From positions 1,067,390 through 1,131,389 of the forward strand of contig CAWFGE010000012.1 in assembly GCA_963815195.1 (NCBI GenBank): 64,000 nucleotides of DNA, written 5' to 3'. Below the pieces are notes generated by a model. It worked only from the letters and a program-made list of their open reading frames with translations. It did no database searches and was not told the DNA's origin. This DNA comes from an uncultured Planctomycetaceae bacterium. GTDB lineage: Bacteria; Planctomycetota; Planctomycetia; Planctomycetales; Planctomycetaceae. The translations under genes and the position numbers were made by a program. Shown here piece by piece: positions 1 to 64,000 of the stretch. Positions within the stretch are counted from its first letter, which is position 1; each line of letters starts with the position of its first letter.

Positions 1-228
1 TCGGAAAACTCGCCGGCGCTTCGGAGATCCGAAAGAATCGTCCTGGAATCGGCTCACCAGCGCGGGGCAGACGTGAAACCTCAGCCGACATGCCGCGCAT
101 CGTTGCACAGCCCCTAAGCACTCCCAAGTTAAGAATCCTGCAGGTGTTTGATTCTAAAACTCAAAAAAGCCTTGAAATCAAGGGGTTTGAGCAGAGGCCG
201 AGGTTCGGCATGAAATTTTCATCACGCA

Positions 229-1740
229 ATGGAACTTGCGGTGACATTACGTCCCGAAACAGGTGCCCGATTGATGACTTCGCCGACTTCCGACAACTCC
301 CTCATCAAAAACGATCCCCTGCGGCTGTTGCAGCGGCGGTTCGTCGGCGGCATGGTTGCAGTCGCGGCGTTGGCCTTGCTCAATCAACTCGTGCTGCAAC
401 CTTGGCTGATTCAGTTGACATCGGATGCGCCCACGATCAACGTCGCGGGCCGGCAGCGGATGTTGAGCCAAAAACTGTCAAAGGCCGCGCTGGAACTCAC
501 CGATCAAACCCGGCATCGGGCACGGGACGCCCGCGAGGAACTCCGCCAGGCCTTGGCGGATTGGGCGGTCGCTCACCGGGGTCTGCAATATGGCGACCCG
601 GCTTTGGGACTTCCCGCAAATGAAAACTCGCAGATCCGAAACGCCTTTCAAGATCTGGAACCGCACTTTCAAAAGATGCACGACGCCGCCCGCCGGCTGA
701 TCGCGGCCGACGTGGACGAACCGGCTCCGCAACAACTCGCCGAAATCATTCTGGAGGAAGAGGGAAAATACCTGCCGCGAATGCACCGCATCGTCGGCTT
801 GTTTGAAGCCGAGTCGCGGAAGCGGGTGTCGCATCTGCGCATCGCGGGTTGGGTGATTGTGGGGCTGATCCTGGCGTTGTTGTTTTCCTTGGTCTGGTTT
901 GCAATTCGGCCGGTGATGCGGTTGATCGAACAGCGCGTCGTGGAGCGGACCGAACAACTGCGGACGATGAACCGCCAACTCGAACGGGAAATCGCCGACC
1001 GCCGGCGGGCCGAGCACCGCACGCGGGAACTCCTGGATCAGTTGGCCCACGCCGCCCGGCTCAATTCGCTGGGGCAGATGGCGGCGGGTCTCGCGCACGA
1101 GTTGAACCAGCCGCTGGGGGCGATCGTCAACTACGCCGAAGCCGCCGGCTGTCATTTGGAGCAGGACTTTGAAAAGCACGAGGAAGCCCGAAAAATCCTC
1201 ACGCGGATCTCCGCCGCGGGTTTGCGGGCCGGGGCGATTGTGCACCGCTTGCGAAACTTCATTCGCAAGGAGAAAAATGCCCGGCAAGCCGTTTTGTTGC
1301 CCGCCTTGATTGCGGAGGTCATCGAACTCTGCGAGCCCGAAGCCCGCAAACGCGGCGTGAAAATCGAGTTCGCATCGAAGGTCCGATCCGAAAACTTTCC
1401 CGCCCCGACGGTGGATGGGATTCAGATTCAGCAAGTGCTGGTCAACCTGATCCAGAATGCGATCGAGGCCCTGCGAGACAAACCCGCCGCCGAGCGGTTG
1501 GTGTGGATTGTGCTGGGATTCGAGGCGGACGATGAATTGCGAATCGACGTGATCGACCGCGGCTGCGGGTTCGACGAAGAACAAGCGGAGACGTTGTTCG
1601 CACCGTTTTTCACGACCCGCACCGAAGGCCTGGGCATGGGCCTGGCGATTTGCCGGTCGATCATCCAGGAACACGGCGGCCGCTTCTGGGCGACATCCCA
1701 GCGCGCGGCGGGGCGGTCTTCTCCTTCACGCTTCCTTTAG
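229..1740 (+). CDS. Sensor histidine kinase with PilJ/NarX-type (nitrate-binding) periplasmic domain
   Basis: Two TM segments flank the P-box-like DAPTINVAGRQRMLSQK; H-box LAHELNQPL, N-box QVLVNLIQNA, G boxes DRGCG and GLGMGL. The C-terminus probably shifts frame near 1700, where another frame gives GAVFSFTLP. Confidence 0.9.
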   Translation: MELAVTLRPETGARLMTSPTSDNSLIKNDPLRLLQRRFVGGMVAVAALALLNQLVLQPWLIQLTSDAPTINVAGRQRMLSQKLSKAALELTDQTRHRARDAREELRQALADWAVAHRGLQYGDPALGLPANENSQIRNAFQDLEPHFQKMHDAARRLIAADVDEPAPQQLAEIILEEEGKYLPRMHRIVGLFEAESRKRVSHLRIAGWVIVGLILALLFSLVWFAIRPVMRLIEQRVVERTEQLRTMNRQLEREIADRRRAEHRTRELLDQLAHAARLNSLGQMAAGLAHELNQPLGAIVNYAEAAGCHLEQDFEKHEEARKILTRISAAGLRAGAIVHRLRNFIRKEKNARQAVLLPALIAEVIELCEPEARKRGVKIEFASKVRSENFPAPTVDGIQIQQVLVNLIQNAIEALRDKPAAERLVWIVLGFEADDELRIDVIDRGCGFDEEQAETLFAPFFTTRTEGLGMGLAICRSIIQEHGGRFWATSQRAAGRSSPSRFL

Positions 1741-1749
1741 CCGCCCGCC

Positions 1750-2376
1750 ATGAGCCAGCCGACTGTTTACATTGTGGATGATGACGACGACCTGCGGGAG
1801 TCGCTCGAATGCCTGCTCAAAGCGTCGGGCTACAAAGTCCGCGCGTGCTCATCCGCGGCGGCTTTTTTGAAGGCGTGGACGCCCGGCATGATCGGCTGTG
1901 TCATTGTGGATCATCAAATGCCCGGCCTGACGGGACTGGACTTGCTCGAACGTCTGCGCGCCGCGGATGAGGACGCTCTGCCGGCGATCATTATGACCGC
2001 CTATGCCGACGTTCCCACCGCCGTCGCCGCGATGAAAACCGGGGCCATCGACTTTTTGGAGAAACCTTTTGATCGGAAAGATCTCTTCGCCAAAGTCGAG
2101 ACGGCGCTCCAGCGAGACCTCGAACGACAGCGACACAAAGAGCAGCGGGAGCAACTTCTGCGAAAGTTCGAGCGGCTCTCGGCCCGCGAACGGGAGACGT
2201 TGGATCTTTTAAGAGAAGGATTGCCCAATAAAGCGATCGCTTCTCAACTACACATCACCGAACGCGCCGTGGAGATGCGGCGGGCGAAGATCATGGAAAA
2301 GCTGGAAGCCCGCTCGATCGCCAGGCTCTACGAAGACTTCGCCCGCTATCGTCTTTTGACGACCGGCCAGGATTGA
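1750..2376 (+). CDS. FixJ/LuxR-family response regulator
   Basis: Receiver domain (IVDDD, DHQMPG, GAIDFLEKP) plus LuxR HTH (LSARERETL, NKAIASQLHITERAVEMRR); directly follows the kinase. Confidence 0.92.
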   Translation: MSQPTVYIVDDDDDLRESLECLLKASGYKVRACSSAAAFLKAWTPGMIGCVIVDHQMPGLTGLDLLERLRAADEDALPAIIMTAYADVPTAVAAMKTGAIDFLEKPFDRKDLFAKVETALQRDLERQRHKEQREQLLRKFERLSARERETLDLLREGLPNKAIASQLHITERAVEMRRAKIMEKLEARSIARLYEDFARYRLLTTGQD

Positions 2377-2502
2377 ACGCGAAAAACCTGAGCGGTAGGC
2401 GCTAGCCTCCGGCGGCTGGCCCCTTTGATGCGACCTTCAAAAAAAGCCGGCGAGGTTTTTTATGATTCCTCGCCGGCCCCTTCGGTGAGTGATTCTTCTT
2501 CA

Positions 2503-4089
2503 TCAGAAATCGATTTGAGAACGCAGCGCGAAGATGTTCGCCGTGGAGCGTCCGAGGGTGGGATCGGTCAACCAGGGGCGGATGTAGTTGAACTGCATTT
2601 TCGTGTAGCCGTTGATGTACCAGCTGAGGCCGATCGTCAAATCGTTGAGCAGCCGGCCCGGTCCGGGTTGATTGACGCCGTTGAGGTCGATGTAGGAATA
2701 GCGGGCGGCGAGTTCCCAGGCCCCGATGCCGCCGGTCGCAAAGCTCACGTTCTGGTTGGGAACCACGCGGCCGAAGATGCCCCCTTTCTTGTTATAAGGC
2801 AGGCGTTCGCCGGTGAGAATCCAGCGGGCTTGGGCATAGGCTCCGGGATAAGTGTTGCTGCCGCCGTTGAGCAGATTCACGGTGGACCAGTAGGCTTCGG
2901 ATTGAAAATACAAAGGCCCATAGGCGGCAGCGCCTTCAAGACCCCACAGGCTTTGGTTTTTCGTGCGAACTGCGCCGGTGTCCACGAAGGGCGGAGTCGA
3001 AGGCGGCGTGCCGGGCAGGATGGGATTGCCCGCATTTTCACCCACGAAGATTTCCGGCTGGTTTTGGAATCGGAGGAGATCATTCGCGGGATCGTTGAAG
3101 CTGTAATCGACGCCGACATGGATCAACTGCTCGCCGTCGTTGGCGTAATACGGAAGGGCGGTGACGCGGCCCGCCATGCCCCAACCGCCGTTGTCGCCGA
3201 TGGTGTTGCCGAACCCAGTCGAGGGATAACGGTAAGCCGAAATCGCCCACGTCAGATTGTCGTCGAATGCGGTGTTGTACGCCCCGATCCCCGATTGCCG
3301 GAAGGGAACGAAGGCAAACGGCGTGGCCCGTTCCAGAAATGGAAGTTCGCGAACGCTGGTTAAAGCGGACATCCCGAACGGTTGACGCCAACGGCCGACG
3401 CGAATGTTGCCCAAGACCGGAACGCTGGCAAAGTTCATCCACACATCGACGAACCGCGCCTGGCTCGCGGCGAAATCGAACTCCATGATGTAGCTGGTGT
3501 TTTTGGTCACGTTGCCCTTCGCCGCCAGACGAGCCCGGCGAAAGTCGATGCCGTCCTGCACATCCCCGACCGTCGCCCGGTTATTGGGGCTTTGGTCGAA
3601 CCAGACGGAGTCCATTTGGAAGAATCCCGTCAATAAGGGAATGGTCGGGTATTTCTTCTCATCCTTGGGGATCACGCAGTCAACGCTCGTCGGCTGGTAG
3701 GTGATCGGAGCCGGCGACGAAGGAGTAGGCGTGGCGGGATTGGGATCGAGGTTCGGTTTTTCGCCCGGCATCGGCGGGACCTGGACCGGCTTCACATCGG
3801 CCTGAGCCGTGCGCTGGACTTTCATCCGGTTCACTTCCGAAATCAGAGCCTGGTTCGTCGCTTCCAACTGATCCAACCGCAGCAACAGATCGCTCATCGA
3901 CGGGGAGGTCGGTTGTGTGCTGATCGGAAGTGAATTGATCGGCTCCGAACGAATCGGCTCTGTCGAGCGGTTCTGCGATAGCGGCTGAGGAATCTGGGCA
4001 CTCAGGTCCGCGCGGGTCCCCAGCCCCGAAATCCCCGCAATCAAAAAGGCGAACGTCCACCAAATCCATTTTCGTTTCTGTGGCACCAT
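2503..4089 (-). CDS. OprO/OprP-family anion (phosphate)-selective porin
   Basis: Signal peptide, Pro-rich/coiled linker, FRRARL, GAWELAARYSYIDL, C-terminal aromatic residue (QIDF). Confidence 0.88.
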   Translation of the reverse strand: MVPQKRKWIWWTFAFLIAGISGLGTRADLSAQIPQPLSQNRSTEPIRSEPINSLPISTQPTSPSMSDLLLRLDQLEATNQALISEVNRMKVQRTAQADVKPVQVPPMPGEKPNLDPNPATPTPSSPAPITYQPTSVDCVIPKDEKKYPTIPLLTGFFQMDSVWFDQSPNNRATVGDVQDGIDFRRARLAAKGNVTKNTSYIMEFDFAASQARFVDVWMNFASVPVLGNIRVGRWRQPFGMSALTSVRELPFLERATPFAFVPFRQSGIGAYNTAFDDNLTWAISAYRYPSTGFGNTIGDNGGWGMAGRVTALPYYANDGEQLIHVGVDYSFNDPANDLLRFQNQPEIFVGENAGNPILPGTPPSTPPFVDTGAVRTKNQSLWGLEGAAAYGPLYFQSEAYWSTVNLLNGGSNTYPGAYAQARWILTGERLPYNKKGGIFGRVVPNQNVSFATGGIGAWELAARYSYIDLNGVNQPGPGRLLNDLTIGLSWYINGYTKMQFNYIRPWLTDPTLGRSTANIFALRSQIDF

Positions 4090-4166
4090 GAACCCACCTC
4101 AATTGCCAAACTGGAGGAAACGCATCGGGCCGATTTGTGCGGGTTCGTCACGATTCGTAAATCGAG

Positions 4167-4183
4167 CGCGAGGCACAAGCCAG
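4167..4183 (-). promoter_or_regulatory. Possible sigma54 -24/-12 promoter of the porin gene
   Basis: Minus strand reads TGGCTTGTGCCTCGC (GG-N10-GC) about 80 nt upstream of the ATG; imperfect match to TGGCACG-N4-TTGC. Confidence 0.4.
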
Positions 4184-4369
4184 CTTTTCCAATTCAATCG
4201 GCAATTCCGGAAGATCCGAATGAAGCGAGTTTAACGGTTTTAACGATTCGCAAGGATTTGCAGATTCTCCCTAAAAACCCGCCTGGGAGATTTGGCGAAA
4301 CTATGAAAAATGCAGCCTGCCACTGGTCCGGGTAAAACGCGGGCTTGAGAAAGGTTGCGTTGCCCTGGT

Positions 4370-5728
4370 TCAATACAACTCGTAGCGGTTCATTTTGTAG
4401 TGCAGCGTCCGCACGCTGATGTCGAGGAGTTTGGCGGTCCGCTCGCGGTGATGGTCGCACTCCATGAGCGCGGCTTGAATCGCCGCCATCTCCGCTTGTT
4501 CGACCGCGGCGGCCAGCGTCTTCGAAGACTTGCCGGACCTGCGGGCGTGGATTTCCAAAGGGACCATGTCCGCCGAGATCTCATCCCCCCGCGTGGTCAC
4601 GCTGAGCCGTTCGATAAGATTCCGCAGTTGGCGGATGTTGCCCGGCCATTCGTAATTCTGCAGCACCTCGAGGGCTTCGGGGGAGAGCGTCGTGACGGGC
4701 CGGCGGTAGCGGTTTGCAAACATCTTCAGAAAATGATCGACGAGCAGCGGGATGTCGTCCCGTCGTTGGCGGAGTGGCGGAACATCTACGGGCACCACGT
4801 TGAGGCGGTAGTACAAGTCTTCGCGAAACTTGCCCTCGCGAACCAGGCCGTCCATTTCCCGATTGGTGGCGGCGACAATGCGGGCGTCGGTCGACATCGT
4901 CTTTTCGCCGCCGAGCCGCATGAACTCCCGCGTCTCCAAAACCCGCAAGAGATCCACCTGGCTTTTGGGGGACATCTCGGTGACTTCATCCAGAAACAAC
5001 GTGCCGCCGTTCGCCAGTTCAAAGCAGCCGGGCTTCTGGCGGGCGGCCCCGCTGAAGGCGCCTTTTTCGTAGCCGAACAACTCGCTCTCCAAGAGCGTTT
5101 CGGGCAAGGCCCCCAGGTTGATGGGCACGAAGCGATTCTCCGAGCGGGGGCTGAGATCGTGGATGGCCCGCGCGATCAACTCTTTGCCCGTGCCGCTTTC
5201 GCCGCGGATGAAGACGGTCGCATCGGTGGCGGCGACCTGGCGAACCAGCCGGAACAGCGCCTGCATCTCCTGGCTGGAGGCCACCATCCCGGCGACTTCG
5301 CCGGCCTCGGCGAGACGTTCCTTCAGCGCGCGGTTTTCCACGAGCAGTTGATGCCGGTCTTTGGCCTTCTGGGCAAACAGGCGGATCACGTTCAAATCGA
5401 CGGGTTTGGTGATGAAGTCGAAGGCCCCCCGCCGCATGGCTTCCACGGCGGACTCGACCGACCCGTGGGCCGTGATGACGATCACCGTCGTCTGCGGATG
5501 CCGCTCTTTGGCCAAGGTCACCAAATCCAAGCCGGAAATCTCGCCGGGCAGCCGCAAGTCCGCGATCACCAACGGAAAGCTCTCGTTTTCCAGCTGCGCG
5601 ACCGCCTGGCGGCCGTCAGCGGCCGTCACGATTTCCGTGCCCGCCCCCGCCAATCCGCGGGCCAGCCCCGAGCGGATGTTCGGCTCGTCGTCCACAATCA
5701 AAATGCGAAACGGTTCAGATTCACCCAC
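4370..5728 (-). CDS. Sigma54-dependent NtrC/AtoC-family response regulator
   Basis: Receiver domain, Walker A GESGTGKE, ESELFGYEKGAFSGA (GAFTGA variant), GTLFLDEV, WPGNIRQL, Fis-type HTH. Confidence 0.95.
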   Translation of the reverse strand: MGESEPFRILIVDDEPNIRSGLARGLAGAGTEIVTAADGRQAVAQLENESFPLVIADLRLPGEISGLDLVTLAKERHPQTTVIVITAHGSVESAVEAMRRGAFDFITKPVDLNVIRLFAQKAKDRHQLLVENRALKERLAEAGEVAGMVASSQEMQALFRLVRQVAATDATVFIRGESGTGKELIARAIHDLSPRSENRFVPINLGALPETLLESELFGYEKGAFSGAARQKPGCFELANGGTLFLDEVTEMSPKSQVDLLRVLETREFMRLGGEKTMSTDARIVAATNREMDGLVREGKFREDLYYRLNVVPVDVPPLRQRRDDIPLLVDHFLKMFANRYRRPVTTLSPEALEVLQNYEWPGNIRQLRNLIERLSVTTRGDEISADMVPLEIHARRSGKSSKTLAAAVEQAEMAAIQAALMECDHHRERTAKLLDISVRTLHYKMNRYELY

Positions 5729-7139
5729 GATGATGGAACCTCTTTCTTGTCCGCAGTTTTTCGGTTAACGGGGAACGGGGAACGACCAGGCGAAAGGTCG
5801 TGCCCCGGCCCGAGGTTTCAAACGAAATCGTCCCCTCGTGCTGCCGCACGATCTTTTCACAAATCGCCAGCCCCAATCCCGATCCGTGATTCTTCGTTGT
5901 GAAGTACGGATCAAACAATTTGTCGCGAATCGATTCCGGGATTCCGGTTCCCGTGTCGGAAACGGAAATCCGCATGTTGTCATCGTCGGCTTCGCACCTT
6001 AGCGTGAGCGCATCCCCGCGGCTCATGGCTTCGAGGGCGTTGAGGATCAGGTTGATGAGCACTTGCTCGATTTTCACCGAGTCCACATGGACCAAAAGAT
6101 CGGGCGGGGTCTCGATTTCCATGTTGAGGGGAATCCCCTTCGAGTGGATATGCGGCTTGAGCAGCCCCACGACTTTGTCCACCAGCCCGGCGAGCGAAAT
6201 CGGTTGCCGATCCAGTTTGTCGATCGCGGCGAACTCCCGAAACCCGTCGAGCACCTTCGTCATCCGGCGGACTTCCGACAGTAAAATCTTGATGGTTTCA
6301 TCCGTTTCCGGGACGGGAACGTGTTCCAACTGCTCTTTAAGGAGCTGAACGTGCAGGACCAAGGCACTTAACGGATTTTTGATTTCATGGGCGAGGCCCG
6401 CGGCGACGGCTCCCAGGCCGGCAAACCGCTCCATCCGCCGCATGCGTTCTTCCAGCAAACTTTGTTCCGTGATGTCGGTGACGTGCAAAACCGTGCCGAT
6501 CGTCGCCCCCCGCTCGTTCTTCAGCAAATGCCCGTGCGACAACAAGCGGAGCGTCTGCCCGTTGACGCTGAAGGGAAATGCCCGGTCGCGGATATTCTCC
6601 CCCAACCGCTGGATGGCTTCGTCCAATTCGACGAGCGGCTTCAAAGCGGTCGACAGCTGCGACAATCGGACCTGCAGCTCTTCATCGCGGATGCCCAGCA
6701 TCTCCCGGCCCTTGGGATTGATCCCGTTGATGAACCCGTGCGTGTCCAGGGTGATCACCGCGTGGTCCATGCTGGCGAGAATGTTCCCGGCCAATTCTTT
6801 CACGCTGCGGAGAGTCCGCTGAGAGAGGAGATAGGCCCGGCTCAACGCGACCACCGCCAGGCCCGTGCCCACGATGTTCAGCAGCACCACCGCCGTCAGT
6901 CCGTATTGCCAGCGCAGTTCCGAGGTAATCTCCAATGTGGAACTGGCCAGGTCGTCGGACTCCCGGCGAAGCTCCGCCAGCAGGTCGGCGAACACGACCT
7001 GCTCTTTGCGGACCTCAATCATAATCCAGACCGTGATGGCCGAGGCCAAGAGGTTCGCCACCAGCAATCCAAAGATGATCACCCGCACGAGGCGGGAATC
7101 GTCGCGCTGCTGAACTTGGAACATCATTCCGTCCCTCAA
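5721..7139 (-). CDS. PAS-containing sensor histidine kinase
   Basis: Two TM helices, PAS-like region, LAHEIKNPL, NLILNALEA, DTGTGI, GSGLGL; overlaps the start of the regulator. Confidence 0.92.
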   Translation of the reverse strand: MRDGMMFQVQQRDDSRLVRVIIFGLLVANLLASAITVWIMIEVRKEQVVFADLLAELRRESDDLASSTLEITSELRWQYGLTAVVLLNIVGTGLAVVALSRAYLLSQRTLRSVKELAGNILASMDHAVITLDTHGFINGINPKGREMLGIRDEELQVRLSQLSTALKPLVELDEAIQRLGENIRDRAFPFSVNGQTLRLLSHGHLLKNERGATIGTVLHVTDITEQSLLEERMRRMERFAGLGAVAAGLAHEIKNPLSALVLHVQLLKEQLEHVPVPETDETIKILLSEVRRMTKVLDGFREFAAIDKLDRQPISLAGLVDKVVGLLKPHIHSKGIPLNMEIETPPDLLVHVDSVKIEQVLINLILNALEAMSRGDALTLRCEADDDNMRISVSDTGTGIPESIRDKLFDPYFTTKNHGSGLGLAICEKIVRQHEGTISFETSGRGTTFRLVVPRSPLTEKLRTRKRFHHRG

Positions 7140-7294
7140 CGGTGGAAACTTTCAGATATTCCATTTTTAGGCATTTCCGGCGGCAAAACAAATGGAGACG
7201 CATGCATGCGAGGGCCAACAACACAAAAAGGAACGGCGTCTCGCGGGGGCGAGCCGACCGTCCCTTTCGTGGAGAATCTTTGCCGGGAGGTAAT

Positions 7295-7626
7295 TTAGCT
7301 TGACTTGGTGTCGGGCGCAGGAGGAATTTCTCCGGATCCGCGACTTCCACCGTTTCGATGTAAGCCGAGCGCGGATGGGAGGCGAATTCGGGGCCTTCCA
7401 AGAGCGTGACGATTTGTTCGACGATTTTGCGGGAGGCGACGACTTCGACCTGGATCTGCGTGGCCCCCATGAAAGGCTCGTTTTGAATCGTCCGATGCCC
7501 TTCGCCAAAACAAGCCAGGCAGGTGTAGCCCGTCGCCCCCAATTCGGTGATGGCCTTCAAAACCCGCTGCTCGATGGCGGTGTCAATGATGAGGACGGCT
7601 TTGAAAAGACGCGTGGTTTCTAACAT
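7295..7626 (-). CDS. sbtB: SbtB-like PII-family regulator (3' end reconstructed across a probable frameshift near 7320)
   Basis: GATGYT motif and PII-like length/pattern (IQVEVVAS); lies immediately downstream of sbtA. The given ORF runs on to 7015 with non-PII sequence; an alternative frame stops at 7295. Confidence 0.78.
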
Positions 7627-7743
7627 GGAAGAGCTTCCTCTACGAAAGGTCTTTTGACGGAAAGGTTCGTTTTGACGAAATTACGGGGCCGAGGAACGGA
7701 CTGAGCGTTCCCCCCCGTTGAAGGGAACGCTCGCTCGTTTCCG

Positions 7744-9315
7744 TTACCCCACGGGAACCGCCTTCATTAAGCTTTCCGCGATCATGATATACACGGGAAT
7801 GCCAATGGTGACGTTATAGGAGAACGTCAACCCCAGGGACGCCGCGAGCGGCAAGGTCGGACTGGCCTCGGGAATCGCGAGCCGTTGGACGGCGGGCACG
7901 GCGATGTACGACGCGGCCGCGCAGAGCACGGCGAACAGGGCGTACGTTCCGATGTCAAACGGATGCCCCAGCATCATGGAATACGCGTGCACAATGCAGA
8001 TTCCGAACACCGCAAAGATGTTGGGAGCCACCAAACCGAACACGATGAACCGCCAGCCCGCCGTGCGGAGGTCTTTGAGCCGGAGACAGGCCGTGATGCC
8101 CATTTCCAAAAGGAACAAGCACAGCATGCCGTGGAAGATGGTCACGAAAAGTTTGTCGTCTTTGCTGGTGACTTTATTCTTCGACCAGATTGTGAAGAGG
8201 GTTCTGCGGTCTTCCCGGATACGGCCGGACTCGTCCACGCCCTTCTGCTCCCTGGCCCAGTCCTTCTTTTGGTCCGTATTCAAGACGGCCGTCACCTCCT
8301 CGGAAAGCTCTTTCTCCTCGGCCTCCGACTCGGGATTGGGATTCTCCGCCAAAATGCCGGAAATCTTCTCGCGTTGCTCCGAATTGAGCTTCAATTTGTC
8401 GGCCATTTCAGGGCGGGTGATCGCATCGAGCGGCAGCGCTTGCACGATCACTTCGCTTTCCTCCAGGGTCGGACGGGTCTCCCCTTGCAGCCCGCCGATG
8501 AAACCGATGAGGATCCCGCCGAACAGGAGATACAGGCCCGGGTTAAAGAAAATCTCGTGCAGCATCGCGGCGCTGAGAACGCTGCGGGAATCTTCCTGTG
8601 CATGATCGTGGCCCCCCGATTCCGACCGGTTATGATGGACCGTCGAGCCATGGTCGTGCATGGTGGAAGAATCTTGGGATTTGGTCTTCACCGCCGTGCC
8701 ACCTTCCTGCTTGGAAGCGGCGTGGCCTTCTTTGCCATAGCCCGACTCTTCGTAACCCGAAGCGTCGCCCAATTCGGCCAAGCTTTCGTCGTAGCCTTCT
8801 TCGTAAGGCATATAGCCCGCCGAGTTCAAACCTTGCCGACGCAAACGCGAGACCAGATACAACGCCACCAAACAGCCGGGAATCTCCATCACGGCCAGTA
8901 ACACCGGCATGTACGCGGCATACAACAACCCTTGGGCGATCAACACGCCCAGACAGGTCACGAAGGTCCCGGCGGAGTCGGAACCATAGAAGCCCGCAAC
9001 GGTTGCGGCGTCGACTTGCTTCAGGGTCGTGCCCTTTCGCAGCATTTGGTAGGCCACGATCCCGATGAAGAAGTTGGTGAAAAAGCCAATCACCATGAAT
9101 CCGCCCGCTTCGGCAAACTCTCGGGCGCTCAATCCCGCCAATTCTTCCCCCCCATGCCAGCCAATGGCGACCAGCAGATAAATGGTCAAGCCTTGGTAGA
9201 GCACCTTGGGAAACTCAAAAGGCACTTTGAAGAGAGGGATGAGAAACCCCATGTAAAAGAACAACAGCAAAGGCTGGAAGAGGTTGTGAATGACATTGTG
9301 AACAAATGATTCCAT
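7744..9315 (-). CDS. sbtA: SbtA-family sodium-dependent bicarbonate transporter with two large insertions
   Basis: PLLLFFYMG, YLLVAIGWHGG, FYGSDSAGTF, MEIPG, LFLLEMG, AAASYIAVPA, SLGLTFSYNV motifs; about 523 aa from the ATG at 9315. Confidence 0.92.
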   Translation of the reverse strand: MESFVHNVIHNLFQPLLLFFYMGFLIPLFKVPFEFPKVLYQGLTIYLLVAIGWHGGEELAGLSAREFAEAGGFMVIGFFTNFFIGIVAYQMLRKGTTLKQVDAATVAGFYGSDSAGTFVTCLGVLIAQGLLYAAYMPVLLAVMEIPGCLVALYLVSRLRRQGLNSAGYMPYEEGYDESLAELGDASGYEESGYGKEGHAASKQEGGTAVKTKSQDSSTMHDHGSTVHHNRSESGGHDHAQEDSRSVLSAAMLHEIFFNPGLYLLFGGILIGFIGGLQGETRPTLEESEVIVQALPLDAITRPEMADKLKLNSEQREKISGILAENPNPESEAEEKELSEEVTAVLNTDQKKDWAREQKGVDESGRIREDRRTLFTIWSKNKVTSKDDKLFVTIFHGMLCLFLLEMGITACLRLKDLRTAGWRFIVFGLVAPNIFAVFGICIVHAYSMMLGHPFDIGTYALFAVLCAAASYIAVPAVQRLAIPEASPTLPLAASLGLTFSYNVTIGIPVYIMIAESLMKAVPVG

Positions 9316-9425
9316 GTGTAATTCCCGTGGGATAAGAGGTCCGCCAGAGTTGAAGTCGGTCGAAAGATCTTTAGTCTTTCGGGAGCAGGAAAAGGGATGT
9401 GGAGAATTGACGCAAGGTATAGAAA

Positions 9426-9442
9426 AGCAAAGGCGATACCAA
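9426..9442 (-). promoter_or_regulatory. Sigma54 -24/-12 promoter of the sbtA operon
   Basis: Minus strand TTGGTATCGCCTTTGCT = GG-N10-GC with TTGC; about 110 nt upstream of the sbtA ATG. Confidence 0.7.
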
Positions 9443-9561
9443 ATTCCGGACTCCCTTGGAATTTCTACCAAACGGCTCGTGTTATCCGTCGCAATCTGAA
9501 GTTTTACTGGGTAATCCACATTTCTTCCCTCAGATTATTTCCGAGGGTGCCCATGTTTTTC

Positions 9562-9596
9562 TGCAAAAACCTGCGCGCTTAGCGCAAGATATTGCA
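9562..9596. promoter_or_regulatory. Candidate enhancer (UAS) for an NtrC-family activator
   Basis: Imperfect inverted repeat TGCAAAAACCTGCGC-GCTTA-GCGCAAGATATTGCA, 120-155 nt upstream of the -24 element. Confidence 0.5.
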
Positions 9597-9798
9597 GACC
9601 ATCGAGTCGCGAACGATATACACAAGTTTCATGCAGCCGTCGGTTCCCGTTGGATGAATCGGAAACATGTGCGGTATCGGCGGGGAATCGTGAAGTGGCG
9701 ATCGCGCGGCCGATATTTCCTTGACGGTCTTTCACCAGGACCAAGCCAGCGGATGAGATTACGGTGAATTTGTTTTCGGGGAGGATTGGGCAGCCGGT

Positions 9799-11678
9799 TC
9801 AGAGAGGAGCAGATCGTCGATCAGCAGCTCCGCCGCCCTTTGGCAGGTTGAAGTGAATCTCGTCGATGGATTTCAATTTGCCGGTGGCCGTCTCCATCGC
9901 CATTTGTGACCAGGCGTTTCGCGTCAGGTTTTTGAGATCGGCGGAAAGGCCTTGGCCGGTTTTCGTGTCGAACAGCTTCAACTTTAAGGCATCACCGCCG
10001 GTCAAACGGTAGCGGAAGGACAACTGCGTCCGCTCGCCCAGAGTTCGCGGGCCGCGCAAGTGCAGCCGAATCCAAGGGATGCCGGTTTTGGGATGGGGAA
10101 CCGACTGGGCTGCCCGCCAGAAGTTGCCCGCGTCGGGAATAATCTTGAAATCGCCCGGCCACTGCTCGCCTTCTTTGCCGGTGTCGAAGTGGCCGGTGAA
10201 CAGGATCCGCTTCGGAAACGGCCGGTGTTCGCTGTTCGCCCCGGCGTCGTAAAGCACGATGTCGTCGATCACGACCTCCGCATCGGGATCGACGTAAAAC
10301 TGAATGTCGTCGATCCGCTCGTTCTCGCTGAGCGGACCGCCGGTCCCGTCCGGCCGGCGGGCTTCGGTCATGTCCACCGTTGCGGTCTGCCAGGTTTCTT
10401 GCGGAAGATCTTTCACCACCAACTGCCGATGATAGCCGTTGGACAGGCTGTAGATCTGCACGCGGAGCGTATCGGTCCCCTTGAGCCAATACCTGAACCG
10501 CAGCCGGGTGTTTTTTCCCATCGCCGGCCCCGGCACGGGATTGAAAATCACGGCCGAGTCCATCTGCCGCGAGGGCATCAACAGGCGCGTCGAAGTCGTG
10601 GGTCAACACGCCCCGGCACGCCCTCAGGCTCCCGGCCGGGCGGAGTTTGGTTTCCGGTTTGCCGCTCATCCACCAGAATCGCTCGATGTCGGTGTCGAAA
10701 TCCTCGGCCACGTGGACGCGGAGCGGCATCCGGTCGTCCTCGATCAGCAGGCTCGGCTTGTCCGCGGGGGCGACGAGCGACGACATCCGTTTGACGTACC
10801 ACGTCACAAATTCATCCGCCCTGACCGAAGTCACGAGTTTCGCCTGCGAAGCGGAGTCGGCCGCGACAAGATTGCCTTTCTCGTCCACGGCGAGCGAGCG
10901 TTTTTTACTTTTCACGAATCGCTCATCAAAACACATCGCGATCGCCAGGGCATCACAAAGCGGCGGCTGCTGCCGGTCCCACATTTGATACAGCGTTTGA
11001 ATCTGCCGGCTCAATGGCGTTCCGGGCTTAAAGACTCGATTCACGTCCGTTTCATTGAGGACAAGATTCCGGCCGGCGTCCTTGGCGATGACAACGACAG
11101 GAACCTTCGCGGCAAACACGTTCCGCGCGGCTTCGATGTCGTACGCGATATTCGATTCCAACAGGACGATCGAACGCACCAGGTCCGCCGCGTCCTCGTG
11201 TGTTTCCAACAGCCGGGCGATGTTCGTCAGCGGTCCGAGGGCGACCAGCGAAACTTTTTCCGGCTGCTGTTTCAGACGGTCGTACAAAAACGAGGCGGCC
11301 GGCATTTTTTCGGGCTTGGTCGTCCGGTCGAAGAGCGGATCGGGATGGTAGTAATACTTCGATTGATCGGTGATCGGCCGCGGCGGTTGGGGCTTGGCTC
11401 CCTCGGCGACCCGCGTGTGCTTCCGCCCGGTCGCCGTGAGAAATCGGCACATCATCATGGCCCGGTTGTGGGTATTGTCGCCGACCGTCGTCACGCCGCG
11501 AACGTCCAGTTCCTCGCTGCCGAACGCCAGTCCCAGCGCGAAAGCATCCTCGATGCCGGTGCCGATGTCCGTATCGATCAGGATCGGCACACGCTCCGCC
11601 GGCTCCGCGATTGCGGGGGCGAAAAGAAGTCCCAAAAGAAGCAGAGCGCAAAAAAACGCGAATCAGTTTGAGGGTCAT
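9799..11678 (-). CDS. Secreted nucleoside-hydrolase-like protein fused to two beta-sandwich repeats (frameshifted; 3' end uncertain)
   Basis: LIDTDIGTGIEDAFAL, LVALGPLTNIA, NIAYDIEAA, LCDALA (IU-NH family); signal peptide restored across a T-run near 11650; further shifts near 10590 and 9830. Confidence 0.72.
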
Positions 11679-11942
11679 CGTGTCTCCCGCAGGCTCCTTT
11701 GATTTGGCTGGGCTCATATATCAACGTTATCTTATGCGATCGCCGGCTCAATTGCCACGCATGGGTTGTGGAATTCCTCGGCTCGATCGGGATCCGCCGG
11801 CTTCTGGCTGGGCGAATCCCGCCGAATTCTCAGAAGTTCGCGTTCCCCCGCTAAACCGACTTTCAAATCCTCCTTTGCCAATCCACAATAAAGAGACAAT
11901 CCTATTCTCTCCCATTGATTTGCAGCTTTGACGAACGCCCTC

Positions 11943-14240
11943 ATGAGTTTTTCCTTGAGCCTTCCGCACCGAGCCGCGCTGATCGCGGCGTGTTTTTTCG
12001 TGTTTTCGTCTTCCGCCGGTTTACACGCGGAGGAGGCGGAGCCGGCCGATCCGTCGCGGCTTACGCTGGACCGAATCTATCACAGCGGGGAATTTCAGTC
12101 CCGGCAACCGCATGTGCGCTGGCTGAAAGATGCCGCCGCGTACACCACGTTGGAGCCCTCGAAGCTGGAGCCCAAGGGCCGGGACATCGTCCGCTGGGAC
12201 GCGAAGACCGGCGACTCGCGGGTGATGGTCTCGGCGGCGGACCTGGTGCCGACGCTCGAAGCGGAGCCCTTGGCGATCGACGATTACGCGTTCTCCGCCG
12301 ATCGAGGCCTGGTGCTGATCTACACGCGGTCCCAGCGGGTTTGGCGGCGGAACACGCGCGGCGATTATTGGGTGCTCGACCGCACGCATCGGAAGCTGCA
12401 CCAACTGGGAACATTCGCGAAGCCGTCTTCGCTGATGTTCGCCAAGCTCTCGCCCGACGGCCAAGAGGCGGCCTATGTTTACGAGCGAAACATTTATCTC
12501 GAAAACCTGCGCGACGGGTCGGTCCGGCAACTGACCGAGACGCCTTCCGAAACCATCATCAACGGCACCTTCGATTGGGTTTACGAGGAGGAACTCGGAC
12601 TCCGCGACGGGTTTCGCTTCAGCCCCGACGGCCGCGCGATCGCGTATCTGGCAGCTCGACACCACGGGCGTCAACAAGATGCCTTTGGTCAATAACACAG
12701 GCACGTTTTATCCCGAAGTCACCTGGTTCCCCTACCCCAAAACCGGCCAGCAAAACTCCGCCTGCCGGGTGGGCGTGATCGATCGTGGAGACCGGCAAAA
12801 CCCAGTGGATCGATCTGCCCGGCGGTCTGCGAGATCATTACATCGCCCGCATGGATTGGCTGGCGAACTCGCGGGAATTGCTGATGCAACAACTCAACCG
12901 CGAGCAAAACACCAACCGCGTGATGCTCTACGACGAAAACGACCGGACTCTGAGAACGCTTCTCACCGAACGCGACGACGCCTGGGTCGATGTGCACGAT
13001 GAGATTCATGGGATCGAGGGCGGAAAACGCTTCACTTGGATCAGCGAGCGAGACGGCTGGCGGCACGTGTATTTGGTTTCGCGGGACGGCCAGAAGGCCA
13101 CGCTGGCGACGCCGGGGGATTTCGATGTGATCGAACTGTTGCACGTGGACGAGCGGGGCCGCTGGCTGTACTTCATCGCCTCGCCGGAGAATCCCGCCCA
13201 GAGGTATTTGTACCGCGTTCGGTTCGATGGCACCGGCCTCGCGCGGCTTACGCCGGCTTCGCAAACCGGCTGGCACGATTACCAGATCTCAGCGCGATGG
13301 GAAATGGGCGGTTGCATCGTGCGATCGGATTTCGACACGCCGCCGCGAACCGATCTCGTCCGACTGCCCGCACACGAGCGGCACGAGGCAGCTGGAAGTA
13401 ACAAGGCACTCCTGCGAAACAGTCCGCAAACTGGACCGCTTACCGGTGGAGTTTTTCTATGTGGACATCGGCCGGGACGTGAACCTGCACGGGTGGTGCA
13501 TCAAGCCGCCGAACTTCGATCCCGAGAAAAAATATCCGCTGCTTGATCTATGTCTACGGAGAACCGGCCGGGCCAGACGGTGACCGACCACTGGGGCGGT
13601 TCGAGCGAGCTTTGGCATGCCATGCTTGCTCAACAGGGTTACGTCGTCGTCAGCATGGACAACCGCGGCACCCATGCTCCGCGCGGCAGAGCCTGGCGGA
13701 AGGCGGCCCATCGCAAGATCGGCATTCTCTCGCCCAAGGAGCAAGCCGCCGGCCTCAAGGCGCTGCTCAAAGACCGGTCGTATCTCGATCCGAAACGCGT
13801 CGGCATTTGGGGATGGAGCGGCGGCGGGTCGTCGAGCCTGCAGGCGATCTTCAAGTATCCCAAGCGGTACCGGATGGCGATCGCCATCGCCCCCGTGCCG
13901 AACCAGCGGTATTACGACACGATCTACCAGGAACGCTACATGGGGTTGCCGCGGAACAACGTCGAAGGTTTCCGGGAAGGCTCGGCGATCAACTTCGCCC
14001 ATCAACTCGAAGGGGATCTGCTGCTTGATCCACGGCACGGGCGACGACAACTGCCACTATCAAACGACGGAATTGCTGATTGACGAACTGATCCGCCACA
14101 ACAAGCAGTTCCGCATGTTCGCCTATCCGGGCCGCACCCACGCGATCCGCGAAGGCAAAAACACCACCCGCCACCTGCGGCAAATGATGACCGACTTCCT
14201 CTACGAGAAACTCCCCCGATCAGAGGCGAACGCGGATTGA
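11943..14240 (+). CDS. Dipeptidyl peptidase IV (S9B family), split by several frameshifts
   Basis: Signal peptide, NGTFDWVYEEE, YPKTG, GIWGWSGGG nucleophile, IHGTGDDNCHYQ, YPGRTHAI spread over successive frames. Confidence 0.9.
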
Positions 14241-14322
14241 CCCGCACGTTCATGAGCATCAACCGCTCCACAACGCAGGTTGCCGGGTGACATACACCGT
14301 TGTGCAGCGCATCGAGCCTGAA

Positions 14323-15036
14323 TCAGATCACGTCCTCCAAGCGTTGGCGGAAATCCGCAAACCCCCCGGTGTCGACCGAGTTGATATTGACTGTTCCGTC
14401 AGCAACGAGTTCGCAGAGAATTATTCGGGAGGCGGGCTGGCCGAGGATTTCCTCAAGCTCTTTTTTCAATGCGTTGGATTTCTTCATTCCAGAGTATTCT
14501 TGAGAAGCCGATTTCGCATGCGGATTCTTTCCCAGGGCACAAAGCAGCCACGCTTTCGAGGTTGGCTCTGGAATCATCGGAACACCCCTGGAGAATCCCT
14601 CTTGCGAAAACCCATCCATCATGGACTTCCATTTCTCCGCACGTGTTCCACGCCCGGCCGAGGCGGTGCCGTCGGAGTCGCGAAACAGCACGGCAACAAC
14701 TTCATCATTCAATTCGTTTTGCCTGTCCGTCGCGATCTGGGCCAAGACGCGGGCATTGTTGAAAAAATAGCGAGTTTCCTTGTCTCGCTTTTTACCGGGA
14801 AGCCGCGGCGATTTCTTGGCGGCTTTCAATTCGGAGGCCTGATCGATCAGCGTCCCTTTGGAAACGTAGCCGCATTGCCCGAATTCGAGCAGGGAATAAC
14901 CGTGCTTTTCCTCGACGAGTTGATCGACGACCACGGTCATCGGTCCATATTCATAATCCTCGCCGTCGCAACTTGCCGTATTCCCGGCACAAAGGCCGAG
15001 GTCCGTCGGTCCCTCTCCGCTAAAAAGGAAAAACAT
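14323..15036 (-). CDS. TOPRIM-like (DUF4276/RloB-like) partner of the adjacent ATPase
   Basis: N-terminal GEGPTD and later VLFRDSDG acidic motifs; ATG abuts the ATPase stop codon. Confidence 0.6.
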   Translation of the reverse strand: MFFLFSGEGPTDLGLCAGNTASCDGEDYEYGPMTVVVDQLVEEKHGYSLLEFGQCGYVSKGTLIDQASELKAAKKSPRLPGKKRDKETRYFFNNARVLAQIATDRQNELNDEVVAVLFRDSDGTASAGRGTRAEKWKSMMDGFSQEGFSRGVPMIPEPTSKAWLLCALGKNPHAKSASQEYSGMKKSNALKKELEEILGQPASRIILCELVADGTVNINSVDTGGFADFRQRLEDVI

Positions 15037-16227
15037 TCACTGCCCCTGTATGACCGATTCGATTTCTTCATAGAGGGCTTTGAGATCGGTGTCAGCAAAC
15101 GCCTCGCCGGGCCCCATTACGGTCAGTTTCTCGGACAAGGAGGGGATGGAGAAAAACGGAATCGCCTTCGTGTGGCCTTGGTGATTCCGGTAAAGATAGA
15201 GCACCCCCTCGCGGGCGACTTCGTCGTCCAGGTAATTGAGAATCATCGGGCTATGGGTCGTCACCATAATCTGCTGCGGCGAGGAAACCAGAGCGTCCAG
15301 AACAAACTCGACCAGTTCCGGATTGATCCCATTCTCAATCTCGTCAAACAACAAGAATCGATGGGAGGATTGCAGTTCCGCTAAGATGGCAATCAACCGC
15401 AGCATGCCGTCGTTTACATGCCGGGCTTCCGTTGTCATGAGAGGGAAAAAGCCCGCTGGTTGTCCCTGGTATTTCTCCGTGATCTCAAGCTGCTTCCAGC
15501 CGGACTGCAACGACTTTGTGTGCAGGTCTTCCAATTGCGGATAAACCTTCTGCAATTGCTTGACCAACTGCCGCTGTTTTCTTGTTCCAAGTTCATGCAG
15601 AAACGCTGAGAGTTTCTGGCCGCCGAGGCCGATAGAACCGTCGGCCTCGCGCGTTCGCCGTCTGAGGTACTCCGGCGACAGCAAATCCAGCGATGTGACA
15701 TTCTGAAAGAACTCCTTGAACGCGATGAGCGAAGGAGGAAGCGTGGATTCTTTCAGCTGTGAAAGGATGGACCCTTCGTATTTGAACGAGACTGGACCAT
15801 TCTTCAGAGTACATTCAGTATCCTCTGCTGGAGTTTCGTCACCTCGCATGGAGATGCTGAACCGGTTGCCGTGGACCCGTAAATGCGCCGTCGGTGTTTC
15901 GATGGACTCCGTCGTACAATGCAAAGACTGGGAGTTAAAACTTGCAGTCCAAGTCCACCCTTCTCCTTTGTCGGAATAAAGCTCGACGGAAAAATCGATA
16001 ATGGATTTCTTTGTGAACTGCGATTTGATCTCTTTGGCGGTCCAATTTCGCTCCTTGAGCCACCCTTTGATGTCTCCCCGGACTTGCTGGCCCAAAAAAT
16101 CGATGAATTGCAGGACCGTCGATTTTCCGGATCCGTTCAGTCCGGTCAAACAAATGAATTTCGGCAGTTGCATTTCAAAATCGATCAGCGACTTGAAATT
16201 GTTGGCAGTGATCTTCTGGATTTGCAT
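15037..16227 (-). CDS. ABC/AAA_21-type ATPase (RecF/SMC-like, non-transporter)
   Basis: NFKS, Walker A GLNGSGKST, signature-like VNDGMLR, Walker B LLFDEIENGINP, TTHSP; no TM segments. Start may be 16266. Confidence 0.88.
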   Translation of the reverse strand: MQIQKITANNFKSLIDFEMQLPKFICLTGLNGSGKSTVLQFIDFLGQQVRGDIKGWLKERNWTAKEIKSQFTKKSIIDFSVELYSDKGEGWTWTASFNSQSLHCTTESIETPTAHLRVHGNRFSISMRGDETPAEDTECTLKNGPVSFKYEGSILSQLKESTLPPSLIAFKEFFQNVTSLDLLSPEYLRRRTREADGSIGLGGQKLSAFLHELGTRKQRQLVKQLQKVYPQLEDLHTKSLQSGWKQLEITEKYQGQPAGFFPLMTTEARHVNDGMLRLIAILAELQSSHRFLLFDEIENGINPELVEFVLDALVSSPQQIMVTTHSPMILNYLDDEVAREGVLYLYRNHQGHTKAIPFFSIPSLSEKLTVMGPGEAFADTDLKALYEEIESVIQGQ

Positions 16228-16413
16228 TTTTTGAATGGGAAAGGAAAAGCGCGATCTGTTGTCCACGACGCCAATGCCAGGCCGAAGCTTTTGTCACTTT
16301 GACACAGTTCCAATTATGTGTTGAACCCAGCCTCAATACAACAACCGCACCAGCGATTGTTCGCCGGTGCGGTTGTGGATGGTTCTGGAGGAAGGGAATA
16401 GCCGGCCGGCAGG

Positions 16414-18137
16414 TTACGACGCGCCGACCATTTCTTCCACGGCTTCCAAGTCCTCGGCACCCGAGGCGAGGGCGGATTCGACGAAGCCTTTCAAGTGGTC
16501 GCTGCGGGTGTGGTGTTGCAGCTTTTTGAGGGCTTTGGATTCGATCTGGCGAATGCGTTCGCGGGTGACTTTGAAGATCCGGCCGGTCTCTTCCAGCGTG
16601 TAACTGTAGCCGTCGCCTAGGCCGTAGCGGAGCTTGATGATCTCCCGCTCGCGGTAGGTCAGGCTCTTGAGGACGTGGTCGATCTTGTCGCGAAGCATCT
16701 GGTGCATCGCGGAATCAGCGGGGGTCGCATTCGTTGCCGTCTTCGAGGAAGTCCCCGAAGCTCGAGTCTTCGCTTTCGCCGACCGGCGTATCGAGGCTGA
16801 TCGGGATGCTTCCAGGTCTTCATGATCCGTTCGGTCTCTTCGACGGTCAGGCCGACCGCGTCGGCCAGTTCTTCCATGCTCGGATCGCGGCCGGTTTCCT
16901 GGCGGATTTGCTCGGCTCGGGCCTTCAGCGTGCGAGATGCTCTGGAACATGTGGACGGGAATGCGAATCGTCCGGGCATGGTCGGCCACCGCCCGCGTGA
17001 TCGCCTGCCGAATCCACCAGGTTGCATAGGTGGAGAATTTATAGCCCCGGCGGTATTCGTACTTCTCGACGCCCCGCATCAGGCCGGCGTTGCCTTCCTG
17101 AATGAGGTCGAAAAAGCACAGGCCGCGGTTGCGGTACTTCTTGGCGATGGACACGACGAGCCGCAGGTTCCCGCCCGAGAGCTTTTGCTTGGCGTTGGTC
17201 CAGGAGTCGAAGCGGCGCTGGATCTCGGCACAGCGGGCGCGGAACTCCTCCGGCGCTTTCGAGCGTCATCGCCCGGTACTCCGCCAACTCCCGCTGGCAG
17301 ATGTCCACTTCCGATGAGGCCCCGCGGCGACCTTTGAGGCTCTGGATCTGCTCTTTCAGCTTCGGCGATCCGCTCGCCCATCTGCAGCATCCGCTTCATG
17401 ATCGGCTGCAACCGTTGGGTGCGCAGGCTGAGTTCTTCGCAGAGCGTGCACATTTTCCGCCGGCGGAGGAGCATTCGCTTGCGGATTTCCGCTTTTTCTT
17501 CCTTGCCGGTGCCCTCGGCGGTGAGCAATTCGTAATCCGCCCGGTTCTTTTCGAGGAGCACATTCAGCGTTTTGAGATTATGGGGCATCCGGCCGAGGAT
17601 TTGCTCTTTCTGCACGTTCTCGGTTTCCGAGGTGCGAAGCGTTCGCTCGAACGGCAGTTCCTGGGCGTGGACTTTTTCGAGGATCGCCACCGCTTCGGAC
17701 AGGGCGAAATCGGATTCCAACACCGTGCGGCGGAAGCGTTTGCGCGTGATTTCGATCTGCTTGGCCAGAAAGATTTCCCGGTCGCGAGAAAGCAGCGGGA
17801 TGTTCCCCATCTGGCTGAGGTACATGCGGATGGGATCGCGCGAAGAAAGCGCGGAGGTTTCGGGAGTCATCAGCGACCGCGCCAAGGGCGAGATTTCGCT
17901 GTGGGGATCCGACGGCGAACTGGCGGGAACGGTGCCGTTGACCGGCACCGCTTCGTCCTGGTCCGGCTCGTCCTTCAGTCCCAAGCTTTCTTCTTCCAAC
18001 GCGAGCACCAACTGGTCAACCAGCGTGGGGTCGCCGCCTTCGTCAGGCAAAAACGCATCAATTTCTTGGAATGTCAGATGGCCAACGTCCCGGGCGCCTT
18101 TTACCAGCGCTTGCAGACCTTCATCAATTCTTGGCAC
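16414..18137 (-). CDS. rpoD: Group 1 (RpoD-like) sigma70 factor, split by several frameshifts
   Basis: Region 1.1 (GHLTFQEI), 1.2 ([11 protein letters not shown]), 2 ([24 protein letters not shown]), 4 ([20 protein letters not shown]). Could be a paralogue of the primary sigma. Confidence 0.88.
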
Positions 18138-19314
18138 GGGTCAACTCCCTTGCTTTCTCAAAAATGGACCAAATCGCACGTCCCTGCACGCACGACCGGG
18201 AAATGGAACACACAGAAAAAAGGCCACTTCCCGGTCAGTTATTTCCTGAGGTCGGCCCGGCACAATCCTGAGATGGCGATTGAAGCTCGGGGCAACTGTC
18301 AAATCCGAGGAAAACTTCGCTTCCTCCCAAAATTCTTGTGTTTGGCGCGGTTCTTAACCGCTGGTCGGTTTCACTCCGGTTCCATTTTAGAGAACCGCAA
18401 GTGAAATCTCGTGGGGTGTCATTCACCGGGGCACCGCCCGATAATGAATCTACGTAAGCTGTTTGGAAATCCATCGCCGCTAATAAGATTCCCCGGCAAC
18501 CTCGCCGCCCTCCGCCGCATCCTCTCCGATGGGACAAAAGGGGGGGACTCCAATGCAAAGCAGGCTCTCAATGTTCGAGCATCCTTTCTTCTCGAGAACC
18601 ATGGACGTTTCTCCGCCCAAAGGTAGGAAACGTCGGCATTGTGATGGAGAAGTTGCTTATTGTTCTGGATCAGTCCCTGTCCAAATCCTTTCCGCGAAGA
18701 AAGGCGCTTGCAATAAGCGGCGTATCCTACCAAAACGCCCATCGCTTCGCACACAAAAAATATTCAGATTTCCAATTTTCTTCAAAATAGCCTCAAGTTT
18801 CAGGCTTTTAACCAGAAAGAACGTCCGACCAATAGTGTTTTCCCCACCCCCCAATCCTCCCCTCGAAGAATCCAGGTGGGTTGGGAAGTTTTGCGAAAAC
18901 ACGCCCTCTCCGAGGAAATTATTCGGGAGGTCTTGGTTGTAAGTCAACCGCGGAAATCGGGTTAGATTCAGGAATCCTCCAGTTTGCCCCAATGCGTTCC
19001 CCAAAATTCCCAAATGGAACTCTGGGATTCTCAAATAATCAATCGTTGATTTATGCGCAAGGCCGACTGGTTGGAAGTCGGCGACGGCGATGATATAGTG
19101 GTATGTCGGTATTCAACATATGTCCCGCAGGCGGAGTCTCCGCCCCTCGCTCTCCGCCGGCATTCTCCGCGCGGTAGCCCGGTCGACTCGACCGCTTTCT
19201 CCTCGCGTTCGTTATCGAGACGATTGCACCGCGTGGAGAGAACGGCGACTCCCGATTTTCATCCGACTTTTGATGCTCAAACCTCAATGATTTAGACACC
19301 CGGAGACCAGCAAC

Positions 19315-20454
19315 ATGACGACCGAAACGGAAAAACCCGCCGTGGCCCGCGGACTCAAAGGCGTGAATGTGGCCGACAGCTCCATCTGCCTCGTCAACGG
19401 GACCGAGGGCAAGTTGCTGTACCGGGGCTACGACATCGACGACCTCGCGAACCACGGCACCTTTGAAGAAGTCGCCTATCTCTTGTTCAAGGGCGAACTG
19501 CCGACGGAATCCGAACTCGCGGCTTTCAAAGACACGCTCGCCCGCCACGCCGCGCTCCCGGAACCGGTCAGCGAGTTCCTCATGGCGCTGCCCAAGACCG
19601 TGCTGCCGATGTCGGCTCTGCGGTCGGCCGTGTCGGTTGCGGGGATTTACGATCCGCACGCCGAAGATGACAGCCCCGAAGGCAACTTTCAAAAGTCGAT
19701 CCGCCTCACCGCCCAAATCGCGACGATCGTCGCCGCCATTCGCCGGCTGCGGGACGGAAACGATCCCGTGCCCCCCAAACCGGAACTGGGCTTCGCCGCG
19801 AATTTGATGTATATGCTGAATGGCAGCGAACCGTCGCCCGACGCGGCCAAGGCGATGGATTTGATTTTGATCCTCCACGCCGAGCATGGCCTCAATGCGA
19901 GCACCTTCGCCGCCCGCGTGATCTCCGCGACCTTGAGCGATTTGTATTCCGCCATCACCGGGGCCATCGGGGCCCTCAAGGGCAAGCTCCACGGCGGCGC
20001 CAACACCGAAGTCCTCAAGACCCTCCAGAACGTCGGCTCCGTCGAAAACATCGCCCCCTGGGTCCAGGACGTCCGCGCCAAGAAGGGCAAGTTCATGGGC
20101 TTCGGGCACGCGGTCTATCAAACCGAAGACCCCCGCGCGAAGCACCTCAAGGAATACTCCAAACGCCTCGGCGACGAGACCGGCGAAACCAAATGGTACG
20201 AAATGTCGGTCGAAATGGAGCGGCTCATCTACGAGGAAATCCACCGCCACTCGAACGTCGATTTCTACTCCGCGAGCGTCCAGCACTCGATGGGCATTCC
20301 GGGGGAACTATTTACCTGCATCTTCGCCGCCAGCCGCATCGTCGGCTGGTGCGCCCATGTGCTCGAGCAACTCGCCGACAACAAAATCATCCGCCCCTCG
20401 GTCCACTACGTCGGCCCCCAAGATCGCCAGTACGTGCCGATTGGGGAGCGGTAA
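19315..20454 (+). CDS. gltA: Citrate synthase / 2-methylcitrate synthase
   Basis: LLYRGY, HAEHGLNAST, LHGGAN, MGFGHAVY, NVDFYS; 379 aa short type. Confidence 0.93.
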   Translation: MTTETEKPAVARGLKGVNVADSSICLVNGTEGKLLYRGYDIDDLANHGTFEEVAYLLFKGELPTESELAAFKDTLARHAALPEPVSEFLMALPKTVLPMSALRSAVSVAGIYDPHAEDDSPEGNFQKSIRLTAQIATIVAAIRRLRDGNDPVPPKPELGFAANLMYMLNGSEPSPDAAKAMDLILILHAEHGLNASTFAARVISATLSDLYSAITGAIGALKGKLHGGANTEVLKTLQNVGSVENIAPWVQDVRAKKGKFMGFGHAVYQTEDPRAKHLKEYSKRLGDETGETKWYEMSVEMERLIYEEIHRHSNVDFYSASVQHSMGIPGELFTCIFAASRIVGWCAHVLEQLADNKIIRPSVHYVGPQDRQYVPIGER

Positions 20455-20461
20455 TGGAGGA

Positions 20462-20701
20462 ATGAGTCCGATGCAAATCGAAATCAGCGACGATGTGGCT
20501 AAGTCCATAGAAGACAAGGCCCTCCAAGCCGGGTTTGACAGCGTGGAAGCCTACTTGCGGCATTTGCTCAGCGACATGGAACCCCGGCAAGGCGATCCCG
20601 CGGGCATGCCCTACGACGAGTGGCAGAACAAATATCGCGCTTTCGTCGCCCGACAAAAATCGCGCAAGCCGAATTTCGATGACAGCCGCGAAAGCATCTA
20701 A
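20462..20701 (+). CDS. Small antitoxin-like hypothetical protein
   Basis: GGAGG upstream; 79 aa with RHH-like N-terminus and a DDSRESI tail. Confidence 0.55.
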   Translation: MSPMQIEISDDVAKSIEDKALQAGFDSVEAYLRHLLSDMEPRQGDPAGMPYDEWQNKYRAFVARQKSRKPNFDDSRESI

Positions 20702-20817
20702 CTTAACAATCTCGCATCACGGAGCCCAGTAAGTGTAGGGCCGGCCGCGGCGGCGATCGATGTGGGGAGAATGACATTCTCCAGACCAAAAGGCCGGCAC
20801 GGTCGGCCGTACTTGGC

Positions 20818-21351
20818 TTGATGAATCCGGCAAAGCCGCGTGGACTTGCTATGAATCACCAAGAGTGGCAAGAACCTTTGATGTCCTACCGCGATCGGCA
20901 GCGGTTGATCGTGGATCGCACGTTCGAACTCCATGAAGATCGGATGCGGATTCTCGCCACCGTGGGAGTTGGACGGGCGAAGGTCAACCTTATCGTACCG
21001 CTGGAAAACATCGTCTTGCCGCCCAATCGATTGTGGGTGCGGAGCGGGAACTTCAAGTGGGGAGGGCGACTTGCCCTCGTGTCCGTGCTCGGGCTGATCG
21101 CAGCGTTCCTGTTACAGCCTGCGTCCTCCGAAATGTTGCTCGTCTCTTTCGTCGGACTCGCCGCGGCTTCCTTCTTTCTGGCATTCTATTGCCGGCGAAT
21201 GGAGTTCAAGCAATACCGGAACACAAGCGGCGTCGTGGTCTTCGACATCGGCCGCATCGGCCCGGACGCCGCGACTTTTGACGCCTTCAATGCCAAGCTC
21301 GCCGAGACGATCGAAGCGGCAAAGACCAAGGCTCGATTTGTCGAGTCATGA
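20818..21351 (+). CDS. Hypothetical membrane protein (2 TM)
   Basis: Intact ORF with two adjacent hydrophobic helices; start uncertain. Confidence 0.6.
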   Translation: MMNPAKPRGLAMNHQEWQEPLMSYRDRQRLIVDRTFELHEDRMRILATVGVGRAKVNLIVPLENIVLPPNRLWVRSGNFKWGGRLALVSVLGLIAAFLLQPASSEMLLVSFVGLAAASFFLAFYCRRMEFKQYRNTSGVVVFDIGRIGPDAATFDAFNAKLAETIEAAKTKARFVES

Positions 21352-21378
21352 TCAAATCAATTGACGGTGCTTCCCGCA

Positions 21379-21881
21379 ATGATCACCTTCCGCACGCAAC
21401 TCGAAGCCGGGGATGTTGAGGCGGTGGCCCGGATGCATGGGGAGGTTTATCGCGGGAGTACCGGTTTGATTCGACGTTTGAAGACTATGTTTTCGGGCCG
21501 TTGTCGGAGTTTGCTGCGTCGGAGTCGCCGCGGGAGCGGATGTGGATCGCGGAGCAGGACGGGCGAATCGCGGGGTGCATTGCGATCGTGGAGCACGCGC
21601 CGACCGCGGCGCAGCTTCGCTGGTTTTTAATCGATCCAGCCGCCCGCGGTTTGGGGTTGGGGAAACGGCTGCTCGGCGAGGCGATTGCGTTCTCGAAATC
21701 GTCCGGGTACGAAACCGTGATCCTGTGGACGGTGAGCGAGTTGGCCGCCGCCGCTCATCTTTACCGGTCCGCGGGGTTCCGCAAAGTCGAGGAAGTTCCC
21801 GGGCAAAGGTGGGGCGTCTCGGTCGTCGAGGAGAAATACGAATTAGTCCTCTCGTATAGCCGTGGCGATATGTCCGGCTAA
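21379..21881 (+). CDS. GNAT acetyltransferase (frameshift near 21470)
   Basis: QLRWFLIDPAARGLGLGKRLL and HLYRSAGF motifs. Confidence 0.82.
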
Positions 21882-22717
21882 CGCGAGCCCGCGGACCCGG
21901 CGGACTGGCTGCGTTCGAGGAGCACCTGGTCGTTCTCCACGCCCACAGAATATTCCGCACCGTTCTCGGGCGTGAGTTCTTGGGACTTCGATTTTGCTTC
22001 CGAAGATTTTAAGCCCGGCTGCCAGCGGAGTTTCGACGGTTCGCAGATCGTGTGCGTGCGGGCGTAGTTCGGCGGCAACTCGTATTGCCGGTCGCCGAGG
22101 GCGTAATGGAACGTCACGTCGCTTTTGTTGGTGATCCGAAATTCGATCTTCGCGGACTTGGGGCGACCGAAGATTTGGACCGCGTAGAACACGCCGGTCT
22201 TGTGGCTTTGGGCGACGGCCACGCCGGTTTCCGTCACGGACCGCTTGAGCATATTTCGGCGGTGCGGGGGCGAGTTCTTCCAGCCGGTGACGAAACCCTC
22301 GGCGAGTTTGTCGGTTTTAAAACCTTTGGTTTTGAACTCGTAGGCGATGTTCTCCGCGATCACGCAGTAATCGTAGCCCTGCTCCTCGGCCCGTTTTGCG
22401 GGGCCTTTGCCCTCGGCATAATGGCCGTAGCGGTCGGTGCGGGCCATGTAGTTCGCGAACTGGGTCGCGGTCTTATTGAGCGTCTCGTCGATGTCGACTT
22501 TCTGGCGGCCTTCGTCCTGGCGGAACGCGTTTGTTTTTTTGAAGATCTCTTGCTCGACCTCGCGGAGATGAGGCGACTTCACGGGCTCGAACGGGCCAAC
22601 TTCCGAAGCTGTCAGATGCTCGACATGATGATGCTCGGCCTGCTGGGCCCGTGCCGACGAGGGAAGGCATACGGTAAACGCCAGCAGACAACCGGCCCAA
22701 GAGATTCCCCGATGCAT
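21878..22717 (-). CDS. Secreted CAP/SCP-domain protein
   Basis: Signal peptide; TNAFR, AENIA, WKNSPPHRRNML, TGVAVA. Confidence 0.88.
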   Translation of the reverse strand: MHRGISWAGCLLAFTVCLPSSARAQQAEHHHVEHLTASEVGPFEPVKSPHLREVEQEIFKKTNAFRQDEGRQKVDIDETLNKTATQFANYMARTDRYGHYAEGKGPAKRAEEQGYDYCVIAENIAYEFKTKGFKTDKLAEGFVTGWKNSPPHRRNMLKRSVTETGVAVAQSHKTGVFYAVQIFGRPKSAKIEFRITNKSDVTFHYALGDRQYELPPNYARTHTICEPSKLRWQPGLKSSEAKSKSQELTPENGAEYSVGVENDQVLLERSQSAGSAGSR

Positions 22718-22994
22718 GACTCTGTTTCCTTTGTATAAAAAATGCTGGAGGGACGGACCGGCAACCCACGTCCGGTTCGCTCTGCAAAAACCGGGGCTAG
22801 CGCCCTGCGGCTAATTTGTTCAAGCCCATGTTGTTGAAGAACCGGCGGCTAGCGCTGTGCCGCTCACGTTGTTGTCCGCGGAGGGAAATCAGCAATCCAC
22901 ATGCCGGGCTCTCGGGTGATTTTGAACGGCGGGTATTTCCAAGAGGTCCTGCATCGTTGGCGGGCACCTTGATCGCTCAAGCGTCATCGATTGG

Positions 22995-23585
22995 CTAGGG
23001 AGATTCGGAACGGTTGGCTCCCGGGATCCAGAGCACGTCGGCGGTGCCGTTGGCGTTCGCGGCCCGGGCCATCACGAACAGCAAATCCGAAAGCCGATTG
23101 AGATACGCGGCGACTTGGGGATTGACGGGGTCGCGGTCCATCAGTTGCCAAACCGCGATTTCCACGCGCCGGCAAACGGCACGGGCCAGGTGCAGGCGGG
23201 CCGCCGCTTCGGTGCCGCCCGGCAGAATAAAACTGGTCAACGGAGAAAGCGATCGGTTGAGCTCATCGATCCACTGCTCCAACCGTTCGACCTGGCCGGC
23301 CTGAATTCGAAGCGGTGGCGCAGCGGCGGGTGGGTCTCGTTCGCCGGTTTCGGGAACGCACAGGTCGGCTCCCACGTCGAACAGGTCGTTTTGAATGCTC
23401 CGCAATTTCCGCGCGAGGGTGTCGGGAAGGTCGGCGGTCAGGCAGAGGCCCAACAGCGAATTGAGTTCGTCCACGGCTCCGTAGGCGATGATCCGCCGAT
23501 CCGTTTTGGGCACCCGCTCTCCGCTGCCCAAGGAGGTTTCGCCGGCATCGCCGGTTTTGGTGTAGATGCGGTTGAGATAGACCAT
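22995..23585 (-). CDS. pduO: ATP:cob(I)alamin adenosyltransferase (PduO type)
   Basis: IYTKTGDAGET, AYGAVDELNS, FILPGG, RAVCRRVE, YLNRLSDLLF. Confidence 0.95.
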   Translation of the reverse strand: MVYLNRIYTKTGDAGETSLGSGERVPKTDRRIIAYGAVDELNSLLGLCLTADLPDTLARKLRSIQNDLFDVGADLCVPETGERDPPAAAPPLRIQAGQVERLEQWIDELNRSLSPLTSFILPGGTEAAARLHLARAVCRRVEIAVWQLMDRDPVNPQVAAYLNRLSDLLFVMARAANANGTADVLWIPGANRSESP

Positions 23586-23828
23586 GTTCCGATTCGCCCG
23601 AGGGAAAAACGCAGATTGGAGCGGGTCAGGGTTTTTCCGAGAACATCAACAAAATTTGATGTTTGACTGTAACCCTCGCGAGAGTTTGTCACAATATGAT
23701 AAAACAAAGTGCCGCGAAGGCGAACGCCGCGACCGGTTTCGCCGGGCCCGAAGTTTGAGATTGCCGACCGATTTTTGAATCCGCCTGCCGACTTCCCCCA
23801 CCTGCGACGCCCACCCACGGAAGCATCC

Positions 23829-24388
23829 ATGTTGGACAAGGATCTCATCGAACGAGCAGTCAAAGGCGACCGCGAGGCCTTTGAAGCCATCGTTGAGGCT
23901 CACCAGTCCGCCATCTTCGGGTACCTTCGCGCACGGCTGTTTCAGCCGAACGACGCGGAGGACATGACGCAGGAAGTCTTCTTGCGGTTTTATCTGACCC
24001 GCGCGGTTCGACAGCGCGAATCTGGTTCGGCCCTGGTTGTTGGGGATCGCGCGGAATCTGTTGAAGGAACACGCCCGCAAACTCCGCCGGCGGAAGGAGG
24101 TGGCCTGGACCGAACTTTGTTTGGAACTGGACGATGCCCTCCGCCCCGGCGCGGCGGACGGGGACGACAGCATGTACGATGATGTGCTGACGCACTTACC
24201 CCACTGCATGGAATCGCTGGGGCCGAGCGCGGAACGCGATCGATCTGCGTTACCGGGCCAACCTCCGGCTCTCGGCCATTGGAAAGAAGTTGCACCGTAG
24301 CGAAGGCGCGGTGAAATTGTTGATGTTCCGCGCCCGCCAAGCGCTCAAACACTGCCTGGACACGAAGCTTCGCCAAACTCAACCGTGA
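23829..24388 (+). CDS. ECF sigma factor (frameshifts near 24005 and 24235)
   Basis: GDREAFEAIV, DAEDMTQEVFL, WLLGIARN, and region 4 (SEGAVKLLMFRARQALKHCL) across three frames. Confidence 0.85.
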
Positions 24389-24549
24389 TGCAGACGTTAT
24401 GGTTTATTTGCATTTTCGATGCGATCGACGTGAGGATGGAGGATAGAAGATCGAGGATAGATTTTTTCCTCTATCCTCCACCCGCACTGTGATCCATAAA
24501 CGACGTCTTTTGTAGACAGACATTCGGAAGAAAAAGCTCGGAAGACACG

Positions 24550-27500
24550 ATGGACTCTCGCCTGACTAATGCCGAATTGATTCAACTCGTGCAGGAAAAA
24601 CTGCCCGAGGAATTATCGCATGGCGAGATCCGTCAACTTCATGCGCGGTTGAAGGAATCGAGCGAGCTCAAGTCGGTGCTGATCGGGCAGTTGCATTTGG
24701 AGACGTATCTGAACACCGCTCTTTCGGAGATCGATGTCTCGGTGGAAGAAATCATCCGCCGGGCGAGCACGATGGAGCAGACCAAAAATCCGTCGCGCTG
24801 GCCGCTGTGGACCGGTTTGGCCGGCGTGCTGCTCTTGGCGGGCCGGGGATCTTTTTCGCGACCCGGCCGTCACCGAGCCAGAGCCGTTGGCAGGAGACTC
24901 CGGTCAACGGAAAAGCCGGCCGTCAATAAACCGGGCGATCCGAACGGGGACGAATCCGAAAACAAGAAGAATGCGGGAAACGTCAAACCGAACCCGGAAA
25001 ATGCGAAACCGGTTTCACCGAAGAACGCAAATCCCCCGGATCAACCCCAAAACGTGGCGGAAACGGGTTCCAAAGAACCGGGGCGGGGCAAGCCGGGCGA
25101 TCCTTGGTTCGAGTCGCTCGACCCCCAAAAACCGCCGCGGCCATGGACCGAGACGGCGTTCGAAATGCCCGCCTTCGAGCGCGGGGAGATGCTCGAGAAA
25201 GACGACGCGAACCGCTGGCTGGCCGCGGCTGCGGGGCAGTCGTTTCGCATCGACAACCGCGAAGCCAACGAGAATCGCTGGGTGGAACTCGGCGGCGTCG
25301 GGAAACTCCGCGCCCCGTGGACCGACGACGCGGTGCTGCGGCTGTCGCTATTTGATATGGATCACTTTCGCTTGCATTTCTGGTGCGGCGACGTGGGCGT
25401 CAGCCTTTGGCATTACCAGATTCGCCATCCGCACGAATGGGCCGCGTATAAAGCCGAGCGCAAGAATAATCAGCCGCGCCCGGATCGGCTCGCGGCGCTG
25501 CCTCACCACCGACGACGGCCGGCAGGACCGGGTCCGCTCGGGCATCGTGGAGTTTCGTTATCAAAACGGGTCGCTCGTGATGTCTGAGGGCAGCGTCCGC
25601 CTGCTGACCGTGCCGATGCCCGGGCCGCCCAAAGAAGTCATCTTCGACGGCAAGTGCATGCTCAGCGAAATCACGATGTACCGGGGCGAACGGTTGCCTG
25701 CGTCTCCCAAAAATCCCCGCCCGCTCGTCTCGCCGTCCACCCGCCCCGGCGATCTCGCGTGGATGACCGGGATCCCCGGCCGGGATTTGCGCACCGGCGT
25801 CCACGAACTCGGTCAGGTCCGCGAATCGAGCGACTTTTGGGAGGAAACGCTCGCCGAGGGCGCGACGTTCTCCGTCAAAGACGGCCAGGTGCGGCTCGCC
25901 GCGGAAAAGACCGAAGGGCCGATCTACGCCGGCACGATCTTTAGGCGGGCGGGGCTCTATGAGATCATTCTCCGCGTGGAAGACGCGTCGCCCGGGACGG
26001 GGATTTACTTCGGCGACCGCGAGGGCCGGGAAGCTGCACCGCATCAGCTTTCATCGCGAAAAGCGCACCGGGCAGGTGGTGTTCGACGTTTCGCAGAACC
26101 AGAAAAATCAACTCGAACTCGACCAGGATCCGGACCGGCTTCCGGTGCCGTATTTGACCAACAATCACTGGCTGCGGGTGGTGTGGGGGTTTGGGAGTTT
26201 CAAAATCTGGACCAGCGGCGACGGCGTCCACTGGGGCACCGCGGACTCCCCCGCGCGAAATCTGCCCGGCCCGTGCTTCAGCCTGGGATTGATGGTCCAG
26301 AAAACCGAGGAACCCCGGCAGATCACTTTGAGCCATCTGGAAATCCGCGAACTCTCCGCCATCACCACGTTGGCTTCCGACAGAGCGCGGGACAAAGCCC
26401 CGGCTTTCGGCGACTTGGCGAACATGGATTTCGGGACCTGGAACGAGACCGTCCTCCGCAGTCGGCCGCTCGACGACGAGGCGAATCCTTCAATCGATAT
26501 GGCCGATTGGCGGCGGGCGTGCGCGATTCGCTCTTTGGCGGAGTCCCCGTGGACGCCGTTGTCCGCGACGCTGCTCAGGGGTTTGATCGAAGACGGTTTG
26601 AAGTCGGGCCGTCCCTTGAACGATCGGCTCAGGCTGCTCGATGAGGTGTCGCTGCTGTTCAACTTCGCGGGCGGAGCGGAAGCGGCCGCGATGGTGCGGA
26701 TGTACGAACGCCTGGGCACGATGGCCGCCGCCGAGGGCCTGCCCGATCCGTTCGGGTTCATCGTCACCGGCCTATTGACCGCGCCGATCTGGTGCGATGC
26801 GAACACGCAGGTGATCTCGCCCGACTTCACGCGGGACATACTCCTCGAGAGCGCCTATTCGCGGGATTGGAAGGAGTTGCGCTCCGTCGCGCACCGCACG
26901 GAGTTCTGGATGCGATCTTCCCAGCCGCAGCACGTTTGGTGGTGGGAGAAAGATCAACGGGAACTCTTGGTGTGGGCGAGGGCGCTCGCCCAGCATCGCG
27001 TGCCGGTGCAACAAGCGGACGAGGGGGAATGGGTCCGCCGGATTTCCCGCGGCCGGCAGTTTCAGCATCCGTTGGTCACGCAGGTCAGCAAGGAAGGCTA
27101 CAACGTGATGGCCGAGTTCGAGGCGGCTCTCGCGGGAGACGCCTTCGCAGACGCCTGCCGGATCATCACCTCGGCCGGGCGGTCGGGGATGGCGGGCCTC
27201 CTCCCGGACTCGAAGGATCCCGATCTTTTGGTCTCGTTGCCGCGGGCGATTGCGCTCGCGATGCGGGAGCACCCGGAGCTTCAGCAAACGATGCGCGAGC
27301 AGTTCGGCGACGTGGGGCAGATCCGCGTGCGGGAAGCGATGACCAAAGCCGACGTGGAAGCCGTCGAGGCGGCGACGGTCCGGTTCTTCGGCACCGAAGC
27401 CGCGGCCGAGGCCTTCGGCTGGCTGGGCGACCGCGCGCTCGCGAGCGGAAAATTCGCCCAGGCGGCCCAAGCCTATCAAGAGGCTTTGCCGCTCGCGGGG

Positions 27501-29429
27501 GGAACGCTCGCTCGCGATTTGCGAAATCGCCTGCGGTTGGCGGCGGGGATGCTCGGGCACGAAGTCCCGGCGGAAGAGGAAACCGGCCCCGTGCAAATCG
27601 CGTCCACTTCCTGGAACAGCGCGCAATTTGACAGCCTGATCGACCAACTGCGAAAAAGCCACGCCCGCACCGAATCCTCCGGACTGGCCGACTGGAATCC
27701 CGCCCTCGTCCGCAAAGCCCCGCCTTTGCCGCCGGCCCGGTATCAAGCCGTCACCCGCGGCAACTTCACGGGCGACTTGGGCCAAGGCGTGGGCCGCTAC
27801 GAGGACCGGAACACCGATTGGGCGGCCCGGCAACTCGCCGTCGCGATCGAAGACGATGTTGTGTACGTCTCCAACCGCTTCCAGGTCTCCTGCTATCAAC
27901 TCACCGACGGAAAGACCAAATGGTCGAAAGGCCTGGGCGGCGAGCAAGGCAATGTGCACGAGTGGCCGTTCATCCCCATGCCGCCGCTCCTCGTCGGCGA
28001 CCGGATTTTCGTCCGCCGGCTCACCAAGCGCGGCCCGGAGTTGGCTTCGCTCGCCAAAGCCAGCGGCGAAGTCCTCTGGCATGTCCGCCCGGAGCACCAT
28101 GTCGCCTCCGACCCGGTGTTTGTGCAGAACAATCTCCTGGCATTGGTGGCGACCGTGCCTCAAAGCGGCATGCTGCAACTGGAACTCGCCTCCTTTCACC
28201 CGGACACGGGCGATGTGCTCTCCCAGCGGCCGCTGTTGACGCTGCGGGATGAATGGTCCGGGCGGCCGCCTTGCCAAATCCTGGCGACGAACGGAAAAAT
28301 CCTGCTGACCATCGGCGGCACCACGCTCTGCTGCGATCCCGGCGGACAACCGCAATGGCTCGAGCAGCATCCCTGGCTGCCCGCCGACGTCGACCGCGAC
28401 TCGAAAATGCACCACCATCAACCGCCCCTTGTCGCCGACGGGCGCGTGTACGTTTCCCAGCACGGCGTCCAGGAAGTCTCCTGCTTCGATCTCGACACCG
28501 GCCGCAAATTCTGGTCCCAACCGGTGCCGGATTTGGTCCGCGTGATCGGACTCGCGGGAGGCGTACTCGTCGCTCAAACCGAACTGGGCCTCGTCGGATT
28601 CGACAAAGCCACCGGCCAAAGCCGCTGGCGGCATCCGGTGGCCGATCTGCTCAATGGCATTCTCTGCGGCGGAGACCGGCTGGTGTATTCCTGCAAGCTA
28701 GACTACGGCGACGACGGCACCGTCTGCCTGGTCTGGCTCGATCCCGAAACCGGAACCGAGCAATCCCTCGCGGTGTTGAAAAATCTCGAAGGCGACGCCG
28801 TGCGGTTCGGCCCGTTGGTCATGCACGATTCGCATTTCTGGGGCTTCTTCGGCCGGGGCTTCAAGGAAGCCCAGCGCGAGCTGGTCGAGTTGGTTCCCGA
28901 TAAAGACCGCCCGCCGGCAGGTCCCTTACATCCCAGTCCCCTGGCGTTTTGGGTGGACGACGTTCTGCCTCGATCGTTCGCGAACGTGGCCGCGGCTCTT
29001 CCCGGATGGACGGTGACGACCACGCAAAACCTCCCCGGCAAGGACAAAGGTGTGACCTGGCTGCCGGACTTCCGGGGAGAACGGGACGTTGTGCAAACTC
29101 GCCTGGCCAATAAACGTCCGGTGCATTTCGTCCGCGAAATCAAACTTTCCGAAACAGGGCCTCAGAAGCTCAAACTCCGCGTAGGCCACGAACCCGGCCA
29201 TTCGTGGAAGCTCACAGCCCGACTCGGCCCGGAAGTCCTTGTCGATCAAGTCATCGACGACAAGACCGCTCCCGGCGGCTGGTGGCAAGGCGAAGCGGAC
29301 CTCACCCCGTGGGCCGGCAAAACCGTCTGGCTGTCCGTCACGCAATCCCCCCTGGATGACACAGACGACAAACACGCCGGTGCCGCGTTTTGGAAAACCC
29401 TCGAATTCACCCCGCCAACCACAAAATAG
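24550..29429 (+). CDS. Very large membrane-anchored protein: anti-sigma-like N-terminus, TPR-like region, PQQ-type beta-propellers (frameshifted)
   Basis: Helical N-terminus, TM (WPLWTGLAGVLLLA), Pro/Asn linker, propeller blades (DGKTKW, SGEVLW, TGRKFW, TGQSRW); three overlapping ORFs join into about 1600 aa. Confidence 0.72.
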
Positions 29430-29453
29430 GAATCGTCGTCAACTCGATTGGAA

Positions 29454-29596
29454 GAAGGGGAACCACGAATTACACGAATGTTTCAGGAGCCGGCTGCGTT
29501 CTTGTCTATTCGAACCGTCTGGCTTGAAGAACGGCGTTATTGAAACGGGACAGGCCACTTTCATGATTCTTATTCGTGTTATTCGTGGTTCCCTTC
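29454..29596. repeat. Paired inverted repeat (AACCACGAAT family), REPIN-like
   Basis: GGGAACCACGAATTACACGAAT ... ATTCGTGTTATTCGTGGTTCCC between convergent genes. Confidence 0.7.
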
Positions 29597-29612
29597 CATT
29601 TAATTCGTGGTT

Positions 29613-31334
29613 TCAGCCGCCGGCCCATTGTTGAAGTCGGTTGAACCAGTCGCGGGCGGCGGCGACTTGGCTTTTGACGTCGGGCGATGTGTCTTTCTGC
29701 CGGGCGAATGTCCGCATCGCCAACAGATGCCGGCACGGTCCCATGCGGAGGCCGGCTTTCTGATGATGGCCGCATACGCAGCGGCCTTTTTTGATTCGGC
29801 CGTCCGGGTCCATCCACAATTCCACCGGCTTGCCGCCGGCTTTGCCCGTCAAATGCTCGCTGCCCTCGGGCGTTTTTTCAGACGTGAGCATCTGCACGAG
29901 GCGATTGGCGACGAGCCGGCGGGACTCCGCGAGTTCGGGGTTCTCCGGCCCCAGGTCCGCTTCGCCCAAGGCATTGGGCATGATCCGCCGCCAGCGATAG
30001 AGACCCGCGGTCAGATCATAAATCACTTCGCCCGTATGGGCCAATTTGTTGAGAGCCGCCGCGCACTCGGCGGGTTCAATCCGGTGCTGATCGCGGATCG
30101 TTTCGAATGCCGCCGATCCCCGCCGTTCCAGGTCGCTCGCAATCCGCGAAAGCGCGGCCGCACTGAGTCCCGCGGGCGGAGCCAGAGCATCGAGCGCGGA
30201 ACCTCGCGTCCAATCGTTGGTTGTCCAACCGGACAGGCCCAGCGTCAATCGCATCTCGCCCATCCGGGCCACCCAAAACGTGGGCAGCCCCGTGCCCAAG
30301 AGATACACGTCGAAGCCTTCCGCCAAAGGCAGCACGCGGGCCAAGGTCAACAATCGCCGCCGGCCCCAGATGCGGATCGGCTCATCGTTGGGCCCGTGAT
30401 AAACCGTCCCCCGCGAAACGATTCGCTTTTCCCACGGTTCCAAGACGAGTTCCGGGGCCTGCCCGGACTTTAATTCAAACCGCACGGCCCGCGGGCTGGT
30501 CTTGGCTTTGTTCCGCTTGAGCCACGCGAGCAGCGAATACACGGCCTCGCGCGAAAGCGAAATTTTCCGCAGGGGCATCGCCATCGCCGATTGCAGTTGC
30601 AGAAACCCGCGGAGCCAGCCGCCGGGCAGATCGATTTTTTCCTCGCGGAGGTTTTCCCGGTCCTGGGTGGCGACTTCGAACCCCGCCGGATCGACCGCGA
30701 ACCGCGTTTCCCGGTAAGAGCGGAGCGATTGAAAATGATGGTAGAGGTTCCAGGAATAATCGACGTTGGTCGTCCCGGTTTGCATGGTGGCCGAGGAGCC
30801 GAAGGCGTCCTCGCGGTCCACCGTCAAACAGCCGTAGCTGGATTCATCCGCGGAGAAGCATTCGAAAAACACCACATCGTCGGCGACCGTGATGATCGGA
30901 TCGCAGGGCATGAGCTTCCGCCACAAGTTGGGGTCGCGCGAGAACAAATACCGCGAGTATTGGCTTCTGGTCTTCCAATAAAACTTGCGGGCCGACTGGT
31001 AGCGCTTTTCCAAATCCTCCGGGATCGGCCGGTCCTGGAGCGCCTCGACTTCCGCGCGGGCTTCCTCGATTAAATGCCTGCGAAGCCGCTGCATGCGTTC
31101 CCCTTCGTCGGCTTTCCATTTTTCGTAGGCCGACTTGTCGCGGGGCTTGAACCGGAGGTCGTTGATGACCACGTCGTGCAAAGCCGACATCGCTTCGCGG
31201 AACCGCAGCGGCTCTTGGAGCGCCCCGTCGAACGCCACGGGAGCCCGCGCCAGATTCGGAGCCAGCGACAACACCCGCGCCCCGCCGGCGGTCTTCAGAT
31301 CGCTCTGCCCAAGATAAGAAAATGTCACGTCCAT
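29613..31334 (-). CDS. SWIM zinc-finger protein
   Basis: C-terminal CVC-x(12)-CRH SWIM motif; intact 573-aa ORF. Confidence 0.85.
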   Translation of the reverse strand: MDVTFSYLGQSDLKTAGGARVLSLAPNLARAPVAFDGALQEPLRFREAMSALHDVVINDLRFKPRDKSAYEKWKADEGERMQRLRRHLIEEARAEVEALQDRPIPEDLEKRYQSARKFYWKTRSQYSRYLFSRDPNLWRKLMPCDPIITVADDVVFFECFSADESSYGCLTVDREDAFGSSATMQTGTTNVDYSWNLYHHFQSLRSYRETRFAVDPAGFEVATQDRENLREEKIDLPGGWLRGFLQLQSAMAMPLRKISLSREAVYSLLAWLKRNKAKTSPRAVRFELKSGQAPELVLEPWEKRIVSRGTVYHGPNDEPIRIWGRRRLLTLARVLPLAEGFDVYLLGTGLPTFWVARMGEMRLTLGLSGWTTNDWTRGSALDALAPPAGLSAAALSRIASDLERRGSAAFETIRDQHRIEPAECAAALNKLAHTGEVIYDLTAGLYRWRRIMPNALGEADLGPENPELAESRRLVANRLVQMLTSEKTPEGSEHLTGKAGGKPVELWMDPDGRIKKGRCVCGHHQKAGLRMGPCRHLLAMRTFARQKDTSPDVKSQVAAARDWFNRLQQWAGG

Positions 31335-31375
31335 GAAGTTCGTTTCGGTTTGCAGATTTTCTCAAGGAAGGTCTT

Positions 31376-33062
31376 TTACCAAACCGTTTCGCCGACCGGC
31401 AGCACGTCGACTTCCGGGAGGCGGGCCGCGATGACGGTTGCGAGTTCGGGATGCGATTCAGAGAGTTCCGTCACCGCGGACAACGCTTCCCGCATCTCTG
31501 GGCGCGGATGGAACGGAGGGCGACCGACAACACCGGCAGCAAGCTTTCCGCGCGGCCGGGCTCTTTTTCCAGGGTCCGCGTCATTTGGCGGATCGCTTTG
31601 AGCTTCTGCCGGCCGCCGCGATCGACGCCCGCAAGCACGCTGCACCAGACGGGCGTCAAGGCGTCGGCATCGGGACGGGGAAAACTCCGCGAAGCCCGGC
31701 GTTCCAAAATGTCGATCAGTTGCTGCCGAACGTCGTCGAACGGCGTTTCCAAAAGCCGGCACCAAAACACCGGATCGCCGAACGCCGCCGCGTTGGAGGA
31801 TTCGTTTTCATCAAGCAGCCACGCCCAAGCCGCGGTGCGAATCGGCGCGGCGAGCGAATCGAAAAACGGCAGCACCTGATCGCGGTCATAAACGTCGGTT
31901 CGTCCCAAAATCGCAAGCGCCATGTAGCGACCTCCGCTGCGATCGCGCTCGATTGGGCTTCGCTCAATTCCACCAACGCCGCGCGGTCGCCGGCGGTCTG
32001 GATGCTGCGTTTTTTTAGAAACGTCAGACCCATCCGGGCCACGGGCGTCGGTTCCGAAGTGGTCAGCCGCACGCAATCGGCCAGCGTCAACCGCTCTCCC
32101 GAGACCTTCTCGGCCATTACCCGGCAGATGGTTTCGAGAGCCGTCAGGTTCTCTGTTTCCAGGAGCATCATCCAAGTCGACAGCGGCCAGGTTTCCAAAC
32201 CCTGGGCCTGTTCCAAAAGCTCCGCGGCGAACTGCTGCACGTCCTCTTGCCGATGCGTCAACAGATCCAAAAGCTCGTCGGCCGGGAGTTTTTGAAGCCT
32301 TGATGCGTGATGCTCGCGGAGCATTTCGATCGCCCACGTCCGCATGGCTTTGGAGCGGGCTTCGAGGACCATCAAAAGCAGTACATCCGCGGAGTCCGGC
32401 TGTTTCCAAAGCTCCGGAAAACTCGGCGCGGGTTTGAGTTCGCCCAGCGAATGACCGGGGCGGATTCTGATGAGCGAGGAACCGAACTCGAGCGCGGGGT
32501 GTTCTCGAAAGCAGGCCTGCATCAGGCTCCAGCTATCGAGCAGATTTTCGCCCTGGGCCAGATCGGCATCGCGGTACAGAATCAAAAAGCGGGCGACGGC
32601 CAGGGGGTAGTCTTTGGGCCGCCGATAGCCCATCCAGCGAAAGTACCGCCAGGCCCGCCGGCGGAGGTAATACCGCGTGTGATAGGAAAACAGACGCAGG
32701 TCTCGTGGCGAACTGAGCACGGTCTCTTCGTAACCCGTGCTGGTTTTCCAGTCGTACTTCCAGCGGCGGCGGCGTTCCCGGCGGGCGAGCCGATCGCAGC
32801 CCGTGGCAAACGCCGCCATCAGCTCGTCGTTCTGCTCTGCTTCCGCCCATTTGAAGAGCCGCTTGATGACGGGGTTATGCCCCCACGCATCCCAAGGCAG
32901 ATCGAGATAGCGAAACATCTGCTCGTGCGCCCAAGCCCGGCCGTCGGCGATCCACCGCCCGGTGAACTCGGCCAACAGGGGCATGTCGCGCACCTTCCGC
33001 AGCGCCTCGACAAACCCGGCATCCTGGGCCGAAAATAACGTCTCAAAATGCGCTTTCGCCAT
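31376..33062 (-). CDS. Helical (ARM/HEAT-like) repeat protein, frameshifts near 31920 and 31495
   Basis: Leu/Ala/Trp-rich helical repeats (LLDLLTHRQEDVQQFAAELL, FDSLAAPIRTAAWAWL, LLETPFDDVR); co-oriented with the SWIM gene. Confidence 0.65.
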
Positions 33063-33272
33063 CGCTCATTCCGCTGACGCTCGGAAAACTGAACCGCAAA
33101 TAATGCTCGCATTTTCTTCAAACTGGCGAACTCCCGCAACGGCCTTATCCATTTTTTAGTTTTCGCGGTTAAAGGGTTCTTGCAAAGGAAAGTCAGAAGT
33201 GGCTCCCGTTCAGCCAGAACGATTGAGAGCAGGCCGGGGGATGTCATGACTTTGTTCCAAAACTGTCGCCGG

Positions 33273-34487
33273 TCACTTCGTCGAGAGTTCCACGTCATCC
33301 ACGCTGAGCGTGCCTGTCGCGCCGTTGAGGCCGATGCGGATGATCATTTCCCGCGCGTCGGCGGGGACGCGGATGCGGGTGGCGACGGTTTCCCAGTCTT
33401 GTTTGCCCGCCCAAGGGCCGATCGTGTTTTCGCCGATCGGCTTGCGGATCGAATCGTAAAAGTGCACCATCAAACCCGCCTCGTAATTCCGGCCATAGTT
33501 CCGCACTTTGTCGTACTTCACCTTGAGGCTCACCCGCAGGTTGCGGACTTTGCGGCCGTCGATCGCCATGCCTTGGAGGACCTGAGCCAGCCGGCCGGGC
33601 TCCTCGTTTTCAAACTGCAGATTCCGCTTGCCTTCGGGGGCACCCTCGGCGATGAGCTTCGTCTGCCTTTGATAATGCCAGTTGTCGGCGCGGCCGTCGT
33701 CGTTGGCGTCCGTTTCGAAGCCGCCGTTGACGATTTGGGGATGCAGCGGATCGGGCTTTACCTGGCGGTTGTCTTCCGAGATGCCCGTCATCGGCACGAA
33801 CAAGGTCGGGATCAGTTTTTTCTGAAACAGCTTCCCGTCTTTTTTCTCGAACAGGTAAAACACCTGCTGGTAGCGCTGGCCCAGCGGGATGATCATTCGG
33901 CCGCCTTCGCGGAGCTGCTCGACCAGCGGGGTGGGCACTTTTTCGGGCGAGCAGGTGACGATGATCTTGTCGAACGGGGCGTGCTCCGCCCAGCCTTTGT
34001 AGCCGTCGCCCACCTTGGTGAAGACGTTGGTGTAGCCGAGCTTCTTCAAGCGGGTCGCGGCCGCCTCGCCCAGGGGTTCGACGATCTCGATCGAGTAGAC
34101 TTCCTTCGCCAATTCGCCGAGAACCGCCGCCTGGTAACCGCTGCCCGTGCCGATTTCCAGCACGCGCTCGGTCGGCTGCGGATCGATCGTCTCGGTCATG
34201 TAGGCCACGATGTAAGGCGGCGAAATGGTTTGCTTATAGCCAATGGGCCACGCCCCGTCCCAATAGGCTTTGGGAACGAGCGTCGCCGGGACGAACTCGT
34301 GCCGGGGCACTTTTCGCATCGCGGCGATGACCCGGCGATTGGAGATGCCCTCCTTCACCAGAAACTCGTCGACCATCATGTTCCGCAGCGTCTCCATGCG
34401 GTCGATTTGGCCGAAGCCGGGCCGCAGGAAGGCCCCCAAGGTCAAAAGGCCGGCTGTGGCCACGATGAGTGCGGTCCGCTTCATCAC
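33273..34487 (-). CDS. pcm: Protein-L-isoaspartate O-methyltransferase with signal peptide and C-terminal CBM-like domain
   Basis: VPRHEFV, QTISPPY, VLEIGTGSGYQAA, GDGYKGW, APFDKII, QLREGG; then NGGFE...VDDVEL. Confidence 0.92.
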   Translation of the reverse strand: MMKRTALIVATAGLLTLGAFLRPGFGQIDRMETLRNMMVDEFLVKEGISNRRVIAAMRKVPRHEFVPATLVPKAYWDGAWPIGYKQTISPPYIVAYMTETIDPQPTERVLEIGTGSGYQAAVLGELAKEVYSIEIVEPLGEAAATRLKKLGYTNVFTKVGDGYKGWAEHAPFDKIIVTCSPEKVPTPLVEQLREGGRMIIPLGQRYQQVFYLFEKKDGKLFQKKLIPTLFVPMTGISEDNRQVKPDPLHPQIVNGGFETDANDDGRADNWHYQRQTKLIAEGAPEGKRNLQFENEEPGRLAQVLQGMAIDGRKVRNLRVSLKVKYDKVRNYGRNYEAGLMVHFYDSIRKPIGENTIGPWAGKQDWETVATRIRVPADAREMIIRIGLNGATGTLSVDDVELSTK

Positions 34488-34806
34488 GTTAAACTCCTGT
34501 CGAGAGGGTGTTCCTCTGATCGTCCGCGCGGCGCCCGAAGAGTTTCGTCAAAGGCCGTCCTTGCCCGACCTCCGGATTTCGCGCCCATTGACTTACTCTA
34601 CAAAGATCTCCGATTCGTTTCGACCCGAAAATCAGGCCCGGCATGCCCATCCCTGGATTGAAGTTGGGGGGAATGCGTGAATTGAGCAACAAGCCGGCGT
34701 TCCTCTTGACCGGATTCGCGGATTCCTTAACCTTCCGATCCGCGCGACTCCGCGCTCGGGCTGGGATTATCGACGGAACGCAGGGAATTCTGCTGAAGGA
34801 AAAGCC

Positions 34807-36795
34807 GTGCTTCGAGTTGGCTGGATGCGCTGGACGCCGCTATTCACCCTGGGACTGCTCTGGGCGGTCCTGTTGGGGTGCGGGGGCCAGCGGTTCGTCA
34901 AACTTCGCGAGCAGCCCAAGAACCCGCTCGCCGAGCAACTCCGCCTCACCGCGCGGGGCGGCCCGGAACCCAGTCTCCGCACCGTGCAGCTTTTGAGGCG
35001 TTACGCCCTGCCCACGGGGCGGTTTACCGATCCCGAAAAACTCATCGCCCAGCTCGCGGTGCTGCACAACCAGGAACCGACGGCCGAGAGCTGCTATGCC
35101 CTCGCGGAACTCAGCTACATCGCCGCCGTGCGGATGCAGTTGACCCATCCGCACCGCGCCCAGGAGTGGTATCTCAACTGCGTGGCCCAGGCGTATGCGT
35201 ATTTGTTCGATGCCAAGTTCCGCCGGGAACGAAATCCCTATGATCCCCAATTCCGCGGGGCCTGCGACCTCTATAACGCCGCCCTCGAAGACTGCCTGCG
35301 CATCGCCAAGAAGGAAGGCACGTTCCGTCCCGGCAGCACGCTCAAGGTGGCGACCTGCGACAACACGCTGGAAGTCTCCATCACCGCGCGGGGCTTTCGC
35401 TGGAAGGCCGAGGACTTCGACAGCTTCGAGTTCGTCTCCGACTATGATCTGGAAGGCCTGAAAAACCGCTACCACAAATACGGCTTAGGCGTGCCTTTAA
35501 TCGCCGTGCGGAAAAACGGCAGCGCCCCGGCGGAGGTCGAACGCTTTTACGCGCGGGGGTTGTGTTTCCCGGTCACCGCGTTTTTGCGGCTGCATCCTCA
35601 AGAGACCGGAGGCTCCGCCGATTCGTCCGAAGACCCCCGGCACCTCAAAGCCCAGTTGGAACTCTATGATCCCTTGGAACTCACCGACGTCGAAGTCGCC
35701 GGCCGCACCGTGCCTTTGGAAAGCGACCTCAGCACGCCGCTCGCCTATTTTCTGAACGATCCCAACATCCAAAAGCTCGACACCTTCGGGCTCTTACATC
35801 CCGATCAGGCCAAGAAGATCGCCGGGCTGTATATGATCCAGCCCTATCAGCCGGGAAAAATTCCGGTGCTGATGGTGCATGGGCTTTGGTCGAGCCCCAT
35901 GACTTGGATGGAAGCCCTCAACGATTTGCGGAGCGACCCGCTCCTTCGCGAGAATTACCAGTTCTGGTTTTATCTCTATCCCACGGGCGAGCCGTTCTGG
36001 AAATCCGCGGCGGATTTGCGGGACGACTTGCGGATCGTCCACGACACGTTCGCCCCGCGCGATCCGGGGAATCGGCTGGACGACATGGTGCTCGTCGGCC
36101 ACAGCATGGGCGGGCTGATCTCGCGGCTGATCACTTACGACAGCGGCGACCGTTATTGGAACAGCGTCAGCCGCACGCCCTTCGACAAGGTCGAAGCCCC
36201 GCCCGAATTGAAAGAGCAGATCCAGCGCGTCTACTTCTTCCAGCCGGAGCCCGCGGTCTCGCGGGTGATCACGATCGCCACGCCGCACCGGGGCAGCGAC
36301 TATGCCAACAGTCTCACGCGCTGGATGGGCCGGCGTTTGATTTCCATTCCCAAGCTCACGATCAACACAACCAAACAGCTTTTGGAACTGAACCCGGGCG
36401 CGTTCCGCCTGGACGAATCGGACATGGTCACCACCAGCCTCGATTCGCTCTCGCCCAAGTCCCCGATTCTCAAAGCCATGCTGCAAACACCCCAATCGCC
36501 CGGCGTGAAATATCACAACATCGTGGGCATCACCAAACGGGACAAACCCTTGGAGGAAAACACCGACGGCGTCGTCGCCTACCCCAGCGCCCACCGGACG
36601 GATGTGGAATCGGAAATCGTCGTCGAAGCCGATCACAGCGAAGCCCACCGCCACCCCGCCGCCATCCGTGAAATCCGCCGGATCCTCTTAAAGCACCTGG
36701 AAGAGACCCAAAGGCAGCGGTTCCCGGTCGTCCCGCTCGACTACAAAACCTCCGCCACCGTCTCGGCCCCGGCGGTCGAAAAAACGGTCGAATAA
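34807..36795 (+). CDS. Lipoprotein alpha/beta hydrolase (lipase/esterase-like)
   Basis: Lipobox LLGC, VHGLWS, GHSMGG, IATPHRGS, DGVV. Confidence 0.88.
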   Translation: MLRVGWMRWTPLFTLGLLWAVLLGCGGQRFVKLREQPKNPLAEQLRLTARGGPEPSLRTVQLLRRYALPTGRFTDPEKLIAQLAVLHNQEPTAESCYALAELSYIAAVRMQLTHPHRAQEWYLNCVAQAYAYLFDAKFRRERNPYDPQFRGACDLYNAALEDCLRIAKKEGTFRPGSTLKVATCDNTLEVSITARGFRWKAEDFDSFEFVSDYDLEGLKNRYHKYGLGVPLIAVRKNGSAPAEVERFYARGLCFPVTAFLRLHPQETGGSADSSEDPRHLKAQLELYDPLELTDVEVAGRTVPLESDLSTPLAYFLNDPNIQKLDTFGLLHPDQAKKIAGLYMIQPYQPGKIPVLMVHGLWSSPMTWMEALNDLRSDPLLRENYQFWFYLYPTGEPFWKSAADLRDDLRIVHDTFAPRDPGNRLDDMVLVGHSMGGLISRLITYDSGDRYWNSVSRTPFDKVEAPPELKEQIQRVYFFQPEPAVSRVITIATPHRGSDYANSLTRWMGRRLISIPKLTINTTKQLLELNPGAFRLDESDMVTTSLDSLSPKSPILKAMLQTPQSPGVKYHNIVGITKRDKPLEENTDGVVAYPSAHRTDVESEIVVEADHSEAHRHPAAIREIRRILLKHLEETQRQRFPVVPLDYKTSATVSAPAVEKTVE

Positions 36796-36835
36796 CCGCC
36801 GGGCTCGGCGCCGTGAAGTCGTGTCCGCTAACGAG

Positions 36836-37198
36836 TCACTCCGGCGCGAGAATCTGAGAATTGCGCTCGTTCTCCAACCACCGCCGGATCCGGCCGCGGG
36901 TCGAGATCGCCCCGCCGTTGCCGATGGGCAGTACACAGGCGAGCCATTTCGCCAGCCGCCAGGGCACCGGCTGATAAAGCCCGTCCCCAAACCGCACCGC
37001 GACGCCGCGCCGTTCCAAGGGAGGTTGCCCCTGCGCCGCCGAGAGCCAGTTCCGCAGCAATCCACTGAGCCGGTTTCGCTCCCACCAAGGCAATGCCAGC
37101 AATGCCAGCACCAGCCGCAGCTCGTCTTCGTTCGCCGGATGCGCGACCGCATCCGGATGCGGCGGCCGCTCGAATCGTAACCAGAGGATGTTTTGCAT
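36836..37198 (-). CDS. Hypothetical protein, possibly the last gene of the phage-like operon
   Basis: About 120-aa Trp/Arg-rich ORF co-oriented with the portal gene, from which the IS481 separates it. Confidence 0.55.
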   Translation of the reverse strand: MQNILWLRFERPPHPDAVAHPANEDELRLVLALLALPWWERNRLSGLLRNWLSAAQGQPPLERRGVAVRFGDGLYQPVPWRLAKWLACVLPIGNGGAISTRGRIRRWLENERNSQILAPE

Positions 37199-37277
37199 TT
37201 TGTGCTCCCACACTTTATTGAACGCGTCTCACTCCGAAGTGAGGGAGGAGAGAGATTAGAGGATGGAGGTTAGAAAA

Positions 37278-38828
37278 GGTACAGGTTCAGGACATGGGTA
37301 ACAGTTCTGGTTCAGGACATAGGTGACACTTTAAGGGAAAATCTGGTCGAAAGGAGACCAGATTATGCCCTGGAAAGAGGTCGATGTTTTGAATCTGCGG
37401 ACAGAGTTTGTGCTGCGTGTGTTTGAGTCGAAGGTCCCATTTGCCGAGCTGTGCCAGGAGTATGGGATCAGCCGCAAGACGGGTTACAAATGGAAAGAAC
37501 GTTTTTTGGAACAAGGCTTGGAGGGGTTGGGCGATCAATCGCGTCGACCCGCTCAAAGTCCGAATCAGGTCGGCGAGGAAACCCTTTGCCGGATGGTCAA
37601 GTTGAAGCTGGCGCATCCGGCTTGGGGACCACGGAAGATCCGCGCCGTGTTTGGTCGGAATCATCCCGAGGTCGATCTGCCATCGGAAAGCACGTTCAAG
37701 CGGGTGCTCGACAAAGCGGGCTTGGTCAAGCGCCGCCGGCGTCGCGCTTCGGTGGAGTCGGGCCGGATTCAAAACCGTCTCGAAGCCGAGCGGCCCAATC
37801 ACGTCTGGACGGTCGATTTCAAAGGCTGGTGGCGCACCGGGGATCGGATGCGCTTCGAGCCCTTGACGGTGCGCGACGCTTACAGCCGCTTCATTCTTTG
37901 CGCGCAGGCTTTGGAGAACAGCCGCACTCAGACCGTTCAGAGCGCGTTCGAGCGATTGTTCCTCCAGCAGGGCTTGCCGGAAGTCATTCGCAGCGACAAC
38001 GGCTCGCCGTTTGCTTGCACGCGGGCTCCATTGGGTCTGAGCCGTCTGTCGGCCTGGTGGCTGGCATTGGGCGTGGACCTGGATCGGATTCCGCCCGCGC
38101 GGCCGGATCAGAATCGCGCGCACGAGCGAATGCATCGGGACATTGCTTGGGAGTTGGAATGCGACGCCGAGGCCACGCTCCCCTCCCAACAGGCGGCCTT
38201 GGACGTATGGCGCGCCACCTACAACACCGAGCGTCCGCACGAGGCTCTGGGGATGCAGGTTCCCGCCGATTTGTACGTTCCCTCGCCGCGCCGCTTCGAG
38301 GCGGACGAGTTGGTGTTGGAGTACCCGGCGGAGTATTTGCGCCGCCATGTGGGCCCCAGCGGGGCGATCAAGGTTCACAACATCCGCATCCCCGTTTCGG
38401 AAGCCTTGGCCGGCTGGGACGTGGGCTTGAAGTACGAAGCGGCGAAGCGTTACGGCTTGTGGTTTTGCCGGCTGCGGTTGGGCGAAGTGGACCTGGAAAC
38501 CCAGAAGTTTACAGCCGTCAAGTCGTAAGACTGTTGGGGGCTTTGCCCCCAAACCCCCAGGATTTTTCGCCTGGGGTCCAAAGCAGGTTGGGGAAGACAA
38601 GAAGGGAAGCGAACCCTGTGGCGCGCTCCCCTCCTGCTTCGGACCCCACGCCGGCGCTCGGGTTGCTTCCCAGCAGAGCCCTATCCTCCTCGTGGGTAAG
38701 GCAGTCTTCGGCGCTTTAACCGGAAGGTCTTTAAGAGTTCTCATCATCGTGTTGAGTTCCAACCGAAACTGAAGTCCAGCGCCACCCATGTCCTGACCTA
38801 AAAGCGCCACCTATGTCCTGACTGTTCC
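37278..38828 (+). mobile_element. IS481-family insertion sequence
   Basis: Each end has two TCAGGACAT(A/G)GGT repeats, inverted between ends; termini GGTACAG / CTGTTCC; AAAA(G) on both flanks as a possible target duplication; ends uncertain by 1-2 nt. Confidence 0.88.
37365..38528 (+). CDS. IS481 DDE transposase
   Basis: MPWKE start, HTH GISRKTGYKW, WTVDFKG, IRSDNGSPF, HERMHR, YNTERPHEAL. Confidence 0.95.
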   Translation: MPWKEVDVLNLRTEFVLRVFESKVPFAELCQEYGISRKTGYKWKERFLEQGLEGLGDQSRRPAQSPNQVGEETLCRMVKLKLAHPAWGPRKIRAVFGRNHPEVDLPSESTFKRVLDKAGLVKRRRRRASVESGRIQNRLEAERPNHVWTVDFKGWWRTGDRMRFEPLTVRDAYSRFILCAQALENSRTQTVQSAFERLFLQQGLPEVIRSDNGSPFACTRAPLGLSRLSAWWLALGVDLDRIPPARPDQNRAHERMHRDIAWELECDAEATLPSQQAALDVWRATYNTERPHEALGMQVPADLYVPSPRRFEADELVLEYPAEYLRRHVGPSGAIKVHNIRIPVSEALAGWDVGLKYEAAKRYGLWFCRLRLGEVDLETQKFTAVKS

Positions 38829-38865
38829 AAAAGACCCACCAACCTCGAATCTCCATCCTCTACCC

Positions 38866-40250
38866 TCACACCGTTTGCTCGTTCCGTTGCGAATGTTCCG
38901 AAGAGATCTCCGCGCATCACCCGCGGGTCCGCCTTATCCCGGCGGGCGATCTCGGCTTTGCTCAAGATGCCCGCTTCCACCAGCCGCACATCGGCCAGGC
39001 GTTCTTTCGGGCGGTCGCGAACGGCGAGATCGGGAAACGTCCATGCGGGTTTGATCCGCTCGAACGCGTTCGCCGGGAGTTGGCCCGCCGCGATGAATTG
39101 CGACAGCACCCACCGCCAGAGCCGGTTCCATTCGCCTGCGAAAAACAGTTGCTCGCTGTGGAACAATTTGACCGCGGGGCCTTCGGCGACGAGCGTGGAG
39201 GCATAGTTGGCGTTGGAGGCATCGGACGTGAGCATGTATTCGGGCAATCCGCTTCCCGCCGCCGCGCAGAGCAACATCAATCGGCCCAAGGGAACGCCGT
39301 CGCGGAAGTTCGTCGTCGGGTTCAGGTATTGAAGGTCGGTGCCTTCCGAGGTGGTGAGGATCGTGCCGGCCCGATATTTCTCTCGCGGGATGACAGAGCC
39401 GGAATCATAAATCGGCCCGCGTTCGCCCACGTCGGCGACGATGCTCGAATCCGTGCCGCCCGTGACCTTCCGCCAGAGCACGATCGAGGCTTGCAGCTTG
39501 CGGGCGATGAGCGTCGTCTCCAGCCAGCGCCTCAAACTGCCCTAAGGTTTCCAGCACCGGGGCGAACCAGGTCAGGCCCCGCTTCTGGTTCGAGTCGGCG
39601 TTGATCCGCGTATGCAGCACTTCGCCGGCGGGAATCCGCTCCGCCAATTCGCCCGAAGCGGGATCGATCCGCAAATACGCGATGCGGGTTTCCACATCTT
39701 GAGCCGCGGTGAGAATGCCCTGCGTGCCGGGATGCTCGGTGGTCTCGCCGATGGTTTCCGGATCGAGAAACCGCACCGTCGGCCCCTCGTCCGACTCGGC
39801 GAACAGCCTCAAAAAACATTCGCCGTCCCGCCAGGTCCGCCGGGCGAACTCGCGGTAGGAAAAGTGCGCGCGGTTCGCCGAGAGAAACTCGGACCACAGA
39901 TGATCGGCCATCATCGTCAGCTTTTGATCGTGCTCATCCGCGCCGGGCCAATGCGGCACCGCGTGCACCGATAAGCCCGGCCCCGTGACGTAAATCTCCA
40001 ACAGCCGGAGCATGTTTGATGCATGCGGATTGCTCGCGACGAGCCGGCGCGCCTGCGTGCGGGCGTCGATGCGGTCCTGCTCATCGAACCGATTCCCCCC
40101 GCCGCCCAACAGCAGCCACTCGCCGGCGTCATCCGCCACCGGACAAGGCCCGCCGCTCTCGGCCAGTTCCAACAACCGCTCCTGCATCAAGCGCTCGTAG
40201 CGGGCCTTGAGCCGGGCCGTCTGATATTTCTCTCGCAGATAATTGAACAT
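38866..40250 (-). CDS. Phage portal protein (lambda-like), frameshifts near 39530 and probably 38910
   Basis: DGECFLRL, VRFLDPE, EVLHTRIN...KRG, GLPEYMLTSDASNANYAS motifs; follows TerL. 3' end reconstructed. Confidence 0.82.
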
Positions 40251-40279
40251 GGCGTTGTCCTTTGAAATTGAAATGAAAA

Positions 40280-40476
40280 GGCGAGCGGGGGGCGTCAGCC
40301 CCCTGGTTATTCTCAAAAATCAGAAATTCAGTACTTCCAAAAATGCCTGAGCCGCGCACGAAGTAAGCGGTCTTGCGCCGCCTGAGTCCCTGAAAACCGC
40401 TTACTTCGTGCGCGGCTCTTGGTGTTTTGTGCATAACCAGGGGGCTTACGCCCGGGCATCAGCCCCCCCGCTCGCC
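40280..40476. repeat. REPIN-like element (family A arms) with a nested perfect 23-bp inverted repeat
   Basis: Outer GGCGAGCGGGGGGCGTCAGCCCCCTGGTTAT and its inverted copy; inner GAGCCGCGCACGAAGTAAGCGGT at 40349-40371 and 40396-40418. Confidence 0.85.
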
Positions 40477-40479
40477 TGC

Positions 40480-41889
40480 TCACCAGGCAAACCCGCCGTC
40501 CGCGGCGGGCGGGGTGATCGCGAGCCACTCCGCGCTCACGGGCTGCTTGAGCGCATGCCAACACGCGGCCCCCAATGCAAATGCGCGGTCATCGTGAAAA
40601 TCCCCGTCCCGCCGGTGATCGATTCGGCAGCGGCCGGAAGGCGATTGCCGAAAGAGCAGCGATGCCAGTTCCGTTTCCAAATCATCCCGCAGCGGCGTAC
40701 CCGACCGCTTTCCGCAATCGGGATACCAGGCGACTTGCTTTTGCCGAATCAACCGATAGAGCGTCAAAGCCAATTCGTGATTGCCCTTGCCGCCGGCGAA
40801 CTCGAACCGCCGAGTTTTCACCTTCCGCTCCCAGGCTTGAATCACTCCCAAAAGCTGCCATTCATCGAGGATGAACTCGACCCGCTGAAATTTCCCCGAG
40901 ATGCGTTCGATCCAATCGCTGACCCAGGCCACCTGCGTCGGCGAATCGGGCCGCGGCACGACCACATCCATCCGATCCACGACGAGCCGATAGGAATCGT
41001 CGCCCACCGCTTCCTTGTGCAGCACCACGCCCACGGTCAGGTCGCGCTTCTCGGCATAATCGATCGCCGCGTAGTATTGCCGGCCCGGCTGGCCTTGGGT
41101 TTGCTCTTTCAAAGAGTCGTCCCGGCAAGCCTCGGCCTCGGCGAGCGTGACAAACTCCCCGTCCGAATGCTGCCAGCGGTTGAGCCACAACCGCTCGAAC
41201 ACCGGCGCGGGCAAGAGGGCCTGCTGCTCGGCCAAATGTTGTTCCGTGATCCACGGCGCCTGCGGGCCGTCCAAGGTGGAGAACGCCCACATCGGGTTTT
41301 CGGTTTGGGCATTCTTGCGGGCGGACTCGCGGACCTGCCACTGCCAACCCTGGCCGATGCCCGCGTTCGTCAGCACCGCCAAAACACAATGCGGACGTTT
41401 CGCCGCCGTGGACAACAGCGAATACCACAAATCCGGCTTGGGCCAATGGCAGAGCTCATCACAGATCACAAAGTCCACCAGCAAGCCCCACGAGCTTTGC
41501 ACGTCGGAGGAAATCACCGTCAATCGGCTGCCGGTCTCGCGGTTCTCGATGCGATGTTTGAGCAGCGTCAACGGCTGGAAGATCCAGGCATTGAGATGCA
41601 TCAGCCGCTCAAACGCATCGCGGATCAACGCGGCCTGGTCCTGATCCGCCGCCGCCACGATGCCGCTTAAAGGCCGGCCGGCAAACCGCAGAATCCAAGC
41701 AATCTGCATCGCCATGTCCGAGGTCTTCGCGTGCCCGCGCGGGCGTTCGATCCAGGCCCTGCAAACATTCGTCTCCACCGGCAAACCCGCCAGCTTCCGC
41801 CAGGCGGGATCGAGAAGGGCAAAGTCCCGCGACTGCCAGGGCTGGATGATTTCGCCGAACGGCCGATCGTCATCGCCCGTCAAACGCAT
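40480..41889 (-). CDS. terL: Phage terminase large subunit
   Basis: Walker A PRGHAKT, Walker B VICDE, coupling motif TNA, nuclease AIDYAEKRD and HDDRAFA; uninterrupted ORF; the start may lie slightly upstream. Confidence 0.9.
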   Translation of the reverse strand: MRLTGDDDRPFGEIIQPWQSRDFALLDPAWRKLAGLPVETNVCRAWIERPRGHAKTSDMAMQIAWILRFAGRPLSGIVAAADQDQAALIRDAFERLMHLNAWIFQPLTLLKHRIENRETGSRLTVISSDVQSSWGLLVDFVICDELCHWPKPDLWYSLLSTAAKRPHCVLAVLTNAGIGQGWQWQVRESARKNAQTENPMWAFSTLDGPQAPWITEQHLAEQQALLPAPVFERLWLNRWQHSDGEFVTLAEAEACRDDSLKEQTQGQPGRQYYAAIDYAEKRDLTVGVVLHKEAVGDDSYRLVVDRMDVVVPRPDSPTQVAWVSDWIERISGKFQRVEFILDEWQLLGVIQAWERKVKTRRFEFAGGKGNHELALTLYRLIRQKQVAWYPDCGKRSGTPLRDDLETELASLLFRQSPSGRCRIDHRRDGDFHDDRAFALGAACWHALKQPVSAEWLAITPPAADGGFAW

Positions 41890-42364
41890 ACCAGCCCGAA
41901 ATCTGCTCGGCGATGTACGACAGGCTCTCAACGTCCAGGTTTGCTTCAACTTCGTGCGGCAGGTCAACGCCCACCGCGCGGGCCAGTTCAACAAGCTCGG
42001 CATCGGTCAAATCTCCCAAAAGTTCATCGAAGGTCGCCGGTTCGGTCTCGGCAGGTTCCGCGAATGTGGGCGGCGGGAAGAGTTTGAGCCACGCCTGCTG
42101 CGCGGAGACGTTGCCTTCCATCGCCGTGCGGTAGAGGACCGCCATCACGTTGCCGCTCAAGACGCCCGTAATCTCCCGCACCCGCGTGCGGAAGCCGGCT
42201 TCTTCGTTCACGGTGTGAAGGAACGCCTCGACCGAAACGCCCACCTGCGCGCACGCGGCCGCCGGGGATGCCCCGCGATAAAGCAGGTCGAGCACCGCCG
42301 ATTGCTGGGTTTGGGAAAACGGCGAGAATTCCTCTGTGGGTTCGCACGCGGTTTCTTCATCCAC
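41870..42364 (-). CDS. Terminase small subunit-like HTH protein
   Basis: HTH (ASPAAACAQVGVS) and LYRTAMEGNVSAQQAWLK; overlaps the terL start. Alternative basic start MAKKKSS at 42529. Confidence 0.6.
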   Translation of the reverse strand: MDEETACEPTEEFSPFSQTQQSAVLDLLYRGASPAAACAQVGVSVEAFLHTVNEEAGFRTRVREITGVLSGNVMAVLYRTAMEGNVSAQQAWLKLFPPPTFAEPAETEPATFDELLGDLTDAELVELARAVGVDLPHEVEANLDVESLSYIAEQISGWYAFDGR

Positions 42365-42404
42365 GTGACCAGCCGGCTTACACCGGCCGCTCGCCTTTGG
42401 ATTT

Positions 42405-43680
42405 TCACTTTGCTCCTTTGTGGCCTTTGCCCCTTTGCTCCTTCCGATTATCGAAGATGTAGTACACCGGCTCCGCGTAGCGGCTTTTTTCGTCGGTCTC
42501 TTTCGTGAGGAGCTTTTCTTTTTGGCCATGTCTGGGTCCTGATCCATAAAGGGCGGAATGCCCGCGGCGGGAACGCCGGGCGGGCCGGGTCAAGCCGACG
42601 CGACGAAAGCCGGCTTTCTCGAAAACGGGGTTGATGTGGCCCATCTGCGTGAGAGTTTCGATCCAAGGCCAAGGGGCGGCCCGGCAGCTTTCGCGAACGA
42701 ACGCCGCCGCCAACCCCGCCCCGCGATACACCGGATGCAACACCAACCGCGACAATGTGACGAGCTGATCGTTCAAACTTTGAATCGAAACCCGAGACCA
42801 GCGGCCGGGCTTCCCGAAGAACTTGTTCCGCTGCCTGAGCGACACGGCGGGCGAAGTCATCACGCAGATCCCGATCGGCTCGTCGCCATGCCAGAGCAGC
42901 GTGACGAACTTCACGAACCCGAGGTGATGGCTGCGGTAATGCCAGCGAGCAAAATACGGCCAGTCGCGTGCCGATCCGGTCGTGATCTGGATGCCATTTT
43001 CGAAGCTGATCCGCCGTTTTTTTTTGCGCGGGCTCGGCGGGAGAATCTTCATCGGGCCGGACGCAATCGATCCCGCCGTCCAATCGGCAAACAACAGACA
43101 GCGACGGCGAAAGATCGCTCAAAATATCCTCGTGCGTCGTCGCGAGCAAAAACCCGATGCCGGTGCGGTCGGCCAGCCGGCGGAGATTGAAGGCGACCAC
43201 CTTCGCGAGCGTGCGGTCGAGCGTCGCGGAAAATTCATCGGCCACGATCCAATTCGGCTTTTGAGACAAAGCGAGCGCCAATCGAAACCGATACCGCTGC
43301 CCATCGCTGAGTTCGGCGGGCGTCCGCAACAACAGCCGGGCTTCGCCGAGACCGCACGCGGCCAGAATCCCCATCGCCTCCGAAACAGGAATCTCCAAAG
43401 CCTCGATCAAAATCCGCTCGCCGAGTTCCAATTCATTGAGATTCAATACCGCTTGACCTTCCGCCGCCAACCCATCCGCGGCCGCTCGCATCAAGCTCGA
43501 TTTCCCCGACCCCGACGCCCCGGTAAAGCACACCACATCCCCCGGACGAATCGGCAACTCGAAGTCTTCCGCAATCACATAAGCCCCCGTTTCAAACCCG
43601 ATCCCAAAATGATCCATCACCACCGCCGCCCGGCAAGACGGCTGCTTCGCGCGGAAGTCATAGGCAACATTGAGTTTCAT
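42405..43680 (-). CDS. ABC-type ATPase fused to a Mom-like GNAT acetyltransferase (frame break at an A9 run, 43017-43025)
   Basis: GASGSGKS, LSDGQRYR, VADEF, ATTH; after a +1 shift FARWHY and RLVLHPVYRGAGLA (acetyl-CoA motif). Confidence 0.8.
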
Positions 43681-43794
43681 CGTTCATCCTTTGTCAGTAA
43701 TAGTTTTCAGTTTTTTGCCGAGCCGAGCCCCGTGAGGGGCCGGTTATGCCAGTTTCATGTTTCATGTTCTTGGTCATAGGGGCTTGGTCATTCA

Positions 43795-44352
43795 TCATTC
43801 CGAAATGTGCACTCGCAAAGCATGGTCGCGAATCAAATCATCCAGATCGGGCCGGACATCGTCCCATTGCTCCCGGGGCACTTCGAGGGTGACTTTGACC
43901 AAATCGCCATCCGGTTCTTCGTCGGGGACGAAGGCGGGATCGGGAGCCAGCACCAGGTCGCGGAGTTCCTCGGCGTCGAAGCCGGTGAGCGTGGCGTCGA
44001 AATCGGGAAGGGCATCGAGCTCGGCGATCAAGCCCACGAGTTTTTCCGCGTCCCAATCGCCGCCGACCTGGGAGTTGTTCAAGGTGATGTTGAGCGCCTT
44101 TTCGCGTTCGAGGCTCAACGACACCACGACGACTTCGATTTCCGAAACGCCCTGGTCCTTGAGAATCCCGAGCCGTTGATGCCCGGACACGACGTGCCCC
44201 GTTTGCTCGTTCCACACGATGGGCTGCACGAGGTCGAACTCTTTGAGGCTCCGGGCCAGCCGCTCGTAAGCCGGCATCCCCGGCCGCAGGGAAATTCGCG
44301 GGTTATAGGGCGCGGGCTTGAGCTTCGTCAGCGGGATTTTTTGGATGTTCAT
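43795..44352 (-). CDS. ParB N-terminal (ParBc) domain protein, phage type
   Basis: LKPAPYNPR, SLKEFDLVQPIVWN, VSGHQRL, ALNITLN, GDWD, LTGFD. Confidence 0.88.
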   Translation of the reverse strand: MNIQKIPLTKLKPAPYNPRISLRPGMPAYERLARSLKEFDLVQPIVWNEQTGHVVSGHQRLGILKDQGVSEIEVVVVSLSLEREKALNITLNNSQVGGDWDAEKLVGLIAELDALPDFDATLTGFDAEELRDLVLAPDPAFVPDEEPDGDLVKVTLEVPREQWDDVRPDLDDLIRDHALRVHISE

Positions 44353-44388
44353 TTTCGTTTTGCCTCGGAACCGATTGATGTAAGAACG

Positions 44389-44492
44389 TTTTTGAAAATG
44401 TGAGCAGCACGGCGCTAGCTTCCGGTTTCGATGAAAGAAGTTCGTCAGATCACGACCGGCGGCTAGCGCCGTGCCGCTCACGTTTTCAGAAA
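44389..44492. repeat. Paired inverted REP (family B, GGCTAGCGCCGTGCCGCTCA)
   Basis: Near-perfect arms 44389-44426 and 44455-44492; related copies near 2388, 22790 and 22842. Confidence 0.8.
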
Positions 44493-44508
44493 ACCGAATC
44501 GCCAACAC

Positions 44509-44802
44509 CTATCCGCCATCCTCTATCCTCTCTTCCTCATCGGTTGGTGCATTGAAAAAATACTCGCGGACTTCCGCTTTGATGTTCTCGATGCACCGGC
44601 ACACGTGGCCCGGTTGGTGCCGAAACGCTTTCGCGATCTGCTCCAGCGACCAGCCCGCGTTCTCCCGCAGAGCCAGCATCGCCAGGTACTTCCACCGGCG
44701 GGCATCGGCGTCCGCGAACCCATCCGAAATCGTTTGCCAAAACTCATCCGCCCCCGTGCGGGGCAAGAGCACCTTCACGTTTCTTTGATCGACGACAGAC
44801 AT
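44509..44802 (-). CDS. Small HTH (sigma region 4-like) protein, first gene of the phage-like operon
   Basis: LRENAGWSLEQIAKAFRHQPGHVCRCI HTH pattern. Confidence 0.7.
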   Translation of the reverse strand: MSVVDQRNVKVLLPRTGADEFWQTISDGFADADARRWKYLAMLALRENAGWSLEQIAKAFRHQPGHVCRCIENIKAEVREYFFNAPTDEEERIEDGG

Positions 44803-45023
44803 CAGCAGTTGTTCCCCGTTGGAATTCTTGGGTTTCTACCCTATAGGAGCCACTTTGCGCCACAAGATAAATATACAAAAGAACACTTGTGCTAACTCTC
44901 CAGCATGACGGGAGTTGCGAGCTTTGCAAAGTGGGAAAAGTCGTGTTGGCGCAAAAAAATGCAAGATTCCCGCCGGATGTCGTTTGCGACCAAAATCGCC
45001 TAGAATGACGGAGAGAGCCAAAC

Positions 45024-45171
45024 AGGCGAGCGGGGGGCGTCAGCCCCCTGGTTACGTCGAATGCCGTTCCACGATGGAAAGCTCAATCGAATCTCATGGA
45101 ATCAAATTCTGCAAAAATGCCGGTTTGTTTGAATTGCGAGTAACCAGGGGGCTGACGCCCCCCGCTCGCCT
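45024..45171. repeat. REPIN-like element: perfect 32-bp inverted repeats with an 84-nt spacer
   Basis: AGGCGAGCGGGGGGCGTCAGCCCCCTGGTTAC at 45024-45055 and its exact reverse complement at 45140-45171. Confidence 0.9.
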
Positions 45172-45193
45172 TGTTGTTGTGGGACTTTAGGTC

Positions 45194-46222
45194 ATGGAGC
45201 GTTATCAGAAACAGGTGTTGTTCGCGGGCTTGAAGGAAGAGGGGCAGCGGAAGTTGGTGGAGAGCCGGGTGCTGTTGTGCGGCTGCGGGGCCTTGGGGAC
45301 GGTGCTCGCGGAGACGTTGGTGCGGGCGGGCGTGGGGTTTGTGCGGATTGTCGACCGCGATTTCGTGGAACTCTCCAACCTCCAGCGGCAGGTGCTGTTC
45401 GATGAAGAGGATGTCCGCGAGCGCTGGCCCAAAGCCGTCGCCGCCGCGCGGAAGCTCGCCGCGATCAACAGCGAAGTCACAATCGACGCCGTCGTCGCGG
45501 ACATCGATCACACGAACATCCTCACGCTCGCGAAGGATGTGGATCTGATTCTCGACGGCACGGACAACTTCGAGATTCGCTTCCTCATCAACGATGCCTC
45601 GCTCGAGACGGGCCTGCCGTGGATTTATGCCGGCGTCATCGGCAGCCACGGGCAGACGATGACGATTTTCCCCCACAAGACGGCGTGCCTGCGCTGCTTG
45701 ATCGAAAGCATCCCCGCGCCGGGCACGACGGAGACCTGCGACACGGCGGGCGTGTTGGGGCCGGCGGTCAATGTGGTCGCGTCTTTGGAAGCGACGAGCG
45801 CCCTCAAAATCCTCTCCGGCCAACCGGAACTGGTGGAGCCGAGCTTGATGATCCTCGACGTGTGGGATCTTTCCTTCCGCAAGATGAACGTCGCGAATCT
45901 CCGCGACCGGGCCGACTGCCCGGCGTGCCGGCATGGGGAGCGGGTGTGGCTTTCCGGCCAGAAAGGCGGCGAATCGACGGTGCTCTGCGGCCGAAACGCC
46001 GTCCAAGTCCGCCCGCCGGAGAAGACGCAGCTTTCTCTGGAAGACCTGGCCGAGAAACTCAAAACGTCGGGCGAAGTCCAGTCCAACAAGTTCCTCTTAA
46101 AACTCACGCTGAAAAACCCCGACTACGAGTTGACGGTTTTTCGCGACGGGCGGGCGATCATCAAAGGCACCGAAGACATCGGCATCGCCCGCGGCTTGTA
46201 CTCGCGGTACATCGGAACCTGA
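45194..46222 (+). CDS. ThiF/MoeB-family adenylyltransferase
   Basis: RYQKQ, GCGALG, DRDFVELSNLQRQ, DGTDNF, CLRC and CPAC zinc motifs. Confidence 0.93.
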   Translation: MERYQKQVLFAGLKEEGQRKLVESRVLLCGCGALGTVLAETLVRAGVGFVRIVDRDFVELSNLQRQVLFDEEDVRERWPKAVAAARKLAAINSEVTIDAVVADIDHTNILTLAKDVDLILDGTDNFEIRFLINDASLETGLPWIYAGVIGSHGQTMTIFPHKTACLRCLIESIPAPGTTETCDTAGVLGPAVNVVASLEATSALKILSGQPELVEPSLMILDVWDLSFRKMNVANLRDRADCPACRHGERVWLSGQKGGESTVLCGRNAVQVRPPEKTQLSLEDLAEKLKTSGEVQSNKFLLKLTLKNPDYELTVFRDGRAIIKGTEDIGIARGLYSRYIGT

Positions 46223-46697
46223 CCCGGCGAGCGTGGGGCGTAAGCCCCATGATCTCGAGAATTGACCAGCGGGCGGGGCTGGAGGGGAATTTTTGCGATG
46301 CGGGAAGATTTCGCGATTCTTTTTCCCGGCCCGCTGGTTTGATTAGATGCAGGACTGCATTGGATGGGGCGGAAATAAGCAGTCGGCCCTTGGAAAAATC
46401 GGGTTGGTGAGTTTCAACCGGTCAAAGCGAACTCTCACCAACCCGGGCACCCAACCCCAGCGGTCGCGTTGCGCCGGGAAGGGTTGTTTCATTGTAACCT
46501 GGCCGTTTCGGTCCACAACCTTTGATTCCTCCTCTTTTTTTGGGGTTGGTGATTTTCAGTCGGGTCACAAGTTTGCGAGCATTCGCGAATGGGCCGGCGG
46601 TTTTGCCGGAGGAACACCCGAACCCGGCGAAACCCGTCCCCTTACTCAACTCAGGCACGCGGTTTGATGCGACTATTTTTTGTCAAGGAGCAAACGA

Positions 46698-47712
<1,015 letters not shown>

Positions 47713-47799
47713 TCTCTGTCTCGGATGAAATCAGGAATCCCAAAGCCGCGCAGCGGCGCTGCGCGGCTTTTGAACTCTGTTTATTTTTTTGTTTGAGGA

Positions 47800-47946
47800 A
47801 TGACGATGTTTTTGCGAAAACTCCTTCTGGGCGGCTTGCTAGGCACGCTGTTGTTCGCGATGGGTTGCGGGGGCCATAAAGACCCGCCCAGCCCCGGCCA
47901 GGGAACCGATGCCCCGGATGCGCCCATCTCGACCGAGAAACCCTAA
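47800..47946 (+). CDS. 48-aa lipoprotein following DUF1559 (absent from the ORF track)
   Basis: [30 protein letters not shown]...; lipobox AMGC; GAGG upstream. Confidence 0.7.
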
Positions 47947-47978
47947 AGGCGGAATTGACCGCTCCGTACCGGCGGCCC

Positions 47979-48683
47979 TCAAGCCCGTTTGCGGAACTGG
48001 TTGATGGCGGTGAGGAACATCCACAGGAAGATCAAAGACAGCACCCCGCAGAGAGCCCACCGGCCGCCGATCTTGTAAATCAGCCAAAGGAAGGCTTCCT
48101 TGAGGCCCCCAGGCCTGTCGATCCGCTCGGATCCGTCGCCCAATGCGTTGAACAACCCATAGCAGCAGGCGAATCCCAACACGGAACCGAACAGGTTGCC
48201 CCACGGGCCGTTGTCTTTGTCCTCGAAGAACGAGCTTTTCTTTTTGCCGGGCTTTCGCTTGCGAGCAGACCGCCCTGTTTCGGCCGGCCGGCTTTTGCGG
48301 GAAGGCCGGTCGGACGGGGCGCCGTAATCTTCGTAATCGTCCCCGGCGAAATCGGCCTCTTCGTAGTCCTCGTATTCGTCCTCCTCGAAATCGGCTGCGT
48401 CGTAATCTTCGTAGCCGTCTTCGGGGATCGCGTCTTCGATGATCTCCGCGACCGGCAAGGCTTCTTTGGGCGACGTGTTTTGCGATGGCTTTGCGCTGGG
48501 TTTCGAGGGCGGATCGGCAAACAGCCCCGCGACTTTTTCGGCGGGGACGAATCGCGTGCCGCCTTTCTTGGCGACCAGATCGTTCGCGCGGAGTTTGCCG
48601 GACGAGGCCAGCGTCTTGAGTTCCTCGGATGTGAACGGCCCGGATTCCCGCTCGCCGCGCTTCACGATCCAGGTTGAAGCCAT
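47979..48683 (-). CDS. GYF_2 (DUF4339)-domain membrane protein
   Basis: GPFTSEELKTLASSGKL, acidic Tyr-rich repeats, basic patch, C-terminal TM helices. Confidence 0.78.
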   Translation of the reverse strand: MASTWIVKRGERESGPFTSEELKTLASSGKLRANDLVAKKGGTRFVPAEKVAGLFADPPSKPSAKPSQNTSPKEALPVAEIIEDAIPEDGYEDYDAADFEEDEYEDYEEADFAGDDYEDYGAPSDRPSRKSRPAETGRSARKRKPGKKKSSFFEDKDNGPWGNLFGSVLGFACCYGLFNALGDGSERIDRPGGLKEAFLWLIYKIGGRWALCGVLSLIFLWMFLTAINQFRKRA

Positions 48684-48812
48684 GATCTCCCCCGCTGCTT
48701 TCCGTCATCTTTTTTCGGATACGATTATAACCCGATCGGTGTTCTTATCCCAATAAAAAAGACGCCCGATCGTTGGATGGGCGTCGGTCGCGTTCTTGGT
48801 GGGAGAGAAACG

Positions 48813-51516
48813 TTAGGCCGCTTTGGCTTGGACCACGGCGGAGGCGGGGGCGATGGACTTCTTGAGTTCCTCCACTTCCTTTTGGCCCGCTTCCACGGCT
48901 TTGCCGGCGGCGGCGGCTTGTTGCGTTGCCGCGGTGGCTTTTTCCTGGAGCGGTTTGACGGCCGCGGTCAGATCGGCCGCACGCTTCTGGGCGGCGGCGT
49001 AATCGGCGGCGGACTTCGCGGCCGCTTGTTCCGCGGCGGCGACAGCAGCTTGGGCGGTTTCCACGGTTTTGGCTTTTTCGGCGGCGGCCGTCTTGGCCGC
49101 TTCGAGGCCTTGGGCTTTCGCCGCGATCAGGTTCTTCCAAGCGGTCACGGCGGCCGTCACGTCTTTGTCGCCGGGCGATTTCGCGGCGGCTTCCTCGGCG
49201 GATTTGAGGGTCGTTTGAAGAGCCGGCACGAGAGCCGTCAGCGTGGTCACCGTTTTGCCGGCTTCGGTTTGAGCGGCGGCCGCGTCGGCAAATTGCTTCT
49301 TGGCCGCGGTGACGTTGGCGTTGGCGGTTTCGACTTGTTTTTGAACCGCCAGCGCGGTCTGGTTGGCCGAGGCGAGTTCTCCCTCGGCTTTCTTGAGTTC
49401 CGCCGCCGCCTGGTTCGCCGCGGCCGCGAGTTCGTCGGCTTTAGACTTGAGGGCGGTGAGCGCTTTCTGCTTGGCGCTGATGTTTATTTCGGTTTCGAGA
49501 CGGGCCACGTCTTTTTGAGCCGCCGCGAGTTGGGCCGCCATCGCGTCGGCGGCCTGTTTCGCCTGGGCCGCTTTGTCTTGCGCGGGTTTGAGCGTGGGCG
49601 TCAATGCGGCGACCTGTTTCTTGGCGGCTTCCAGTCCGGCCAGAGCGTCGGCGAGTGATTTTTCCATCGCCGCTTGCTCCTTTTGCTTTTGCTGCATGGC
49701 CGCGGTCTTTTCGGTCTGGAGCTTCTTCGCCGCGGCGAGGGCGGCCGCTTTTTCATCAACCTGGGCTTTGAGCTTACCGACGGCTTCCGCGAGGGCTTTG
49801 TCGTCTTTGGCTTTCTCCACCGCTTGCTGGGCTTTGGTGAGCGCTTCTGCGAGCGGCGGGACCACGCCGGCCAACGTATTCGCGGTGTTGGTGGCGGCTT
49901 GGACTTCCTTGGTCAACGCGTCCACCGCGGCTTTGGATTTGGCGATTTCGCCGGGAAGCGCTTTGGACTGGGCCTCCAGGTCGGTCGCCTGTTTTTGGGC
50001 GGCCGCCAGGTCGGTTTGGATTTTTGTCGTCGCCGCAGTCATTGCAGTCTGAGGCATCGGCGAGTTTTTTGTGTTCCGCCTGTTTCGCGGCGAGAGCGGC
50101 TTTCGCTTTAGCGAGTTGATCTTCAAGCTTCAGCGGGTTCGCGGTGAGTTCGCCCACCGCTTTGCCGTCCGCGGCGGCGAAGACTTTGATCGCTCCCGTC
50201 CAATCGCCGGCGATGACCTGGTCGGTCTCGTCGCAGATCGTCACTTGGAGAGCAATATCGCCAAAGGCCGGAAACGCGCGGAGTTGTTTGCCGTTCTGGT
50301 CCCAGAGCTTGGCGGTCTTGTCCCGGCCGCAGGTGACGATCCGGCCGTCGCGGGCGAACTCGACCGAGGCCGCGCCGCCGCCGTGGGCATTCCAGGACTT
50401 GACGTTGCTGCCGTTGACGACTTCCCAGAGCTTGACGCTGCCGTCTTCGCTGGCCGAGGCGACGAGGTTGGAATCGCTCCGCCAGGCAATGTCGCAGATG
50501 GACCCTTTGTGGCCGTTCAAGCTCAGATATTCGCGGCCGGTTGCGGCTTCCCAGACCAACAGGCCGCCGTTGCGGTCGCCGGTGGCAAGCAGCACGCCGT
50601 CGGGGCTAAAGGCGATCGAATAGATCCAGTCGGTGTGCTTTTTGAGTTCGTATTTCAGTTCGCCGGTCTTGGTGGAATACACGCGCACGACTTTGCCCGG
50701 CCCGCCCAAAGCGACCAGCGTTTGATCGGAGCTGATGTCGGCGGCGAGGACGGTGTCGAGCTCGTCGCCGACTTCGATCACGCGTTCGCCCGTGCGGACG
50801 TTCCAGACCACGACTTTGCCCTGGGCCGCATCGTGTCCGCCGCCCGCGAGCAAGAGGCTGCCGTTGTGGCTGAACTTGAGCGACTGCGGCACGCCTTCCG
50901 GGAAGGGCAAAATGCCCGCGAGATCGAGCGTCTTGGTGTTATACAGAATCACCTGCTTCTGCCCGCCCACGGCCACGAGCGGCGACCAGGGGTTGCTGGC
51001 GAGCGCGGTGACCGCCGTGGTGTGTTCGGTGTGCACGACGGGTTCGAGGCTCAACAGTTCCGGCATCGGCGGCGGACCTTCGGGCCGGCCCGTGGGACTC
51101 GCGGCGAGCGACAGATCGAGCTTGGGCTTGTTCGCGATGGGCTTGCTGCCGGAGTTTTCGAGCGCTCCGCCGTCGATCCATTGGCGGATCAACGCCAACT
51201 TGTCCGCGGGGAGCTTGTCTTGTTTGGGCGGCATGTACGGTTCGGATTCATGGTTGACGAGCATGAACAGGTAGCTGTTCCCGGCGTCGCCCGGTTCGAT
51301 CACCGCGCCCGATCCGCCGCCCTGCATCATCGAGGTGTAGTTGAGCAGGTCGAGGTCCGCCACTTTTTTGTTCGTGTTGTGGCAGGTCGCGCAGTATTGG
51401 CGGAAGATCGGCTGCACGTGGTCCTGGTAGGTGATCTTCGCCGGCGCGTCCGCCGCCCGGACGGAAAGCGGAGCCAAAACAATCGTAACGAAGGCAACAA
51501 GTCGGGTCGTGTTCAT
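48813..51516 (-). CDS. Planctomycete cytochrome c + WD40 + Ala/Lys coiled-coil protein (frameshift near 50050)
   Basis: CATCH haem motif, MPP...IRQWIDGGA, WD40 repeats (HTDWIYSIAFSPDG, ASEDGSVKLW), long heptad tail. Confidence 0.88.
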
Positions 51517-51556
51517 AAGAAGTGCTCCAAATCGGGATGCCGATTGAGAGTGAGTG

Positions 51557-51701
51557 AGGCGAGCGGGGGGTGTCAGCCCGGGTGTCAGCCCCCCGGTGAC
51601 GTGGATTGTTTGAGATACAGTCAACTTGAAATCGTCTTCTGGAAATCGAGAGTCTCTTCTTCTTTGCGAATAACCAGTGGGCTTACGCCCGCCGCTCGCC
51701 T
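51557..51701. repeat. REPIN-like element (family A)
   Basis: AGGCGAGCGGGGGGTGTCAGCCC... and TAACCAGTGGGCTTACGCCCGCCGCTCGCCT in inverted orientation. Confidence 0.8.
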
Positions 51702-54130
51702 TAATGGTTGAACAAGAACTCACGGGAGTTCAAGAGGGCCCAGAACACGTCTTCCAACACGGGTTTGGGGTCTTTCTCCTGGGCGAGGACCGCGACGAGC
51801 GAGGTCCGTTCTTTTTCGTCGGGTTTGCGGGTCAGGCAGCGGATGTAAAGCTCTTCGAGGATTGCCTCGGGCTTCTTGCCTTCGGAAAGCTGGCGTTCGA
51901 TCAGCTTGCCCTGCTGGATTTTGCTGTTGGCCGTGTCGCCGTTGAGCATGTGCAAAGCCTGCGACAAGTTCGGCTCGACTTTGACTTCGCAGGAGCAGAC
52001 CGTCTCGCGGCTCGCGCGGCCGAAGGTCGTCAGGAAGTAGGTCGAGGTGTTGCCGTTGGCGATCTGCACCGCGCGGGCCCCCAACGGCAGGCCTTGGAAT
52101 TTGTTCTTCGTATCGGTGACCTGCGTGATCGAATCGAGCATCATTTCCGCCCGCACCCGGCGGAGATTCGCGTGCGAAAAGTTGCGGTCGTCCGAGGCGT
52201 TCGTTTCGTTGGTGGCGGTCGAAAGCTGATACGTCCGCGACAGGCAAATGTCCCGCACGAGCTTTTTGAAGTCGTAGTTGTAATCGGTGAACCGCTTGCC
52301 GAGTTCGTCCAGAAGCTCCGGGTTGACGGCGGGATTGGAGACCCGCACGTCGTCCACTTCGTGAATAATGCCCCGGCCGAGGAAGTGGGCCCAGACGATG
52401 TTCGCGAGGTTGGTGGCGAAGTAGGGGTTCTCGGGCGACGCGAGCCATTTGGCCATCACTTCGCGGCGGTCTTTGCCTTTGACATCGGGGACGGCACCGC
52501 CCAGGAACTTGGGTTCCATCACGCGGTTGTCCACGGGATGCTTGACATCGCCGCTGCCCCGGTTGTAGATGATGAGTTCCCGCGGGTCTTCGCCGCGCTT
52601 GCGGCCGATTTGCGAGAAGAACGCGGCGAAGCTGTAATAGTCATCCATCGTCCAGCGGTCGAAGGGATGGTTGTGGCATTGGGCGCATTGAATCCGCATG
52701 CCCATAAACACCTGGGCCACGTTCTCGGAAGTCTTCAGCGTGTCCTGCTCGGCCTGGTAATAATTGGTCGCGGCGTTCGCGAACGTGCCGCCGTTGGCCG
52801 CGAGCAGTTCCTGCACCATCTGGTCCATGGGCACGTTGTCCTGGATCCGCTCCTGCAGCCAGTTGTAATAGCGGAGCATCGACTTGTAGCTCACGCGGTT
52901 GTTGACCGTGCGGATCTGCAACAGCTCGGCCCACTTCATCACCCACAGTTCGACGAACTCCTTGCGGCCCAACAGTTCATCGATCAATTGCTCCCGCTTG
53001 TTCGGGGCGGCGTTTTGCATGAAGCGGTTGTATTCTTCGACCGTGGGCAGAACGCCGATGACATCGAGATAGGCCCGCCGCAGGAATTCCTCATCGGTGC
53101 AAAGCGGCGAAGGGACGATCCGCAGCTTTTTGAGTTTGTTGTTGATGAGCGTATCGACGTAGTTGTTCTCGGGCACGTTGGGCCATTCGAACTTGAGGCC
53201 CTTGGGCAAAACGATGAAGTGCGAGCCGACGGTGTGGGTTTCGAAGCGGGCCATCAGAAAGGCTTCGCCGCGTTCGCCGGCGGTGACGATGCCCTCTTGC
53301 GAGACTTCGGCCGAGTTGTCGTTGTTGGTCATAAAGTAGGCGAGCGAGGTGACATCGCGGTCGGTGCCGTCGGAATACTTCGCCCGCACGGTGAGCTTTT
53401 GCGTCGCGCCGGCTCCGTCCATCACCGCGTTTTTGGGATAGAGTTCGACGGAGACGACTTTGGGCGGAGCGGTCTGATCGTTGGGGGCACCCGCTTCGAG
53501 CCAGCGGATCATGGTGTTATAAAGTTCGCTGCCTTTGTCGAAGCGTTTGCCGCCGGTGTGGGGCACGATCCCTGCGGATTTTTCCACGAGCAGGCTTTCG
53601 TGAGGCAATGCGAGGTTGATCCGCCGGCCGCTGATTTCGCGAGTCAGCCGGTAATGATCGCCTTGGGGATCGAACCCGAACAGCGACAGCCGGAAGCCGT
53701 CTTTCCCGCGGGCCGCCCCGTGGCAACTGCCCATGTTGCAACCGGACTTCATGAAGATGGGCATCACGTCGAGTTGAAAACTGATCGTCCGGTCGGCCTG
53801 GGCCTGGACGACTTCCACGGGGACTTTCACGGTCTGTCCGCCATAGGCCACGGTGAGTTCCGTCTTGCCGTCCGCCTGCGGGAAAAGCGTATGCCCGTCC
53901 ATCTTGACGAGGGCCGGGTTGGCGAGCGTCAACTGCGATTTCGCGGTGACATCTTCGGTGAGGCCGTTGGCATACTCGGCCTGCACGATGAGCGATTGCC
54001 GATCCTGGTTGGTGCTGAGATGCACATCCGCCGGATAGACATTGAGCTTCGCCAGCGGCGACTCCGCCGCTCCTAACGAACTCGCGATCCCCAAGACCAA
54101 AGCCAGGCTAATCCACTGTGTAAAACGCAT
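51701..54130 (-). CDS. DUF1549/DUF1553 protein with Ig-like domains
   Basis: Signal peptide, GCNMGSCHG, DEEFLRRAYLD, CAQCHNHPFDRW, WALLNSREFLFNH. Confidence 0.93.
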   Translation of the reverse strand: MRFTQWISLALVLGIASSLGAAESPLAKLNVYPADVHLSTNQDRQSLIVQAEYANGLTEDVTAKSQLTLANPALVKMDGHTLFPQADGKTELTVAYGGQTVKVPVEVVQAQADRTISFQLDVMPIFMKSGCNMGSCHGAARGKDGFRLSLFGFDPQGDHYRLTREISGRRINLALPHESLLVEKSAGIVPHTGGKRFDKGSELYNTMIRWLEAGAPNDQTAPPKVVSVELYPKNAVMDGAGATQKLTVRAKYSDGTDRDVTSLAYFMTNNDNSAEVSQEGIVTAGERGEAFLMARFETHTVGSHFIVLPKGLKFEWPNVPENNYVDTLINNKLKKLRIVPSPLCTDEEFLRRAYLDVIGVLPTVEEYNRFMQNAAPNKREQLIDELLGRKEFVELWVMKWAELLQIRTVNNRVSYKSMLRYYNWLQERIQDNVPMDQMVQELLAANGGTFANAATNYYQAEQDTLKTSENVAQVFMGMRIQCAQCHNHPFDRWTMDDYYSFAAFFSQIGRKRGEDPRELIIYNRGSGDVKHPVDNRVMEPKFLGGAVPDVKGKDRREVMAKWLASPENPYFATNLANIVWAHFLGRGIIHEVDDVRVSNPAVNPELLDELGKRFTDYNYDFKKLVRDICLSRTYQLSTATNETNASDDRNFSHANLRRVRAEMMLDSITQVTDTKNKFQGLPLGARAVQIANGNTSTYFLTTFGRASRETVCSCEVKVEPNLSQALHMLNGDTANSKIQQGKLIERQLSEGKKPEAILEELYIRCLTRKPDEKERTSLVAVLAQEKDPKPVLEDVFWALLNSREFLFNH

Positions 54131-54310
54131 GGTGAGTCATCCCTTGTGTATCCAACGCACCCAAAAAACTGGGAAAGGTTTGGTTTTATTCGTAGCGGCG
54201 GCTTCTCGCCGCCGAGGTTTTCTTTTCGTGTTATTCCGATGAACCGGGGCGGACCACCCTGCGGGCGGTGCCCCCGTGCGGGCGGTGTCCCCCCTGCGGC
54301 TAATGAATGC

Positions 54311-56764
54311 TTAATTCGTCCCCGCGGCTTCGGCTCGTTTCTTGGCTTCCAGGCGGAGTTGCTCGAGGCGGGTCAACGGCCGCTCTTTCTTGGGTTCTTC
54401 TTTCTTGGCGACCGGTTGCGGCTTGGCTTCGGGTTTCGGGGCATCTTTGGGCGGAGGCAGCGGCTTGTCGATCCGCAGTTCCGTCGTGCCCACGCGGGCA
54501 TGCACGATCTGTTCCCCCGCCTGCGGAATCACCACCTGCGCGAACACGTTCTTGTGCCGGCCCGGCGGGCTGCTGGCGTCCGTCGTGATTTTGAAGACCA
54601 ATTCTTTCGTGTCTTTATTGAATTCCATGTCCGCGGCCGCCACCTTGTTGGGCAGGCCGAGGAGTTGCACCTTGGCGGCACCTTCAAACGGCGTGGTCGT
54701 GGTGATCTTGCAGAAGATCTCCGTGGGCTTGCCCTGCTCGGCCGCGGAACGGTCCATCGCAAACTGCACGAACGGCTCCGCGATCTCCAGCGTGGCGAGT
54801 TGGGACGCCACCCAAGCGGTTCCACCCACGTTCGCCTGGCCGATGGCATACATCGGCCACTTGCCGAGAGCCGCGTTGCCGTTGGCATTGAGCGGATACA
54901 GCGCTTCGGTTTTGCCTTTCGGGATATTGATCGAACTCGCGGCCCCGATGCCCGGCGGACGGAACGGGAACTGCACGTTGATCTGCTCGTCCCAACCCTC
55001 TTTCTTATGGGCCACGATCTTGAGCTGCATCGAGCCGTTGCGGACGATGGGCACCTTGGGTTCCACGATTTCCAAGTGGAACGGCAACTCGTCGACCACC
55101 GCAAACGCCAAGCGGCTCACGTCCGTGGTCCAATACAGCGACTGGCCGGGCGAGCCGATGATCATGTCGGCCCGGTTCGTAAATCCGCCGCTGATCTTTT
55201 GCTTCTCGTCCGCCAGATGCGCGGTGAAGTCCACGAGCTTCCCGGAGAGCGGGGCGTCGGCCTTGGCTTCAAACACCACCGGCATCTCGCTCATGTTGGC
55301 GGGCATCGGCTGGGCGTGCATCGTGATGCCCGCGGGAAGATCCTTCCCATCCAGCACCAGTTCGCCGCCGAAGTTCTGCCGGCTCGCGGAGATCAGCGTC
55401 GCGAAGCGGTTGCCCTTGGGCACGTAGATCGTCTGCCGATCTTGCGAGTAGCGAGCCACGCGGGGAATGCCCAACGTCAACTGCGGCTCGACCGGCGTGA
55501 ACTCGACGCGGTACACAAAATCCGCCCCGCCCCGCCCGAGATGGTCGTTGATGCGAAGGATGTATTCCCCATCCGCCGGCACGCCAAAGCGGAAATAGCT
55601 GTCCGGCCCGCGGGAGTCATCGTTCCCCGTGATCCGTCGGCCGTCGGCATAATACAGATTCACCACCGGATCGAGGGCCGAGCGAATCCGCCGGGCGTAG
55701 CATTCCACTTCGTAGGTCTGCCCCTTCTTGGCGGCGAACTTGAAGCAGTCCACATCGTCGGCTTTTTCGATGATCCCGTTAAACGCCAACGGCAACTCCG
55801 CCGGAGTCGGGGTTTTGAAATCATCGTTCGGCTCGGCTTCCAACACGTTCCCATGCGGGAACAGGCGGAAGGGATTCTCCGAAGAGGCCACGCCGGTGGC
55901 ATCGCTCGCGAGGAGGCCGTAATTCTCTTCGACCTGCGCCGGGAGTTTGAACTTCTGGCTCAACACGCCGGTCGGGTCGCCCAGGAATTTGACTTCGATC
56001 TCTTCGCCGACTTTTCCGCCCGCCGGGTAAACCGCGGTGGGCCGGGGGAAGTGGCCGACGTGCAGCCGATACCGGCAGTTGCCGTTGCCGCCGTAGGCGC
56101 TTTCGCGGACTTCGATGATATAGTTCCCATCTTCCGGGGCAACGACGGACGCGACGGAATCCTGATAAACCAGCGGCGCATCATCGCTCACGGCGAGTTC
56201 GAACCGCTTGCTGTCCAAGATGGCGATGTACGGATCGAACATGAACGTGCCCAGCCGCATGGCTTCGATCTCCGCGGAGATCCGCTGCCCCTTTTTCGCC
56301 GTGACCACGAAGTAATCCACGTCTTCGTTCTGCACCACGCCGGCGACGGTGTGGCCCATCTCGAGGGCTTGCGGTTGTTCGAAATCGCTGTTGGGCTCTT
56401 TCTCTTCCACCTCGGCCAAGGCCCCGACATAAAATGTGCGGTATTCGGAAATGCCGCTCTTGGTGCGGACTTGGGCGATGTGCTCGCCGAGCCGGCAGTC
56501 CGGGGCGACTTTCACCGTCACCTTGACGGCGTTCGCGTTGCCTTGGATCGGTTCGATCTTGGTCGCCGTTACGCCGGGGCGGTAGAAGAAGATCTCCTCG
56601 GCATCATTGAGCCGGGCGCCGCTGAAAGTCAGCACCGCCTCGGTGCCGCGCTGGACGCCTCGGGGCTGAATGATCGACAGCGCCGGCGAAGCCGCGAACA
56701 GCGGGGCCGCGATGCTGCCGAGGAACAATGTCAAGAAGAAGGAGCGAATCGTGCGGGATGTCAT
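54311..56764 (-). CDS. Secreted PPC (pre-peptidase C-terminal) repeat protein
   Basis: PRGVQRG, EKEPN/EAEPND repeats, DVDYF, YILRINDHLGRGG. Confidence 0.85.
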   Translation of the reverse strand: MTSRTIRSFFLTLFLGSIAAPLFAASPALSIIQPRGVQRGTEAVLTFSGARLNDAEEIFFYRPGVTATKIEPIQGNANAVKVTVKVAPDCRLGEHIAQVRTKSGISEYRTFYVGALAEVEEKEPNSDFEQPQALEMGHTVAGVVQNEDVDYFVVTAKKGQRISAEIEAMRLGTFMFDPYIAILDSKRFELAVSDDAPLVYQDSVASVVAPEDGNYIIEVRESAYGGNGNCRYRLHVGHFPRPTAVYPAGGKVGEEIEVKFLGDPTGVLSQKFKLPAQVEENYGLLASDATGVASSENPFRLFPHGNVLEAEPNDDFKTPTPAELPLAFNGIIEKADDVDCFKFAAKKGQTYEVECYARRIRSALDPVVNLYYADGRRITGNDDSRGPDSYFRFGVPADGEYILRINDHLGRGGADFVYRVEFTPVEPQLTLGIPRVARYSQDRQTIYVPKGNRFATLISASRQNFGGELVLDGKDLPAGITMHAQPMPANMSEMPVVFEAKADAPLSGKLVDFTAHLADEKQKISGGFTNRADMIIGSPGQSLYWTTDVSRLAFAVVDELPFHLEIVEPKVPIVRNGSMQLKIVAHKKEGWDEQINVQFPFRPPGIGAASSINIPKGKTEALYPLNANGNAALGKWPMYAIGQANVGGTAWVASQLATLEIAEPFVQFAMDRSAAEQGKPTEIFCKITTTTPFEGAAKVQLLGLPNKVAAADMEFNKDTKELVFKITTDASSPPGRHKNVFAQVVIPQAGEQIVHARVGTTELRIDKPLPPPKDAPKPEAKPQPVAKKEEPKKERPLTRLEQLRLEAKKRAEAAGTN

Positions 56765-56883
56765 AACCGACCTCCTAGGCGGGGGCGGGGCGGGAAATCG
56801 AGGAAGGCGAGAGTGAGAGCACAATCACCGCGGCTCGTGTTCCAAACCAGAACGCCGAGCCGCGGTGCTAAGGGGGGCTGTGT

Positions 56884-58184
56884 TTAGGCCAGCAGGTCCT
56901 TGCGGACTTTGCCGCCGTTGACAATCTCAATCGGGCGGTCGCCGGGGGCCATCAGTTCCTTGTCGGCGACGATGCCGATGCAGTTGTAAATCGTGGTGGC
57001 CCAATCGACCACGGTGAGCGGATCGTTTTCGGGTTCGCTCGCGGTGGAGTCGGAAGTCCCATAAACATAGCCGCCTTTGACGCCGCCGCCGGCGAGCACC
57101 ACGCTGAACACCTTGGGCCAATGGTCGCGGCCGGCGGTGCCGTTGATCTTCGGAGTCCGGCCGAACTCGGACGCCACGCACACCAGCGTTTCTTTGAGGA
57201 TGCCCCGCTGGTCCAAATCGCGGATGAGCGAAGCGAACGCCTGGTCGAACGCCGGCAGTTGGCTGTTGATGCTGCCTTGGATGTTGCCGTGCATGTCCCA
57301 GCCGCCGTAGGTCAACGTCACAAACCGCGCGCCCGATTCCACCAGCCGGCGGGCCAGAAGCATTCGGGCCCCCGCGGTGTTCCGGCCGTATTCATCGCGG
57401 AGCTTGTCCGGCTCGGCGCTGATGTTAAACGCTTCGCGGGCTTTCTCCGAACTGACCATCGCATAGGCCCGCTGATAAAAACTATCCACAGCGTCCAGCG
57501 AATCGGCTTTTTCTTTCGAGACGAAATGCTCGTTGACGGCATCGAGGACTTTCCGCCGGCGGGCGAAGCGGCTGTCGTCCACGCCGCCGGGCAGCTTCAA
57601 GTCGCGAACCGTGAAGCCCCCGCTGGCCGGGTCCGAACCCAGGCTGAACGGGGCAAACGACGAACTCAAATAACCGGTGCCGGCGAATTCGTTCGGCTGG
57701 TTCGGAATGCACACGTACTGAGGCAGATTGTTCCGCGGGCCGAACTCGTGCGTGACCACGCTGCCCATGCTGGGAAAATTCGAGTGCCGGGCTCGGCCGG
57801 TAACCCGTGAACATGTTGTGCGTGCCGCGTTCGTGGGCGGCTTCGCCGTGCGTCATCGACCGGCAGATCGTGATCTTGTCGCAAACCTTCGCGGTCTGCA
57901 CCAGCTTCTCGTTGATCCGCACGCCGTCCACATTCGTGGCGATCGAGTTCATCGGCCCGCGGTATTCGATCGGGGCAAACGGCTTCGGGTCCCAGGTCTC
58001 CTGATGGGCCGCCCCGCCGGGCAGATAGATAAAGATCACATTCTTGGCGGTGCCTTCTTTCGAGGCATACTGCTTAATATCCGCCTGGGCCTGTTGCAGA
58101 CTGGAAATATTGAGCCAGCGAAAGCCCAATCCCTCCCGCAAAGCCGACATGCAGGAAATCACGACGAGAGGTACGCATAGCCAT
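56884..58184 (-). CDS. DUF1501 Tat-exported protein (frameshifts near 58100 and 57775)
   Basis: SRRDFL Tat motif, GGAAHQETWDPKP, LLARRLVESG, GGWDMH, EFGRTP, GRDHW. Confidence 0.92.
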
Positions 58185-58638
58185 CAAGATGCCTCCTGGA
58201 AAAGAACCACCCAACCCCGCGACTCAGCGAAGGTCCAATCGGAAGTTCGGAACTGGTGAAGTTGATTTATGGTTAGAGCAAAAGCGTCCTGGAGATCGTT
58301 CAATCGGGTTCACATCATCCAAAGTCGATCAATGAGCGTCTCGTTCACAAATCTCGCAAGCGGCGGGCAATATGGGGCGGGCAGGCAGGGTTTGTGTGTT
58401 GGGGGGCTTCCTATAATTCTCTCGGTCTGCCATTATCAGAACGAAGATTGAGGGAAAAAGTCAAGCATCAACAATCGTTTCTTTGTTAGTTTTTCGATTT
58501 TCCCCGTCGGTTTGCAAGAACTGTTCCGCATGGCGACAATCCCTTTGTGACAGATTGTCCGCCCGGGCGAATTGGTTACGGCAATTTTTCAAAAGTTGGT
58601 CGCACTTGTGCGATTGTCCCCCCGTTGGAGGTCTGCCG

Positions 58639-60105
58639 ATGATTTCGTGGAAAAGGTTTTGCCCGAGAGAAGTTTGCCACATATGGACAGGCATCCTGGT
58701 TCTCGCCGCCGCGTTTTCAATCCAGCCTTTACACCTTGGCGTGGCCGCGGAAAAAGACAAGGGGCCGAATATCGTCCTGATCCTCGCCGACGATTTAGGG
58801 TATGGCGATCTCGGGTGCTATGGGCAGAAGGTCCTCAAGACGCCGCGGCTGGATCGGATGGCGGCGGAGGGACTGCGGTTCACAGATTTTTACGCCGGCT
58901 CCACCGTGTGCGCCCCGTCGCGGTGCGTGTTGTTGACGGGGCAGCATTTGGGACATACCGCGATTCGCGGCAACGCCCCGTCGCTGCTGCGGGACGGCGA
59001 CGTCACGATTGCGGAGATTCTGAAGCGCGCCGGCTACCGCACCGCGTGCATCGGCAAGTGGGGCGTCGGCCATCCGCCGCCCCTCGACAACCCCCACCGC
59101 GAAGGCTTCGATCACTTCTTCGGCTACATCAACATGTGGCACGCCCACAATTTCTACCCCGAGTTTCTGATCCGCGACGGCAAACCGCAGCCGCTCGGAA
59201 ACATCGTCGGCAACAAATTCCGGGCCATGCAGGACCTCAAAGACCCCCAGGCCGGCCGAGGCGTGGCGGTCAAACGGGCCGATTATGCGCCCGAGCTGTT
59301 TATCCATGACGCCCTGCGGTTCATCGACCAGAACCGGGACCGGCCGTTCTTTCTGTATCTGCCGCTGAACACCCCGCACGCCAACAACGAAGCCGGAAAA
59401 CAAGGCATGGAGGTCCCCGACCGAAAACCCTTCGATGCCCAAGACTGGCCTGAGCCGGAACAAGGCTTCGCCCGCATGATCGCCGACATCGACCGCGATG
59501 TCGGGCGGATTCTGGATCGGCTGAAGGAACATCACATCGACCAGAACACGCTGGTGTTCTTTACCTCGGACAACGGCCCGCACAACGAGGGCGGGCATTC
59601 GTTTCGGTTCTTCGATTCCAACGGACCGCTCCAGGGGCACAAGCGGGATCTCTACGAAGGCGGGATTCGCGTGCCGATGATCGCCTGGTGGCCAGGCACG
59701 ATCGCCGGGCGCCGCGAGACGGACCATCTCGCCTACTTCGGCGACTTCATGGCGACGTTTTGCGATCTCGTCCAAGCCGACCCGCCGAAGCCCGCGGGCG
59801 GATTGGACAGCGTGAGTTTTCTGCCGGCGCTCTTGGGGGAAGCGGATCGGCAAAACCGGCACGAGTTCCTGTATTGGGAGTTCTACGAGCAAGGCTCCGC
59901 GCAGGCCGTGCGGTTTGGGACCTGGAAAGCCGTCCGAAAGCCAATGCGCACCGGGCCGATCGAGCTCTACGATCTCAGCCGCGACCTTGGCGAAGCAAAC
60001 AACATCGCAGCCGAGCGTCCCGATTTAGTGAAACGAGCCGAGACCTATATGAAACAGGCCCACACCCCGCACCCGACCCTCCGCCCGCCGATGCCGAAGA
60101 AATAA
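58639..60105 (+). CDS. Arylsulfatase (formylglycine type)
   Basis: PNIVLILADDLGYGD, CAPSR, GKWG, SDNG, KRDLYEGGIRVP; GGAGG before the ATG at 58639. Confidence 0.93.
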   Translation: MISWKRFCPREVCHIWTGILVLAAAFSIQPLHLGVAAEKDKGPNIVLILADDLGYGDLGCYGQKVLKTPRLDRMAAEGLRFTDFYAGSTVCAPSRCVLLTGQHLGHTAIRGNAPSLLRDGDVTIAEILKRAGYRTACIGKWGVGHPPPLDNPHREGFDHFFGYINMWHAHNFYPEFLIRDGKPQPLGNIVGNKFRAMQDLKDPQAGRGVAVKRADYAPELFIHDALRFIDQNRDRPFFLYLPLNTPHANNEAGKQGMEVPDRKPFDAQDWPEPEQGFARMIADIDRDVGRILDRLKEHHIDQNTLVFFTSDNGPHNEGGHSFRFFDSNGPLQGHKRDLYEGGIRVPMIAWWPGTIAGRRETDHLAYFGDFMATFCDLVQADPPKPAGGLDSVSFLPALLGEADRQNRHEFLYWEFYEQGSAQAVRFGTWKAVRKPMRTGPIELYDLSRDLGEANNIAAERPDLVKRAETYMKQAHTPHPTLRPPMPKK

Positions 60106-60370
60106 CACTCAAACGGCCACAGCCGGCTTCCGTCCGGGCAATATCGCCCCGCGCACGACCGGCGAATCAGCCCGCCACAGCCGGCCCTCTATCACTGGGA
60201 GGTTCACAACAAAAGAAGCCGGAGCGGGAACGAACGCGGGCCGCGAAAGTTCCTTAGACTTCCCGACGACCACCCGGAACCCGATGCCCTCGACGCGAGA
60301 GGGCCAGCGTAATTCCTTGTCCTCCCCCGGCTCGGTGCTCCTACAGGCCGGAGTTTTTGTGCACAACAAA

Positions 60371-60399
60371 TTGAAATGAATGCGGCGCAATCGTATAAT
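60371..60399 (+). promoter_or_regulatory. Near-consensus sigma70 promoter
   Basis: TTGAAA-N17-TATAAT in an AT-rich patch. Confidence 0.65.
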
Positions 60400-60513
60400 G
60401 TGGAAACACATTAACATGCGTGCCTCTAAATGGTTACTAATGATAACTGAACCAATATGCCTCAATCCGCCGGGCAGGCTGCTTGCAACTCTTGCAGACG
60501 CCAAACGACAAGC

Positions 60514-61171
60514 TGAGGTGGACCCCATTCTTTGGACAGCAAACGGGGTTGTTTAGTGGTGTGAGTCAGCGGCAGACGAGGCCCCTCATAGGCCTCGTCG
60601 TCTGCCGCCGATGACAAGGGGCCCGGGACGAGACCTCACCAGTTCCCTCCCGGTTTTGCGCGAAACTTGTTTTCATTTTTCGTCCATCACTTTGTGCAGG
60701 CTTCAATCTTTTCCTTCGTAGATCATCGCCGGCGTTTGATAACCCAGCGACTGATGAATCCGTTCCTCACAATAGAACTCAAAGTAACTCTGCAGGCTTC
60801 TCTCGGCCTCCCAACCATCCGTGTAATCCTTCAAGTAAACCTCTTCGTATTTCACGCTCCGCCACAGCCGCTCGATGAATACGTTGTCCAAGCACCGTCC
60901 TTTTCCATCCATACTGATCGCGACATTCAATCGTTCCAATCGCTCGGTGAACTTGATCGCCGTGAATTGGCTGCCCTGGTCGCTGTTGAAGACCTCCGGC
61001 CGCGAGATCGACAAGGCTTCGTCCAACGCCTCCAAGCAAAAACTCCCCTCCAACGTGTTCGACAATCGCCAACTCAACACGTAGCGACTGAACCAGTCCA
61101 TCACTGCCACGAGATACAAAAACCCGTGGCGAAGCGGGATGTAAGTGATGTCGCTCGACCACACCTGGTTG
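60514..61171 (-). mobile_element. Truncated IS3-family element (3' part of orfB, 60703-61164, plus right end)
   Basis: WSSDITY, FNSDQGSQF, DNVFIERLWRSVKYE; end sequence TGAGGTGGACCCC at 60514; cut at the left end of the next IS. Confidence 0.85.
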
Positions 61172-62797
61172 TGTAACGGCTCAGTTCGAACTGGAATTTC
61201 TGGCTGGTTGGGTTAGTCTATTCTTATGAGAGGACCGACCCATGAGCAACAGCAAACGACGTCATTTTACGCCCGAGCAGAAAGCCGAGGTTGTCAGGCG
61301 GCATCTGTCGGGGAAGGAACCCGTCTCCAAACTCGCTGAGGAGCTTGGGGTGCAGCCGAGCCAGATTCATGCGTGGGTGAACCTGGTTCTGGCGCAGGCG
61401 GAGCGGGCATTCGAGAAGTCTCAGCAGAATGGACGCGCGCGGACGGACAAGGTCAAGGACCGCCGCATCGAACAGCTCGAAGGTAAGATCGCCGACAAGA
61501 ACGAAGTGATCGCCGAGTTAATGGAGGCGAACGTTCGCGCAAAAAAAGAGCTTGGGGAACTCTAAAAGGAGGCTGGGTTCCCCACGACACGCGCGACGAG
61601 ATCGTGGATTACATCACGTATTGGACGGACCGCGCCGAGATTCCCGCCAAAACCCTTTTGGGTTGGTTGGAACTGGGCACGAGCAAGTACCACTCGTGGA
61701 AAGACCGCTACGGAAAAGCCAACGAGCACAACGGGAAGATTCCCCGGGATCATTGGCTGGAGGATTGGGAGAAGGCGGCGATCGTCGACTATTTTGACCA
61801 GCATCCCTTGGAAGGCTATCGCCGGCTGACGTTCATGATGCTCGATGATGACATCGTCGCCACAAGCCCGGCGACGGTGTATCGCGTGCTCAAAGCGAAC
61901 CGGCGATTGGACCGCAGGAAGTTCTCGCCGTCCAAGAAAGGCACAGGCTTCGTGCAGCCCTTAAAACCCCACGAACACTGGCACATCGACGTGTCTTACA
62001 TCAACGTGGAAGGCACGTTTTACTACCTGACCAGCGTCTTGGATGGCTGCAGCCGGGCCATTTTGCACTGGGACCTCAAGGAGTCGATGACCGAACAGGA
62101 CGTGGAAGTTATTCTGCAAAAAGCGATCGAGACCTACCCCGGCGAATCGCCGCGGATCATCTCGGACAACGGGCCGCAGTTCATCGCGCGGGACTTCAAA
62201 GAGTTCATCCGCCTCGTGGGCGCCACACACGTGCGGACCAGTCCGTACTATCCCCAATCGAACGGCAAGATCGAACGTTGGCACGGAAGTTTGAAGTCCG
62301 AATGTATCCGGCCGAGTTGTCCGGCCAACGTCGAGGAAGCCCGGCGAAAGATTCAAAGCTATGTGGATCATTACAATAATGTGCGGCTGCATTCGGCCAT
62401 CGGCTATGTGACGCCCGCCGATAAACTGGCGGGCATCGAACAGGAGATCTTCACCGAACGCGACCGCAAGTTGGAAACCGCCCGAACGCGCCGTCAGGCC
62501 GCCCGGCAATTCGCGCGACAGGAGGTTGCTTGATGACAAGCCGCATGGCACAATCGAATGCGACCTGGGCGGAGGATACGGCTCTGCTGAGGAGCACCCG
62601 GAGTGCCGCCCCAGGGGCCAAGACCGGAGGCGGGATCAAGCCCCTTCCCTTGATCCCGCCCGTTTCGAAAACCCTCCGGGATTGGCACCAAAGCGAAAAA
62701 CCTTCGCGGCAGGATGCCGCGAAATCCGCGACAGGAGGTCACCTTCCACTGACTAACACCAACACGCCCAAATTCCACTTACCGCTGAACCAGGACA
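61172..62797 (+). mobile_element. Complete IS3-family element
   Basis: Imperfect 28-bp IRs TGTAACGGCTCAGTTCGAACTGGAATTT / TGTCCTGGTTCAGCGGTAAGTGGAATTT; orfA plus orfB. Confidence 0.92.
61242..62533 (+). CDS. IS3 transposase OrfA (61242-61565) / OrfB joined by a programmed -1 frameshift
   Basis: OrfA HTH; A7G at 61541-61548; OrfB WHIDVSY, ISDNGPQF, SNGKIERWH. Confidence 0.92.
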
Positions 62798-62960
62798 TGA
62801 AAGCACTGGCAACAAGTTGCCAGTGGCACCCGAAAAACAACTCACAAACCACATGAACTGACAGTGCCACCCCGCCGAGTAGCGCCAACTCTGCCGGCCA
62901 AGATTTCGGAACACGATTGGCCATCAAACGGCTGGTAAAGCCACCCCTCCTCCTCCGATC

Positions 62961-63332
62961 TCAGCCGAGTTGGTAACCCTGATCGACCCAGTAGTGCCAG
63001 TCGCCAATCGCTTCCAGTGTGCCCTCATCCGCCTCGACGGCTTCAAGTTGGGCCAGCGGGAGACCGAGCGAACGCCCCTTCCATTTGCCCATGACGAACA
63101 TCTCGTGCATGCAATTGTCTGGCGGTGCCATACTCTCGACCATGATCTCCTCGCCTTTCTTAAGCGGTGAGATCGCACGCTCTTGAAGACAACGAACTTG
63201 AAATGGAAAGGCGATCTTGTCTTCAAGATAGTAGTACCAGCCCATCGCCTGCTCTTCGGGACCGTAGGCGTCGACGATCGCCTCCATCGCGATCCGATCT
63301 TCACGCTCTTCATCTTTCTCACGCTTCGCCAT
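62961..63332 (-). CDS. CcbP-like calcium-binding family protein
   Basis: Acidic 123 aa; IVDAYGPEEQAMGWYYYLED..FPF and AIGDWHYW. Confidence 0.75.
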   Translation of the reverse strand: MAKREKDEEREDRIAMEAIVDAYGPEEQAMGWYYYLEDKIAFPFQVRCLQERAISPLKKGEEIMVESMAPPDNCMHEMFVMGKWKGRSLGLPLAQLEAVEADEGTLEAIGDWHYWVDQGYQLG

Positions 63333-63491
63333 TGGAGGATAACTCCTGATTTTCTTGAGCCGGGATTCCCACATGTGGCTTGCCATTGGATGGCCGGCAC
63401 AGCCAGCCCTTCTCGCTGAAGACATACTCATGCAAAGCCATGAGCATGCCACCCCCCCGATGTCAAACGCCCGCGAATCCTGATGGACTCG

Positions 63492-63679
63492 CGGCGGGGT
63501 GGCTGGGGCGTGACCCGGCGAGGATTACAGAATCTCTCGCATGGCCCCAGCCTTGTGCCAACCAACCATTTCAGGGCCTGAAATCGGGCTTCGACAAACT
63601 TGAGATACGCGGCAAAAAGCTGGGGCTGTGACACGTTCATTTGGAGTCATCGTCAGTTCACGCCCCAGCCACCCCGCCG
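63492..63679. repeat. Paired 22-bp perfect inverted repeat (REPIN/MITE-like)
   Basis: CGGCGGGGTGGCTGGGGCGTGA at 63492-63513 and its reverse complement at 63658-63679. Confidence 0.75.
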
Positions 63680-63800
63680 TCGATTTCCGTTTCTTTCCAA
63701 AGATCGCACCCGGCGCGGTTTTATGCGGGGATCAGCGAAGTGAAAATCGCAATGGATCGCACGCGGCCCCTGTTCCAAGAATGAAGCCCGAAACAAGCTC

Positions 63801-63945
63801 CCACGCCCTTCGCAAAGCCTCAGGGCGTGCCACCCTCGATGGTTCAAAGTTGCCAGCATTCAGTGTGGCACGCCCAGACCAACGGGATGGGCGTGGTGAC
63901 GATCAACATCCACGCCCTTCGTCCCCGAGGGTGTGCCACCCGACC
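63801..63945. repeat. Cluster of GTGCCACCC/CACGCCC palindromic REP-like units
   Basis: Three related hairpins in alternating orientation; GTGGCACCC/GTGCCACCC also near 62820-62872. Confidence 0.65.
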
Positions 63946-64000
63946 CGCCCTTTGGATCTCAAGGAACGAGTTTACCAAATCGAACGGCCGGCACAGCCGG

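Follow-up and report, generated by a model that had tools for sequence, protein, structure and literature searches.

A phage-derived packaging operon of Planctomycetaceae as a candidate locus of a split, GTA-like viriform

The packaging operon described here, from an uncultured Planctomycetaceae bacterium, is on balance best read as the packaging locus of a virion kit of phage origin. This kit would have been domesticated a single time, in the ancestor of Planctomycetaceae or close to it, and passed on vertically ever after, as a viriform similar to gene transfer agents (GTAs) that is tail-less in this genome. This reading is drawn from sequence comparisons of gene content, split loci, selection, co-divergence with the host, and a common upstream motif. 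The study genome may make tail-less, DNA-filled particles that resemble an undescribed GTA.

The operon lies in a window of 64,000 nucleotides, the whole stretch of DNA analysed, and its features are listed in Table 1. The sequence-only reading had described co-oriented genes for HTH, ParB-N, ABC, GNAT, TerS-like, TerL, portal, and small-ORF products between a hydrolase gene and thiF. This arrangement was confirmed, with all genes on the minus strand and with Pfam and PHROG matches, and so was the host-like GC content (0.608 for the cluster versus 0.600 for the window). However, the ABC ATPase and GNAT are not one open reading frame but two frames that meet at an A-run, and the IS481 transposase (rve integrase core) between the portal gene and the small ORF had been missed. 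This transposase is the sole integrase-fold gene of the system. The insertion is absent from the sister genome, and the study genome holds three full and two partial copies of the element. For the small ORF, no match was found in Pfam, PHROG, or Atlas.

Table 1. Features of the packaging operon and its flanks (window coordinates; GCA_963815195.1, contig CAWFGE010000012.1)
Feature	Position	Strand	Remarks
Bipartite promoter-like motif	44836..44866	-	GCGCAA box, ~12-base spacer, TAnnnT-like box; same motif at head operon 450 kb off
Small HTH protein, candidate regulator	44509..44802	-	Weak sigma70 region-4-like matches in orthologues; conserved first gene
ParB-N domain protein, type found beside phage terminases	43795..44352	-	PF02195, phrog_620 E 2e-37
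ABC-type ATPase, phage ABC-GNAT family	43026..43680	-	phrog_293, phrog_11143
Slippery A-run, ABC-to-GNAT junction	43017..43025	-	A9 in assembly, A10 in one contig of sequencing run X1
GNAT acyltransferase, frame differs from ABC ATPase	42405..43016	-	phrog_886; Acetyltransf matches in orthologue
TerS-like (terminase small subunit-like)	41870..42547	-	phrog_4044 E 7e-4; true start may be 42364 instead; overlaps with the end of GNAT and the beginning of TerL
TerL (terminase large subunit), intact	40480..42003	-	PF03354, phrog_9; either 42003 or 41931 as start
Portal protein, lambda family, split	38880..40250	-	PF05136, phrog_21; 1-base offset near 39531, 2-base gap near 38910
IS481-family element	37279..38828	+	Transposase 37365-38528; recent intergenic insertion, 5-bp target duplication
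Small conserved ORF, no assigned function	36836..37198	-	After portal in many relatives and two related viral contigs
thiF/moeB, divergent; conserved chromosomal anchor of cluster	45194..46222	+	14/36 orthologous loci examined
Alpha/beta hydrolase, host flank	34807..36795	+	Not conserved beside cluster

As had been proposed, TerL retains the Walker A (RPRGHxK), Walker B (DFVxCDE), and coupling (TNAG) motifs and the acidic nuclease residues (D286, D351, and D442/D443), none of which varies among the 11 orthologues aligned. Upstream of it, the conserved slippery A-run joins the ABC ATPase frame to the GNAT frame. A +1 frameshift at this run in the study genome was considered and dropped, since the usual −1 register is what both an X1 contig and the sister genome show. 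The low dS of GNAT may point to an overlapping element. A GNAT coupled to an ABC ATPase in phages is predicted to acylate a DNA base (PMC7824862, in part); here, the same pair lies beside ParB-N and terminase genes, is fixed in the host, and is usually made via the slippery A-run instead of as a plain fusion.

The claim that capsid and protease genes are absent holds at the locus but not genome-wide, given that the same contig carries protease, decoration, and major capsid genes at a distance of approximately 450 kb (C12:651.4-654.6 kb). The capsid is of the PF25209/phrog_133 type, and the study genome gave no profile match to PF05065. The two split loci, 450 kb apart, would presumably not fit into one head. 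No tail genes were found in this genome, which keeps the shell genes but seems to have lost the tail; no lysis gene was identified, and the ComEC family is present. Since capsid genes are present, the capsid-independent DNA machine put forward as an option by the sequence-only reading does not fit the study genome, although the lineage of genomes G095 and G146 keeps an intact, selected TerL (dN/dS 0.07) with truncated portals and no capsid match.

Both split loci begin with a common promoter-like motif. Its GCGCAA box was found upstream of the HTH gene in 19 of 28 cases, of the portal gene in 21 of 32, and of the protease gene in 37 of 56, where shuffling predicts 1.2, 1.9, and 3.0, respectively, and upstream of the capsid and decoration genes in only 2 of 59 and 3 of 58. 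Scanned over the whole genome, the family promoter matrix gave 257 sites at a score of at least 13, fewer than the 355 of the reversed-genome control, and accordingly this approach turned up no wider regulon, lysis gene, or sigma factor.

In its full form, the system is a single ~19-kb cluster beside thiF (18.4 to 19.7 kb at all four loci measured), comprising head, short tail, baseplate hub, and, at its end, three glycosylation-type genes, in an order that is the same across many genomes. Matches were obtained for the hub (fold match E 1e-16), head closure, neck, and terminator. The best fold matches of the tail tube are tail tubes at an E value of only 0.011, and this label is therefore tentative. 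The ancestral form has a tape measure of ~225 to 285 aa and a short, non-contractile tail. No integrase or replication gene was seen in the full clusters. Two viral contigs share this gene order (capsid identity of 48 to 53%) and carry a head-morphogenesis (MuF-like) gene that the host form lacks. In an annotated phage collection, the only match was a weak one to TerL (31% over 29% of the query), and no PDB sequence scored below E 0.03 against alignments of the capsid, TerL, tail tube, and hub.

Among 151 Planctomycetaceae genomes, strong matches were found for TerL in 77, for the portal in 76, and for the capsid in 76. Terminase, portal, and capsid occur together in 69, usually as single copies. 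Cultured carriers of the capsid gene are Planctomicrobium sp. SH661, SH668, and SH527, Thalassoglobus neptunius KOR42, and Maioricimonas sp. JC845. Broken or partial sets are found in G004, G034, G042, G121, G095, and G146, and all four genes counted are missing from 68 genomes, closed ones included. A patchy distribution, which the sequence-only reading had named as evidence against itself, is therefore partly observed, but on the rpoB tree the absences read as repeated loss. Capsid identity is mostly 66 to 81% across the family and only 29 to 38% outside it, in 5 of 380 genomes. For 45 genomes, the TerL and rpoB trees share 17 of 42 splits (2,000 shuffles gave a mean of 0.25 and a maximum of 3), with a Mantel r of 0.68; the other 25 splits differ, and two conflicts are strongly supported. 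The TerL sequences of the system form one clade (support 98), separate from mobile relatives. For TerL, portal, and capsid, dS is near that of rpoB, and dN/dS ranges from 0.02 to 0.29 in all computable pairs, tail-less lineages included. Selection looks relaxed on the protease and decoration genes of one genus (g9; 0.44 to 0.71). The family-wide single-copy orthologues, tree congruence, and dS near rpoB bear out the long residence that had been proposed, and dN/dS mostly below 0.3 indicates purifying selection. Taken with the head locus and the upstream motif, these observations lend good support to the proposal of one locus of a split GTA-like system.

GTAs are defined by caudoviricete-derived proteins, full endogenization, often over several loci, and mostly vertical inheritance; further, they cannot package their own whole genome, package mostly random host DNA, and deliver it to other cells (PMC9662315, in part). 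Here, TerL, portal, capsid, neck, and hub show caudoviricete matches and folds, the genes are endogenized at two loci with a thiF anchor, and their diversification mostly follows that of the host. Established GTAs stem from a few lineages, none of them in Planctomycetota either in the portion of PMC9662315 consulted or in the literature searched. A literature search found no description of this cluster, although earlier mention in subscription papers or supplements is possible. At the level of its genes, the system resembles GTAs, especially RcGTA of Rhodobacter capsulatus, in its chromosomal head, motor, and short tail genes, split loci, and vertical inheritance, and in that no replication genes were seen. 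The tape measures are both short, that of RcGTA being about 216 aa (from segments in PMC7296036). The parts are, however, unrelated, with a different capsid type and a lambda-family portal; ParB-N, frameshifted ABC-GNAT, and glycosylation genes belong to the cluster; the phylum is different; and tube, hub, or whole tail were repeatedly lost. The RcGTA family (Rhodogtaviriformidae type) has an RcGTA-homologous gene set with a PF05065-type capsid, and the study system falls outside it. Capsid-forming PICIs (cf-PICIs) are compact mobile islands with integrase and replication genes. Like the study genome, they have their own capsid, portal, protease, and terminase and no tail, and their heads take phage tails; but they are mobile satellites packaging their own DNA (bioRxiv 10.1101/2025.02.11.637232, in part), whereas the system here is immobile, split, and co-diverges with its host, and an adaptor-like gene is absent even from several head-only genomes. 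Toxin delivery systems of the MuF/phage-packaging type also keep terminase, portal, and capsid genes in bacterial chromosomes (PMC3482391, in part); the host cluster differs in having no MuF or toxin gene or domain.

It is rather unlikely that head and motor serve in defence or interference inside the cell, being expressed on infection and diverting or mispackaging phage DNA, forming undersized heads, or cutting DNA; acting there, they would make the tail dispensable. In agreement with this, the study genus and five others keep head and motor under selection without tail tube or hub, both of which go unmatched in 18 of 69 core carriers with selected head genes. The TerL of G095 and G146 and the DNA modification predicted for GNAT-ABC (PMC7824862, in part) point the same way. 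However, in the ancestral and commonest form (39 of 69), tail and hub are complete and under selection (tail tube dN/dS 0.01 to 0.07), as would suit a particle that delivers to other cells, and no defence-system context was seen.

A functional family viriform whose copy in the study strain was recently inactivated, by portal and capsid frameshifts and the IS, with the earlier tail loss as a step of decay, is unlikely. Both genes are broken in the study assembly, the portal gene by an extra base at ~39531 and the capsid gene by a missing base (C12:652453); 2 of the 4 split regions among 40 compared belong to this system, and losses of the tail and of the whole system are seen repeatedly on the tree. 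However, both genes are intact in the two genus relatives, relative to which the portal has its 1-base offset, and low dN/dS persists between tail-less genomes whose dS is close to 1 or higher. Moreover, rpoC has two frameshifts in the same assembly, so the break in the portal gene may stem from misassembly. Of the four cluster indels, only those at 38910 and 43016 are contradicted by X1 contigs, which do not span 39531; runs X2 to X4 mostly cover the IS and repeats.

That the particles carry protein or RNA (MuF-type delivery, a nanocompartment, or a co-promoted structured RNA) instead of random DNA is very unlikely. In the study genus, the promoter-like motif also heads a structured non-coding unit in 4 to 13 copies (0 Rfam matches for 12 loci, E up to 1), and the last genes of the full cluster are the three of glycosylation type. 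This RNA-like unit is, however, mobile and present in only 3 of 150 genomes, the host cluster lacks MuF and toxin genes, and the TerL nuclease and ATPase residues are invariant. Finally, repeated acquisition of ordinary decaying prophages, which patchy presence, partial sets, and the entry of several loci in IMG/VR as viral might suggest, is highly improbable and, as the sequence-only reading had held, largely refuted by the single copies, fixed thiF anchor, rpoB-like dS, low dN/dS, tree congruence, and separate TerL clade. Nor does the system show what is expected of an intact or decaying prophage, namely modules for integration, replication, and lysis and a sporadic occurrence at variable sites.

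In the domesticated viriform, a host signal would turn on all sub-operons via the common promoter, possibly amplified by the HTH protein. Protease/scaffold, capsid, and decoration proteins would assemble a small head around the portal, into which TerS-TerL would pump chromosomal DNA that they cut, as in a GTA. Acylation or chaperoning of this DNA would fall to the ParB-N protein and to an ABC-GNAT fusion that frameshifting yields at a low level. In the ancestral form, the short non-contractile tail, the baseplate hub, and the three glycosylation-type enzymes would come on top. With the tail gone, the product in the study genus would be a tail-less, DNA-filled head, and we know of no route by which such a head delivers DNA alone; borrowed phage tails, uptake after release, or a role inside the cell may apply. 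More tentatively, and with some doubt, this may be an independently domesticated GTA-like particle of Planctomycetaceae that repeatedly shed its tail. Lineages like the one studied would then use a dedicated promoter to produce heads that hold DNA but bear no tail, would deliver them through borrowed phage tails or direct uptake, and would be parasitised by integrase-terminase satellites and by the mobile structured RNA element, which would have captured the same promoter.

A family-wide viriform with cultured carriers would be a candidate route of gene exchange for planctomycetes and a candidate genetic tool, and its common promoter motif offers a direct handle on the inducing factor. Its forms make up a natural series, with full tail, without tube, or with the head only, and selection acts on every one of them; the series bears on why hosts keep domesticated capsids, be it for gene transfer or for something else.

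The packaging genes of the window, from HTH to a small ORF, share one strand. The TerL motifs that the sequence-only reading had described as kept are invariant in all 11 orthologues aligned, and computation bore out its claim of host-like GC content; its description of the operon missed an IS481 insertion flanked by a 5-bp target duplication. The sister genome, G070, is without IS481 at the corresponding site, and one contig of sequencing run X1 bridges the insertion, X1 possibly being the sample behind the window itself and no independent support. thiF is the divergent neighbor at 14 of the 36 orthologous loci examined. The inverted REP-like repeat pairs (30 to 40 bases) have about 90 matches across the genome.

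The absence of capsid and protease genes asserted in the same reading fails for the genome (G000). A search of viral contigs with TerL returned one locus, L031, where genes for protease, decoration, capsid, and tail follow the packaging genes; queries derived from it located the head genes of G000 on the contig of the window, about 450 kb away. At four loci, the full cluster spans 18.4 to 19.7 kb, in the order HTH, ParB-N, ABC, GNAT, TerS, TerL, portal, small ORF; protease/scaffold, decoration, capsid, two chaperone-like genes, adaptor-like gene, small coiled-coil/hydrophobic gene; head closure, neck, terminator, tube, tape measure (∼225 to 285 aa), distal-tail-like gene, hub; and MptE-like, GT2, and GT4 genes. 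The hub matches a baseplate-hub fold (E 1e-16), the tube label is tentative (weak fold matches and gene position), and gene position suggests the chaperone, adaptor, and distal-tail labels. The three glycosylation-type genes at the end are lost together with the hub and possibly glycosylate the tail tip.

Profiles built from relatives matched 0 of 10 downstream genes in G000 (two chaperone-like, o97, head closure, neck, terminator, tube, tape measure, distal-tail-like, and hub); PF10145, PF05065, and the hub alignment likewise gave no match there. Because G000 is 94.6% complete, tail absence is not proven from this genome alone; tube, hub, and distal-tail-like genes had no matches in either genus relative (G070, G130).

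Carriers are assigned to Planctomycetaceae. Among 151 family genomes, matches were found for TerL in 85, capsid in 87, portal in 87, tube in 47, and hub in 59; once weak, distant, or fragmented rows had been removed by eye (8 TerL, 11 capsid, 11 portal), strong orthologues numbered 77, 76, and 76, respectively, single copy in nearly all carriers. TerL, capsid, and portal co-occur in 69 of the 151, and at least one of four genes counted occurs in 83. In a phylum sample, the capsid was matched in 15 of 20 further genomes of the family; outside it, 5 of 380 genomes gave a match, at 29 to 38%. In an rpoB tree built for 89 of these genomes, carriers are scattered across the family and the system changed state at least 11 times; it is also missing from closed genomes (G058, G063, G073, G123).

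The tube is present in 39 of the 69 core carriers, 12 are tube-less with a hub, and 18 are without both. At the tube-less, hub-bearing loci seen, chaperones, neck, tube, and tape measure are missing together. Every sampled member of six genera (g1, g9, g12, g25, g30, g33; two or three genomes each) is without tube and hub, and G008, a closed genome of this set, is also without the distal-tail-like and adaptor-like genes. In G095 and G146, which had no capsid match, the portals are truncated and TerL is kept at a dN/dS of 0.07, a pattern that counts against a single purpose of the system.

The sequence-only reading had proposed comparing TerL with the species tree and computing dN/dS, and both were done. 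The TerL and rpoB trees had 17 of 42 splits in common (15 of 25 well-supported rpoB splits; mean of 0.25 expected from 2000 shuffles) and the Mantel r was 0.68, in single-gene trees of 45 genomes made by quick methods; two conflicts had strong support. TerLs of the host system group together in a single clade (support 98), separate from second copies. In 11 plus 7 genome pairs, two values being saturated, dN/dS was 0.05 to 0.24 for TerL, 0.02 to 0.29 for portal, and 0.03 to 0.25 for capsid, and dS of the cluster genes was close to that of rpoB. Higher dN/dS was found in protease and decoration (0.44 to 0.71 in genus g9; protease, 0.59 in one other pair). In most pairs, GNAT dS lies below that of its neighbors, which may point to an RNA signal or to a second reading frame overlapping the gene.

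Most first genes are preceded, at 50 to 110 bases, by the motif GCGCAA(C)-N11-13-(TA)GGTTGA. In counts that include kin and are not independent, GCGCAA lies upstream of HTH (19/28), portal (21/32), and protease (37/56), of internal genes in only 2 to 5 cases, and at 0/10 distant protease loci. Near-identical copies precede both G000 loci, each the top site of its region when scored with a matrix whose training set excluded both. A putative promoter is suggested by where the motif lies, by its strand, and by a TAnnnT-like box. Within this genus, the capsid-operon motif also precedes a non-coding unit of ∼335 bases that has a terminator hairpin at its end, with 7 matches in G000, 13 in G070, 4 in G130, 0 in 147 other genomes, and none in Rfam. 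Compensatory change at 12 of 64 predicted pairs is modest evidence, the copies being related. One site is occupied in G070 and empty in G000; further copies checked carry the GGCGCAA box (6/6) and terminator (4/6). The unit is genus-specific, multicopy, and mobile, its structured body holding the palindrome CGGATATCCGG and its terminator being strong.

ABC and GNAT are both present in 40 of 46 rows examined (two duplicate others). GNAT lies in the −1 frame in 29, with a junction run of 6 to 9 A in 26 of these, is fused in frame in 7, and is +1 in 4, including the window, where an X1 contig with one extra A restores −1. Ribosomal shifting or polymerase slippage would either explain the −1 junction. 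According to PMC7824862, GNAT coupled to an ABC ATPase is predicted to acylate a DNA base.

In the portal (at 39531 and at 38910), in the A-run, and in the capsid gene, the assembly departs from relatives by one or two bases. At 38910 and 43016 contigs of X1 disagree with it, and none of them spans 39531. rpoC of G000 carries two frameshifts; the assembly therefore contains indel errors. Only 4 of 40 regions compared were split, two being portal and capsid (the count overlooked rpoC's small pieces). For the frameshifts in the cluster, assembly error is likelier than decay. Other genes with apparent frameshifts are presumably HEAT-like, DUF1559-type, WD40, and fabF-like.

Coordinates of features in the window, in G000 (C-numbered contigs), and at compared loci (L-numbered)
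Feature	Location	Remark
HTH, ParB-N, ABC ATPase, GNAT, TerS-like, TerL, portal, small ORF	window 36836-44866	minus strand
IS481	window 37279-38828	
REP-like repeats	window 40280-40480	between TerL and portal
REP-like repeats	window 45025-45172	before thiF
GNAT	window 42405-43016	
Imperfect long hairpin	window 44389-44492	38-base arms; between HTH and ParB
Apparent frameshifts	window 31716-33062, 46680-47712, 48813-51723; C12:649800-651200	
Protease, decoration, capsid, adaptor-like	C12:651.4-654.6 kb	
rpoC frameshifts	C19:20334-20417	
Non-coding units	C7:222810, C12:953857, C13:305292, C17:318945, C20:132558, C21:134771	loci L244-L249
Partial non-coding units	C8, C13, C23, C4	
MptE-like, GT2, GT4	L135:4009-7118	and orthologues
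Satellite-like elements	L067:2000-11000; L068:1200-11000; L069:4900-16500	
Distant head-module relative	L122-L133	26-37%; Pirellulales and other planctomycetes

Six viral contigs carry the capsid gene. Four are the host cluster itself (72 to 79%); the other two (48 to 53%) keep the order portal, head-morphogenesis gene, small ORF, protease, decoration, capsid and are likely the source phage lineage. The nearest non-orthologous TerLs (38 to 43%) belong to the three satellite-like elements, each of which carries an integrase together with a primase or a helicase. These elements had no portal or capsid match, and L069 has a protease. In the distant head-module relative, ABC and GNAT are fused and TerL is of another type; it may be a prophage or a second domestication.

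The system is not of the RcGTA family; an RcGTA-like TerL in a prophage of another planctomycete is the sole such mention in the consulted part of PMC7947584. It is not a cf-PICI, though its head-only state resembles cf-PICI particles. Its sequences bear out three of the six features by which PMC9662315 defines a gene transfer agent. No description of this cluster was found in the literature searched. We consider the system very probably domesticated and a GTA-like function slightly more likely than not.

Follow-up and report, generated by a model that had tools for sequence, protein, structure and literature searches.

The pairing of a soluble ABC ATPase with a GNAT is known, and so is its predicted role. 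According to the available part of PMC7824862, which cites Iyer et al. 2013, the prediction is that such a pair, in a phage DNA-modification context, acylates a base of DNA, the example given being QAX98348.1 of Tenacibaculum phage pT24. The same block is present in SSU5-/Nickie-like phages, in the order ParB-ParB-ABC-GNAT-TerS-TerL-portal in phages nickie, BUCTxx99 and RHEph10, where TerL and portal are annotated directly after the ParB/ABC/GNAT block, and as ParB-ParB-ABC-GNAT in SSU5. As for the modifying enzyme, phage Mu Mom (PF25680; structure 8bv8) has a GNAT fold, is basic and belongs to a late/packaging context, with active-site roles given to H48, Y49, R101, D139 and Y149 and with R101 presented as Mom-specific in the portion of 10.1101/861617 that was accessible. 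Concerning gene expression, Thermus thermophilus dnaX (nine A/T), two-ORF dnaX (10 A's) and lambda gpG/gpGT each give, from one gene, a short product, which is an ATPase or a chaperone, and a C-terminally extended one in a ratio set by slippage, nine A/T being the efficient length for polymerase slippage, and different dnaX lineages use either A9 slippage or an A_AAA_AAG ribosomal shift, PTR and PRF being interchangeable (available parts of PMC5009743 and PMC3711429). Finally, ParB proteins are reported in the available text of PMC13229309 to activate a phage thymine dioxygenase and to co-occur with terminases, which by analogy offers a precedent for a ParB-N protein acting as a helper.

A 64,000-nt stretch from an uncultured Planctomycetaceae bacterium (GCA_963815195.1, contig CAWFGE010000012.1; hereafter the window) was found to carry a comparable set of genes. 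As in the system of Iyer et al., as far as it is described in the source above, a GNAT and a soluble ABC ATPase stand in a phage-type DNA-modification context, and in both cases the function is a prediction; the window's ATPase has 46 matches, of which two are records from Tenacibaculum phages. The locus differs from that description in that its ABC and GNAT parts are linked through a conserved out-of-frame run of nine A's (A9) and in that it is a fixed, single-copy chromosomal locus present in roughly half the genera of the family. Compared with the SSU5-/Nickie-like phages, the ABC proteins share 36-43% identity and the phage GNATs match the family profile with E values of 1e-27 to 1e-31, whereas these phages have separate ABC and GNAT genes, two ParB genes and full phage genomes. 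The initial annotation had proposed a Mom-like, packaging-linked DNA modification: homology (91% in the profile comparison below) and the phage gene order speak for it, but the prediction is already in print (PMC7824862, in the part seen). Judged against that source, what appears new here is the putative slippage site and the apparent domestication of the operon. The literature search found no paper on either, although Iyer 2013, Krishnan 2020, Iyer 2009 and supplement file 1 of PMC3711429 could mention the system.

The operon lies on the minus strand and starts with an HTH-like small protein (44509..44802), a candidate regulator with weak matches to HTH_23 (E 0.012) and phrog_1368 (E 0.0099). 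The ParB-N gene (43795..44352) matches phrog_620 (E 7e-39) and Pfam ParB_N (26.2 bits, cut-off 26.3), but also phrog_498, the N-terminal part of a DNA methyltransferase (E 9e-39), and PADLOC MTase_II (positions 8-153, E 1e-36); by these matches, it is of the type present in phage DNA-modification loci and also fused to phage methyltransferases. The soluble ABC ATPase domain (43026..43680, zero frame; PF00005, E 8e-11) has intact catalytic motifs: Walker A, the LSDGQ signature, the Walker B ADEF and TTH are invariant or nearly so in an alignment of 40 orthologues, and the structure model of the orthologue from the same-genus genome G348 has a pLDDT >90 over residues 1-210. It is followed by the Mom-like GNAT acyltransferase domain (42405..43016, shifted frame), basic (pI 10.6) and with the motifs FARWHY and HPVYRGAGLA, then by a TerS-like gene (41870..42547; phrog_4044, E 7e-4) whose start lies inside the GNAT 3' end (dual coding), and by TerL (40480..42003, start codon uncertain; phrog_9, E 1e-25, and PF03354). 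The ParB-N, ABC, GNAT and terminase genes, their order, the membrane-free ATPase and both GNAT motifs had been recognised in the initial annotation and were confirmed. Downstream are the portal gene (38798..40316, minus strand), which in the assembly occupies two frames (39405-40316 and 38798-39535) with PF05136 on both pieces, and a small conserved gene (36836..37213, minus strand) with no family match. Upstream, a divergent thiF/moeB-type host gene (45194..46222, plus strand; PF00899, E 4e-74) stands outside the operon.

Among the best 80 of 184 related loci, which are labelled mostly Planctomycetaceae, the gene order is conserved: the HTH-like gene was found upstream in 55, ParB-N in 57 and the TerS-like gene in 77, while the portal adjoins the TerL block in 15 and the small gene is present in eight. 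Where at least 5 kb of upstream flank was available, thiF was found in the fetched flank of 25 of 56 loci, and as a neighbour it identifies a conserved site on the chromosome. The operon genes, TerL included, are single copy in the 8.87-Mb genome, except for two weak matches to ParB. With respect to G348, dN/dS is 0.11 for the ATPase, 0.12 for the GNAT and 0.09 for TerL, and the values as a whole span 0.09-0.24. In the window, an IS481-type element (37365..38528, plus strand; transposase with IS481 domains) sits between the portal and the small conserved gene, which are close to each other in G348.

The ATPase and the GNAT had been described as joined. They are in fact in different frames: the ABC frame continues into unrelated sequence as far as 42448, and the switch to the GNAT frame falls at an A9 run on the minus strand (43017..43025; T9 on the plus strand). 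In a first phylum-wide sample, the GNAT was at -1 with an A-run at the same place in all 12 same-family loci. The junction was also scored in the best 80 of 184 loci, picked by GNAT similarity with the junction state ignored, several of them from genomes already among those 12. Scoring was possible in 75, the five others lacking either an ATPase in the locus (three) or the anchor motif (two); one of these five, L061, appears to be broken, with a stop codon at the run. Of the 75 scored loci from this best-80 set, 63 have the GNAT at -1 relative to the ABC frame (54 with A9, three with A8, one with A6 and five with no run), six are in frame (four with A10, one with A9 and one with no run) and six are at +1 with A8 or A9. 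A run of 8-10 A's thus stands at the frame transition in 68 of the 75, and four of the six in-frame loci have A10, that is A9 plus one A. In 32 of the 63 -1 loci, the GNAT frame has no ATG, GTG or TTG from the preceding stop to the DW motif, and this stop is often a TAA made by the first A's of the run.

Runs of nine A's are otherwise scarce: the window's genome has 2.7 per Mb, and the remainder of these loci 1.6 per Mb. Neighbouring genes use AAG 838 times vs. 655 for AAA, and AAA-AAA makes up only 13 of 79 Lys-Lys pairs, so that lysine usage does not demand A9 runs. In a FastTree phylogeny, from which three short loci were left out, the A9/-1 state extends over the whole tree, including the deepest lineage, while the A10 alleles are scattered tips. 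Over the 54 A9/-1 loci, the length is constant but the codon phase is not (44 in phase 0, 10 in phase 2), and the base after the run is G in 40, C in 12 and T in two. Two lineages carry shorter runs within A_AAA_AAG, with only A6G in L009 and L109 and only A7G in L013. Outside the family, 12 of 17 distant loci of the phylum are in-frame fusions, which indicates that an ATPase-GNAT fusion is a natural product; in four the genes are separate, and one lacks an ATPase in its locus. Within the family, at least nine loci are without a run (five in-frame fusions and four with an own GNAT ATG), and slippage is therefore dispensable.

Several junctions have their own peculiarities. In L050, L051 and L152, REP-like repeats are inserted at the ABC/GNAT junction, the A-run is lost and an own GNAT ATG is gained. 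The L100 junction has no long A-run and a -1 offset, with a T7 run a few bases downstream that may have taken over as slippage site or may be an error. Distant members (among L027, L028, L029, L020 and L023) have a separate GNAT with its own ATG and a Shine-Dalgarno-like sequence. Fused, split and slippage-joined ABC/GNAT forms therefore exist in one phylum.

In the assembly, the window's own junction is A9/+1, a state shared by two close relatives. A single short-read contig carries one more T behind 43016, corresponding to a tenth A, at a depth of 5.6 and with only 14 nt past the run, which is less than the 31-nt bridging rule. At this junction, G348 is A9/-1 and has a single substitution in the first position of the run, as would be expected if the window were A10/-1. 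The +1 state is thus probably due to an A dropped from the assembly, the organism having A10. Several other genes in this assembly also occupy more than one frame, which suggests indel errors: besides the portal, whose two halves share one frame in G348 and whose break is not spanned by short-read contigs, these are an ORF chain at 31.4-33.0 kb (29613-33062), a gene with a prepilin-type N-terminus (46680-47879), a WD40-like gene (48813-51723) and, in the same genome, the capsid gene (G000:C12:651797-652989). Assembly error alone was ruled out for the frame switch by the -1 offset and A-run of the same-family loci.

Recoding at the A-run is very likely, and from the sequence comparisons it is likely that programmed slippage yields the ATPase alone and an ATPase-GNAT fusion from one gene. 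The slippage is probably transcriptional, by the RNA polymerase, because the length of the run is constant while its phase and the next base vary, and because no stimulator is seen: Shine-Dalgarno-like sequences near the run were found in eight of 65 loci (controls, 2-9) and nearby 3' hairpins had a mean z of -0.4, neither being above controls. The same two products could be made by a -1 ribosomal frameshift on A_AAA_AAA or A_AAA_AAG, possibly with the 30-nt element about 50 nt downstream, described below, as part of a stimulator, and we regard this as a minority option that deserves consideration. It would account for the -1 offset of 63 of the 75 loci, for the in-frame X_XXY_YYZ heptamer present in every run, and for L009, L109 and L013, which are canonical A_AAA_AAG sites where the run is too short for the polymerase to slip efficiently; dnaX, moreover, uses either mechanism in different species (available part of PMC3711429). 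A 5-bp hairpin, CGGUG/UACCG, can also form in 92-100% of 65 loci, but it lies about 65 nt off and is without two-sided covariation. The variable base after the run means that A_AAA_AAG is not the conserved unit, and neither this variability, nor a length held at nine across varying phases, nor the lack of a Shine-Dalgarno or near 3' structure signal is what a ribosomal site would lead one to expect. The protein product is identical whether polymerase or ribosome shifts.

Two other readings do without recoding. The run could be a phase-variation tract, in which replication slips toggle subpopulations between OFF (A9) and ON (A10), as the four scattered genomes with A10 in frame might suggest; this is improbable, as 54 of the 75 loci are at exactly A9 (OFF), no run of A11 or longer was seen, the GNAT is under purifying selection, and the downstream zero-frame or cis constraint would be left unexplained. 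Even less probable, and largely refuted, is the reading of ABC and GNAT as two overlapping, translationally coupled genes, or as decaying prophage debris with an assembly error. Phages and four distant loci do carry the two as separate genes, and in four family loci the GNAT has an ATG of its own. The window offers an in-frame ATG at 43052, and other frames (portal, capsid) are broken as well. However, the GNAT has no start in 32 of 63 -1 loci, the loci with an own ATG are those that lost the run, and single copy number, conserved order, the thiF neighbour and a dN/dS of about 0.1 do not fit debris. Polymerase slippage at the A9 run remains the preferred explanation. Compared with dnaX and gpGT, the proteins are unrelated, and the extension is here a predicted catalytic acyltransferase.

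As for the nature of the GNAT, its structure model has a pLDDT of 92. With hhalign, the GNAT family matched a 10-sequence Mom alignment with a probability of 91% (E 1e-6) over 126 columns, covering the whole GNAT core, while a single E. coli TmcA sequence matched the GNAT profile with 43% over 64 columns in the CoA-binding part; this comparison is uneven, Mom having been entered as an alignment and TmcA as a single sequence, and a single Mu Mom sequence gave no match to the GNAT profile. In the profile alignment, Mom H48, Y49 and R101 align with the invariant H20, Y21 and R84 of the family. Of the iron-binding triad of Mom (Y49, D139 and Y149), the last two are not conserved: D139 is opposite a gap, an invariant Glu lying three residues earlier, and Y149 aligns with Phe. 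The position of Mom S114 is mostly Ala. In structure searches, Mom (8bv8) came first with both programs, but in Foldseek it was tied with TmcA (E 3.9e-6 vs. 4.7e-6), and in VIA RimI (Z 12.9, vs. 13.4 for Mom) and NatA were within one Z unit; the VIA alignment extends over 159 residues for Mom vs. about 132 for RimI. The best viral fold matches include Mom-like phage proteins.

None of 80 GNAT members matched the Pfam Mom family (PF25680) at E 0.05, where Mu Mom itself scores 253 bits, and identity to Mu Mom is 12-14%. The TmcA/NAT10 class, defined by PF13718, the helicase-like PF05127 and a tRNA-binding domain, was rejected: neither PF13718 nor PF05127 was matched by the 80 members or by the ATPase, which is of ABC type, while the E. 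coli TmcA control matched both. A search of the window's genome for PF13718 found none either. The check proposed in the initial annotation, Mom vs. TmcA/NAT10, leaned towards Mom in the uneven profile comparison and gave no PF13718 match, but not in Foldseek, where the two are tied, nor in Pfam, where the Mom family is not matched. A PDB sequence search with the GNAT returned generic GNATs only, PADLOC and NCBIfam gave no specific GNAT family, and a scan of viral contigs with a single GNAT sequence gave five pattern matches, none confirmed. The window's GNAT also differs from Mu Mom in needing or carrying an ABC ATPase.

By inference, the GNAT would act as a Mom-type nucleic-acid acyltransferase, although by sequence it is not a member of the Mom family, and DNA is the substrate favoured, by a modest margin, on these comparisons. 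The recoding and the operon could also be real with a GNAT that acetylates a protein (TerS, a head protein or a host enzyme) or tRNA instead of DNA, which is a substantial though lesser possibility. The TmcA tie, the nearness of RimI and NatA and the missing iron ligands D139 and Y149 agree with such a substrate, and phage GNATs acetylating host RNA polymerase exist (PMC7824862, in the part available). On the other hand, the Mom match spans the N-terminal strand, the HY motif and the beta-4 Arg, the counterpart of R101, which the accessible part of 10.1101/861617 treats as Mom-specific. The longer VIA alignment to Mom, the absence of PF13718 from every member, the neighbouring ParB-N of the methyltransferase-fused type and the Mom-like proteins among the viral fold matches likewise favour DNA over protein or tRNA.

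Two stretches of the GNAT region are constrained at synonymous sites. About 50 nt downstream of the run, a 30-nt stretch with the DWPYFARWHY codons (42936..42965, minus strand) has a synonymous diversity of 0.19-0.24 of expectation, vs. a median of 0.94, with codons such as GCT (70/75), CGG (72/79), CAT (77/82), CCG (62/65) and GAC (77/81). Read in the ATPase frame, it encodes a conserved short motif, and it is relaxed in three of five run-less fused loci but kept in loci with an own GNAT ATG. It may encode, in a second frame, the tail of the short ATPase product, or else act as a signal in RNA or DNA; the pattern fits dual coding, and a small hairpin is also possible. The zero-frame tail was rejected as a folded part of the ATPase (model pLDDT of about 50, no structure), as was the stretch as a repeated operator or pac site, since its PWM has a single match in the window's genome.

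The second constrained stretch, at the GNAT 3' end, is explained by TerS starting within the GNAT gene: an ATG in the +1 frame was found at most 120 nt upstream of the YYIFDN codons in 47 of 55 loci. Ribosomes shifted at the A-run would consequently cross the TerS start, and coupling is possible. In most relatives, the TerS start falls about 100-140 nt within the GNAT frame (42405-42547, minus strand, in the window).

Structural genes had been said to be absent, with the retention of the module taken as a hint that its chemistry matters to the host. The premise is wrong: the window contains the portal gene, and G000:C12:651797-654516, about 450 kb from the locus in the same genome, carries genes for a prohead protease and a major capsid protein along with a small head gene. 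The GNAT is retained alongside the terminase and capsid genes. In the relative L080, the head genes follow the portal, and their orthologues in the window's genome share 59-73% identity with them; for the three genes after the capsid in L080, those queries found no match in the window's genome, and a PDB sequence search with the capsid protein returned none. Co-retention was examined in 60 family genomes, one per genus, kin among them not being independent. All 34 genomes with a GNAT have a TerL orthologue and 33 have a close capsid orthologue (three partial). In the 26 without a GNAT match, no close capsid match exceeded 24 residues, three had distant ones at 30-34%, and a strong TerL was found in one.

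Together with the gene order, the thiF neighbour and the dN/dS values, this co-retention follows the pattern of a domesticated particle and not that of a module for host DNA alone. As in RcGTA-type GTAs, packaging and head genes are host-fixed, single copy and under purifying selection, with terminase, portal and capsid kept at separate loci and no integrase seen beside the operon or the head genes (partly after PMC7947584). They differ from RcGTA in phylum and gene set and in having their own candidate DNA-modification module. On this genomic evidence, the operon seems rather likely to serve a GTA-like particle. The literature search found no GTA described in the planctomycete phylum.

The whole explanation, to which we give even chances, is a phage-derived packaging operon in which A9 slippage provides a minor ATPase-GNAT fusion that acylates DNA for a GTA-like head. 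The RNA polymerase would add one A at A9 (giving A10) to yield the fusion, while unslipped mRNA would give the ATPase alone with a short tail. An ATPase dimer, with the short form in excess and few long forms, would clamp or load on DNA together with ParB-N, and this complex would bring the basic GNAT to the base, with acyl-CoA as donor. Mom is toxic, and a low fusion level would limit such a modifier. A plain N-acyl base would be a more likely product than the methylcarbamoyl-adenine of Mom, because D139 and Y149 of the Mom iron site are not kept. The terminase would then pack marked DNA into the host-encoded GTA-like head, and the mark would protect it from restriction in the recipient. The fullest version, put forward tentatively and with the balance against it, is an undescribed Planctomycetaceae GTA-like particle in which an ATP-driven ParB/ABC/GNAT assembly stamps a new acyl base during packaging, the family-wide A9 setting the motor:modifier ratio and the GNAT/TerS overlap perhaps tying the modifier to terminase synthesis.

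Conserved recoding is rare in non-mobile bacterial genes, prfB, dnaX and a few others being the cases given in the literature consulted, and the probable A9 recoding spans dozens of genera. The frame switch explains why annotation pipelines would call the gene a pseudogene family-wide. Through natural in-frame alleles and cultured carriers, among them the A9/-1 strains Planctomicrobium sp. SH661, SH664 and SH668 (loci L067, L081 and L066), a DNA base that may be new could be approached directly and, if the operon is a GTA, it would be one with chemical cargo protection.

As regards the rest of the window, a SWIM-finger-like protein and repeat-rich neighbours form a cluster at 29613-33062 (minus strand). 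REP-like short palindromic repeats were found between genes at 38650-38690, 38780-38824, 40300-40434, 44456-44487 and 44990-45170, and many metagenome contigs match the window only by these repeats.
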